Assembly (NCBI RefSeq): GCF_003231495.1
Contig: NZ_PQWO01000003.1
Span: forward strand, 1-32,000
Reading direction: 5' to 3'
Source: Acaryochloris thomasi RCC1774
Lineage (GTDB): Bacteria; Cyanobacteriota; Cyanobacteriia; Thermosynechococcales; Thermosynechococcaceae
Length of the DNA stretch: 32,000 nt
In this document: positions 1-32,000 of the stretch, piece by piece
How positions within the stretch are numbered: the first letter of the stretch is position 1
Layout of the letters: every line of letters starts with the position of its first letter
Made by a program: the position numbers and the translations under genes
Notes under the pieces: model-generated
Database searches by the model: none
Seen by the model: only the letters and a program-made list of their open reading frames with translations
What the model was told of the DNA's origin: nothing

Positions 1-735
1 AATTACTGTAAAACAGCAACTCCTTAGTTCATTTGAACGAGGTTTATATGTGCTATTATGGCTTTCAAACTATTAACTTATCTAGGTTCAGAGCGCTTCC
101 GAAAAACGTGTCTCTCTCGAGCGCTTTACTAATATAGCGACCCTCTTTTGCAGAGTCAAGCGCTTTTTGAGAGAAAGTTTGATCTTTTTTTGGGTAGCAC
201 TCTGAAGTCTTTTGAGAGCAAGGGATTTCAGGGAAAATATTTTTTCAAATTCTTTGTTTTTTCGTCGAAACGGATGCTGTATCGATGGGATGTGGACCCC
301 AATTGTGGTGAATGTGGGGTAGATGCGTTGAGAGGAAGGGTGCGATCTCACTGCGGTCGTCTGGGCAAGTTTGATATGGATGAAAGGGGAAATTGGTTGA
401 ATCGTCCATTAGACTTCTTGCGTTGATCATCATTTCTAGACAATTGACGTTCGTTGTTTAGCAGTGCTGTTGAAATTCCTCACTCTATTGCACTGGCCCG
501 TCCGGCCTCCCAATTCTGGGGGGAGAGCACTGCAAGTTTCGTTGGTGTTGCCTCAAGGGTGACAATTGTTCACTGAGTTAAAGCTGACAAGTGGATGCAT
601 TCGCGATGCGATGTTTTTTGCACTTACCAGTCGGCGCTGTAATTTTTGCTGGATATCTTTGAGTTTGCGATCGCTTCCCCATCGTCGCCCAGCCAACCCT
701 CTAAACGCTCTGCTCGCTGTGCTTCAGAACACTCA

Positions 736-1263
736 TCAGCTCTTGCCTAGACTTTGACGACGACGCAGATACCGTTCGTGAGCCTTATTGTATTGCTCGG
801 CTTTCTTGTAGACTCTGATACTCAGGTATACGCCGAACACCATAAACAACACACCGAACAGCGGAAAGAGGCTAAAGCAGATCGTAAAAAATGCACCAAT
901 GCCGCTGAATTTTATTGAAGATGCAACCGCCGCCGCTAAGGATGCAGACCATATCGTCCAGAGGGTGCCACCAATGACAACGAGGATGCCCCCCAGCACG
1001 CTGCCACCTTTAGTGGGTATGAAGCTATACCATCCACCGAATCTACTTGACCGCGAAATCATGTATTTCTTGCGTTCTAGTTCCCATCCGCGATCGAGTT
1101 TTGCAAGTGCGTCGTGGGCCTTGATCTCTTCAAAATAATCGGCCAGGCCGCCGTCCTGTGGTTCATCAAGGACTCTGCGTTTAGCCATCTCGAATTCTTC
1201 CGGCGAAAGGGTACCGTTGCGGCGAAGCTCGTCCAGTTTCTGGAGTTCATCGGAGATTGTCAT
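736..1263 (-). CDS. SHOCT-domain membrane protein (paralog A)
   Basis: 175-aa ORF. The N-terminal ISDELQKLDELRRNGTLSPEEFEMAKRRVL matches the SHOCT motif. Two hydrophobic segments follow (GGILVVIGGTLWTIW, FFTICFSLFPLFGVLFMVFGVYL). A tandem paralog lies at 1353-1832. Confidence 0.75.
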   Translation of the reverse strand: MTISDELQKLDELRRNGTLSPEEFEMAKRRVLDEPQDGGLADYFEEIKAHDALAKLDRGWELERKKYMISRSSRFGGWYSFIPTKGGSVLGGILVVIGGTLWTIWSASLAAAVASSIKFSGIGAFFTICFSLFPLFGVLFMVFGVYLSIRVYKKAEQYNKAHERYLRRRQSLGKS

Positions 1264-1274
1264 TGGTTTGATCT
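1152..1274. repeat. 123-nt near-identical segment shared by the two SHOCT paralogs (copy A)
   Basis: Aligned by eye with 1721-1843, it shows 4 mismatches in 123 nt. It covers about 37 codons plus 11 nt of 5' leader. Confidence 0.85.
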
Positions 1275-1352
1275 GCGAGTGTGGGGTACAAGCGAATACG
1301 GGGCGTTATGCTGGTCCAGCCTATCTGCGGGCTATGCGGCGCTTAGCGATGC

Positions 1353-1832
1353 CTATGGTTGGCGATTCTTGCTTAGACTTTGACGGCGATGCAGATACCG
1401 CTCATGCGCCTTCTTGTATTGACCAGCCTTCACAAAGGATCGAATACTCACACCTATGCCAGCTACTGTAAAAAATACACCGAATAACGGAAAGAGACTT
1501 AAAAAGCTGCCACTCGCCATAGATGCAGCCATCATTGTCCATAAGATGCCAAAAACGACAATGATGATGCCCCCAAATACGCTGCCAGATTTACTGGGTA
1601 TATGCCGACGTCCATACCGCGTCGAAATCATGTAATTCTCGCGTTCTAGTTGCCATTCACGATCGAGCTGTGCAAGTTCGGTGTAGGTCTTGATCTCCTC
1701 AAAACGGTCGGTCAGAACGTCGTCCTGTGGTCCTTCAAGGACTCTGCGTTTAGCTATCTCGAATTCTTCCGGCGAAAGGGTACCGTTGCGGCGAAGCTCG
1801 TCCAGTTTCTGGAGTTCATCAGAGATTGTCAT
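1353..1832 (-). CDS. SHOCT-domain membrane protein (paralog B)
   Basis: The ORF track gives 197 aa starting at 1946. Residues 39 onward (MTISDELQKLDELRRNGTLSPEEFEIAKRRVL) align with residue 1 of paralog A. The DNA around ATG 1830-1832 (cattggtttgatct) is identical to that at 1261-1274. I therefore place the start at 1832 (160 aa). The longer 5' extension would overlap the VWA gene. Confidence 0.7.
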   Translation of the reverse strand: MTISDELQKLDELRRNGTLSPEEFEIAKRRVLEGPQDDVLTDRFEEIKTYTELAQLDREWQLERENYMISTRYGRRHIPSKSGSVFGGIIIVVFGILWTMMAASMASGSFLSLFPLFGVFFTVAGIGVSIRSFVKAGQYKKAHERYLHRRQSLSKNRQP

Positions 1833-1843
1833 TGGTTTGATCT
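1721..1843. repeat. 123-nt near-identical segment shared by the two SHOCT paralogs (copy B)
   Basis: Partner of 1152-1274. Its leader part lies within the 3' end of the VWA gene. Confidence 0.85.
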
Positions 1844-3111
1844 TCAAGTTTGCGATCGCGTTCTTCTCTTGCCCCCTCCAGCTTTCGATCTCGCTCTTCT
1901 TTGCCCTTGTCAAGCTCTCGATCTCGCTTTCCCTTAGACTCATCAAGAATGCGATCGCGTTCTTCTTTAGCTGGCTTTAGTATCCCGTCTCGTTTCTGCC
2001 TAGCTGCATTTAGAATGGCATCGCGAGTCTCTGATGTGATTTCATCCTCCCTGCTTTGTCTATAAACCTCGGTAGATATTTTTCTATACTCTTTGTATGC
2101 TTTCTGAGAAAGACAACGGTAGCGACCATATTGAGCTTGAGAGGTTTCTCTATAAGCACCATACTGCTCTTGAGAGATACAACGGTACTTGCTGTAAGCT
2201 TCTTGAGAAGTTTGCCTAAAGATACGGTATAAGTCATTGCGGTTAGCGGCCTGCAGGTACTCTCCGCCACCTGCATTAGCAACCTCACGCAGTTGTGCAG
2301 CCGCTTTGGCATCGACATCAAAGCCAATCACGTTCACAATCGTCTTCACATCAGACTGATTCAACGCTCTAGCTGCAGTCACCGGATCACCATCACAGGT
2401 CTCAATGCCATCTGAAATCAGATAGACAACATTCTCATTTGTCTTCGGGTCATAGGACTCAAAATCACTTGCGGCTTGCTTCAACGAACCCGCAATGGGT
2501 GTCCAGCCAGTTGGCTGAAATGATTCAATCGCAGATGCAAACTTCTCTTTGTTGAGGGACTGGAAGTTATACAGGAGCTCTGTCCCTGCACAAGACCTTG
2601 CTTTATCTGCGCCGCTATTTGAGCCAATATGTCCATACACGCGCAGCGCCACCCTAGATTGAGACGGTAAACCACCCACAAACTCGGTCAGCGTTTCTTT
2701 GGCAACCTTGAGCTTTTGTTCACCGCCCACTGAACCCGCCATTGAGCCAGAGGCATCAAGCATGAGCTGTACATTGAGGTTTTCTCTGGGTGCTTCGCCA
2801 CCCGTTACGCCATCAGCACTACAGGAGTTGGCCTGCGCTTGAATGCTCGGACCACAGCTTTCGTAATCTTCGTCATACTCTTGCAGCAGTTGAGCATAGA
2901 GGCTTTGAGCATCTGAATTCATGGCAATGTCGGCTGACTCATTAGTGTCTATCTCCTCACGAGTTTCTGGCTCCTCACGCCGACCAGAACTCTTTTGACT
3001 GCTACTTTTTTCATCACTGAGAAGGTTACAGCCCGTTAGCAGGCCGAGGAGAACTGTCCCAAACAATAGGAAGGCTGTGGGCTTAGGAAGATTTTGAGAA
3101 ATAAGCCGCAT
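1819..3111 (-). CDS. von Willebrand factor A (VWA) domain lipoprotein with C-terminal 11-residue repeats
   Basis: 430 aa with a signal peptide and lipobox LLTGC (Cys28). MIDAS-type motif LMLDASGSM, plus the VWA-typical VYLISDGIET and VNVIGFD. The C-terminus carries two blocks of 11-aa repeats. The stop codon at 1819-1821 lies 14 nt inside the next gene. Confidence 0.8.
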   Translation of the reverse strand: MRLISQNLPKPTAFLLFGTVLLGLLTGCNLLSDEKSSSQKSSGRREEPETREEIDTNESADIAMNSDAQSLYAQLLQEYDEDYESCGPSIQAQANSCSADGVTGGEAPRENLNVQLMLDASGSMAGSVGGEQKLKVAKETLTEFVGGLPSQSRVALRVYGHIGSNSGADKARSCAGTELLYNFQSLNKEKFASAIESFQPTGWTPIAGSLKQAASDFESYDPKTNENVVYLISDGIETCDGDPVTAARALNQSDVKTIVNVIGFDVDAKAAAQLREVANAGGGEYLQAANRNDLYRIFRQTSQEAYSKYRCISQEQYGAYRETSQAQYGRYRCLSQKAYKEYRKISTEVYRQSREDEITSETRDAILNAARQKRDGILKPAKEERDRILDESKGKRDRELDKGKEERDRKLEGAREERDRKLEDQTNDNL

Positions 3112-3187
3112 ATTAATCCAACCAATGTATTGTCAAAGTTCCGTCTAGAGAAACCATACCGAGTCAAGCTCTGTAGAGTAGAAACGA

Positions 3188-4270
3188 CTAGCGAATTCCG
3201 AGGTGACTGAGAATGCCTTCTGCGATCGCATCTGCCATCTGCTTGCGAAAAGCAGGCTGCCGGAGTCTTGGTGAATCTAAGCTACCCGTAACAAAGCCTA
3301 CTTCTACTAATGACGCTGGCATAGAACTTTTACGAAGGACATAGAAGCGGGCCTGCCGTACGCCACGGTCTCCGATGCGAATACGGCGATGGATACTGCT
3401 GTGAATTGACTGGGCAAGGCTTCTGCCGGTTTGGTAATAAAAGGTTTCGACGCCGTTGACGTCAGGACGACTGAGGCTAATAGCGTTAGCGTGAATGCTG
3501 ACGAAGACCTTGCCTCGGGCGCGTTCGGCAATGCTCACTCGCCCCTGCAAACTTACGTACTGGTCTGTGCTGCGTGTCATTATGACGTTCACGCCTTTTG
3601 AACGTAGGATACGTTCGACTTCTTGAGAGATTGGCAACACAACCTGAACCTCTTTTAAGCCGCCGATACCAATAGCGCCAGGATCTCGTCCACCATGGCC
3701 TGGATCAATAACAACCGTCGGCCTTTGACTTGAGGAGCGCCACGGAGAGGGAGGGAGAGATGATGACGGGGAGGAAGGCGCTGAGGGCGTAGAGGCCAAG
3801 CTAGAGTTTCTGGGTGGTGACACAACAAGAGGAATGGGACGCCGTCGCACGGCCAGAGCGCGACGATCTTGAAAAGAGTATCGCTTCGGTTTCGGAAGCT
3901 TGATCAGCCAACGATTAGGAGCAACTCCTTCGATGCGAACCGATCGCGGCGAAACGCGATATTTTTTACCCAACTCAATTACAATTCGGGTCGTGTACTG
4001 ATCGAATTGCCCAGCACGCAAGCTTTGGAAACGTTTTCTGAGCTCTTTTTCACTATTGGCTTGGCCGAGCTGAGTATTGGGTAAATCAATTACCACCCGA
4101 GTTGGATCGGGTACAAGGTACGCTCGGGGAGAGACGTCTGTTTCAGTGACAATTTCGAGCTGCCGTTCGTCTTGGTCAAACTGCCACTTGAGGAGTCTGC
4201 CACCAGCATGGGCAGGGAGAGCCGCAAGCAAAAGGCCCAATAGACTGGGAATGAACCAATAAGATCGCAC
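3188..4270 (-). CDS. amiC: N-acetylmuramoyl-L-alanine amidase with N-terminal AMIN domain (AmiC type)
   Basis: 360 aa, GTG start, signal peptide. AMIN-like N-terminus (LEIVTETDV...PTRVVIDLPNTQL), then a Pro/Ser linker. Amidase_3 motifs VVIDPGHGGRDPGAIG and VFVSIHANA. Confidence 0.88.
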   Translation of the reverse strand: MRSYWFIPSLLGLLLAALPAHAGGRLLKWQFDQDERQLEIVTETDVSPRAYLVPDPTRVVIDLPNTQLGQANSEKELRKRFQSLRAGQFDQYTTRIVIELGKKYRVSPRSVRIEGVAPNRWLIKLPKPKRYSFQDRRALAVRRRPIPLVVSPPRNSSLASTPSAPSSPSSSLPPSPWRSSSQRPTVVIDPGHGGRDPGAIGIGGLKEVQVVLPISQEVERILRSKGVNVIMTRSTDQYVSLQGRVSIAERARGKVFVSIHANAISLSRPDVNGVETFYYQTGRSLAQSIHSSIHRRIRIGDRGVRQARFYVLRKSSMPASLVEVGFVTGSLDSPRLRQPAFRKQMADAIAEGILSHLGIR

Positions 4271-4490
4271 AGGCTAGTCTCAAAACAGTAGGTTCAGGCA
4301 AGGAGACGCAGAGAGAAGTCTGCATGTTTCTGAGCCCCCTGAGAATTCCTCAAGGAAAGCTTAGCAGTCTAAGGGGAATTCGTTGAAGAATATTTGACAC
4401 ACATCTGCTATTAAGTCTTGCCCTCTAGAAGCACGCTAATCTGGATCAAATAAGCGCTCTGAGAGCGTACAAGATCGATAACCGCAGCGG

Positions 4491-7103
4491 ATGAGTGTAA
4501 TGTCTAACTTCTTTATAGATGAACCTAAAAAGCATAAGTCTTTTGAACTGGCGGGCGCGCGTCCCCACTACAACCCCGATCGCCCAGGTCAAGTCGAACA
4601 TATCTTTTTGGATCTTGCGTTAGATATTGATCAAAAGATCTGTGAGGGAACATGCCAAATTCGTTTGAATCCGGTTCGTAGCGGAATTACACAACTGGCG
4701 CTGGATGCGGTCAATCTCAATATCCAAGATGTACGCATCGGGAGGGCTAAGCAACCCTTTGATTACGACGATGAGCGTTTGGTGATTCATCTGAAGCAGG
4801 AGACAAAGGTGGGAAAGGCGATTACGGTTGCGATCGCATATTCTGTAAACCAGCCTCAGCGAGGTCTCTACTTTGTGGGACCGGAGCCCAACTATCCCGA
4901 CAAACCGACACAGGTCTGGACCCAAGGAGAAGATGAAGACTCACGTTTTTGGTTCCCCTGCTTTGACTACCCAGGGCAACTTGCGACCTCTGAGATTCGG
5001 GTGCGGGTACCGAAGGAATTCCTAGCGGTCTCTAACGGTGAGCTGGTGGAAACCAGCCTGGAAGAGAATCAGATGATCTACCACTGGCTGCAGAAGGAGA
5101 TTCATCCGACTTATCTGATGACGCTAGCGGTGGGAGAGTTTGCCGAGATTCGGGATGAATGGCAGGGCAAGCCGGTCCTTTACTACGTCGAGAAGGGCCT
5201 AGAGGACAGTGCCCGTTTGAGTATGGGTAAAACGCCTCAGATGATGGCATTTTTATCGGAAAAGTACGGGGTGCTCTATCCTTACCCCAAATATGCTCAG
5301 GTCTGTGTTGCTGACTTTATCTTTGGTGGGATGGAGAATACTTCGACGACGCTACTGGGCGATCGCTATCTATTAGATGAAAGAGCCGCCATCGACAATC
5401 GCTGGACAGAAAGTTTAGTCGTTCATGAGCTAGCCCACCAATGGTTTGGCGATCTGGTCGTGATCAAGCACTGGTCTCACGCCTGGATTAAGGAGGGAAT
5501 GGCTTCCTACTCAGAAGTGATGTGGACAGAGAAAGAGTACGGAGTGGATGATGCAGCTTACTACCGCCTCAATGAAGCGCGTAACTACTTCAATGAAGAT
5601 AGCAATCGCTACCGGCGGCCTGTCGTCACGAATATATATAGAGCGGCGATTGAACTCTACGATCGGCACATCTATGAGAAGGGGGCCTGCATCTACCACA
5701 TGCTGAGGGCTGAGCTAGGGGAAGATCTCTTCTGGAAAGCCATTCACACTTTTGTTCAGGACAATGCCCACAGTACGGTGGAAACTATCGATCTGTTGCG
5801 GGCCATTGATAAAGCGACGGGGCGGAACTTGGCGTTTCTTTTCGATCAGTATGTGTTCCGAGGGGGTTATCCAGACTATAAGGTTAGCTATAGCTGGGAT
5901 ACGGATAGTAACCTTGCGAAGGTGACGGTAAAGCAAACACAGGCAGATCCGAAAAAGCCGAAACACCAAGAACTCTTTGATCTCAAAATTCCGATTGCGT
6001 TCGGCTGGGTGAAAACTGCTGGGAAGAAGCCGCCTCAAGTGGAGCAGCAAACGTTTACGGTGCGGGTTCACGAAGCGGAGCAGAGTTTTTACTTGGTACT
6101 GCCCTCTAAACCTGACTTTGTCAGCTTCGATGCTGGGAATCATATTTTGAAGCAGGTGATGCTTGAGTATCCGGTACCAGAGTTGAAGACCCAACTGCAG
6201 CACGATCCCGATCCGCTATCTCGAATCAATGCAGCAGCAGCGTTAGTAAAGAAAGGTGGATTAGAGGCTGCTCAGGCCTTAGGAGAGGCACTGAAGAAAG
6301 ATACGTTTTGGGGTGTTCGCATTGAAGTGGCTCAACAGTTATCAAAGCTGCAGTTAGATCAAGCTCTGGATCTTTTGAAGGCAGGGTTGAAGGATGAGGA
6401 TGCACGGGTAAGAAGAGCGGTGGTAGATGCGATCGCAACTCTAAAACACGGCAACAGTTACAAACTTCTCAAACCCATCGCCGAGAAAGGCGACCCCAGC
6501 TATCTTGTCGAAGCCGCAGCCATTCGCGGTATTGGCACCTTAGCTGGTTCGGGCTTAGCAAACAAACCCAAGGAAGATAAAGTCATCAAACTCTTCAAGT
6601 CAGTGCTTAAAAAACGAGCGGGCTGGAACGAAGTCATCCGCTCTGGAGCCATTTCAGGTCTGAGTCAGATGAAGACCTCAACTGATGCCCTTGATTTGGT
6701 CTTAGAGCAGACGGTTTCTGGTACTCCGCAACCACTCCGTCTCGCCTCGATTCGAGCACTGGGAGCGATTTCAGCCGGACAATCACCCACAGATCTACAG
6801 CGGATTTTGGATAGTCTAAAAGCGATTTCAGGCGAATCTTTTTTCTTGACGCAAGTAGCCGTCGTCTCATCACTCGGACAAATGGAAACGCCAAAGGCCA
6901 TCGGCATTCTGCGAGGTCTTGCGAACCAAACCTCAGATAATCGAGTGGAGCGAATGGCAGAAGAGGCGATCAAAAAAGTACAGAAAAAAGTAGGCTCCGG
7001 TCAGGCCATTCAGTCTGTTCAGGAGGAGCTAGAGCAGCTCAAGAAAGATAACCAAACGCTCAAAAGCCGATTGGAGGAACTGGAGGCGAAGGCCAAGAAA
7101 TAA
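4491..7103 (+). CDS. pepN: M1-family aminopeptidase N with C-terminal HEAT (PBS-lyase-like) repeats
   Basis: 870 aa. Exopeptidase motif GGMEN and zinc motif HELAHQWFGD...WIKEG. C-terminal HEAT-like repeats (DPLSRINAAAAL, WGVRIEVAQQL, DARVRRAVVDAI) and a terminal coiled-coil. The start could instead be the ATG 3 codons downstream. Confidence 0.9.
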   Translation: MSVMSNFFIDEPKKHKSFELAGARPHYNPDRPGQVEHIFLDLALDIDQKICEGTCQIRLNPVRSGITQLALDAVNLNIQDVRIGRAKQPFDYDDERLVIHLKQETKVGKAITVAIAYSVNQPQRGLYFVGPEPNYPDKPTQVWTQGEDEDSRFWFPCFDYPGQLATSEIRVRVPKEFLAVSNGELVETSLEENQMIYHWLQKEIHPTYLMTLAVGEFAEIRDEWQGKPVLYYVEKGLEDSARLSMGKTPQMMAFLSEKYGVLYPYPKYAQVCVADFIFGGMENTSTTLLGDRYLLDERAAIDNRWTESLVVHELAHQWFGDLVVIKHWSHAWIKEGMASYSEVMWTEKEYGVDDAAYYRLNEARNYFNEDSNRYRRPVVTNIYRAAIELYDRHIYEKGACIYHMLRAELGEDLFWKAIHTFVQDNAHSTVETIDLLRAIDKATGRNLAFLFDQYVFRGGYPDYKVSYSWDTDSNLAKVTVKQTQADPKKPKHQELFDLKIPIAFGWVKTAGKKPPQVEQQTFTVRVHEAEQSFYLVLPSKPDFVSFDAGNHILKQVMLEYPVPELKTQLQHDPDPLSRINAAAALVKKGGLEAAQALGEALKKDTFWGVRIEVAQQLSKLQLDQALDLLKAGLKDEDARVRRAVVDAIATLKHGNSYKLLKPIAEKGDPSYLVEAAAIRGIGTLAGSGLANKPKEDKVIKLFKSVLKKRAGWNEVIRSGAISGLSQMKTSTDALDLVLEQTVSGTPQPLRLASIRALGAISAGQSPTDLQRILDSLKAISGESFFLTQVAVVSSLGQMETPKAIGILRGLANQTSDNRVERMAEEAIKKVQKKVGSGQAIQSVQEELEQLKKDNQTLKSRLEELEAKAKK

Positions 7104-7219
7104 TGTCACGGGTTGTGGAAGTGAGGTTTAGCTAGCGATAGCTCAAATCACGGCCTATACACAAAGACAAATTAAGCACGTTAGGGTGGAACTACAGCTT
7201 AAGGTGGAGGTCCATCCCT

Positions 7220-7948
7220 TTGTCTCCTAACGATCAGTCCCACCCCATCATTTACTTAGAAGAAATCACCAAGGTTTATGGTTCTGGTGAAACGACAGTT
7301 AATGCTCTAGGTGGGGTGGATTTAAAGATTTTACCCAGCGAGTACTGCTCAATTATGGGGGCTTCCGGTTCTGGGAAGTCCACCATGATGAATGTGATCG
7401 GCTGTCTGGATCGTCCCTCTGCAGGCCGATACGAGTTAGATGGTGTAGACGTTGCGCAGCTTGACGATGATGCGTTAGCCCTAATCCGCAACCGTAAAAT
7501 TGGTTTTGTCTTCCAGCAGTTTCACTTACTGAGTCAGGTCAGCGCCCTCGACAATGTGATGTTGCCGATGGTCTACGCCAATGTGCCGATACAAGAACGC
7601 AAGGAACGCGCCGCCCATGCGCTCAAGCAGGTGGGGCTAGAAGACAGAATGAATAATCGGCCCAATCAGCTTTCGGGGGGACAGCAGCAGAGAGTTGCGA
7701 TCGCACGTGCAATCGTCAACAATCCGGTCCTATTGCTAGCGGACGAACCCACTGGCGCACTAGATACCAAAACCACCCAAGAAATCCTGGGCATTTTTAC
7801 AGGCTTGAATGACAGCGGCATGACCGTCGTAATGGTCACTCACGAACCCGAAGTAGCCCAAAGCACCCAAAGAGTCGTTTGGTTCCGAGACGGCAAAGTC
7901 ATTCACAGCAACATGCGTCCCGAAGACCTACATCAAACCGCTTTTTGA
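7220..7948 (+). CDS. ABC transporter ATP-binding protein (MacB/LolD-like), no adjacent permease
   Basis: 242 aa. Walker [10 protein letters not shown], signature [14 protein letters not shown], Walker [16 protein letters not shown] start at 7220, preceded by the SD-like aaggtggagg (7201-7210). Confidence 0.88.
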
Positions 7949-8049
7949 GCATCAAGAACACCAGACTGGAATAGCCACGCAGGCCAGAGAGCAGGCACAA
8001 TAGCAAAGGAACAGCCGACGTAAAACTTCAAGCAGGATTCCATTGCTCG

Positions 8050-9477
8050 ATGACCACTGCCAACCCCTTTCTCAATCTTGACTATGAACCGGCATTAGAA
8101 TCTCTAGGAGATGACTATTTTGATCGAGTTGCGGCAGCAGAGTTCCCGCAGCACACTCTACGATTTCGTAACGATGACGTTCTGCAGCAGCTCGGACTCG
8201 ACCCTCAGCAGATCAGCGAGACCGACTTCATAGAAGCCTTTGGTCAGTTTCAAGCACGAGAACCCTTTCTAGCCCTCCGCTACCACGGCTACCAGTTCGG
8301 TGAATACAACCCCTGGCTCGGAGACGGGCGCGGGTTTCTTTACGGGCAGATTCGCGGTACCGATGGCGAACTCTATGATTTTGGCACCAAAGGTTCAGGA
8401 ACGACGCCTTACTCTAGAACAGCCGATGGCCGCCTAACCCTTAAAGGGGGCATTCGGGAAATTCTAGCGTCTGAGGCCCTGCACCATCTGGGGGTAAAAA
8501 CCTCCCGCTGCTTCAGTCTGATTGAAACGGGAGAAAAGCTATGGCGAGGCGACGAACCCTCCCCAACGCGATCAAGTGTGATGGTGCGGTTCAGCAAATC
8601 TCATATTCGATTTGGCACCTTTGAGCGTCTCTACGCCATTAAACGTCCCGACTTGATCCAAAAGCTGCTTGATCACGTCATCGAGATCTATTACCCACAC
8701 TTCGATAACCTAACCGATAAATATCTGCAGTTCTACACAGAACTTGTTCAGCGGACGGCTGAGCTGGCAGCCCAGTGGATGTCAGTCGGTTTTTGCCATG
8801 CGGTCCTGAACACCGACAATATGTCCATTACTGGCGAAAGTTTCGACTATGGCCCCTATGCATTCATTGAAACCCTAGACCTGAACTTCACACCAGCCTA
8901 CTTCGACTACTTTCGTCGCTACCGCTACAGCAACCAACCGTCCATGTGTAAGTGGAATCTAGAGATGCTGCAGCGCCCGCTCTCGACGGTCCTGTCCCAA
9001 ACAGAGATGGCTGTTAGTCTTGATACCTTTGACAAAACCTATCACGGCACCTACCGGCGACGAATGCTGCAAAAGCTTGGACTCGATGACAAACGTTGCG
9101 ATAGCTTCGATGCCCACGCAACCGACCAACTGCTCACGCTTACCCTAGATTTTCTCCAAAAAACACAGATTGGCTATCACACTTTTTTTGCTGAACTACG
9201 GCATCAGTTCAGCAGCCTGTGGTGTACTGATGCAGGCCATATTCTCAGGGAGTCTTCTTTGATAGCTGAATACTCAGCGCAGCTAGAAACCTGGCGACAG
9301 CTCTACAACCAACTTTTACAGAAAGATAAGCCCGAGAGCATACAGCAAAGATTAAAAAGCCATAATCCCTGCACTGTAATCACGCGCCCCACCATCGAAG
9401 CTGTCTGGGATCCTATCGCCATAGAAAATAACTGGCAGCCCTTCTACGAATTACTGGCTAGCCTGAAAAATCCGTAA
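8050..9477 (+). CDS. selO: SelO/YdiU-family protein adenylyltransferase (pseudokinase fold)
   Basis: 475 aa. Family-typical segments [46 protein letters not shown] and [21 protein letters not shown]. Confidence 0.88.
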
Positions 9478-9478
9478 G

Positions 9479-10060
9479 CTAGAACGTCGAGGGATTCGCA
9501 GACAGGGTTGACGACGACGCTGTAGACAGTTGTCGAGTCCCGGCCCACTCTTGATAATCAGCAATCAACTGCTGACCAATGCGCTGCTTAAAGGTCATCA
9601 AAATGCCCTGGAGTAAGCTATGGCCCGCAGCCTCTAGAATCGGCTTAGGCGTCATCCAGAACAGGGGGGGAAGTTCTACGCCGACCTTCAGATCGCCACC
9701 GCCCTCTAGCCATGTTTGACCATTCCGCTGGACAGGATGGAGCTCACCAATCAAGTTGAACTTAAAGCGGTCATTAATATAGTCAATGCCTCGGAGTTCA
9801 CATCCTTCAGAGCGAACATGAACCTTACCATTGGATTCTGACCAGACTTGCAAGTCAACAACAGGCTGAAACTTCAACGCCATAAATTCTCGAGGGCGCA
9901 TACTCAAACGAAATAAGCTATCGCTGAGTCGCTCAACTCGCCTACGATCTGCTAGCGCATAGATTAATCGATGCGGCTGACGCAGGTAATGCTGCAGGGG
10001 CGCCGATGCAGTCGGGACCTGAACTGAGATGGCTTGGGATCCAGTGAAGTTGACCTGCAT
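9479..10060 (-). CDS. DUF1997-family protein (cyanobacterial/plastid-lineage, function unknown)
   Basis: 193 aa. The N-terminus (FTGSQAISVQVPTASAPLQHYLRQPHRLIYAL) resembles DUF1997 proteins as I remember them. Convergent with selO, with 1 nt between the stop codons. Confidence 0.6.
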   Translation of the reverse strand: MQVNFTGSQAISVQVPTASAPLQHYLRQPHRLIYALADRRRVERLSDSLFRLSMRPREFMALKFQPVVDLQVWSESNGKVHVRSEGCELRGIDYINDRFKFNLIGELHPVQRNGQTWLEGGGDLKVGVELPPLFWMTPKPILEAAGHSLLQGILMTFKQRIGQQLIADYQEWAGTRQLSTASSSTLSANPSTF

Positions 10061-10301
10061 ACAAGGAGTTGTAAATAGTTATTTAACAATCTTACAGTTA
10101 TTTTGCAGATCGGCTACGGGTTTCTACTGAGGCCAACAGAAGAAACACTCCATACAGAGGCATATACCCACTTTGATCAGCAGCAAACGACATCTTCAGG
10201 TAGCAGACTTGCTATAATTGTTTCGAATTGTAAAGTAGAGTCGGGACAGACTCTTAGGCAATCAGTTCTGCTTTTTTGATGTTCAACTCCCCATTCCAAT
10301 C

Positions 10302-11705
10302 ATGTTAGACAACTCCACTGTGGCCGTTCAGGTTCCTAGCGCGACAGCATCGCAGGAGCCGACATCAGAGTCTTCAGCCCTAGGCGGATCTGACCCCCAT
10401 CGATTTGACTGGCATGAAGCATGGCACCCCATTGCTTACATCAGCGACTTAGACGTCGCGCAACCCAATCCCTTTACGCTGCTGGGTCAGGATTTAGTGA
10501 TCTGGTGGGATCCTCAACAGTCAGCCTGGACGGTTTTTGAAGATCGCTGCCCCCACCGTCTAGCCAGATTTTCAGAAGGCAGAGTGACGGAAGACGGTTT
10601 GCTGGAATGTCCCTACCACGGCTGGACATTCTCCGGTGACGGCCAGTGCCAATACATTCCTCAACAGGTCGAGGGGCAAGCAGCTGAAACCTCTTCGCGT
10701 GCCTGTGTACAGTCACTTCCTACGGCAATGCGCCAAGGACTGTTATTCGTCTATCTCGGTAACCCTGAATGCGCAGCCCAGGTGAAAGTTCCTATTATTG
10801 AGCCGCTGGAGGAAGGTCCAGACGAATGGGTCTGCCTCAATACGTTTCGAGACCTGCCTTACGATGCCTTAACACTGCTTGAGAACGTACTTGATCCGAG
10901 CCACTTACCCTATACCCATCATCGTTCGGTGGGGGATCGCGCCAATGCTAGCCCCGTGGAGCTAGAGGTCGTTAAAGCAGGTAAAGCAGGTTTCGATGGT
11001 CTCTGGGCAGAAGGACCACGGCGCGGCAAGCTGGGTCCGCAAGATACTCGATTTATTGCACCAGGACTAATGTGGCATGAAATTACATCTGAGCAATATG
11101 GTCGCACCGTCACCGCAGTTTATGCTGTCCCAACGAAGAAGGGGCACTGCCGTCTGTTTGCCCGTTTTCCGTTTAAGTTCAAGGCCAAGGCTCCGGGCAT
11201 TTTTATGAAGCTGACGCCCCAGTGGTATAACCACATCAATCAGAACAACATTTTAGAAGACGATCAGATTTTCCTACACCACCAAGAGCGGTATCTAGAG
11301 CAGTCCGGCGGTAGCGGTCGAGCCAGCAAGGCATTTTATTTGCCCACGAAGGCCGATACCTTTGTTAAGGCACTCCACCAATGGGTCAACCAGTTTGAAG
11401 CTGATCCGTTTGCAGGAGAGTCTCTGCCACCGGCTCTACCCAAACATGAACTGCTAGACCGCTACTACTCTCATACCGTCAATTGCCCCAGTTGCAGAGG
11501 CGCGCTGAAAAATATTAAGCGATTGCGTCTTGGGGTTGGCGTCTTAGGAGTCAGTCTTTGGGGACTCTCGCCGCTCATCCACTCAGGGGTGTTCGTGACC
11601 GTACCGGTGGCACTATGCGGTGCAGCTTGGTGGGGACTGAAGCGCCTAGAAAAGCGGTTTTATGAGGGGCGAGCTGTGCCGCTTCGCAACCTACCGGATT
11701 CTTAA
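10302..11705 (+). CDS. Rieske [2Fe-2S] oxygenase of the PaO/Tic55-like family
   Basis: 467 aa. Rieske motif CPHRLARFSEG...CPYHGWTF. Mononuclear-iron region NVLDPSHLPYTHH. C-terminal CxxC (CPSCRG) and a hydrophobic anchor, as in pheophorbide a oxygenase-like proteins. Confidence 0.85.
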   Translation: MLDNSTVAVQVPSATASQEPTSESSALGGSDPHRFDWHEAWHPIAYISDLDVAQPNPFTLLGQDLVIWWDPQQSAWTVFEDRCPHRLARFSEGRVTEDGLLECPYHGWTFSGDGQCQYIPQQVEGQAAETSSRACVQSLPTAMRQGLLFVYLGNPECAAQVKVPIIEPLEEGPDEWVCLNTFRDLPYDALTLLENVLDPSHLPYTHHRSVGDRANASPVELEVVKAGKAGFDGLWAEGPRRGKLGPQDTRFIAPGLMWHEITSEQYGRTVTAVYAVPTKKGHCRLFARFPFKFKAKAPGIFMKLTPQWYNHINQNNILEDDQIFLHHQERYLEQSGGSGRASKAFYLPTKADTFVKALHQWVNQFEADPFAGESLPPALPKHELLDRYYSHTVNCPSCRGALKNIKRLRLGVGVLGVSLWGLSPLIHSGVFVTVPVALCGAAWWGLKRLEKRFYEGRAVPLRNLPDS

Positions 11706-11737
11706 TCACAGGCGGTGCGTGAGGGTGCGATTCGTCT

Positions 11738-12433
11738 CTACAACGGTAGCTGCTCAATTGCCTCATTGTCACCAATCACAACCATCATGGCGTCCTGCAG
11801 CAAACGGAGTTCAGGGGCGGGGTTAATTTCAAACATCTTCTCTCGTCCGACGGCCAAGACATTGAGGCCGTAGCGGTTGCGCAGCTCTAGTTCTGCGAGG
11901 GTCTTGCCATGAAACTCTTTAGGAATCAATAGCTCGACAATGCTGTGTTCGGGATCAAGTTCAAATCGCTCTAGGATACCGGGCTTAGTGAGAGATTTCG
12001 CTAAAGCACAACCGGCTTCATACTCAGGAAAGACGACGCGATCAGCTCCCACTCGCTTGAGTAGCTTACCGTGGACTTCTGAAGAGGCTTTAGCCACTAC
12101 GTTGGTGACTCCGGCTTCTTTCATGTTCAGCGTCGTGATGATGCTCTCTTGTAGGTAATTACCGATGGCGATAATGACGGTATCAAACTCATAGAAGCCC
12201 GCCTCTTTAAGGGCCAAGGGATCGGTCGAGTCTAGCTGTAAGGCATGGGCCGCGATCTGACAACTCAAGGCTTCTGCTACTAGTTTTTCGTCGACATCAG
12301 CCCCTAACACTTCATAGCCAGAATGATGCAGAGACTCGCAAACGGCGCGACCGAAGCGTCCTAAACCAATGACAGCGAATTGCTGATTTTTGGGCTGTAG
12401 ACCTTGTAAAAAACTGAAGGAGGAAAGATTCAC
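11738..12433 (-). CDS. ktrA: K+ uptake regulatory subunit, TrkA-N/TrkA-C (KtrA type)
   Basis: 231 aa, GTG start. Rossmann motif VIGLGRFGRAV, and a C-terminal RCK_C-like segment (LIPKEFHGKTLAELELRNRYGLNVLAV). No ktrB lies adjacent. Confidence 0.85.
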   Translation of the reverse strand: MNLSSFSFLQGLQPKNQQFAVIGLGRFGRAVCESLHHSGYEVLGADVDEKLVAEALSCQIAAHALQLDSTDPLALKEAGFYEFDTVIIAIGNYLQESIITTLNMKEAGVTNVVAKASSEVHGKLLKRVGADRVVFPEYEAGCALAKSLTKPGILERFELDPEHSIVELLIPKEFHGKTLAELELRNRYGLNVLAVGREKMFEINPAPELRLLQDAMMVVIGDNEAIEQLPL

Positions 12434-12617
12434 TGCAGATACCTAGATACCGAAGAAACAGAATCAATGCCAATAGCCTCTGATTCCTGCTATTTAGCGT
12501 ATCAGTACTGAATCCTGAAGGCCACTCAAGTATCGGAATAAACCCGCCCAAACGCATAGCATTCGAGATTGCAGCAGCGCAAACTGCAGTTTATCGTTCT
12601 AAAGTCGCGTCTTGTCT

Positions 12618-13034
12618 TTAACCTGCTGCTGCAGGCTTGACCCTAATCGCTGCGGTCTCAATTCTTAGGGGCTGCAGTGCAGTGTTCTTTGGCAGCCGAT
12701 TTGCTATCCGTAGAGTCTCTAGAGCCAGCTTCGCTTTGCGATGGTTTTCACAGTTCATCTGCTCAAAGTAAAGATCCGAAGCTTTGGCGAGATCCTGAAG
12801 CGCTTCACAAATGTTGCTGCTCTTCAACAGTGAACCACGACTGAAGTAGGCATTGGCATGGGTTGGATCCTGCAGAATCGCAAAGTTATAAGCTTCTATG
12901 GCACTCTGAATCAATCCCAGAAATTCATGTCGCAGGCCACGACGATAGTAAAACTCCGCGGCTTGAGAATGAGGAAGCTGATCTTCTGAGGGTAAGTCCA
13001 GATGAGTCGGGATTTGATCAAAAATAGAATTCAT
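12618..13034 (-). CDS. TPR-repeat protein
   Basis: 138 aa with TPR-like periodicity (AEFYYRRGLRHEFLGLIQSAIEAYNFAILQDPTHANAYFSRG). No other recognisable domain. Confidence 0.55.
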   Translation of the reverse strand: MNSIFDQIPTHLDLPSEDQLPHSQAAEFYYRRGLRHEFLGLIQSAIEAYNFAILQDPTHANAYFSRGSLLKSSNICEALQDLAKASDLYFEQMNCENHRKAKLALETLRIANRLPKNTALQPLRIETAAIRVKPAAAG

Positions 13035-13251
13035 AATTTTGCTCTACGGTCCCGCTGGCCCAGGCAAACAGTAGATTTGCCAAATTTATACAAAGTAGAG
13101 CCAGTGACGTCTACTTGCCTAAGATGGCACGACGGGAGTTGCGATCGCGTTTATCTTCACTCAAAGTCTGTATATCTTACAGAACGCCAAAAGCAAAGGA
13201 CTGACCAGTCTGTATCCACAGCCAGAAGTACAGGTTTACTACGTCAAAAGA

Positions 13252-13983
13252 CTACATGCCTGAACCGTCTAGGAACTGCTCAATGACGCGATCTTCCAGA
13301 CGACATCGATTGTGAGGATGGGCAGCACTGACCGGCTCCACGACAGGTTCTGATTGCTTAAAGGCCGCCACTTCTCGTTCTAGAACCTCAATGCGGTCAA
13401 GCAAGTAGCGAATCGCCTGCGCCTCAGAGTCAGGGAGTTGAGCATGATCAAGGGGATTGACCTTCGCGCCTTCTCGATACACAATTCGGCCTGGAATGCC
13501 GACAACAGTACAGTCAGAAGGAACTTCTCTGAGAACGACAGATCCCGCGCCAATGCGGACGTTATGGCCAATGTTCAAATTACCCAACACCTTTGCACCC
13601 GCGCCCACAACCACGTTTTCTCCGAGGGTGGGATGGCGTTTGCCTGTCTCTTTGCCCGTGCCGCCTAGGGTGACACCCTGATAAATCAAACAATAGTCAC
13701 CCAAGATAGCGGTTTCACCAATAACAACCCCCATCCCGTGATCGATCACCACGCCCTGCCCCAATGTGGCACCGGGGTGAATTTCAATCCCGGTCAAGAA
13801 GCGCGAAAGATGGGAAATAATGCGAGGGATCAGCGGCAGACCCAGAACATAAAGCCAGTGGGCTAGTCGATGCATCAAGATAGCCTGCAGACCCGGGTAG
13901 CAGAGTAACACTTCTAAACCGCTCCGGGCCGCAGGATCGCGTTCAAAGATACTGCGGAAGTCAGCCCTCAAAGTATTGAGCAC
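13252..13983 (-). CDS. cysE: serine O-acetyltransferase
   Basis: 243 aa, GTG start. Contains [30 protein letters not shown] and hexapeptide repeats ([47 protein letters not shown]). Confidence 0.92.
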
Positions 13984-14155
13984 AGGCTATCTTCATCCAT
14001 GCTAGACAAATCACGCTGATCATAGCGTTTTTTCGCGGCGGTAATCCACACCCGATTCTGCAAGAAGAGATCGATACAATAGTGCCTGAGGCAGATTTTC
14101 TGTGCTCTCACACGCCCTCAGTTTTGGGTTGCCGATCAGACAGTTAGAGTAATTC

Positions 14156-14479
14156 ATGGACAGCAATAGCTTTTTGAAACAAATGCTGATGATTGGGGTA
14201 GGGACAACCTCTGTTGTCGCAGAGAAGCTCCGCGAAGTCAGCGATGAGTGGGTACGAGATGGGCGTCTCAACCCGGAGCAGGCAAAGGCATTCGTTGACG
14301 ACTTGATGCAGCAGCTGCGAGCAGATCCAGGCAATTGGGAAGCACAAATGCAGCAGCAGGTCCGCAATGTAATGCAAGATCTAGGGGTTGCTCGCCAAAC
14401 CGAGGTCGATGAGCTTCGCGGTAGAATTGATCGGCTGGAGCGTCAGGTGAGAGACTTAGAAAATAAAAGATGGCGCTAA
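14156..14479 (+). CDS. small phasin-like / coiled-coil protein
   Basis: 107 aa. The N-terminal FLKQMLMIGVGTTSVVAEKLREVSDEWV resembles phasin-family (COG3937-like) proteins. C-terminal coiled coil EVDELRGRIDRLERQVRDLENK. The opposite-strand ORFs here look like shadows. Confidence 0.55.
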   Translation: MDSNSFLKQMLMIGVGTTSVVAEKLREVSDEWVRDGRLNPEQAKAFVDDLMQQLRADPGNWEAQMQQQVRNVMQDLGVARQTEVDELRGRIDRLERQVRDLENKRWR

Positions 14480-14507
14480 CCTATAAAAACTAAACGGGAG
14501 GAGAACC

Positions 14508-15038
14508 TTGCGCAATATTTTAATTAGTGTCGGAGTCATGGTTGTCTGCGGTTTGGTCTTAGCCTGCGCGCAGCTCGTCAACCCGCCAGCAGACGTGAGC
14601 GCAGATCCGCTGCAGAGCAGTGAACCCCAAACAACTATTGCGGCCACCCCCGCAGCACAACAACCTGAGGAACCTAAAACTGACGTGACCGATTCTGACT
14701 ACACCACCACCGATTCTGGACTGCAGTATAAAGACATTACTGAGGGTACGGGCGAGTCTCCGAAGCGAGGCGATAACGTGACGGTCCACTACACGGGCAC
14801 GCTCACCGATGGCTCTAAGTTCGACAGTTCGCGCGATCGCGACCAGCCCTTTGTCTTCCCAATCGGTCTAGGCCGGGTAATTAAAGGCTGGGATGAAGGC
14901 GTCAGTACTATGCAAGTAGGTGGACGCCGAGAACTCAAGATTCCACCCGATTTAGGCTATGGTGCGCGGGGTGCCGGTGGCGTCATTCCACCCAATGCAA
15001 CGCTGATTTTTGATGTTGAGCTACTAAAGATCAATTAG
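14508..15038 (+). CDS. FKBP-type peptidyl-prolyl cis-trans isomerase, exported
   Basis: 176 aa. TTG start with SD gggaggag at 14496-14503. Signal/lipoprotein-like N-terminus (LVLAC). FKBP core [21 protein letters not shown]...[15 protein letters not shown]...LIFDVELL. Confidence 0.9.
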
Positions 15039-15046
15039 AAACGACG

Positions 15047-16345
15047 TCAACCCATCAATTTACAGCCCCGTGCTGCCAATAACGCTGTTCCATAGGCGGC
15101 TTGGCGGTGGCGGGGTTCTTTAATAGATGCTTGCAAATATCGCTGGCGAATCGCTTGCCAAGTCAAATTCTGAGCGCCGCCGCCTGCAGTATAAATCTGA
15201 GTGACGGGCGTTGCCCCCTGCTCTTGCAAAAGTCGATAACCCTGGGCTTCGATACGGGCCAGGCTTTCTAAAAGCCCATGCAAAAAAGCAGCTGGCTGAT
15301 CAGGACGGGGCTGAAGACGAGGCTGTAAATCTGGATCATTAATAGGAAAACGTTCTCCTGGTTTTAGGAGCGGATAATAGTCCAGTGGACTGACCACCTG
15401 AGGATCAATCAGGGCACTCAAAGACGCTAGCTCGGCTGTGGAGAAATACTGCTGCAGCACGGCTCCCCCGGTGTTGGAGGCCCCACCGACAAGCCACTGC
15501 TGGCCGAAGCGATGGCTATAGATGCCGTACTGTGCCTGATCAATACGGGTTTGACTGAGGAGCTTTAAGACCAGCGTTGAACCGAGTGAGGTAACGGCTT
15601 CGCCGGGATAGCTGGCACCGCTGGCGAGAAAAGCGGCGATACTGTCTGTGGTTCCGGCACAGATCTGGCAGTGGGGCGGTAAATCAAAACGCTGAGCGAT
15701 CGCAGGCTGGACGGGTGCAATGGGCGTTCCGGGCGCAATCACACGAGGGAGCAGCGGCAGCAGGAACCGCAGTTGTTCATCCTGGAACCAGTCTGGATAG
15801 GTCTCTATGGCGGGATCGTAGCCAAGCTTTAGACTATTGTGATAATCACTAATGCCCAAACATCCGTGAAGCTGATAGGCGAGCCAGTCGGCCTGGTGCA
15901 TCAGGGCATGAGCGTCGCTAAAATCAGTCTGGCGGCTGAGGGTTAGAAATTTTGCCAAGCTGGAGCTGGCGCTGAGAACAGTATGACCTAGGGGCACGAT
16001 CGCATCTAGCAAATCTAGATCTTCAGGATCACAGGTTTCGTTGTAGAGAACCGCCGGGTGCAGGGGTTCTCCTTGAGCATTGCAGAGCAAGATGGTGGAA
16101 GAGGTACCGTTGATGGCGATCTGGGTGAGTTGAGCTCGCACGTCTATCGGCAGGTCACCGATCAGCTCGAACAGTGTTGTCTTCCAGACAGAAGCCCGCT
16201 CAGCAGGATCAACCTCAGCAAAAGCAGATTTAACCTCGGCCCGAACACAGCAATCTGGGTCAATCACAATGGCCCTGGCCCCTGACGTGCCGAAATCAAT
16301 ACCCAAAGATAGATGGGTTGGAGGCTCTGAGAGCCTTGAAGTCAT
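15047..16345 (-). CDS. FGGY-family carbohydrate kinase
   Basis: 432 aa. N-terminal actin-fold phosphate-1 motif LGIDFGTSGARA, and C-terminal TAGGGAQN. The start ATG (16343-16345) overlaps the cbiO stop (16342-16344) as ATGA. Confidence 0.82.
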   Translation of the reverse strand: MTSRLSEPPTHLSLGIDFGTSGARAIVIDPDCCVRAEVKSAFAEVDPAERASVWKTTLFELIGDLPIDVRAQLTQIAINGTSSTILLCNAQGEPLHPAVLYNETCDPEDLDLLDAIVPLGHTVLSASSSLAKFLTLSRQTDFSDAHALMHQADWLAYQLHGCLGISDYHNSLKLGYDPAIETYPDWFQDEQLRFLLPLLPRVIAPGTPIAPVQPAIAQRFDLPPHCQICAGTTDSIAAFLASGASYPGEAVTSLGSTLVLKLLSQTRIDQAQYGIYSHRFGQQWLVGGASNTGGAVLQQYFSTAELASLSALIDPQVVSPLDYYPLLKPGERFPINDPDLQPRLQPRPDQPAAFLHGLLESLARIEAQGYRLLQEQGATPVTQIYTAGGGAQNLTWQAIRQRYLQASIKEPRHRQAAYGTALLAARGCKLMG

Positions 16346-17133
16346 AGGTGACGCTTCGCTTCTATGCGACCCGCCAGAGAGTAGGGCACTTCAAGACCAT
16401 GAGCCTCCATCAGGGAACGCTGCTGCATAATCTCTGGTGGGTGGCCGTCTGCAACAATGTGTCCGTGATCAATCAAGAGGATGCGATCGCAAACCTCCAA
16501 AATCATCTCCAGATCATGAGAGGCCACCATGATCGTCTCTTCAGAGTCTTGTAAATACTGAATCAGGCGACGGCGGGCGCGTAGGTCTAGGTTGGCGCTG
16601 GGTTCGTCGTAGATGATCAGGCGCGGATTCATAGCAACTACAGTTGCGATCGCAACCATCCGCTTCTCTCCCCCTGACAAATGATGGGGCAATCGCTGGG
16701 TCAACGACTGGGTTCCCGTCAGCGCCAAAGCCGCCGCCACGCATCGATCCACTTCATCAGGCGGTAAGCCCATATTTTGAGGGCCAAAGGCAATATCTTC
16801 CCAAACCGAAGCCGAAAAAAGCTGGTCGTCTGGATTTTGAAACACAAACCCCAAATCGGATCGAAAGCTGCCTGTCTCTACAGGCTGATTAAACAGCTTC
16901 ACTTCACCCTGAGTCGGACACAACAGCCCACAGATGATTTTGAACAGCGTCGTCTTACCAGCCCCATTAGGCCCCAATACACCAATTCGCTCGTTGGCCT
17001 GAAGTTCAAACGAAATCTGCTCTAGAACACTCGTTCTGTCTGGATAAGAAAAGCTAAGATCAGCCACCGTCAGCGCGGGCGCGAACGGCTCTAAAATCGT
17101 CGAGTGGTGAGGCGCAGGAAACAATATCGTCAT
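16342..17133 (-). CDS. cbiO: ECF transporter ATPase component (CbiO/NikO type)
   Basis: 263 aa. Walker A GPNGAGKTT, signature LSGGEKRMVAIA, Walker B IIYDEPSANLD. Operon context with cbiM and cbiQ. Confidence 0.88.
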   Translation of the reverse strand: MTILFPAPHHSTILEPFAPALTVADLSFSYPDRTSVLEQISFELQANERIGVLGPNGAGKTTLFKIICGLLCPTQGEVKLFNQPVETGSFRSDLGFVFQNPDDQLFSASVWEDIAFGPQNMGLPPDEVDRCVAAALALTGTQSLTQRLPHHLSGGEKRMVAIATVVAMNPRLIIYDEPSANLDLRARRRLIQYLQDSEETIMVASHDLEMILEVCDRILLIDHGHIVADGHPPEIMQQRSLMEAHGLEVPYSLAGRIEAKRHL

Positions 17134-17153
17134 CGGCTATCCCGTTACGTCAT

Positions 17154-17948
17154 TCAAACAGTCCAAAGAAAATCGGAAATCACGAACCCTGCAGCCACCA
17201 TTAATATAACGACTAAGGCGCTGCTGTTCCAGAACGTAACGGGTTCACGACTGCGGGGTAAATTCGCAGAGGGCTGACCATAGCCTCGCAGCCCCATCGC
17301 CTGATAGCTACGCACCGCCTGCTCATAGCTGCGAATCAGTAAAGTGCCCATCAGCGATGCCAGTCGCTGTAGATGCGCCCACTGCCTGCGAACTGCAAAT
17401 ACCGGCGGTGTATGGAAGCCGCGTAATCTCATGGCCTGCTGCATGGTTGTCAACATCTGAGCAAACTCAAACAGATAGCGATAGGACAGCAACATCATAT
17501 CGGTCAAAACTGAAGACAGGCCGAAAGATCGCATTGCCTTAATCGTTGTCGAGAAGGGACAGGTTCCCAGAATAATTAAGCCCAGCGTCAAAATAGAGAA
17601 AAACCGACAGACAATCAGAAGCGTGGTGGATAACCCCTCGGCCCGAATCGCTAGCGTCCCCCACTGCCAAAGAACGGTGTCGCCTGAGACCAGCGGCAGC
17701 ACTATCACAACGCCCAAAATAAAGAGGCCAGGGTATCGAAGATGATGCAGCAGAAAGGAGAGGGGGAGACGTGAGATCGCATACAGCACCGCCGTCACCG
17801 CCAACATCGCAGGCAGCAACCGCAGATCTTCGACCATCGCAAAGGCAAAAATTAGCGTACCTAGCCCCACCAGCTTTGGTCTAGGTTGCCACCGATGCAT
17901 CCAAGAATCGAGATGAACGTAGCGATCAATTTCATGCAGCACAGGCAA
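17154..17948 (-). CDS. cbiQ: ECF transporter transmembrane T component (CbiQ/NikQ type)
   Basis: 264 aa polytopic membrane protein lying between cbiM and cbiO. Contains the family-typical segment AMRLRGF. TTG start, and the exact start is uncertain. Confidence 0.8.
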   Translation of the reverse strand: MPVLHEIDRYVHLDSWMHRWQPRPKLVGLGTLIFAFAMVEDLRLLPAMLAVTAVLYAISRLPLSFLLHHLRYPGLFILGVVIVLPLVSGDTVLWQWGTLAIRAEGLSTTLLIVCRFFSILTLGLIILGTCPFSTTIKAMRSFGLSSVLTDMMLLSYRYLFEFAQMLTTMQQAMRLRGFHTPPVFAVRRQWAHLQRLASLMGTLLIRSYEQAVRSYQAMGLRGYGQPSANLPRSREPVTFWNSSALVVILMVAAGFVISDFLWTV

Positions 17949-17951
17949 ACC

Positions 17952-18590
17952 TCATTCTGGGATCACCTCTGGCTTCATGCGCGTCAAGAAAGATACTAGC
18001 AAAGCCGTAAAAGTCCCCTCCAGCAGCACCAGCGGGATATGAGCCACCAGCAAACCATAGGACACCTGCTGCTCTAACGCCGCATCCACGTCAGCGGGAA
18101 TCGTCATGATCACCAAGCCATAAAATAGCAGTGCTGACAGACCGATCCCAAACGCCCCGGCCAAGAAGGCGAACAGATTTGTGGACCAAGCGCTTTTGTG
18201 CCCTACCCACTGCCGCACTCGAAAAATACGAGCGGCTAAGATGGCCGGAAGGCCCATGATCACCGCATTGATCCCCAACGTCGTCAACCCACCATGCCCA
18301 AACACTAGAGCCTGAAAGAACAACCCCACCAACACCGCCGGGAACGCATAGCAGTCTAACACCGCCCCCAATGCGCCATTGAAAACAAAGTGGACGCTGG
18401 CGGGAGGCACAGGAAACCGGATCGCTGAAGCGGCGAAAAAAGCAGCCGTCAAAAGCGACGCCTTCGGAATCTCTTCCGTAATCGTTGGACGATGATTGAT
18501 TTGCCGCAGCGAATACCAAGTCAAGCCGCCCGTGATGGCGTAGCCAATCAGACAGACCTTTGCAGGCAGAAGACCATCCGAGATATGCAT
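17952..18590 (-). CDS. cbiM: ECF Ni/Co substrate-capture component (CbiM/NikM type)
   Basis: 212 aa. The N-terminus MHISDGLLP is characteristic of CbiM/NikM, where the N-terminal Met-His contributes to the metal site. Multi-TM protein. The start overlaps the upstream stop as TAATG (18588-18592). Confidence 0.85.
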   Translation of the reverse strand: MHISDGLLPAKVCLIGYAITGGLTWYSLRQINHRPTITEEIPKASLLTAAFFAASAIRFPVPPASVHFVFNGALGAVLDCYAFPAVLVGLFFQALVFGHGGLTTLGINAVIMGLPAILAARIFRVRQWVGHKSAWSTNLFAFLAGAFGIGLSALLFYGLVIMTIPADVDAALEQQVSYGLLVAHIPLVLLEGTFTALLVSFLTRMKPEVIPE

Positions 18591-19051
18591 TACTGCTTCT
18601 TCCTAGAAGAAAATAGGATGGCCGTCAACACAAAGCCTCCAATGACAACAACCCCCAAAAGGCTACGCACCATCGGACTGGCTGGTTCAGACGATACGGT
18701 TGCGGTCTCTGCAGCATTTTCGGCCCCAATAGGAATATTGAGAATCTTGCCGTGCCCTGCTTGACGCACTTTCACCTGCCAAGTCCCAGTCTGATCTGCG
18801 GGTGGCGTGAATGCAAAATGCCCCTTGCTATCAAACTTCCCAGTTAGCCAAGGCTGAGTGGCTCCATCTGGAGCGTAAACCGTCACCTGAGCATTCGCCA
18901 TCGGTTCACCCGTATCAAAGGCGGCCTCAATTTCGACCGCCTTTGGCGTAATGCGATAGTTCACGGCGGTCCCGTGTGCCAGGACAGTAGGCATAGTCCA
19001 TACACTGATTAATAGCCCTAGAACGGGTACCAGCCGTTTGCTCATTATCAA
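18590..19051 (-). CDS. exported single-domain beta-rich protein with C-terminal TM anchor; putative accessory component of the Ni/Co ECF transporter
   Basis: 153 aa. Signal peptide with predicted cleavage after VLA, leaving an N-terminal His (HGTAV). Transthyretin/carboxypeptidase-regulatory-like segment ANAQVTVYAPDGATQPWLTGKFDSKGHFAF. C-terminal hydrophobic helix VVVIGGFVLTAILF. It occupies the position usually held by cbiN. Confidence 0.6.
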   Translation of the reverse strand: MIMSKRLVPVLGLLISVWTMPTVLAHGTAVNYRITPKAVEIEAAFDTGEPMANAQVTVYAPDGATQPWLTGKFDSKGHFAFTPPADQTGTWQVKVRQAGHGKILNIPIGAENAAETATVSSEPASPMVRSLLGVVVIGGFVLTAILFSSRKKQ

Positions 19052-19054
19052 CTC

Positions 19055-19909
19055 CTACGCGGTTGTTTGCTCAGATCGACAGTGACCTTCACCTACGTGT
19101 CCGAGTCCGGCCAGAGCCGCGTCTAGCGCTTGAAAATCCTTCGAGTCTAGCTTTTGTTCGAGGGTGGCCCAATCCGCCTTTAGTGATGATCCATCTGCCA
19201 ATGCAGCCAGAGGAGCAAAGCCCAACGCCTTCACGTTCATCTCATCATCGGCGGGCAGTTCACCATCACCGAATACGTGGTCAAAATGGAAGGTGGCCTC
19301 TAGATCAGCGGCCCCACTGGGTTCAACGACGCCCTTGCGCTCATCGCCCACAAACTCTCCGCAGGTGTAGGCAAACTCGCGGTCAACGTTAAGCGTGAAA
19401 TCAACAGTTTTCCCGTCTTTACTGGCCTGACCCGCCAGCACTAAAGTCTGTCCCGCTGCGGGGCCATCTGTGGCCTTAGCCATCTTCCAGGCGAGAGCAT
19501 TGTACTGACCTGCTGGTGCTTCTGTTTCACCGACGGTAATCGGAGAGGCGCTTTCATCACCTTCAGCTAAGTCAACCATCTGCGCCGGAATCGTTACCTC
19601 AGATTTTGCCTGCAAGGGGTCTTCAGCGTCGGGGTCGAAGGGCGGATCAGTTTGATAAGCCGTTACGTCTTCTAAATTCACATAGACGTGATCAAAGCTG
19701 ATTTCCCAGCCGTCTTTTGAGGTAAACCCTTGGCGCACAAAGTCTTCACCATTGGCTGCAACCTGGAGCGTCCCAGCCCCTGCCTCGGCCTGCGCCCCCG
19801 AATCAGCAGGGCTTGAACTTTGAGACTCGTTTGATGACTGACAGCTCATCAGTAAGCCAGAGCATAGAGCAGTCGTTAAGATCAGCGATCGCGTAGACAT
19901 TAATTTCAT
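19055..19909 (-). CDS. lipoprotein of unknown function, first gene of the Ni/Co ECF operon
   Basis: 284 aa. Signal peptide with lipobox LLMSC, then a Ser/Ala/Gln linker. Acidic beta-rich body, with C-terminal GLGHVGEGHC. It ends 3 nt before the next gene. Confidence 0.6.
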   Translation of the reverse strand: MKLMSTRSLILTTALCSGLLMSCQSSNESQSSSPADSGAQAEAGAGTLQVAANGEDFVRQGFTSKDGWEISFDHVYVNLEDVTAYQTDPPFDPDAEDPLQAKSEVTIPAQMVDLAEGDESASPITVGETEAPAGQYNALAWKMAKATDGPAAGQTLVLAGQASKDGKTVDFTLNVDREFAYTCGEFVGDERKGVVEPSGAADLEATFHFDHVFGDGELPADDEMNVKALGFAPLAALADGSSLKADWATLEQKLDSKDFQALDAALAGLGHVGEGHCRSEQTTA

Positions 19910-20276
19910 TGAGTGACTTCAATCCATCAAACTTATAAGAGCGAATCGGGTTTTAAAACATCCATCAAAAGTTAGAACAAGCAAGGTCTAAGTTGAGGCT
20001 AGAGACAACGCTTGTGCAGCCAGACTTAACATCTACAGTTTGAAAATGTCAGAACTCTAAAAAAATGGTTGCTAAAAATTTTTATCAAACTCGGCCTGTA
20101 TTTATACTCATGAGCCGAGGTGTATCACAATGTAGCATTAGATTTTAGTGAGCGTAATGCATGGGGGGGGTATCCAGATAGAAAATTAGGGGAAGAAAGC
20201 CGTTGTTTACGATCGCTTGACAGCACTTCACAGGGTTGCTAGATAATTGCGGTTAGTTTTGTCGGGGAACTCAAGC

Positions 20277-21194
20277 ATGAGAATCAAATATTGGATAGCC
20301 ATGCTGTTGACTGTGATGGCAGTGCTGGCGCCCCGCCCAGTCTTGGCCCATCCGGGACATATTCCTGACCTTGATGCTTTGCTGTCTCAGAATCTAACGC
20401 CAACCCTCGTGCTGACCAGTATTGGGCTAGCGGCTCTCTTCGGCGCGGGACATGCTTTTTCGCCAGGGCACGGCAAGACAATGGTGGCGGCTTACCTGGT
20501 GGGTTCTCACAGCACACCGAAGCACGCCTTGCTGCTGGGTCTAATCACGACACTAACCCATACGCTGAGTGTGTTTGCGTTAGGTTTGGTCGCGCTCCTG
20601 CTCTCGCACTACGTTTTGCCAGAACAGCTTTATCCATTCCTGAGCTTGGGCAGCGGCTTAATGGTCACAGGCTTTGGGGTTTGGTTATTTGTTCGGGCCA
20701 GGAAGATGCGATGGTCTCCAACCGGCCTTCAAACATCGCACCCTACACCCCATCCGACATTACATACCCACGCAGGCCACAGTCACGGCCACAGTCACGG
20801 CCACAGTCATCACGATGATCACGTCCATTCTCATACTGCTTCAGAACACCACACGCACCATCATCATCTACCGCCCAAAATCACCTGGAGATCTCTGATG
20901 GTCCTCGGCGTTGCTGGGGGAATGATTCCCTGCCCTTCGGCTTTGATTTTGCTGCTGTCTGCAATCGCGCTGCAGCAGACAGCTTTGGGCTTACTACTGG
21001 TGAGTAGCTTTAGCATTGGGTTGGCGATCGTGCTTACGTCTTTGGGGTTAGCAGCGGTTTATGCACGGCGCTGGTTTGAGCAACTGCCGTCCGTTTTCCA
21101 GCCCTTACGTCATCGTTTACCGATCTTAAGTGCATTTATCACGCTATGGGTAGGGCTATTACTCAGTGCTAATGCACTGCTAGCATGGCTTTAA
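20277..21194 (+). CDS. NicO/RcnA-family nickel/cobalt transporter with His-rich loop
   Basis: I place the start at ATG 20277 (MRIKYW...) rather than the alternative start 20247 given by the ORF track. Family motif GHAFSPGHGKTMVAAYL. Central loop HTHAGHSHGHSHGHSHHDDHVHSHTASEHHTHHHH. About 6 TM segments. Confidence 0.8.
   Translation: MRIKYWIAMLLTVMAVLAPRPVLAHPGHIPDLDALLSQNLTPTLVLTSIGLAALFGAGHAFSPGHGKTMVAAYLVGSHSTPKHALLLGLITTLTHTLSVFALGLVALLLSHYVLPEQLYPFLSLGSGLMVTGFGVWLFVRARKMRWSPTGLQTSHPTPHPTLHTHAGHSHGHSHGHSHHDDHVHSHTASEHHTHHHHLPPKITWRSLMVLGVAGGMIPCPSALILLLSAIALQQTALGLLLVSSFSIGLAIVLTSLGLAAVYARRWFEQLPSVFQPLRHRLPILSAFITLWVGLLLSANALLAWL
20705..20740 (+). repeat. 36-nt dispersed hairpin repeat, copy inside the RcnA-like gene
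   Basis: gatgcgatggtctccaaccggccttcaaacatcgca matches 26410-26445 at 32 of 36 positions, including perfect runs of 15 and 10 nt. It is read in frame as MRWSPTGLQTSH in the loop region. Confidence 0.8.
20775..20810 (+). repeat. three tandem copies of a 12-nt unit (ggccacagtcac) encoding (GHSH)3
   Basis: Copies lie at 20775-20786, 20787-20798 and 20799-20810. The last copy ends in t instead of c. The repeat sits within the His-rich loop of the RcnA-like gene. Confidence 0.9.
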
Positions 21195-21305
21195 TGTGCA
21201 AAAGGTTCTGAACAATTTCAGCTTTCCTTTATGTCAGCATCAAAAAAGCAAGCTACCATGAGAGATGGTTAAGCCCCTAGGGGGTATGTCCCCAGGAGCA
21301 TTGCA

Positions 21306-21328
21306 GGATAACGGTTTAATAGTTATCC
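21306..21328. promoter_or_regulatory. palindrome GGATAAC-N9-GTTATCC between the RcnA-like and chelatase-like genes
   Basis: A 7-bp perfect inverted repeat (21306-21312 and 21322-21328). It could be an operator or a stem-loop. No functional evidence. Confidence 0.25.
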
Positions 21329-21429
21329 CTCAACTTCTTGGTTAGGCCTGCTTGATATTGCGATTCAACCTTGCGCCAATATCTAAGCAACACCATCCTT
21401 CTGTTCTATTCGCAATTGAGGTATACAGC

Positions 21430-22623
21430 GTGGTCGCAATCTCTGAAACTCGTCAACAGCAAGAACACCAACATTCCTCCACATCAGATCGTGTTGCTGT
21501 TTTACTGATGGGCTACGGCGAGGTCGAGCGATACGAAGACTTTGCAAATTACAACGAGCAAGCGCTGAACCTGTTGACTGCGAAGTTTGCGCCGGTCCCA
21601 CTCTGGCTCTATCCACCTTTGGCTAAATTGCTTGCTGTTTTTGACCTGCATGAATGGAGCCACCAACACGATAAGTTTATTTCGCCTCACAACGCCATCT
21701 TTGAAAGCCAGCGAGCCGGAATTGAGCAGCACCTCCAGGAAAAGTGGGGTGAAGACGTTCAGGTATTTAAGGCATTCAACTTCTGTGCCCCCCACCTCCC
21801 GGAGCAAGTTTTAGCCGAGATTAAAGAACAGGGCTTCACAAAGGTCTTAATCTATCCGCTCCTCGTTGTCGATTCAATCTTCACCAGCGGCATTGCGGTG
21901 GAGCAAGTTAACAATGCACTGGCCCAGATGAAGGATCAGGATTCGCACTGGGTGCGGGGAATCCGCTACATTCCTTCGTTCTACAACGAAGATGCCTACA
22001 TTAATTTGCTCGTGCAGATGGTGGAAGAGAAGGTGGAGCAAGAACTTGCGGCCTCTCATTTGCCATCTCAAACCGGGATCATTTTGATGAATCACGGTTG
22101 CCCTCACGAGGCAAAGGGGTTCACGTCAGGCATTGATGAAAGTCAGGCACTGTATGAACTGGTTCGAGAGCGCTTAATCAACCGATTCCCACTGATCTCG
22201 GTGGGCTGGCTCAATCACCAAACCCCATTAATTAAGTGGACGCAGCCTAATGCTGACCTAGCGGCAAGAAACCTGATTGATCTCGGGGCCACAGCGCTAG
22301 TGATGATGCCAATTGGCTTTGCAACAGAGAACCACGAGACGCTTCTGGATGTAGAACATATCATCGGCAGCATCAGGAAGAAGCACCCAGAGGTGACTTA
22401 TATTCAGATGCCCTGCGTCAACGACCATCCTACCTTTACAGAGATGTGTGCGGATTGGGCACATGATCATATTGCTAGCCTCCGGGATGCAGAGCCTTTG
22501 GCGGTGAATCCCCAGTTGGCGGTTGAGAAAGCGGCGAAGGTTCTTAGCCATAGCCACGACCATGATGGACATAGCCATGACGGGCACCATAGCCACGATC
22601 ATGACGGGCACCATCATCACTAA
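21430..22623 (+). CDS. ferrochelatase-fold (class II chelatase) protein with C-terminal His-rich tail
   Basis: The ORF is open from 21352 (TTG). I prefer GTG 21430, which has gagg 9 nt upstream, but the start is uncertain. Collinear with ferrochelatase motifs: VAVLLMGYG, LIYPLLVVDSIFTSG, IILMNHGCPHE, GWLNHQTPLIKWTQP, MPIGFATENHETLLD. Tail HSHDHDGHSHDGHHSHDHDGHHHH. Confidence 0.7.
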   Translation: MVAISETRQQQEHQHSSTSDRVAVLLMGYGEVERYEDFANYNEQALNLLTAKFAPVPLWLYPPLAKLLAVFDLHEWSHQHDKFISPHNAIFESQRAGIEQHLQEKWGEDVQVFKAFNFCAPHLPEQVLAEIKEQGFTKVLIYPLLVVDSIFTSGIAVEQVNNALAQMKDQDSHWVRGIRYIPSFYNEDAYINLLVQMVEEKVEQELAASHLPSQTGIILMNHGCPHEAKGFTSGIDESQALYELVRERLINRFPLISVGWLNHQTPLIKWTQPNADLAARNLIDLGATALVMMPIGFATENHETLLDVEHIIGSIRKKHPEVTYIQMPCVNDHPTFTEMCADWAHDHIASLRDAEPLAVNPQLAVEKAAKVLSHSHDHDGHSHDGHHSHDHDGHHHH

Positions 22624-22666
22624 CTTTTAGTCCGATGAGTTAGTGGCAACACACGTCAATTTTAGG

Positions 22667-22691
22667 GCGATGCACCATTGAACAGCATCGC
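22667..22691 (+). terminator. possible weak stem-loop downstream of the chelatase-like gene
   Basis: gcgatgc (22667-22673) pairs with gcatcgc (22685-22691) across an 11-nt loop. It lies 44 nt after the stop and lacks a clear U-tract. Confidence 0.3.
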
Positions 22692-22820
22692 TCTAGAGTT
22701 TCCAGCACTCATGGGAATGATCCACTCCAACGGCTAAAGTACGTGAGTGTTAGGTGATTTTGATGTGCTCACGCACCCTCCCTAATACCCGCAATACAAT
22801 AAGCGGAGGAGGCATACAAC

Positions 22821-23103
22821 ATGACAATCCAAGAACTATTGAGTGCAGCCCAGCAGCTTAGCTGGACTTGCTCAGCCAAGCTAAGCTGCTGGGCTGATGC
22901 AAACTGCTGCTCAACAACTTCAAGTATCGTCTGATACCGCATCTATCCATCCCAAACAAGTGGAAGATCCTCTGATCGGATTATTCGACGGCTCGCCAGA
23001 GTTAGCAACGCGCTCTGAAGAAATGCTGGCGCAAAATGTAAGGCCTGCTTCTGGTTTTACACGGAAAGCGTCATTGCAGATAGCGGCTTTATTGTTGCCT
23101 TAG
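22821..23103 (+). pseudogene. type II antitoxin remnant (N- and C-terminal halves in different frames)
   Basis: Strong SD ggaggagg (22805-22812) lies 8 nt before ATG 22821. Frame 0 gives the antitoxin-like MTIQELLSAAQQLS but stops at 22932-22934 after 37 codons. The ORF at 22897-23103 (frame +1) carries the antitoxin-like DPLIGLFDGSPELATRSEEMLAQ. An 18-bp perfect inverted repeat sits at the junction. Confidence 0.5.
22846..22896. repeat. 18-bp perfect inverted repeat with 15-nt spacer inside the antitoxin remnant
   Basis: cagcccagcagcttagct (22846-22863) is the exact reverse complement of agctaagctgctgggctg (22879-22896). GG/CC in the spacer extends the stem. Confidence 0.9.
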
Positions 23104-23111
23104 CGAACCGA

Positions 23112-23474
23112 TTGGATCAGCGGCACGTTGAAGTTTGCCCCGTTTATCTGCAGTACCCATGGATTTTTCTACCTCAATTAGTTTTGGTCGAAGTTGTTTA
23201 CCTTATTGGTCGTGACGTAGGGATTCCGACCGTGGTTAAATTCTTGAGAGGCATCTCTGCTAGTCGGTTTGAATTGATAGAAGCGACGGCAAAGAATATC
23301 AACCGGGCAGCCGACATCCTAGAGCAATACGCCGATAGCAAGGTAGATTTTGTGGATGCCAGCGTGATGGCAATCGCAGAGCGCCTCAACATCACCACTG
23401 TTTTGACGATCGACCGTCAAGATTTTAGCCTCTTTAGACCTCTGCACTGCCAGAATTTTGTAGTGCGACCTTGA
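23112..23474 (+). CDS. PIN-domain (VapC-like) toxin, probably inactivated by loss of its start codon
   Basis: The ORF track starts at TTG 23112, but the frame is open from 23019. It encodes ...SVIADSGFIVALANRLDQRH upstream, including the first conserved PIN Asp (23079-23081). There is no ATG, GTG or TTG before that Asp. The remaining PIN acidic residues are present (LVEV, DFVDAS, TIDRQDF). Confidence 0.65.
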   Translation: MDQRHVEVCPVYLQYPWIFLPQLVLVEVVYLIGRDVGIPTVVKFLRGISASRFELIEATAKNINRAADILEQYADSKVDFVDASVMAIAERLNITTVLTIDRQDFSLFRPLHCQNFVVRP

Positions 23475-23498
23475 ACAACGTGAGTTCGACGGATACCC

Positions 23499-26396
23499 AT
23501 GGCAGAAATAACACTCATCTGGCGAGTCTTAATTCTCTGTAGCGCTTGTTTCTTAATCGGTGGCCTACCGGTACCGAGCTGGGTTACCCGTATCTTGACC
23601 GGGAAGCGACTCTCTAAACTGGGGACTGGCAATGTCAGTGTCTCTGCCGCGTTCTATCACGGCGGCAAACCGGCAGGAATCCTGTCTGCACTTTCAGAGG
23701 CAGGGAAAGGGATTGCCGCAGTCTTGTTAGCCCGACAGCTATTTCCAACGATGCCTGCTTGGGAACTTTGGGGCTTGTTAGCGCTGGTTCTCGGTCGCAA
23801 TTTGATTGGGGGTGGGGCCGGGGCAACGAATACCTTTTGGGGATTTTGGGTTCATGACTGGGTAATGAACCTGATTTTTGTCTCTGGGGGTTGGGTGAGC
23901 TTTCACCTAGTGCGAAATCGGAAGAGATCGCAACTCATAATCCTCGCTTTGATGCCTATTGTCGTCGCCCTCCTGAGTAGAGACGGATCTAGAGTAATCG
24001 CTATGATGATGCTCAGTGGCTTTCTGGCCTGGACGTTCCTTCGTAAACCGGATGACTTAGAAATGTCAGCAACTCAGGGAAAATCTGACAAGATGCTGCG
24101 GTGGATGCAGCGAGATCGCAAACCTCTCTCTCTTAACCAGCAATTGGACACCCCTCAGGTGGGTCAAAAAGCGGCGACACTCGCTCAACTCAAGCAGTGG
24201 GGCTATGCGGTGCCGGACGGCTGGGTGCTCCCCGTCAACGGAGATGCGAAAGCTCTGATGGCACAGATTCAGTGCTCACCCGAACAGCCCGTCGTCGTGC
24301 GATCCTCAGCGGTCGGTGAAGACTCTGAAGAAGCTTCAGCGGCAGGGCAGTATGAGTCGATTTTGCATGTCATTAGTCAGGGGGCGTTGGGGGATGCGAT
24401 CTCAACTTGCCTCAGTTCTTACAACAGCGAAGGTGCTCAACAATATCGGCAGGACCGCCAGCTCACGGAAACCGCCATGGCCGTCCTCGTGCAGCAACAG
24501 GTGCAGGGCGTTGTCTCCGGCGTTGCCTTCAGTCGAGACCCGATTGCCTGTCAGGGATCAGCAGTCATCATCGAAGCATTACCAGGAGACGCAACTCAGG
24601 TCGTATCAGGACAAGTAACCCCAGAACAGTATCGGGTTGAGATCCAGGATCGAGACTGGAGCGACATCGATAGCGATCAGCTTCCGGCTATGACAGAGCA
24701 GGTTGTTCTGGGCATGGAAGGGAGTGGTGAAGTTTCGACGCAGATTATTCAACAGGTTGCGGTTCTGGCCCGCCACCTCGAATCTCGCTATCACGGCATT
24801 CCTCAGGATTTGGAATGGAGCTTCGATGGTAAAACGCTATGGCTACTGCAGGCGCGACCCATCACCACCCTTTTACCGATTTGGACTCGCAAGATTGCCG
24901 CCGAGGTGATTCCTGGGGTGATTCGCCCCCTGACTTGGTCCGTCAATCAACCCCTTACCTGTGGTGTCTGGGGTCAGATTTTCTCCATTGTGTTGGGGGA
25001 TCGCGCTCAGGATCTAGACTTTGGTCAAACGGCGACGCTACACCACGGCTATGCCTATTTCAATGCCTCTCTCCTGGGTGAAATCTTCCGGCGGATGGGT
25101 TTACCTCCTGAAAGCTTAGAATTCCTCACCCGAGGCGCAAAGTTTAGCAAGCCTCCCATCCGGTCAACCCTGATCAATATTCCAGGGTTACTGCGGCTCG
25201 TACAGCGGGAACGACAGCTCCTGCAAGACTTTCAGGATGACAACACAGACCGATTCCAACCCGCCCTAAAGAACTTCCAGCAAGAACCCACCGAAATGCT
25301 GAGCGCTGAGCAATTGCTATCGCGAGTAGAACAACTGCTGGCGTTGCTGGAGCAAGCAACCTACTACAGCATTTTGGCTCCTTTGGGTTTTGCCGCCCGT
25401 CAGGCGCTCTTCAAAGTTCAAGACTCAGATCTCAACAACGACAGTTCACCAGAGGTGACTTCGTTACAGGACATCCGCAGCTTGGCAGCCGTCACCCCAA
25501 AGGTCGCAGCAACCGATCAGAACTCACTTTTTGCAGCCTTAGCCACAAGCACAGAAGGGCAAAGCGTTCTAACTCAGCTAGAACAGCTAATTGATCGCTA
25601 TGGCTATCTCAGCGAAGTGGGGACCGATATCGCCGTCCCCACCTGGAAGGAAGATCCCAGTCCTGTCCGTGAATTATTCACTCAGTTTTGTCTGTCTCCA
25701 CCGACAGCGCCTCAGAAGACCGTTACCTCAAGCAACTGGAAAACGAAGCAGGTCCAGAAACGCCTGGATCTCAAAGGACAAGTTACATCGGTCTACAGTC
25801 AGTTACTGGCCCATCTACGATGGTGCTTTGTGGCCCTAGAAGATCAGTGGCGGCAGTCTGGAGTATTAACAGATACCGGCGATATTTTTTACTTAGAACT
25901 TAACGAGGTTCAACAGTGCGTGGCTCAAACAATAGCGCCAGAGAGAGTTGCAGAAAGGATTCACCAACGCAAGCAGAATTTTCATCAGATCTCCCCCCAA
26001 GCGCCCTTCTTGCTTTACGGGAAAAATCCTCCGATGCCATTGACGCCCACCAAAATCTCAGCGGCGAAAATGATGCAGGGGATTGGCGTTAGCGCTGGGC
26101 AGGTTGAAGGCCCTGTTAAGGTGCTACTAAATTTCAAGGCTGGGGTTACTAACCTTGATCCCGCCACAATTTTAGTGGTTCCCTACACTGATTCTGGCTG
26201 GGCTCCCCTCTTGGCCAGAGCCGCAGGACTGATTGCAGATGTGGGTGGCCGACTGTCCCACGGTGCGATTGTGGCCCGCGAGTACGGCATCCCTGCCGTG
26301 ATGGATATTAATCAGGCGACGCAACAACTGCAGGATGGTCAGATTGTGCGCATAGATGGGCAACGGGGCACTGTTGAGCTGGTGGATGGCCCTTGA
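23499..26396 (+). CDS. fusion protein: PlsY-like membrane domain + PEP/pyruvate-binding ATP-grasp domain + phosphohistidine swivel domain
   Basis: 965 aa. Residues 1-190 resemble PlsY (LIGGLPVPSWVTRILTGKRLSKLGTGNVSVSAAF, KGIAAVLLA, several TM helices). Residues ~215-470 resemble the PPDK_N domain (VGQKAATLAQLKQWGYAVPDGWVL, VVVRSSAVGEDSEEASAAGQYES, DLEWSFDGKTLWLLQARPIT). The C-terminus is a PEP-utilizer mobile domain (ILVVPYTDSGWAPLLARAAGLIADVGGRLSHGAIVAREYGIPAV; His921 at 26259-26261). Confidence 0.85.
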   Translation: MAEITLIWRVLILCSACFLIGGLPVPSWVTRILTGKRLSKLGTGNVSVSAAFYHGGKPAGILSALSEAGKGIAAVLLARQLFPTMPAWELWGLLALVLGRNLIGGGAGATNTFWGFWVHDWVMNLIFVSGGWVSFHLVRNRKRSQLIILALMPIVVALLSRDGSRVIAMMMLSGFLAWTFLRKPDDLEMSATQGKSDKMLRWMQRDRKPLSLNQQLDTPQVGQKAATLAQLKQWGYAVPDGWVLPVNGDAKALMAQIQCSPEQPVVVRSSAVGEDSEEASAAGQYESILHVISQGALGDAISTCLSSYNSEGAQQYRQDRQLTETAMAVLVQQQVQGVVSGVAFSRDPIACQGSAVIIEALPGDATQVVSGQVTPEQYRVEIQDRDWSDIDSDQLPAMTEQVVLGMEGSGEVSTQIIQQVAVLARHLESRYHGIPQDLEWSFDGKTLWLLQARPITTLLPIWTRKIAAEVIPGVIRPLTWSVNQPLTCGVWGQIFSIVLGDRAQDLDFGQTATLHHGYAYFNASLLGEIFRRMGLPPESLEFLTRGAKFSKPPIRSTLINIPGLLRLVQRERQLLQDFQDDNTDRFQPALKNFQQEPTEMLSAEQLLSRVEQLLALLEQATYYSILAPLGFAARQALFKVQDSDLNNDSSPEVTSLQDIRSLAAVTPKVAATDQNSLFAALATSTEGQSVLTQLEQLIDRYGYLSEVGTDIAVPTWKEDPSPVRELFTQFCLSPPTAPQKTVTSSNWKTKQVQKRLDLKGQVTSVYSQLLAHLRWCFVALEDQWRQSGVLTDTGDIFYLELNEVQQCVAQTIAPERVAERIHQRKQNFHQISPQAPFLLYGKNPPMPLTPTKISAAKMMQGIGVSAGQVEGPVKVLLNFKAGVTNLDPATILVVPYTDSGWAPLLARAAGLIADVGGRLSHGAIVAREYGIPAVMDINQATQQLQDGQIVRIDGQRGTVELVDGP

Positions 26397-26409
26397 ATGA
26401 ACAAGAGGG

Positions 26410-26445
26410 GATGCGATGGTCTCCGACCGGCCTTCGGCCATCGCA
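26410..26445 (+). repeat. 36-nt dispersed hairpin repeat, intergenic copy (terminator-like stem-loop)
   Basis: gatgcgatggtctccgaccggccttcggccatcgca begins 14 nt after the stop of the 965-aa gene. gcgatgg pairs with ccatcgc and the inner ccga pairs with tcgg. No U-tract follows. Confidence 0.8.
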
Positions 26446-26661
26446 ACGAAAACCGCTGGTCACCCCAAAAGCTGCCAACGCCGCTCTCACAGAAACTCTG
26501 AGCACGATCGTATACACCGTTAGCTCTAGCCAAAACTTTAAAGCTGGGCGGATGTAGAACTCTCAAGTCCTCAAGCAAAGTGCTGGACTTTTCTCCAGGC
26601 AAGCATTTTCTGCAGCAAATGCATCACTAATTATCCCAGAGAGATAAAAAGAGTTAGGGTT

Positions 26662-28149
26662 TTGTATCCTTACTTTCAGAACTGCAGTGCTTCCAGGTCA
26701 TTAAGGGAACCTAAGTATGTGGTGATCCTTATCGTTTTAGTGAAACAATTAGGGCTGAAACCATTCACTTTGCATTCTGGAACTGGTGTGGGTACAGCCT
26801 CAAGGTATTGGCAACTGGTAAGAATTGATGCCTCTGGTCAGAGAAGGGTTGATAGGATTCAAACAGCCTATGATTTCTTTCAGGAAGTCTTTGGCTCACA
26901 GGTCCAGGTGGATCAAGTCGCAGATGCGACGGTACAAAGCAAACTGATTCAATTTTGGAAGACGACCCAAAATTCTTCTCCGGCAGAGTGGTGTCTGCGT
27001 TGTTTTATTTCTAACGTGATTGACCAAGCCTGCGGGCAGTTAGAAACGCAGTTTGGTCGTCATCATGGCTTTAGTCGCTATGACCTGTTCCCCTTTGTCC
27101 TCAACGACAGTTACCCACCCCCAAGGCAGTTTCAGGGAAACTATCAATCCCTGGCCAGCCAGATCTTACAGACTTTTAAGCCTGAGAACGGTAGCCTAGT
27201 GACCTGGACCGTGCGGCGGGTACGTTGCGATCGCAACCTCAACAAATTTCTGCTAGAACACGGCATTTATCTGGTCAGTGACTGGGCAATCCTAAACGAC
27301 ACCTCACTTCAGCAGGTGGAGCGAATCCTATCAGAATTCCACAGCGCCACGGCCAGCGAAATCAAGCAGGCAATGGATCTTTTAAGCCGATATCACGCAG
27401 TCTACAGACGCGATCGCATCCAAAGGCGGCAGGCAGGGTTGAAGGGGCGTTGCTCAGAACCCACCGCAAACCAACTATCTCAAATAGCGGGTTCGGCAAC
27501 TGAAGCAGGCGTGATTCTAGCCCAGCTTCAGAGCCTTGCCGGACAGCTGCGTCGGTATCGAATCCATGCCCGAGGGGGACCAGCTCCGACAACGTCTCTA
27601 GATCAGCCCACGAATGAAAAGGGGCAGCTCCCGCAGCTTGCGGCTCCGGTCCCCGATCAGGCTGAAGATGAGCAGAACGCTTTTTTGACCCGCTACCGAG
27701 AGCAGTTCCGCCTCAGCTTAGATGAGGCGATCGGACAAATTCTCCGAAAGCAGCTTGAGTCTCGCAAGCCCCGTACAGCCGAGCAATTCCTTCAAGCTCT
27801 GTATCTGTTTCACTGTCGCGGACAGTCGATGACAGAGATTGCCCCCCAGGTGAATCTAAAGGCTCAGTATCAGGTCTCACGGCTGTTGAAGCTCAAAGAC
27901 CTCCGGGCCGATATTCGCCGTCAGGTGCTGCTAGATTTGCGCGATCGCGTGCTTCAACAAGCGAAGGTCTACGCAGATCCAAATCGTCTGCAGCAGCTCA
28001 ATGGTCAACTGGATACAGTCTTAGAAGAACAGGTTGAAGAGGTGATTCAAGAAGCTGCAGCCGAAGCCAGTGTTCCCCGAAACCGCCCTATTCGGAGTCT
28101 GTATGCCCGCAGGCTGTGTCAGGACCTAGACCAGAGGATAGAGAAATGA
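26662..28149 (+). CDS. divergent sigma-70-like / HTH protein (first gene of the CHAT-CHASE2 operon)
   Basis: 495-aa ORF with no in-frame ATG in the first ~230 codons. Candidate starts are TTG 26662, GTG 26719 (aaggga 10 nt upstream), GTG 26740 and TTG 26770. ILQTFKPENGSLVTWTVRRVRCDRNLNKFL parallels sigma region 2.3/2.4 (xKFDPxxGxxFSTYAxxxIR). GQSMTEIAPQVNLKAQYQVSRLLKLKDLRADIRRQ looks like a region-4 HTH. The stop overlaps the next start as ATGA. Confidence 0.55.
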   Translation: MYPYFQNCSASRSLREPKYVVILIVLVKQLGLKPFTLHSGTGVGTASRYWQLVRIDASGQRRVDRIQTAYDFFQEVFGSQVQVDQVADATVQSKLIQFWKTTQNSSPAEWCLRCFISNVIDQACGQLETQFGRHHGFSRYDLFPFVLNDSYPPPRQFQGNYQSLASQILQTFKPENGSLVTWTVRRVRCDRNLNKFLLEHGIYLVSDWAILNDTSLQQVERILSEFHSATASEIKQAMDLLSRYHAVYRRDRIQRRQAGLKGRCSEPTANQLSQIAGSATEAGVILAQLQSLAGQLRRYRIHARGGPAPTTSLDQPTNEKGQLPQLAAPVPDQAEDEQNAFLTRYREQFRLSLDEAIGQILRKQLESRKPRTAEQFLQALYLFHCRGQSMTEIAPQVNLKAQYQVSRLLKLKDLRADIRRQVLLDLRDRVLQQAKVYADPNRLQQLNGQLDTVLEEQVEEVIQEAAAEASVPRNRPIRSLYARRLCQDLDQRIEK

Positions 28150-29441
28150 CTGATATCTTCTCTGAATTAGTGTCAGATTTTGCGGTGGTGCAACCGCAGG
28201 CCATTGAACTCAAAGAGTCGCAGATTGAGCAGGCACTGCAGTGGAGTCAGGTTGCGACGAGTGAAGAGCAACAGTGGCAGCTTTATTTGCAGGGGCTGGC
28301 CTTGCAAAACTTTGAGCAGTGGCTTCAGACCCGAGACTCAGCGCTATCGGTACAGCGGATTCGGGGTTCCTTGCCTTCAGACGTTCCGTTTTTGCCCGCC
28401 GTCATGCTGGAGGTTGATCACTTCCGGCTCTGTTTGCTGATCAACGGTAGCTTGAGCGATACCCAAGTGACTGTTCCGCAGGCGGTAGTGGACCTGCCAG
28501 CATTTACGGCTCATATTTATGCACTAGTAGAGGTTCAGGAGGAACTCGATCAGAGCGTCGTAACGGCTTGTATGCGCCACGATCAGTTAGCACAGCAAAT
28601 AGCGACCCTCAAACCGCAATTGGACTGGTCTTATACAGTGCCGAGGAACTGGTTCAATTCGAGTCCCGATGATCTATTACTGTGGCTGCGTTGTCTTGCT
28701 CCAGAAGCTATTCCACTAGCTTCAACAATAGAGAGTAGCTCAAGACAAGTTGATTTGGAGCCACTACTGTCTCAACTGAAAACCAGCAAGCATCTATGGC
28801 AGGTGCTCAATTGGGAACAGGCGGCTGCCGTTCTGCAGAATAGTGAGCAAACTAATTGGCTACAGCGGGCGCTCCAGTCTCGTGATTTTGTCATGCAGGC
28901 ATCAGAAGCGATGGAGAATTTGGCATCAAGCCTCAACCCCATCAATACAGCCTTATGGTTACAGCAGACTGTAGAGAACTGGACAAGAGCCTGGGTCTTA
29001 GTGCCGTCTCTGGCCCTGCGGTCCAAGACTTCAGAGATGGAGCAGCCGGAGGAAATTTCAGTTCTGATCAGTGAACTGCAGCATCAGGGCGTTGAGATCC
29101 CAGCGACAGCGGCGGGGGCCTATCGAGATTTATCGCTAGGCTCAGCACAATTGCGTCTCTCCATTGTGGTGTGGTCTTCTGAAGCTGAATGGACTCTGCT
29201 GCTGCTTTTGGGACCGCAGCCCAAGACAGAACTCAGCAATACAGTGCGGCTACAGATCTGTGATGCAGACAAAATGCTGACGGACCTCACGCTGAGTCCA
29301 GAGAACCAGGAAACGTGTCTCTATTCAATGGTGAGTGGTGCTTTGGATGAGCAATTCTGGGCGACATTGATCCTAGAGCCTCCAGATCCGCAAACGATAA
29401 TGAAGCTGGCTCCCTTTAGGTTTGAGCCACCGCAGTCATGA
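28146..29441 (+). CDS. DUF1822-like protein
   Basis: I place the start at ATG 28146 (MTDIFSEL), which overlaps the upstream stop 28147-28149. The ORF track's 28116 is an upstream alternative. QQWQLYLQGLALQNFEQWLQ, LEVDHFRLCLLINGSL and AHIYALVEVQEELDQSVVTACM resemble the conserved DUF1822 blocks as I remember them. Confidence 0.6.
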   Translation: MTDIFSELVSDFAVVQPQAIELKESQIEQALQWSQVATSEEQQWQLYLQGLALQNFEQWLQTRDSALSVQRIRGSLPSDVPFLPAVMLEVDHFRLCLLINGSLSDTQVTVPQAVVDLPAFTAHIYALVEVQEELDQSVVTACMRHDQLAQQIATLKPQLDWSYTVPRNWFNSSPDDLLLWLRCLAPEAIPLASTIESSSRQVDLEPLLSQLKTSKHLWQVLNWEQAAAVLQNSEQTNWLQRALQSRDFVMQASEAMENLASSLNPINTALWLQQTVENWTRAWVLVPSLALRSKTSEMEQPEEISVLISELQHQGVEIPATAAGAYRDLSLGSAQLRLSIVVWSSEAEWTLLLLLGPQPKTELSNTVRLQICDADKMLTDLTLSPENQETCLYSMVSGALDEQFWATLILEPPDPQTIMKLAPFRFEPPQS

Positions 29442-31828
29442 GTGTGCGCCAGACCTATCGACTGAAGGTACAGCAGGTTGAGCAAGCTTGCCTTTTCGAT
29501 TTGTCTTGGGGCAAGGGGCAGCAGTTGTCGGCCCAGGTTAGCTATCCTGAGGCATTGGAGGCGGCTTATGCAACCTGGGTTCGCTGCTATCTTTTCTTTT
29601 ATAAGAACCTCTCTCTTGATGCAGCAACGGAACTAAGGGGAAAGCTGAAGGCAACGGGACGGATTACGCCTGTGGGTGTGGACTGGCAAGCTGAGCTGGT
29701 GCAGGCGGAGGCGGAGCTACTGCAGCAACTCCATCACTGGCTGCGGAGTGCGGAGCTGTATGAAATTCGGTCGGCTATTCGACAACCGGCTGATCTGTTA
29801 TTGGTCTGTGAGCCATTATCACTCGCACGGCTCCCCTGGGAAATGTGGGATTTAGGCAACGTCAGGATTGCTCGCTGTCCGGCAAATGTAAGGGCTACAA
29901 GTAATAGGTCACCTCACCAACGGCGGCGAGTGAGGGTGCTAGCGATTTTGGGGGATGAGAAAGGGCTCGATTTTGCTGCAGATCGCGCTGCGGTAAAGGC
30001 TCTAGCACCGAAGGCAGAGGTACAGTTTGTGGGCTGGCAGCCAGGGCTATCGATTCCTGAATTAAAGCGGCAAATTTGTGATGCGATTTCAGACCCTCTA
30101 GGCTGGGATATCTTGTTTTTTGCGGGCCACAGCAATGAAACAAACTTGACGGGAGGGGAACTTGCGATCGCACCCAACACCCTGATCACGATTAAGGAAA
30201 TTGCCCCCCACTTAAAGCAACTGCAGGAAAAAGGGCTGCAGCTTGCTATTTTCAATTCATGCAGTGGTTTGAGCATTGCGATCTCGCTGATTGACTTAGG
30301 CCTTAGTCAGGTTGCTGTGATGCGAGAGCCGATTCACAATCGGGTGGCACAGGTTTTTCTAGGCCGGTTCCTTAAGCATCTGAACAGTTATCAAGATGCC
30401 CATGATGCGCTATGTTCTGCGGTGGTGGGTCTGCAGCACGAAGAGAACCTTTCTTATCCATCGGCACACTTAATTCCTTCGTTCTTTCGCCACCCAGAGT
30501 CCAAGCCTTTTCGGCTACAGCCGATGGGGATAAGACAGTACATTCGACCTTGGCTACCCACGCGTCGAGAAGCTGTTACCTTGGCCATCCTCATTGTGTT
30601 GAGCTTATGGCCTTCACTGCAACGAACCTTGTTAGACCAGCGCATTCTGGCCCAGTCCGTTTATCGGATGCTCACAGATCAGATACCGGCTCAAACGACG
30701 CCACCGCTGACACTTGTACAAATTGATGATGCTTCTATTCAAAAGGCAGGCATCCGGGATCCAAAGCCGATGGATCGGGCTTATCTAGCTAAGCTGGTGG
30801 ATCGATTGGTCGCGCATAAAAGCCAGGTTATTGGAATTGATTATCTATTGGATCGTCAGCAGCCTCAATCGGATCCACTTTTAGCGTCTGCAGTTCGGTC
30901 TGCGGTTGCCCAACAAAATACTTGGCTCGTTTTTGCCTCAACAATACAACCCAATGGTTTAGAAATCGGGGTTAATCCGAAGACCGAGATTGCATCACCG
31001 ACTTGGAGCCTGCAAGCACACATACATGGTCAACCCACTCATATCGAGTTGCCTAGGGATGATTGCCGTCAAGCCTGTCCGTTCGCATATCTCATTGCGA
31101 TGTTGACGGCATATCAAGAGAATGGAACGGGTCTAGTGGGGCCTAGTCTAGAGAATAAGAAAAAGTTAAAATCGCATTTTCTCAATGATGCTCAGCAACT
31201 CTCAGAGCCAAAGCTTGACTTTATTCAGAAGCAACAACAAGCTTGGCTTTCACTTGGTTCTTACTATTTAAAACAGCAGTGGCTGGACCCAATTCTAGAT
31301 TTTTCGATACCACCAGAGCAGGCCTACCAGAGTATTCCAGCTTGGCAACTGCTAGCGACGAAGCAGGAAGAGAACTTGTCTTCAGTAGTAATCGTGGCTC
31401 CTGGCGGGTATAAAGAGGCTGGAGTCAATCAGTCTGATAACTTTGCAATACCTTTGGCTCTGCAGTTTTGGAGAGCATCTTTATCTGAGAATGATGGGAA
31501 TTTGGACAGAGCGGTTTTTACGGGCGGGGAGGCACATGCCTATATGGTGCATCATCTTCTGCAGAAACGCTTGGTGATTCCGATTCCAAATTTATGGATG
31601 GTTTTGCTGATGTCGTTTTTGGGAAAGGTAATCAGCTTAAGATGGGGTTATTCGCGACCTATTAAGTGGTGGCAAATACTTGGGGTGGGAACGGGTACAA
31701 CAGGTATTTATAGCCTGATTAGTTTACAGGGATATCTTTCAGCATCGGTTTTGTTTCCGGTTTTACTGCCGTCAATGACGGTTTTACTTTATCTTTTACC
31801 GCTTAGGGGTAGGCGTAATCATGGATAA
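29438..31828 (+). CDS. CHAT (caspase-like protease) domain fused to a CHASE2 extracytoplasmic sensor domain; membrane protein
   Basis: 796 aa. CHAT motifs LARLPWEMW, DILFFAGHS (His231, 30128-30130) and LAIFNSCSG (Cys275, 30260-30262). TM helix AVTLAILIVLSLW. CHASE2-type start LTLVQIDDASIQKAGIRDPKPMDRAYLAKLVDRLVAHKSQVIGIDYLLD. C-terminal TM cluster (LWMVLLMSFLGKVISL, ILGVGTGTTGIYSLISL, VLFPVLLPSMTVLLYLL). The ATG overlaps the upstream stop as ATGA. Confidence 0.82.
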   Translation: MSVRQTYRLKVQQVEQACLFDLSWGKGQQLSAQVSYPEALEAAYATWVRCYLFFYKNLSLDAATELRGKLKATGRITPVGVDWQAELVQAEAELLQQLHHWLRSAELYEIRSAIRQPADLLLVCEPLSLARLPWEMWDLGNVRIARCPANVRATSNRSPHQRRRVRVLAILGDEKGLDFAADRAAVKALAPKAEVQFVGWQPGLSIPELKRQICDAISDPLGWDILFFAGHSNETNLTGGELAIAPNTLITIKEIAPHLKQLQEKGLQLAIFNSCSGLSIAISLIDLGLSQVAVMREPIHNRVAQVFLGRFLKHLNSYQDAHDALCSAVVGLQHEENLSYPSAHLIPSFFRHPESKPFRLQPMGIRQYIRPWLPTRREAVTLAILIVLSLWPSLQRTLLDQRILAQSVYRMLTDQIPAQTTPPLTLVQIDDASIQKAGIRDPKPMDRAYLAKLVDRLVAHKSQVIGIDYLLDRQQPQSDPLLASAVRSAVAQQNTWLVFASTIQPNGLEIGVNPKTEIASPTWSLQAHIHGQPTHIELPRDDCRQACPFAYLIAMLTAYQENGTGLVGPSLENKKKLKSHFLNDAQQLSEPKLDFIQKQQQAWLSLGSYYLKQQWLDPILDFSIPPEQAYQSIPAWQLLATKQEENLSSVVIVAPGGYKEAGVNQSDNFAIPLALQFWRASLSENDGNLDRAVFTGGEAHAYMVHHLLQKRLVIPIPNLWMVLLMSFLGKVISLRWGYSRPIKWWQILGVGTGTTGIYSLISLQGYLSASVLFPVLLPSMTVLLYLLPLRGRRNHG

Positions 31829-32000
31829 GAATCGTGGGCTTTTGCTGGCTTTATTATTAGTCGTAGGGGGTGCTGAGCTTGGAGCTGCTCAACCAAAGAA
31901 AGAGGACTCTAACTCGAAGCCAAGACCAGTTAAGGTCCAGAATCAGAAGTCTTCCAGCAAGTCTCGCTCATTAATTAAGGGCATTATTCACGTTATTTTT
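31821..32000 (+). CDS. secreted protein, 5' part only (runs off the window end)
   Basis: My own translation from ATG 31821 gives MDKNRGLLLALLLVVGGAELGAAQPKKEDSNSKPRPVKVQNQKSSSKSRSLIKGIIHVIF. That is a signal peptide followed by a Lys/Ser-rich linker. It overlaps the stop of the CHAT-CHASE2 gene (31826-31828) by 8 nt and is open to position 32000. Confidence 0.6.
   Translation, partial: MDKNRGLLLALLLVVGGAELGAAQPKKEDSNSKPRPVKVQNQKSSSKSRSLIKGIIHVIF

Follow-up and report, generated by a model that had tools for sequence, protein, structure and literature searches.

A His-tailed ferrochelatase-like protein of Acaryochloris thomasi belongs to a cyanobacterial family co-inherited with a small predicted serine esterase

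Ferrochelatase-like proteins carrying a C-terminal poly-His stretch have been noticed before in Arthrospira platensis NIES-39 (NIES39_M01510) and in some other cyanobacteria, and the Arthrospira protein was named "ferrochelatase-like protein" without a function being given (Fujisawa et al. 2010, PMC2853384). Judged by this description, an additional HemH-type gene whose product ends in poly-His, NIES39_M01510 belongs to the same family as the protein analysed here, and no paper on the function of the family, its pocket changes or its hydrolase partner was found in the literature. Thus, the family itself was named in 2010; its co-inheritance with a hydrolase and the changes in its pocket are new here. 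In the related coproporphyrin ferrochelatase (CpfC) of Listeria, Arg residues in the lip region hold the porphyrin propionates (PMC7340540). Regarding chlorophyll, no homologue of the Mg-dechelatase SGR has been reported in cyanobacteria (PMC9306834), and a tunicate hosting a cyanobacterial symbiont has yielded a nickel chlorin (PMC8074062).

The window, by which we mean the whole stretch of 32,000 nucleotides that was analysed (Acaryochloris thomasi RCC1774, GCF_003231495.1, contig NZ_PQWO01000003.1, positions 1 to 32,000), contains an uninterrupted frame at 21352..22623 on the plus strand with TTG at 21352. Since homologues open with MVAISE or MVATPE, GTG at 21430 is favoured over this TTG as the probable start of a protein of 397 residues. 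The features of the locus are as follows.

21430..22623, plus strand: ferrochelatase-like paralog, 397 aa; probable GTG start, frame open from TTG 21352
21514..21516, plus strand: Tyr29 (139/140 family members), aligned with the proximal Tyr of CpfC (PMC7340540); His in CbiX/SirB, Leu in cyanobacterial HemH
21607..21684, plus strand: substrate "lip", residues 60-85, with Leu68 and Asp72 in place of Arg of related ferrochelatases; Trp76 and Ser85 retained (family alignment)
21784..21786, plus strand: Cys119, invariant among family members, where 18/20 sister-clade proteins have Arg (family alignment)
22093..22101, plus strand: His222, the ferrochelatase catalytic His (136/140 members), and family-specific Cys224 (133/140)
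22327..22350, plus strand: Glu300-Asn301-His302-Glu303 to Asp307, with metal-site Glu303 and family-specific His302 (alignments)
22549..22620, plus strand: disordered His-rich tail, 13 His in 24 residues, without counterpart in members of the Gloeobacter lineage
20247..21194, plus strand: rcnA/nicO-like Ni/Co exporter gene; local context, not kept beside homologues (profile matches, locus comparison)
16342..19909, minus strand: Ni/Co uptake operon (DUF4382 lipoprotein-nikL-cbiM-cbiQ-cbiO), adjoining the family at only 3 other of 143 loci

Searches for promoters, terminators and riboswitches were negative. A 23-nt inverted repeat at 22846-22896 lies within a broken antitoxin frame, upstream of a PIN toxin gene (23112-23474).

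The collinearity with HemH claimed in the original prediction was borne out by a strong match to PF00762 (E 1.3e-39, 136.5 bits against a cut-off of 27), accompanied by weaker Pfam matches to CbiX (1e-8) and CbiK (0.016; 15 bits in PF06180, below the cut-off of 26.2). On the TIGR00109 equivalog profile the protein reached 93.8 bits, below the cut-off of 124.6, while two canonical HemH proteins of the same genome, both ending in the chlorophyll a/b-binding-like (CAB) helix, reached 413 and 404 bits; it is, as suspected from the outset, not the housekeeping ferrochelatase. The TIGR00109 miss says little about function, because the sister clade falls below the cut-off as well. Structural comparison of the AlphaFold model (pLDDT 76) gave human and yeast ferrochelatase as the best matches at Z 31 (1HRK, human: Z 31.4, rmsd 2.9 over 321 residues), followed by CpfC (Z 28-30), SirB (19.6), CbiK (18.6) and CbiX (16.6). 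As modelled, fold and active site are of the ferrochelatase type and not of the CbiK/CbiX type.

The family yielded at least 567 matches among species genomes and was present in 76 of 121 genomes drawn across the cyanobacterial class (63%), Gloeobacter violaceus glr0170 being one of its members; a search of plasmids added one unannotated member. In a tree of 99 proteins, built by a quick method with outgroups picked by similarity to the query and with CbiK and CbiX left out, the family formed a single clade (support 99) on a long stem. As the original prediction implied, it stood away from cyanobacterial HemH, joining a non-cyanobacterial clade with YGEP and WLNH motifs (support 99). Genes of this sister clade are found in hemE-hemN-hemY-hemH operons or as fusions with HemY, and one of its proteins is the sole PF00762 gene of its genome (one genome checked); this places the origin of the family in a line of working ferrochelatases and not in a duplication of cyanobacterial hemH. 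Both clades (P0146, P0159, P0161 and others represent the sister) have Tyr29, WLNH, Asn301 and Cys329 in common; the sister clade differs in its heme operons, in three pocket Arg that are kept, in having no His tail and, in the one genome checked, in having no hydrolase partner. Five sister-clade proteins of 510-530 aa (P0167, P0171, P0172, P0174, P0184) carry an unannotated C-terminal multi-pass membrane domain, and P0181 is a HemY-ferrochelatase fusion.

Of the catalytic residues originally proposed, His222 of NHGCP aligns with B. subtilis His183, whereas the His-Glu pair read from ENHETL and DHLEVL stood only in part: Glu303 (140/140 members) corresponds to Glu264, but the His of DHLEVL aligns with Asn301, and cyanobacterial HemH has Ile at the position of His302. 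Among the 140 family members, Tyr29, Trp76, Ser85, His222, Trp270, Phe297, Glu303 and Asp307 are 97-100% conserved, as are Cys119, His263, His302 and Cys329; Cys224 follows at 95% and Lys52 is invariant. The His and Cys residues gained in the family border the metal site. Three Arg of the sister clade (18/20, 20/20 and 18/20) are replaced by Leu68, Asp72 and Cys119, and the lip changes from strongly basic to slightly acidic, K+R decreasing from 5.2 to 2.3 and D+E rising from 0.9 to 3.0. Leu68 and Asn117 take the place of Arg found in 49/57 and 40/57 HemH alignment rows; human Arg115 presumably has the same propionate-holding role as the Arg residues of the Listeria lip. We infer from these alignments, from which the pocket geometry too was deduced, that the substrate would have fewer free carboxylates and the metal site additional soft ligands. 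Ser85, Trp76 and Lys52 could serve as propionate binders, which counts against the reading that we prefer below. The His-rich tail and the missing CAB helix were described correctly. Across the family a median of 14 His follow the core, with four or more at 99 of 102 loci, so the tail is not a product of chance; it is missing from the Gloeobacter members.

No gene adjoins the family gene more often than one that diverges from it at 50 of 143 loci, in lineages from Gloeobacter to Nostocales. The protein that this neighbour encodes has about 190 aa, matches neither Pfam nor NCBIfam, and was modelled as a minimal lidless alpha/beta hydrolase, closest to the thioesterase TesA (Z 14.8) and the methylesterase MES16 (Z 13.8), with many further hydrolases at Z 12-13; these modelled neighbours are generic, which we count against our preferred reading. 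Invariant are a nucleophile-elbow Ser93, Asp120 and two candidate triad His (His137 and His163), together with the motifs FSAG, DGW, SHD and HL, and the protein is a predicted Ser-Asp-His serine esterase. Other frequent neighbours (aldo-keto reductase, ribE, ftsH, FMN reductase, ilvG, MFS transporter) are lineage-bound.

Co-occurrence ties the two genes together more widely than adjacency. Across the 121 genomes, both were present in 74, the ferrochelatase-like gene alone in two, the hydrolase alone in none and neither in 45, and one of the two exceptions has a fragment at a contig edge. Fifteen further genomes agreed in 15/15 cases, which leaves one clear mismatch in 136 genomes, related genomes not being independent. 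The two control genes of similar prevalence, hypD and the OCP domain, mismatched in 44 and 39 of the 121 genomes. The match holds within families of mixed content (5/8 and 5/8, 4/5 and 4/5, 1/8 and 1/8, 2/8 and 2/8 for the two genes); both are jointly missing from about nine separate lineages and co-occur even where they are unlinked, as in A. thomasi, whose hydrolase gene lies on another contig (C15:99096-99752). Co-occurrence of this kind is evidence of a shared process, not of a shared substrate. Complex prediction for the two proteins scored 0.00, which has no bearing either way, and literature searches found nothing on the hydrolase locus tag and no paper on a link between the two genes. 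The single InrS/RcnR/CsoR-type metal sensor gene of the genome (C15:99801-100139; L170:8808-9140) is arranged head to head with the A. thomasi hydrolase gene; as a partner of the hydrolase it was treated as chance, being beside it only in this genome. RCCR-like genes (6/121) do not match the profile of the module, a point against the reading that we prefer below. Assemblies of three loci (L152, L156 and L157, in genomes G024, G114 and G090) have the family gene broken by a stop or frameshift and the hydrolase present.

Evidence on expression comes from one dataset. The Nostocales gene order is ilvG, MFS transporter and hydrolase, all on the minus strand, followed by the ferrochelatase-like gene; because this order matches all4613 (ilvG) to alr4616 in Nostoc PCC 7120, alr4616 is very probably the orthologue. 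It was induced 8.6-fold after a CO2 step-down, alongside psbA (D1), ftsH, chlG, HLIPs and OCP, and the nickel hydrogenase (hox) genes decreased 74-fold at the same step-down (PMC7699953).

On sequence evidence, the reading that we prefer, tentatively and as something slightly short of probable, is an enzyme of the chelatase family that acts on an esterified tetrapyrrole, or one derived from chlorophyll, and works with an esterase. The protein would be a class II chelatase that stems from the ferrochelatase lineage, has a rebuilt tetrapyrrole pocket and forms one half of a two-gene module with the small lidless serine esterase. Its substrate would lack free propionates, candidates being chlorophyll(ide), pheophytin/pheophorbide and Mg-protoporphyrin monomethyl ester; the esterase would remove a phytol or methyl ester, and the ferrochelatase-like protein would insert a metal into the ring or extract one as pigments turn over under photo-oxidative stress, with the His tail as a dispensable metal-holding arm. 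A metal other than iron, as originally proposed, is possible. The data suggest an unknown two-enzyme step in chlorophyll/porphyrin turnover rather than a Co/Ni helper. A more specific version, considerably more doubtful, is an ancestral cyanobacterial chlorophyll-turnover module that may remove Mg from chlorophyll derivatives, or insert a quenching transition metal such as Ni to give tunichlorin-type chlorins, with a dedicated dephytylase or methylesterase. Against the preferred reading, about 37% of the sampled cyanobacteria lack the module, so that it cannot be the essential source of pheophytin for photosystem II. The lack of a reported SGR homologue and the tunicate nickel chlorin make the preferred reading worth testing and lend it no direct support. 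We know of no enzyme responsible for nickel chlorins.

Among the alternatives, a second, CAB-less protoporphyrin IX ferrochelatase, making heme under stress with a tail that buffers iron, comparable to the paired ferrochelatases of Shewanella, Bacillus and plants, has several observations on its side: protoporphyrin ferrochelatases are the closest folds, the sister clade sits in heme operons with its HemY fusion and sole PF00762 gene, the Tyr/His/Glu triad is retained and alr4616 responds to photo-oxidative stress. We nevertheless regard it as unlikely. The Arg residues kept in both the sister clade and canonical HemH are lost, canonical HemH accompanies the family gene in all 6 genomes checked with PF00762 (A. 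thomasi having two), and heme synthesis needs no esterase, which leaves the partner unexplained. One of the canonical hemH genes of A. thomasi (loci L001, L002) is flanked by a phycobilisome linker gene on one side and a heme oxygenase-like gene on the other.

The original prediction had favoured a Co/Ni function, either as a chelatase for a known cofactor (B12 or a siroheme-type substrate) or as a Ni/Co metallochaperone linked to the adjacent transporters. Both the RcnA/NicO-like gene and the divergent nikL-cbiM-cbiQ-cbiO operon are placed as it described, and the His tail of most members, the extra His/Cys ligands, the cbiMQO genes adjoining members in three lineages and a hyp operon in one agree with it. 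The neighbourhood did not prove general, however. Among 143 loci (1.9 Mb), rcnA stands beside the family gene in this window only and a hyp operon at one locus (L138), cobA-sirB lies within 5 kb at one locus, and cbiMQO adjoins members at L090 and this window, L152 and L092, representing a same-genus genome, one other family that shares the downstream PlsY-kinase gene too, and one degenerate paralog. The Ni/Co adjacency, perhaps slightly more frequent than chance, does not amount to a conserved operon, and the transporter neighbourhood is almost confined to this genus. Nor does the family follow nickel enzymes of the kind served by HypB or UreE, as far as hypD reports on them: 36 of the 121 genomes have the family gene without this hydrogenase maturation gene and 8 the reverse, the 44 mismatches noted above. 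The tail missing in Gloeobacter members, the distant CbiK, CbiX and SirB folds (Z 16.6-19.6) and the lack of a cobalamin riboswitch in positions 15000-24000 of the window also argue against this function. Sirohydrochlorin has eight carboxylates and fits poorly to an acidic pocket. Furthermore, the vacancy for a B12 or siroheme chelatase did not exist: A. thomasi has a CbiX-long with a Cys motif and His tail, CobN and a SirB-like gene adjoining cobA, and with two hemH genes in addition, chelation for heme, siroheme and B12 is provided for without the ferrochelatase-like gene. One Nostocales genome with the family gene (G115) fits the Co/Ni function better, having a short SirB-like CbiX and CobN without CbiX-long. 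Taken together, we consider such a function improbable. The A. thomasi genome also encodes ten CobW/HypB/UreG-family GTPases and, unlike the other sampled genomes of its family, gave no match to the N-terminal domain of OCP at E 1e-45.

To a similarly small degree we credit a non-catalytic tetrapyrrole or metal binder (carrier, scavenger or sensor; compare FetB and periplasmic CbiK) that would control or feed the hydrolase. In favour of it, several positions of the catalytic network differ (the equivalent of His341 is Asn, those of Gln302 and Ser303 are Leu and Asn), and extra paralogs lacking His222 persist at four loci. Set against this are the 97-100% conservation of His222, Glu303, Asp307, Trp270 and Phe297 and the fact that the Asn substitutions are common to the sister clade, which resembles working ferrochelatases. 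The paralogs in question (L109:1550-2590, L092:2-1066, L125 and L127) have Gln or Tyr instead of His222 and no tail; one of them forms a tandem with an intact copy, and another neighbours cbiQ-cbiO. A coproporphyrin ferrochelatase, the UniRef name of some members and consistent with Tyr at position 29, is very improbable given a lip of protoporphyrin ferrochelatase (PpfC) length instead of the short lip, fewer rather than more basic residues for four propionates, and no match to the ChdC/HemQ family (PF06778) in A. thomasi or the Nostocales genome G115.

The annotation "ferrochelatase" or "coproporphyrin ferrochelatase" is hence probably wrong in about two thirds of sampled cyanobacteria, affecting pathway reconstructions and readings of transcriptomes, such as that of alr4616 as hemH. 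The two-gene module dates back to Gloeobacter, has been retained by Nostoc azollae despite its reduced genome and may bear on Mg removal from, or detoxification of, released chlorophyll in cyanobacteria without SGR; the pair, probably alr4616 and all4615 in Nostoc PCC 7120, offers two named genes in a tractable strain for testing this question of chlorophyll turnover.

Compared with PpfC/HemH (human FECH and cyanobacterial HemH), the family has in common the fold, the long lip, the His/Glu metal pair and the motifs SP, W-x-x-P and F-x-x-E; it differs as a separate long-stemmed clade of 23-25% identity without the CAB helix, with Leu and Asn as equivalents of Arg115 and Arg164, and with the additional Cys119, Cys224, His263 and His302. 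CbiX-long, SirB and CbiK belong to the same superfamily, and CbiX-long shares the His-rich tail. The N-terminal GHG His of CbiX-long and SirB is Tyr here (GYG) and no MxCxxC precedes the tail, whereas the genome's own CbiX-long has both. CbiK carries a His/His pair in its C-terminal domain, and Glu303 stands here in place of the second His. The plant pair of SGR with PPH, CLD1 or MES16, in which metal handling is combined with an alpha/beta-hydrolase esterase, offers a functional analogy only: SGR is not homologous to the ferrochelatase-like protein, and the partner here is a lidless hydrolase of 190 aa.

Follow-up and report, generated by a model that had tools for sequence, protein, structure and literature searches.

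A conserved four-gene cyanobacterial operon in Acaryochloris thomasi that may encode a protease-to-sigma signalling cassette, and a promoter-like motif associated with it

Four consecutive plus-strand genes of Acaryochloris thomasi, here called g1 to g4, raise the question of whether they form a single functional unit and, if so, what that unit does. They were analysed within a 32-kb stretch of DNA (the window), in which the operon is surrounded by housekeeping genes and no island signature shows in the composition profile. A preliminary description had read the genes as encoding a sigma-70-like protein, a DUF1822 protein, a CHAT-CHASE2 membrane protease and a secreted protein joined by overlapping stops and starts, and all three junctions are exactly as it gave them: ATGA at 28146-28149 (g1/g2), ATGA at 29438-29441 (g2/g3), and the 8 nt ATGGATAA at 31821-31828 (g3/g4), from which g4 runs on past the window end (Table 1). 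Its start for g1 has been corrected from TTG 26662 to GTG 26788, since a database protein of A. thomasi is 100% identical over its 453 aa and the N-termini of g1 homologues, which open with M(G/T)xS(K/R)YW, align from this GTG; the upstream TTG is probably spurious.

Table 1. Features of the operon and of its upstream region in the 32-kb window.
Feature	Coordinates	Strand	Basis or remark
Bipartite promoter-like motif TGCAT-N15-AGA-NN-TA (TGCATCACTAATTATCCCAGAGAGATA)	26620..26646	+	~140 nt upstream of g1 start
g1, putative divergent sigma-70-like/HTH protein, 453 aa	26788..28149	+	Identical database protein, AF2, Foldseek
g1 sigma region 2.2/2.3-like segment, residues 126-181 (ILQTFKPENGSLVTWTVRRV...)	27163..27330	+	hhalign
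g1 sigma region 4.2-like helix-turn-helix, residues 334-368 (FLQALYLFHCRGQSMTEIAPQVNLKAQYQVSRLLK)	27787..27891	+	hhalign
g2, DUF1822 protein, 431 aa, cytosolic, without TM segment	28146..29441	+	Pfam DUF1822
g2 motif WVLVPSLALRS, residues 283-293	28992..29024	+	Consensus W-x-L-L-P-x-x-A-[LM]-R-S, invariant R292
g3, membrane protein, 796 aa	29438..31828	+	Pfam CHAT and CHASE2, orthologue alignment, hydropathy
g3 catalytic His231 codon (FFAGHS)	30128..30130	+	Position confirmed, invariant in 8 orthologues
g3 catalytic Cys275 codon (FNSCSG)	30260..30262	+	Position confirmed, invariant in 8 orthologues
g3 CHASE2 domain, residues 383-727	30584..31618	+	Pfam CHASE2
g4, signal-peptide protein, first 60 codons in window	31821..32000	+	Translation, orthologues

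The cyanobacterial four-gene operon is real and widely conserved. Its arrangement recurs far beyond chance in 98 related loci, all picked by proximity to g1, and the quartet is syntenic across cyanobacteria, as the preliminary description would have it. In these loci g1 is immediately followed by g2 in 71 of 74, g3 comes after g2 in 34 of the 41 that could be evaluated (83%; median gap 60 nt), and g4 after g3 in 35 of 38. The quartet with its overlaps is present too in Synechococcus sp. PCC 7336 and in one JGI contig, and all four genes overlap in both the Acaryochloris and the Synechococcus PCC 7336 lineages. The fixed stoichiometry that had been proposed from such overlaps applies best to g3 and g4, whose 8-nt overlap is kept across cyanobacterial orders; whether g1 overlaps g2, and g2 overlaps g3, depends on the lineage, and Nostocales show gaps, at times with an extra gene or an additional promoter motif. 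The protease is not obligatory nearby: 7 of 41 loci have a g1-g2 pair but lack g3-g4, and in 3 of 74 g1 stands alone. In four loci a gene insertion of 2.9-4.4 kb sets g2 and g3 apart, and in one further arrangement (locus L019) CHASE2 and DUF928 are paired with another cytoplasmic module, AAA_35.

The operon is preceded by a bipartite promoter-like motif (consensus across loci TGCAT-N15/16-AGA-NN-TA) that has a single match in the window, where 0.07 would be expected, and a PWM score of 19.0, where the runner-up site scores 6.0. The window scan placed one such motif upstream and none internally, in line with the earlier idea of a single operon. Among related loci, the motif stands upstream of g1 in 50 that are non-redundant, the close relative L014 has a copy with one mismatch, and L019 has a lineage-specific variant common to three promoters. 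There are 122 non-redundant instances, one in the window and 121 in the related loci (~1 Mb), and a PWM-based search, which yields a set distinct from these regex instances, gave 128 real matches and about 3 in shuffles; these counts apply to loci that were all selected by proximity to g1. The motif is asymmetric, has one orientation and is fixed in its spacing, the distribution of which has a sharp peak at 15 nt (94 instances) and 16 nt (32). An ORF starts on the same strand no more than 350 nt downstream of 102 of the 122 instances, and the ORFs so placed are g1 (50), g2 (10), g3 (2), secreted CHAT proteins (11) and others (28); ten of the others were scanned and included three subtilases, three TPR proteins and two RTX proteins. 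Motif-linked neighbours of the operon are secreted TPR-CHAT, subtilase, TPS and RTX genes, and the occurrence of the motif before both g1 and genes for secreted proteins suggests an autoregulated regulon. This link between the operon and secreted-protease genes is new in this analysis. The geometry of the motif is sigma-70-like, and a housekeeping or group-2 sigma factor could read it, with g1 as an activator.

The membrane protein g3 comprises, in order, an N-terminal domain (residues 1-93), a CHAT caspase-like protease, TM1, CHASE2 and a C-terminal TM cluster. The architecture proposed for it earlier is borne out by Pfam, which scores CHAT (PF12770; cutoff 24 bits) at 38.9 bits over residues 94-339 (E 9e-10) and a TM-flanked CHASE2 (PF05226; cutoff 26.3 bits) at 66.3 bits (E 4e-18), and by hydropathy, which places TM1 at ~378-398 and the C-terminal cluster at 716-790. 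The caspase-type dyad is likewise intact, the orthologues in which H231 and C275 are invariant being 44-79% identical. Stretches rich in Arg precede TM1 and occur again at the C-terminus, a positive-inside pattern of charge, and the topology predicts a protein of the cytoplasmic membrane with its N-terminal domain and CHAT in the cytoplasm and CHASE2 in the periplasm. The 93-residue region ahead of CHAT is conserved in all aligned orthologues, an HMM built on it matches every g3, and it is a candidate for the constant alpha+beta EACC2 domain.

The translation of g4 opens with the signal-peptide-like MDKNRGLLLALLLVVGGAELGAAQP, as had been noted. Its orthologues are beta-rich proteins of 233-260 aa (252 aa for the full-length one in the close relative L014), and the suggestion that they belong to DUF928 (PF06051, cutoff 26 bits) holds marginally, with the full-length L012 orthologue at 26.5 bits and those of L010 (19.5 bits, E 0.0009) and L014 (15.5 bits, E 0.015) below threshold; the 60 in-window residues of g4 gave no DUF928 match. 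Since it is translationally coupled to g3 by the 8-nt overlap, g4 is likely to be an exported, periplasmic partner of CHASE2.

The product of g2, 100% identical to NCBI protein C1752_01132, had been assigned to DUF1822 and matches PF08852 well above the gathering score (116.4 bits against 25, E 2e-33, model positions 1-361 of 370). Its AF2 model (pLDDT 75) begins with an alpha/beta domain and ends in a beta-sandwich, with a flexible stretch between the two, and is not of the TPR kind. No anti-sigma family was found on g2 in Pfam or NCBIfam, comparison with known anti-sigma domains and with Csx30 gave no similarity, and the fold search returned generic Ig-like matches only; having neither a TM segment nor an anti-sigma family match, g2 does not resemble an anti-sigma factor of the classical ECF kind. 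Within the low-confidence region of the model (residues 247-301) lies the conserved motif of residues 283-293, in which R292 and W283 are present in 100% and P287 in 99% of 70 non-redundant orthologues, and which is adjoined by a variable-length insertion (positions 294-299, occupied in ~40% of them). This motif is a candidate recognition or cleavage site.

We give an even chance to the reading that these genes form one A. thomasi operon, transcribed from the 26620-26646 element, that encodes a cyanobacteria-wide protease-to-sigma signalling cassette. Judged by analogy and by the motif distribution, g2, as the obligate neighbour of g1, would hold or modulate it. An extracytoplasmic cue would activate the CHAT protease of g3, which would then cut g2 or g1, candidate sites being the invariant R292 of the PxxA[LM]RS motif beside the variable linker in g2 and the flexible linker that follows the conserved RGGxxPTxSLD in g1. 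Freed g1 would direct transcription from TGCAT-N15/16-AGAnnTA promoters, among them that of its own operon (positive autoregulation) and, in related genomes, those of adjacent secreted TPR-CHAT proteases, subtilases, TPS exoproteins, RTX proteins and TPR proteins.

The gene combination itself is not new, because EACC2-caspase-CHASE2 proteins with DUF1822 and an "ECF sigma" have been catalogued computationally (Kaur, Burroughs, Iyer, Aravind, eLife 2021; PMC8195603), with exactly this gene order in Fischerella in the supplement and with the hypothesis that a stimulus acts through the caspase on sigma. The preliminary statement that no function has been characterised for the combination stands, in that the literature searched contained no experimental function; the combination and a similar hypothesis were already in that survey. 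The EACC2 systems described there resemble the present locus in their DUF1822 neighbour, sigma/HTH gene, CHASE2 C-terminus and gene order. The survey is purely computational and comes without a promoter or regulon, to which the promoter-like motif is added here; it names DUF1822 a TPR protein, whereas the model of g2 is alpha/beta plus beta-sandwich; it emphasises variation in the C-terminal domain, whereas CHASE2 is uniform in the g1-linked loci retrieved here; and some of its rows give the upstream gene merely as '??' or 'HTH'.

Kaur et al. included this neighbourhood in their survey as a conflict or abortive-response system, acting in immunity or programmed cell death and not in environmental signalling. 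A constant module of EACC2 and caspase would then sense an invader stimulus through the variable C-terminal domain and be activated autoproteolytically, and sigma would only mount a downstream immune or suicide transcription programme. In keeping with this, g2 evolves much faster than g1 (17 against 965 relatives in a word-based search), which fits an arms race, secreted proteases and TPS/RTX exoproteins such as those linked by the motif are often weapons, and additional CHAT genes occur in 25 of the 98 loci. However, PADLOC defence models match none of three operon proteins, the housekeeping surroundings and the composition profile do not resemble an island, the C-terminus of g3 is constant and not variable in the loci retrieved through g1, and an extracytoplasmic CHASE2 sensor would be ill-placed for intracellular phage. 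We consider a conflict role unlikely, if still the foremost competitor of the signalling cassette.

In the proposed cassette g1 would act as a sigma factor; the signs of this from fold and profile comparisons are weak but agree with one another, and Pfam gives none. When the AF2 model of g1 (pLDDT 87) was compared by Foldseek with 350,542 PDB chains, the eight top matches were all sigma factors, led by 8hkc_E at a borderline E of 0.03 (sigma-32, E 0.03, probability 0.97) and followed by Thermus, Mycobacterium and Synechocystis SigA, in alignments of 340-390 columns that cover both halves at low TM-scores (0.15-0.30). By hhalign, residues 126-181 of the family profile fall on E. coli RpoH 89-136 (E 0.46, weak), and residues 334-368 on E. 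coli RpoE 142-176 (E 0.074) and on a profile of six E. coli sigma factors (E 0.065); the region 2- and region 4-like segments are in the correct order, and none of these profile E-values (0.065-0.46) is significant. In the former segment, F-x-P-x-x-x-S-L-x-T-W agrees with the sigma region 2.2/2.3 signature, and L137 and W140 are unchanged throughout 60 homologues. For the region 4.2-like segment there are also weak matches to CAS_III-E_sigma (E 0.03), the only NCBIfam match of g1, and, in 6 of 60 members, to TIGR02937, and Kaur et al. take the neighbouring gene for an ECF sigma. On the other side, no Pfam family, sigma models included, matches it at E 0.1, Sigma70_r2/r4 match none of the 60 family members even at E 1, and a profile search of PDB sequences with g1 found no sigma. 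On these comparisons of sequence and model, support is weak for the earlier proposal of a sigma-70-like g1, which as a member of that family would be very divergent.

If g1 were instead a helix-turn-helix regulator, scaffold or protease substrate, which we regard as decidedly unlikely, the motif would represent a sigma-70-type promoter of the ordinary sort that comes with an activator site, or else the site of an unrelated regulator. In favour of this, Pfam gives no sigma match in the 60 members, weak matches among them to the GntR-type PhnR (12) or HTH_18 (9) outnumber those to sigma models (6), g1 with its 453 aa and long extra helices is unlike 190-aa ECF sigmas, and the motif holds TTGCAT and an A/T-rich downstream element in roughly -35/-10 geometry. 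Against this stand the uniformly sigma Foldseek matches across both halves of g1, the region 2.2/2.3 signature, and the asymmetric, single-orientation, fixed-spacing character of the motif, which is typical of sigma recognition and not of a dimeric regulator site. It is improbable that two separable modules merely share a regulon, a g1-g2 transcription switch and an independent g3-g4 membrane sensor-protease with substrates such as g3 itself or, in the course of secretion, exported TPR-CHAT/TPS proteins. The g1-g2 pairs without g3-g4, insertions between g2 and g3, a motif copy of its own before g3 in 2 loci and the AAA_35 pairing in L019 would suit such a division; against it, g3 closely follows g2 in most evaluable loci, all four genes overlap in two lineages, and the EACC2-caspase is recurrently beside DUF1822 whatever its C-terminal domain (Kaur et al., PMC8195603).

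The proposed protease-to-sigma cassette would share with classical ECF systems an extracytoplasmic cue, proteolysis and sigma autoregulation. In those systems (RpoE-RseA-DegS/RseP; FecI-FecR), the cue leads to proteolytic release of a sigma factor that autoregulates its own operon, and the anti-sigma factor spans the membrane and is itself what serine and site-2 metalloproteases cut, whereas here the candidate partner g2 is a soluble protein and g3 is a membrane-anchored protease of caspase fold with its own sensor domain. HetF is a cytoplasmic protease of the CHAT family without which Nostocales do not form heterocysts; it is comparable to g3 as a cyanobacterial CHAT protease, one that acts in a regulatory pathway, and differs from it in that it is not known to have a CHASE2/TM architecture or sigma-like or DUF1822 genes linked to it. 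Experimental precedents for a protease acting on a sigma factor through a partner are Craspase and the Calp system. In Craspase (Csx29 TPR-CHAT/Csx30/Csx31/RpoE), RpoE is bound by Csx30, the protein that the CHAT protease Csx29 cuts (PMC10028731). There, as is proposed here, a CHAT Cys protease is encoded with a sigma or sigma-like protein, the sigma-binding substrate has an NTD-linker-beta-rich CTD layout, and cleavage is the signalling step. The present locus differs from type III-E Craspase in that it has no PADLOC match, no TPR on g3, no Cas among the scanned window ORFs, and no Cas7-11, crRNA or Csx31; the proposed trigger is a membrane CHASE2 domain and not RNA, g2 has no detectable sequence or fold similarity to Csx30, and g1, at 453 aa, is far from RpoE. 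CalpL, CalpT and CalpS are the protease, anti-sigma and sigma of a type III CRISPR system, without homology to g2, in which CalpL is a SAVED-Lon protease with a cytosolic cA4 trigger, as opposed to CHAT and an extracytoplasmic domain here; like the proposed cassette, it relies on a signal-activated protease that cleaves a partner holding an ECF-like sigma. By analogy with Craspase and CalpL, the chain put forward in the preliminary description, in which CHASE2 would sense and CHAT would cleave the DUF1822 protein or the sigma-like protein, is a reasonable one.

The four overlapping plus-strand reading frames that had been described at the end of the window are present, and their three junctions, two ATGA overlaps and an 8-nt overlap (ATGGATAA), are exact to the nucleotide. 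The start of gene 1 proposed at TTG 26662 is an ORF-finder artefact and has been replaced by GTG 26788, because the A. thomasi RCC1774 database protein (453 aa) is 100% identical from this GTG and the N-termini of the homologues, all of which start M(G/T)xS(K/R)YW, fit it as well. Exact-sequence look-ups of gene 3, gene 1 (P0001) and a further query (P0012) returned no record, searches of the window for Rfam families and tRNAs gave no matches, and a scan for consensus promoters and terminators across 26300-32000 gave no more matches than shuffled sequences. Directly upstream of the operon is a 965-aa reading frame in which PlsY-like and PEP-utilizing domains are fused in an unusual architecture; elsewhere in the window, a 284-aa frame with no Pfam match lies within a run of minus-strand frames (ABC ATPase, CbiQ, FGGY-like kinase).

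Coordinates of features in the window and in related loci (L numbers), with the evidence or product where given
Feature	Sequence	Position (strand)	Remark
Gene 1, sigma-70-like	window	26788..28149 (+)	
Gene 2, DUF1822	window	28146..29441 (+)	
Gene 3, CHAT + CHASE2	window	29438..31828 (+)	
Gene 4, signal-peptide protein	window	from 31821 (+)	runs off window end
Gene 1/gene 2 junction	window	28146-28149	ATGA
Gene 2/gene 3 junction	window	29438-29441	ATGA
Gene 3/gene 4 junction	window	31821-31828	8-nt overlap
W-x-L-L-P-x-x-A-[LM]-R-S	window	28992-29024 (+)	gene 2 residues 283-293; 70-orthologue alignment
Promoter-like motif	window	26620-26646	
965-aa ORF	window	23499-26396 (+)	
PlsY-like glycerol-3-phosphate acyltransferase membrane domain	window	residues 17-179 of 965-aa ORF	
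PPDK_N	window	residues 260-458 of 965-aa ORF	
PEP-utilizing mobile domain	window	residues 887-957 of 965-aa ORF	
284-aa ORF	window	19055-19909 (-)	
TPS-domain exoprotein gene	L014, closest relative of window	6141-8945 (-)	
TPS-domain exoprotein gene	L017, Synechococcus sp. PCC 7336	15254-18169 (-)	
Genes adjoining cassette	L019, JGI contig Ga0613639_000034	14894-19464	
Motif before non-homologous exported-protein genes	L001	9994, 16203	putative regulon
Same	L005	10415	putative regulon
Same	L010	12621	putative regulon
Same	L027	8512	putative regulon
Same	L028	3267	putative regulon
Same	L041	5600 (-)	putative regulon
Same	L048	6360 (-)	putative regulon
Lineage variant of motif	L019	1437 (+), 8831 (-), 8931 (+)	

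Conservation was assessed in 98 related loci, comprising 13 genome loci gathered via gene 2, 80 metagenome loci gathered via gene 1, and contigs with exact homologues, all scored with HMMs made from the window's proteins. Among evaluable loci the order of the quartet is kept, with gene 2 following gene 1 in 71 of 74, gene 3 following gene 2 in 34 of 41, and gene 4 following gene 3 in 35 of 38. All three overlaps are retained in Synechococcus sp. PCC 7336 and in L014, and the 8-nt overlap between genes 3 and 4 is present even in Nostocales. Four loci have a gene inserted between genes 2 and 3 (a secreted TPR-CHAT protein in all three examined with Pfam), seven carry genes 1 and 2 without genes 3 and 4 (L024, L028, L044, L072, L090, L005, and L006), and three have gene 1 alone with gene 2 undetectable (L051, L054, and L058); in L072 and L090, a secreted CHAT protein of 1,547-1,664 aa takes the place of genes 3 and 4. 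The order counts and partial loci make genes 1 and 2 the tightest unit and genes 3 and 4 the next, and it is here that a rival reading, of two separable modules with a common regulon, meets the evidence, the partial loci standing on one side and the kept order on the other. Frequent neighbors of the cassette are TPS exoprotein genes (14/98 loci) and additional CHAT genes (25/98). In L014 and L017, a TPS-domain exoprotein gene of 934-971 aa converges on the end of gene 4, and such a gene likely lies just past the end of the window. In L019, an AAA_35+CHASE2 gene, an HTH_VMAP-M9+AAA_35 gene and a further DUF928 gene adjoin the cassette, so that the CHASE2 and DUF928 pair occurs there with a different cytoplasmic module; this suggests a general role for DUF928 proteins as periplasmic partners of CHASE2.

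Gene 3 bears out its assignment, with a CHAT domain at residues 94-339 (Pfam E 9e-10) followed by CHASE2 at residues 383-727 (E 4e-18). The caspase-type dyad is where it had been placed, FFAGHS providing His231 and FNSCSG Cys275, and both residues are invariant across eight orthologues of 44-79% identity. Hydropathy agrees with the membrane layout, giving TM1 at approximately 378-398 and, near the C-terminus, a cluster of TM segments at 716-790. With the Arg-rich stretches before TM1 and at the C-terminus, this leaves CHASE2 on the outer side of the membrane and the CHAT and N-terminal domains on the cytoplasmic side. As expected, a Sec-type signal sequence lies at the start of gene 4, which was studied beyond the window end through the 88%-identical contig L014. 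Its full-length orthologues are 233-260 aa and resemble DUF928 marginally, the one in L012 scoring 26.5 bits where the cutoff is 26 and those in L014 and L010 falling short of it.

The assignment of gene 2 to DUF1822 proved correct (Pfam E 2e-33). Its structural model (17 sequences, pLDDT 75) has an alpha/beta domain at the N-terminus and a beta-sandwich at the C-terminus, with a middle part of low confidence (residues 247-301) between them, whereas DUF1822 has been termed a "TPR protein" (Kaur et al., 2021; PMC8195603); neither TPR nor TRADD_N was detected in gene 2 by Pfam, and Foldseek returned only generic Ig-like beta-sandwiches and lent no support to TPR, to an anti-sigma domain or to Csx30. 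Within the seemingly flexible middle, in the low-confidence region of the AlphaFold2 model, the motif W-x-L-L-P-x-x-A-[LM]-R-S is conserved among 70 non-redundant orthologues, its Arg292 being invariant and immediately followed by an insertion of variable length. Cleavage or docking may take place at this motif.

The sigma-70-like character ascribed to gene 1 held in part, in that no sigma HMM recognizes the protein but a weak resemblance to sigma factors is seen with Foldseek and hhalign. The family is large and compact, comprising at least 965 clusters when grouped at 90% identity and 558 when grouped at 50% (E up to 1e-3). Almost all of its members are stand-alone proteins of 440-500 aa annotated "hypothetical", and every organism named by a source is cyanobacterial. 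The AlphaFold2 model (60 homologues, pLDDT 87) consists of helices throughout, residues 271-290 forming a disordered linker, and when it was compared with 350,542 PDB chains, the best eight matches were all sigma factors (E. coli sigma-32 first, then Thermus, Mycobacterium, and Synechocystis SigA), at borderline E-values of 0.03-1.4 and low TM-scores. Alignments by hhalign of residues 126-181 with RpoH region 2.2/2.3 (E 0.46), of residues 334-368 with RpoE region 4.2 (E 0.074), and of region 4 with a profile of six E. coli sigma factors (E 0.065) are not significant. Among 60 relatives, Pfam and NCBIfam scans gave weak scattered HTH matches and no sigma Pfam family, with TIGR02937 weakly matching six of the 60; the type III-E CRISPR sigma of NCBIfam weakly matched gene 1 itself (E 0.03). 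Searches with E. coli RpoE and RpoH by phmmer matched none of the ORFs of the loci, gene 1 included. Profile searches of PDB sequences with the family matched nothing but endoglucanases, via a DWxILND word, and these matches were rejected as chance. The scattered HTH matches are what a rival reading of gene 1 as a non-sigma HTH regulator can call upon, and the run of sigma factors at the head of the structural search points the other way; gene 1 is probably a very divergent member of the sigma-70 family.

A bipartite element, TGCAT-N15/16-AGA-NN-TA (consensus AAAAtTGCATAAc-N10-CcAGAAATAtA), emerged here from k-mer enrichment across the regions upstream of gene 1, in a scan covering sequence within approximately 10 kb of a gene 1 homologue. 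Two other enriched k-mers, TCAAAATA and AAATACTGG, were rejected as coding sequence of the conserved gene 1 N-terminus (G-T-A-S-K-Y-W), and GCGATCGC is the ordinary cyanobacterial HIP1 repeat. The PWM gave 128 matches against approximately three in composition-matched shuffles, and the spacing is sharply peaked, at 15 nt in 94 cases and 16 nt in 32, whereas spacings of 13, 14 or 17 nt occur 2-10 times. A same-strand ORF starts no more than 350 nt downstream of 102 of the 122 non-redundant regex instances, the ORFs being gene 1 (50), gene 2 where there is an intergenic gap (10), gene 3 (2), secreted (TPR-)CHAT proteins (11), TPS (1), and others (28), most of which begin like signal peptides. 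Ten of these others, scanned with Pfam, comprise three subtilases, three TPR proteins, two RTX proteins (one with FG-GAP repeats), a pentapeptide-repeat protein and a Tll0287/HAMP protein, and L010 has an additional motif-linked subtilase. The exported products at the tabulated sites (TPR-CHAT, S8 subtilases, small TPR, RTX, and FG-GAP proteins) form a putative regulon. The window holds a single instance against 0.07 expected (PWM score 19, against 6 for the next site), which L014 retains with one mismatch, and in L019 a variant, TGCATAGGTC-N11-CTGAATCATA, is common to a TPS gene, an RTX gene and gene 1, the downstream half-site being altered together at all three promoters. Asymmetric, fixed in spacing and facing genes, the motif has the features expected of a promoter that a dedicated sigma factor recognizes; it favors transcription of the window operon as one unit and an autoregulated regulon whose products are exported.

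Alongside the observed parts list, topology signals, intact dyad, synteny and motif, we give an even chance to an overall picture in which CHASE2 and the co-translated, exported gene 4 product would sense an extracytoplasmic cue, the cytoplasmic CHAT domain would then cleave the product of gene 2 or gene 1, and the freed gene 1 protein would transcribe from TGCAT-N15/16-AGAnnTA promoters. Many clan CD proteases accept Arg at P1, and for this reason a cut in gene 2 after the invariant R292 is proposed; the candidate cut in gene 1 would fall in the linker after a conserved RGGxxPTxSLD. The analogy is with experiments on CalpL, which cleaves the anti-sigma factor CalpT to free CalpS, and on Csx29 (TPR-CHAT), which cleaves Csx30, an RpoE-binding protein with an N-terminal domain, linker and beta-rich C-terminal domain (PMC10028731). 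The preliminary description was confirmed in its observations and backed in part in its interpretation, the central mechanism being what we still infer. A more specific claim, somewhat doubtful when all its parts are taken jointly, is that gene 1 would found an unrecognized, highly divergent sigma-70 group confined to cyanobacteria (~560 clusters at 50% identity) with its own TGCAT-N15/16-AGAnnTA code; that it would be controlled by a membrane-anchored caspase-fold protease rather than by site-1/site-2 intramembrane proteolysis; that periplasmic CHASE2 and a DUF928-like partner would sense the external cue; and that the output would be secreted proteases (TPR-CHAT and subtilases) and TPS/RTX exoproteins. 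With the motif, what was a vague genomic association yields specific predictions, namely a transcription start near 26655, a secreted-protease regulon, catalytic H231 and C275, and candidate cleavage motifs, and an abundant and coherent system becomes experimentally tractable.

To call the gene combination unknown was an overstatement, since a class of proteins had already been defined in which a constant alpha+beta domain ("EACC2") at the N-terminus is combined with a caspase domain and a C-terminus that varies, one version being CHASE2 with TM helices, and the Fischerella row of the supplement ([quoted passage not shown]) has the same gene order as the window operon (Kaur, Burroughs, Iyer, and Aravind, eLife 2021; PMC8195603). 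The cassette is therefore of a computationally described kind that is experimentally untouched: in the literature searched, we found no experimental work on it, no later mention of EACC2 in this sense, and only passing mentions of DUF1822 and DUF928 outside that study. Kaur et al. read such neighborhoods as a conflict or suicide system, which is a further rival, and PADLOC found no defense-system match. The locus is not a classical ECF/anti-sigma pair, because an anti-sigma domain is absent and gene 2 is soluble, and it is not Craspase, because Cas7-11, TPR and Csx30/31 are absent. To our knowledge, control of sigma factors by CHAT proteases has been demonstrated so far only within CRISPR type III-E. 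Should gene 1 not be a sigma factor, the locus is still a previously catalogued, well conserved neighborhood of modest interest; if the proposal is true, it would give functions to four orphan families (that of gene 1, DUF1822, DUF928, and CHASE2-CHAT), carry CHAT-sigma logic into an ordinary and very common cyanobacterial membrane signaling pathway, and represent a new trans-membrane signaling route in bacteria, a non-CRISPR counterpart of Craspase.

Follow-up and report, generated by a model that had tools for sequence, protein, structure and literature searches.

A CHAT-CHASE2 receptor-protease encoded in a translationally coupled four-gene cassette of Acaryochloris thomasi RCC1774

The DNA analyzed here, a stretch of 32,000 nucleotides from Acaryochloris thomasi RCC1774 (the window; GCF_003231495.1, NZ_PQWO01000003.1:1-32000), encodes a four-pass inner-membrane receptor-protease of the EACC2 + caspase + CHASE2 family, which was described computationally by Kaur, Iyer, Burroughs and Aravind (eLife 10:e70394, 2021). 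In this protein, an N-terminal alpha+beta domain and a CHAT/caspase fold precede the first transmembrane (TM) helix, which is followed by CHASE2 and, at the C-terminus, by three further TM helices. This domain layout is real and is widespread in cyanobacteria. The gene is part of a translationally coupled operon that also includes a sigma-like gene, a DUF1822 gene, and a DUF928-like gene (Table 1). The explanation that we favor, and that we hold to be somewhat probable as a whole, is that CHASE2 would sense a periplasmic signal and activate the cytoplasmic CHAT protease, leading to a transcriptional or cell-fate response.

Table 1. Genes of the cassette and features of the CHAT-CHASE2 protein, in positions counted from the first nucleotide of the window
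Feature	Position	Strand	Details
Sigma-like gene	26788..28149	+	453-aa all-helical protein, C-terminal HTH; called an "ECF sigma factor" by Kaur et al. 2021
DUF1822 gene	28146..29441	+	431 aa; Pfam PF08852, E 2e-33, 116 bits
CHAT-CHASE2 receptor-protease gene	29438..31828	+	796 aa; C1752_01133
N-terminal alpha+beta domain	29438..29779	+	aa 1-114; three strands, then helices; AlphaFold model
Disordered, length-variable loop	29612..29683	+	aa 59-82; pLDDT <50
Arg67	codon 29636-29638	+	within L-R-G-[RK] motif of the disordered loop
CHAT/caspase-fold protease domain	29789..30490	+	aa 118-351; Pfam CHAT, fold matches, dyad
Catalytic His231	codon 30128-30130	+	CHAT domain
Catalytic Cys275	codon 30260-30262	+	CHAT domain
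TM1 hydrophobic core	30572..30619	+	aa 379-394; hydropathy, charge counts; model helix aa 376-413
CHASE2 sensor domain, periplasmic (predicted)	30626..31588	+	aa ~397-717; PF05226; pLDDT mostly 85-95
Three C-terminal TM helices	31589..31810	+	aa 718-737, 744-769, 776-791; then 5-aa basic tail
DUF928-like gene, 5' end	31821..32000	+	C1752_01134, 248 aa in full; runs past window end

Domain order and catalytic dyad

The protein encoded in the window is 100% identical to the NCBI protein C1752_01133, and its ORF ends with a TAA stop codon (31826-31828). Pfam matches were obtained for CHAT (PF12770; aa 94-339, 38.9 bits, model positions 3-273 of 289) and for CHASE2 (PF05226; aa 383-727, 66.3 bits, E 4e-18), for which the gathering cutoffs are 24 and 26.3 bits, respectively. 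The AlphaFold model (pLDDT 84) has four TM helices. Together with hydropathy, these data bear out the order of protease, TM1, CHASE2, three TM helices, and stop that had been proposed in a sequence-only reading of the locus. The CHAT core placed by that reading at nucleotides 29795-30487 (aa 120-350) corresponds to the caspase-like a/b fold of the model at aa 118-351, and its TM1 (30572-30616) corresponds to the hydrophobic core A379-L394.

The same reading had noted the absence of a C-terminal output domain, and indeed the protein ends with RGRRNHG directly after the fourth TM helix. The tail beyond this helix is 5 aa long in the window protein, with a median of 8 and a maximum of 25 aa among 84 family members, and therefore no member carries a C-terminal output domain. 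We also considered whether an output might be hidden in the next gene. This was ruled out, as C1752_01134 (from 31821 onward) encodes a separate protein with a signal peptide, from a conserved family of its own.

Full-length relatives occur at no fewer than 575 loci in species-representative genomes, almost all of them cyanobacterial. The best 120 matches are all 787-882 aa long, with both Pfam domains in 105 and CHASE2 only in 15. One relative, from a Trichodesmium MAG (L073), is 45% identical to the window protein. In another genome (L030), a neighboring CHAT paralogue carries Gln at the position of the His, which shows that catalytically dead CHAT domains occur. For the window gene, nothing but the unusual domain order speaks for an artefact or pseudo-enzyme, meaning a fusion, a mis-assembly, a CHASE2 receptor truncated so that its output is missing, or a catalytically dead CHAT scaffold. 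However, the same full-length architecture with short tails recurs in at least 575 genomes, the downstream gene belongs to a distinct family with its own signal peptide rather than being a split-off output domain, and the His/Cys dyad is invariant in the family. We regard this explanation as refuted, and mis-assembly or fusion in particular is excluded by the match to C1752_01133 together with the many full-length relatives.

Six residues (G230, H231, N273, S274, C275, and G277) are identical in all 84 family sequences. Whether the dyad aligns with the His and Cys of CHAT-family proteases had been put at stake beforehand, and His231 and Cys275 do share the columns of the "ATH" His and the "LSAC" Cys of seven canonical TPR-CHAT proteins. 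Fold comparisons with the model gave SAVED-CHAT (8tl0) as the top match (E 1e-8), then Csx29 (8eey/8eex; 2e-8), with further matches to separase, DdvA (8rot; 1e-6), and caspases, and the whole set spans E values of 1e-8 to 1e-3. No Pfam match to TPR was found in the CHAT-CHASE2 protein. On the basis of its invariant and aligned dyad, we count the CHAT domain as a probable active enzyme.

Membrane topology and the N-terminal domain

Topology was assigned from hydropathy, charge bias, and homology. An Arg/Lys-rich juxtamembrane segment precedes TM1, and across 84 sequences the K+R counts are 5.05 before TM1, 2.07 in the loop between TM2 and TM3, 0.01 in the loop between TM3 and TM4, and 2.48 in the C-terminal tail. 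Because these counts fit the positive-inside rule and no N-terminal signal peptide could be read from the sequence, the CHAT domain is predicted to be cytoplasmic. A location outside the cell, which had been named in advance as evidence against the proposed architecture, is thus not indicated, and the assignment of CHAT to the cytoplasm and CHASE2 to the outside is supported by the family-wide charge bias.

The description of the architecture as "inverted" holds for the primary sequence. It does not hold for the membrane topology, where an arrangement of one plus three TM helices puts both termini in the cytoplasm. A signal that travels backwards through TM1 is one option for how the protease might be controlled. 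By analogy with caspases and the SAVED-CHAT filaments (8tl0), ligand-induced oligomerization of the protease domain is equally plausible.

The residues before the CHAT core had been set apart as an extra domain of unknown type. The extra domain is indeed present (aa 1-~114) and is conserved throughout the family, with strands at aa 5-14, 17-24, and 28-35 and helices at aa 38-57, 83-102, and 105-114 in the AlphaFold model. Its type, on the other hand, can now be suggested, since the modeled domain fits the EACC2 of Kaur et al. (2021) as judged from the published description and the architecture strings in the supplement. The N-terminal module is represented by 2013 clusters at 50% identity (E<=1e-3). 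Arg67 lies in its disordered loop, in a motif that reads LRGK in the window protein and LRGR in the family consensus, and every sequence compared has this residue (51/51 and 84/84). Conservation together with predicted disorder makes Arg67 a candidate self-cleavage site.

The four-gene cassette and its variants

The genes of the cassette overlap by 4 and 8 nucleotides, as read from the sequence. The start of the DUF1822 gene overlaps the stop of the sigma-like gene (ATGA), the stop of the DUF1822 gene overlaps the start of the CHAT-CHASE2 gene (ATGA), and the start of the DUF928-like gene overlaps the CHAT-CHASE2 stop (ATGGATAA). A search of the cassette for internal promoters and terminators gave nothing above background.

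We counted upstream genes at the 64 loci with sufficient upstream DNA and downstream genes at 72 loci. The most constant neighbor is the DUF928-like gene, which lies directly downstream at 56/72 loci, and reverse look-ups from DUF928-like proteins again reach the CHAT-CHASE2 neighborhood. Its product is beta-rich, carries a signal peptide, and contains two Cys residues that are nearly invariant. The first 60 aa encoded in the window are identical to protein P0447, and 15 of 23 orthologues match PF06051 (DUF928). The upstream genes are less constant, with the sigma-like gene present at 37/64 loci and the DUF1822 gene at 40/64. Since the sigma-like and DUF1822 genes are absent nearby at ~37% of loci, their products are not obligatory substrates.

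The constancy, signal peptide, and Cys pair of the DUF928-like protein could also point to a role in envelope assembly or secretion. The CHAT-CHASE2/DUF928-like pair would then monitor or process a secreted or surface substrate, such as the adjoining TPS exoprotein of the closest relatives, with CHASE2 and the DUF928-like protein at work in the periplasm and the cytoplasmic protease adjusting the pathway. Convergent genes for TPS-domain exoproteins do follow the cassette in two relatives, L003 and L086, the former of which also has an Omp85-family gene nearby. However, a TPS match was found at just 4/80 other loci, and the protease faces the cytoplasm, at a distance from any secreted substrate. 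We consider this role improbable.

The sigma-like protein is 100% identical to NCBI protein P0121 over 453 aa and has 965 homologues, among which no Pfam domain was found. Likewise, no Sigma70 Pfam match was present among 47 members. Its AlphaFold model (pLDDT 85) has sigma-A chains as its top three PDB fold matches, which are weak (E 0.1-0.5). In an hhalign comparison with Escherichia coli RpoE, a "TW" motif and the HTH align collinearly with sigma2.3-2.4 and sigma4.2, but the alignment is not significant (E 0.02-0.37).

At some loci, a TPR-CHAT gene accompanies the receptor-protease. It lies directly upstream at 15 of the 24 loci that lack the DUF1822 gene, and it is inserted at 6 or more loci that have this gene, resulting in a five-gene version of the cassette. 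These arrangements raise the possibility that the receptor-protease, rather than signaling to transcription, initiates a caspase-like death or abortive-infection cascade, in which release of the protease from the membrane by self-cleavage, or activation of soluble TPR-CHAT proteases, would lead to broad proteolysis and cell death or arrest. Published proposals point the same way, namely the "conflict system" of Kaur et al. (2021; eLife 10:e70394) and the orthocaspase-cascade model of Bhattacharjee and Mishra (2020), as do the defense proteases at the top of the fold matches and the invariant Arg67 in its disordered loop. However, the operon in the window has no TPR-CHAT gene and carries the sigma-like/HTH protein instead. 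Furthermore, the other window ORFs of >=120 aa that were scanned are all housekeeping, transport, or PIN genes and do not form a defense island. No PADLOC model matched any of the four cassette proteins, and a defense role is therefore unsupported. We consider an executioner cascade possible but doubtful for this locus.

Relation to described systems and a proposed mechanism

The CHAT-CHASE2 architecture is not new, having been described computationally in 2010, 2012, and 2021. A caspase-CHASE2 fusion with one plus three TM helices was reported from Trichodesmium by Jiang et al. (2010) and Asplund-Samuelsson et al. (2012), and the latter made the same topology argument, with the receptor outside and the protease in the cytoplasm. 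This metacaspase-CHASE2 protein of Trichodesmium erythraeum IMS101 shares the N-terminal caspase fold, the C-terminal CHASE2, and the flanking TM helices with the window protein, a likeness by description that does not imply orthology. It was reported as a singleton "metacaspase" (Peptidase_C14 view) and without a neighborhood analysis, whereas here a large CHAT-type family is apparent. Kaur et al. (2021) listed "EACC2+CASPASE+CHASE2+TM+TM" in their supplement and noted the ECF-sigma-like and DUF1822 neighbors, and with the same domain order, neighbors, and cyanobacterial range our locus is an ordinary member of their family. Their main text does not include the DUF928-like coupling (only "TM+beta_rich" in a supplement row), the Arg67 loop, or the five-gene TPR-CHAT version. 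Our analysis thus adds the translational coupling of four genes, the constancy of the DUF928-like partner, the insertion of TPR-CHAT in some relatives, and the invariant Arg67. Our literature search found no experimental study of any family member.

Canonical CHASE2 receptors, which include cyclases, histidine kinases, GGDEF proteins, and cyanobacterial Ser/Thr kinases, likewise hold their effector on the cytoplasmic side. In these receptors, however, the effector is C-terminal to TM4, and even in the Ser/Thr kinases CHASE2 precedes the kinase, whereas here the effector is N-terminal to TM1 and no C-terminal domain is present. The output also differs, being a protease rather than a nucleotide cyclase or kinase. 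The CHASE2 cyclases of Sinorhizobium meliloti (CyaD1/CyaD2/CyaK) sense a protein signal through the accessory envelope protein NsrA, which provides a precedent for an accessory partner of CHASE2.

In Craspase, Cas7-11 acts with the TPR-CHAT protein Csx29, which cleaves Csx30 bound to a sigma factor. Craspase and SAVED-CHAT have the same CHAT fold with a His/Cys dyad, and in Craspase a signal-activated protease, like the putative one here, is linked to genes for sigma-like and helical partners. However, those systems rely on a CRISPR or cyclic-oligonucleotide sensor, whereas our protein combines an extracytoplasmic CHASE2 with a membrane-anchored protease to which TPR is not fused. No type III-E CRISPR effector was found among the scanned window ORFs or by PADLOC. 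SAVED-CHAT filaments form upon ligand binding. The title of PDB entry 8tl0 names an activated SAVED-CHAT filament, and this filament offers a model for activation by oligomerization. The DdvA-DdvS system of Myxococcus (Bernal-Bernal et al., 2024) includes an anti-sigma factor, DdvA, that spans the membrane and holds a TPR-CHAT in the periplasm, and for which signal-induced CHAT autoproteolysis has been proposed. Like the window protein, DdvA is a membrane protein with CHAT; it is genetically coupled to an ECF-type sigma factor, and the window protein to the sigma-like gene. It differs in being single-pass, with a periplasmic CHAT and a cytoplasmic zinc-binding anti-sigma domain, whereas the protein described here has a CHAT predicted to be cytoplasmic, a CHASE2 predicted to be periplasmic, four TM helices, and no ZAS.

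In the mechanism that we favor, periplasmic CHASE2 would detect a signal, perhaps together with the co-translated and secreted DUF928-like protein. Ligand binding would alter the conformation or the oligomeric state of the TM bundle, and this change would activate the cytoplasmic CHAT domain, which hangs from TM1 on the side where canonical CHASE2 receptors carry a kinase or cyclase. Activated CHAT might then cleave itself, with Arg67 as the candidate site, and/or cleave the DUF1822 protein, the sigma-like protein, or, in relatives, the soluble TPR-CHAT protease. The outcome may be a change in transcription or in cell fate. This logic resembles that of Craspase-Csx30-sigma and DdvA-DdvS, but in the present protein sensing would take place outside the cell and proteolysis within it.

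A complete outside-in proteolytic pathway can also be envisioned, although we think it rather unlikely that all its parts are correct. The secreted DUF928-like protein would be an obligate periplasmic co-receptor of CHASE2, the receptor would oligomerize upon ligand binding and so activate its cytoplasmic CHAT domain, CHAT would process itself at Arg67, and cleavage of DUF1822 as an anti-sigma-like inhibitor would free a highly divergent sigma-70-family factor. If true, a "receptor caspase" would control transcription without regulated intramembrane proteolysis, which is a kind of control not yet demonstrated in bacteria, whereas the receptors of some relatives would set off a soluble TPR-CHAT executioner instead.

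Architecture, fold and topology of the CHAT-CHASE2 protein

The 796-aa product of the third cassette gene, which matches NCBI protein C1752_01133 (Acaryochloris thomasi RCC1774) at 100% identity, carries its protease domain ahead of its sensor domain. Pfam places CHAT (PF12770) on aa 94-339 (38.9 bits, cut-off 24) and CHASE2 (PF05226) on aa 383-727 (66.3 bits, cut-off 26.3). An AlphaFold2 model built from 51 homologues (mean pLDDT 84, pTM 0.64) divides the chain into the elements tabulated below, and just five residues lie beyond the final helix. Pfam and the model thus support the order put forward in the sequence-only reading, namely CHAT, a first transmembrane helix (TM1), CHASE2 and further helices without a C-terminal output. 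Hydropathy, the model and the ORF also showed that this reading had placed the CHAT core, TM1 and the stop codon accurately. Across 84 family sequences the tail past the last helix is short (median 8 aa, maximum 25 aa), and accordingly no examined member has a C-terminal output domain.

Features of the four-gene cassette and of the CHAT-CHASE2 protein, with mean charge counts near the membrane helices
Feature	Position	Strand	Remarks
Sigma-like gene	26788-28149	+	453-aa helical protein; junction with DUF1822 gene: ATGA at 28146-28149
DUF1822 gene	28146-29441	+	E 2e-33; junction with CHAT-CHASE2 gene: ATGA at 29438-29441
CHAT-CHASE2 gene	29438-31828	+	Third of four; single 796-aa ORF, TAA stop 31826-31828; junction with fourth gene: ATGGATAA at 31821-31828
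DUF928-like gene	31821 onward	+	Signal-peptide protein; continues beyond window end
N-terminal alpha+beta domain	strands aa 5-14, 17-24, 28-35; helices aa 38-57, 83-102, 105-114		AlphaFold2 model
Disordered loop	aa 59-82 (window 29612-29683)	+	AlphaFold2 model, pLDDT <50
Caspase-like alpha/beta domain	aa 118-351		AlphaFold2 model
Long helix containing TM1	aa 376-413		AlphaFold2 model; hydrophobic core A379-L394
CHASE2 domain	between TM1 helix and C-terminal helices		AlphaFold2 model
Three C-terminal helices	aa 718-737, 744-769, 776-791		AlphaFold2 model
K+R, 20 aa ahead of TM1			Mean 5.05 (D+E 0.71); family-wide, 84 sequences
K+R, TM2-TM3 loop			Mean 2.07; family-wide, 84 sequences
K+R, TM3-TM4 turn			Mean 0.01; family-wide, 84 sequences
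K+R, C-terminal tail			Mean 2.48; family-wide, 84 sequences

The catalytic dyad is intact. His231 and Cys275 are invariant in the 84 sequences, as are Gly230, Asn273, Ser274 and Gly277. A direct MAFFT alignment with seven canonical CHAT domains from TPR-CHAT proteases (Pfam E about 1e-57 to 1e-70) pairs His231 with the His of 'ATH' and Cys275 with the Cys of 'LSAC', in register with the CHAT-family His and Cys. This register came from MAFFT; when the family was compared profile to profile with canonical CHAT domains, only the post-Cys segment aligned. Canonical TPR-CHAT domains have a loop of ~12 residues after the catalytic Cys that is absent from the CHAT-CHASE2 family. Among PDB structures, the folds that match best are those of SAVED-CHAT (8tl0, E 1e-8) and Csx29 of Craspase (8eey, 8eex and 7y9x, about 2e-8), followed by separases, DdvA, which is a transmembrane anti-sigma factor (8rot, 1e-6), and caspases-6 and -9 (about 1e-3). 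Only fold comparison succeeded in this respect; PDB sequence searches with profiles of the full family and of the sigma-like protein, and with the CHAT region alone, returned nothing meaningful.

When one genome per species was scanned, at least 575 loci were found to encode CHAT-CHASE2 relatives, nearly all of them cyanobacterial. Together with the invariant dyad and the family-wide short tails, this number leads us to reject the explanation that the gene is a mis-assembly, a fusion artefact or a pseudo-enzyme.

The N-terminus of the protein is without a signal peptide, and the distribution of K+R around the helices is consistent with the positive-inside rule for an N-in topology, and hence with a cytoplasmic protease, as had been proposed. 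Canonical CHASE2 receptors carry ATP- or GTP-using output domains. Since one helix precedes CHASE2 and three follow it, the N- and C-termini are on one side of the membrane, which would therefore place CHAT in the compartment of those outputs. The canonical order of CHASE2 before output, which served as the point of comparison, holds elsewhere, even in cyanobacterial Ser/Thr kinases. We considered a CHASE2 domain C-terminal to a Ser/Thr kinase as a precedent for the inverted order and dropped it, as the literature puts CHASE2 N-terminal in these kinases.

The claim that the architecture is new did not survive a literature search, as the architecture, the topology and the sigma/DUF1822 neighbourhood have been published. 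Jiang et al. (2010) listed a Trichodesmium metacaspase-CHASE2 protein, and Asplund-Samuelsson et al. (2012) described four TM helices in it, one ahead of CHASE2 and three behind. Their conclusion was an externally exposed receptor with a caspase domain lying free in the cytoplasm, which is the argument made from the sequence here. [quoted passage not shown] The extra domain noticed ahead of the CHAT core, there called of unknown type, fits the published description of EACC2. Supplementary file 18 of Kaur et al. also contains a 'TIR+TM+CHASE2+CHASE2+TM+TM+TM' protein from Alkalinema sp. CACIAM 70d (OUC13078.1 neighbourhood); it provides a second type of N-terminal effector before CHASE2, and the inverted layout is thus not limited to proteases. 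Our search of the literature turned up no experiments on any caspase-CHASE2 protein. The locus in the window is an ordinary member of a family that has been described computationally and is experimentally untouched, and it is therefore no discovery in its own right.

A coupled cassette and its neighbourhoods among relatives

The four cassette genes lie on the same strand, are linked via overlapping start and stop codons and are translationally coupled, and consensus scans detected no internal promoter or terminator above background. The locus is a clean, minimal four-gene version of neighbourhoods that we surveyed in 80 genome loci, of which 64 had at least 3.2 kb of upstream DNA and 72 had at least 0.9 kb downstream. 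A DUF1822 gene is upstream in 40 of the 64 loci (directly adjacent in 30), and a sigma-like gene is present in 37 of the same 64. The DUF928-like gene is found immediately downstream of CHAT-CHASE2 in 56/72 loci, and look-ups from two DUF928-like proteins returned both again beside CHAT-CHASE2, one per neighbourhood type.

The second type involves TPR-CHAT. Among the 24 loci that lack DUF1822, 15 have a TPR-CHAT or TPR-only gene directly upstream. In several other loci five genes are arranged as sigma-like, DUF1822, TPR-CHAT, CHAT-CHASE2, DUF928-like, where the insert encodes 853-1555 aa and the gap between DUF1822 and CHAT-CHASE2 is about 3-5 kb; it was confirmed by Pfam in L040, L051, L070 and L084, and assigned from ORF size and position in L071 and L085. 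Such neighbours, along with published models, favor the view that the protein is an executioner of cell death or abortive infection. However, the locus in the window has neither a TPR-CHAT gene nor a defence-island context, and we consider this role unlikely here for that reason. PADLOC recognised none of the four cassette proteins and NCBIfam gave zero matches for any of them. Elsewhere the window carries housekeeping genes (M1 peptidase, SelO, a PaO/Rieske protein, CbiMQO, NicO and ferrochelatase), plus a PIN-domain ORF.

This PIN-domain ORF (23112-23474, +) is a possible toxin of a toxin-antitoxin pair, and a PIN gene is near the cassette of Pleurocapsa PCC 7327 (L001) too. It is located just 5' of a 965-aa ORF (23499-26396, +) with an unusual combination of domains: a membrane domain like that of the glycerol-3-phosphate acyltransferase PlsY (aa 17-179), an ATP-binding domain of the PEP-synthase/PPDK type (260-458) and a mobile domain of PEP-utilizers (887-957). 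Downstream of the CHAT-CHASE2/DUF928 pair of another relative is a 483-aa CHAT paralogue (L030:10139-11587, +) that is probably a pseudo-protease because Gln replaces the catalytic His.

The best 120 database matches to the full protein are all 787-882 aa in length; 105 have both Pfam domains and 15 have CHASE2 alone. The N-terminal 360 aa by themselves match 2013 clusters (50% identity) at E<=1e-3; a threshold of E<=1e-30 leaves 274, and the best 150 of the 2013 are mostly 780-880 aa. Among the relatives listed, only two carry apparently non-cyanobacterial assignments: the locus L031 from an 'Acetobacteraceae' MAG, which is probably a binning error, and protein P0095 from 'Candidatus Sericytochromatia', which would carry the family into non-photosynthetic relatives of cyanobacteria. 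Two CHAT-CHASE2 loci per genome occur in Scytonema hofmanni UTEX 2349 (L040/L060), Mastigocoleus testarum BC008 (L066/L068) and a Microcoleus MAG (L012/L035). The two S. hofmanni loci are of different neighbourhood types, L040 with sigma-like and DUF1822 genes and L060 with TPR-CHAT. This suggests that loci sharing a genome encode paralogous receptors connected to different partners.

The sigma-like and DUF928-like partners

For the 453-aa upstream protein, Kaur et al. (2021) used the label ECF sigma factor. The model of this protein (pLDDT 85) contains only helices, and aa 269-291 form a disordered linker. The three PDB entries that match it best in fold are sigma-A chains from RNA polymerase initiation complexes, at only E 0.1-0.5. 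The Sigma70 Pfam model has no match in the family, either at E<=10 on three members or at E<=1 on all 47. When aligned by hhalign with E. coli RpoE (query sequence verified against 1or7), the 'TW' motif falls on sigma2.3-2.4 (E 0.37) and the C-terminal HTH on sigma4.2 (E 0.02-0.08), which is collinear and not significant. A phmmer search with RpoE of all ORFs in the relatives' loci yielded no real sigma gene for a better profile. These results are compatible with the ECF sigma label and do not prove it.

The fourth gene corresponds to C1752_01134 (248 aa), to which the window translation is identical over its first 60 aa. Pfam DUF928 is matched in 15/23 orthologues. The family has a signal peptide and a near-invariant Cys pair (alignment A4), the latter being consistent with an extracytoplasmic location. 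In the sampled genomes, a DUF928-like gene after CHAT-CHASE2 is more consistent than a sigma-like or DUF1822 gene before it. The DUF928-like protein is the most conserved CHAT-CHASE2 neighbour, and it has received little attention so far. A WD40-protein paper noted a CHASE2 and DUF928 cluster in Nostoc punctiforme and reported an acid-stress response for sll1891, a DUF928 protein of Synechocystis.

This partner raises the prospect of an envelope or secretion role tied to the DUF928-like protein and TPS exoproteins. The two closest relatives each have, directly after the cassette, a convergent gene that encodes a TPS-domain exoprotein of 934-971 aa (L086:6141-8945, -; L003:11394-14309, -), and L003 also has an Omp85-family gene nearby; the matching A. 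thomasi region is beyond the window. However, a TPS match was found in only 4/80 other loci, and we regard such a role as improbable.

A proposed route from envelope signal to proteolysis

In the mechanism we propose instead, CHASE2 would sense an extracytoplasmic cue, probably aided by the periplasmic DUF928-like protein that is co-translated with it. The S. meliloti CHASE2 cyclases, in which a protein signal is sensed through the envelope protein NsrA, offer a precedent for such an accessory partner. The signal might travel via TM1, which belongs to an unbroken helix of 38 residues that extends into CHASE2, or ligand binding might drive oligomerisation. Oligomerisation is the general activation mode of caspases, and the top fold match, 8tl0, is an activated SAVED-CHAT filament.

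Once activated, the protease may cleave itself, cytoplasmic operon partners or both. A candidate site for self-cleavage is in the disordered loop, which is otherwise variable and differs in length between species, with a Pro-rich insertion just before the motif in PCC 7336. Arg67 (codon 29636-29638) is invariant in 84/84 sequences within the motif L-R-G-[RK], which is LRGK in the window protein and LRGR in the family consensus. The motif resembles a short linear motif and is possibly where cleavage would occur; separase, a protease of the CHAT clan, cleaves after Arg. We dropped an 'R-G' cleavage motif common to the DUF1822 and sigma-like proteins, as it is unconserved in the window DUF1822 protein.

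Output would then be transcriptional through the sigma-like protein. In relatives with TPR-CHAT genes, it may be a protease cascade instead. Kaur et al. had proposed stimulus sensing, autopeptidase activation and output via TRADD-N and/or the sigma factor. Among systems that have been worked out, Craspase-Csx30-sigma and DdvA-DdvS are the closest analogues, although both differ in sensor and in protease location.

What remains of value is the size of this almost entirely cyanobacterial family (species-level loci number at least 575, and the N-terminal module forms about 2000 clusters at 50% identity), its little-noticed DUF928-like partner, the Arg67 loop as a concrete prediction and the minimal four-gene locus, whose compact, coupled form makes the proposed pathway directly testable. 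Receptor-coupled caspase-like output is otherwise associated with eukaryotic death receptors. If the mechanism is right, a transmembrane receptor would have a caspase-like protease as its direct output in the cytoplasm, in the place that bacteria usually give to a kinase or cyclase.
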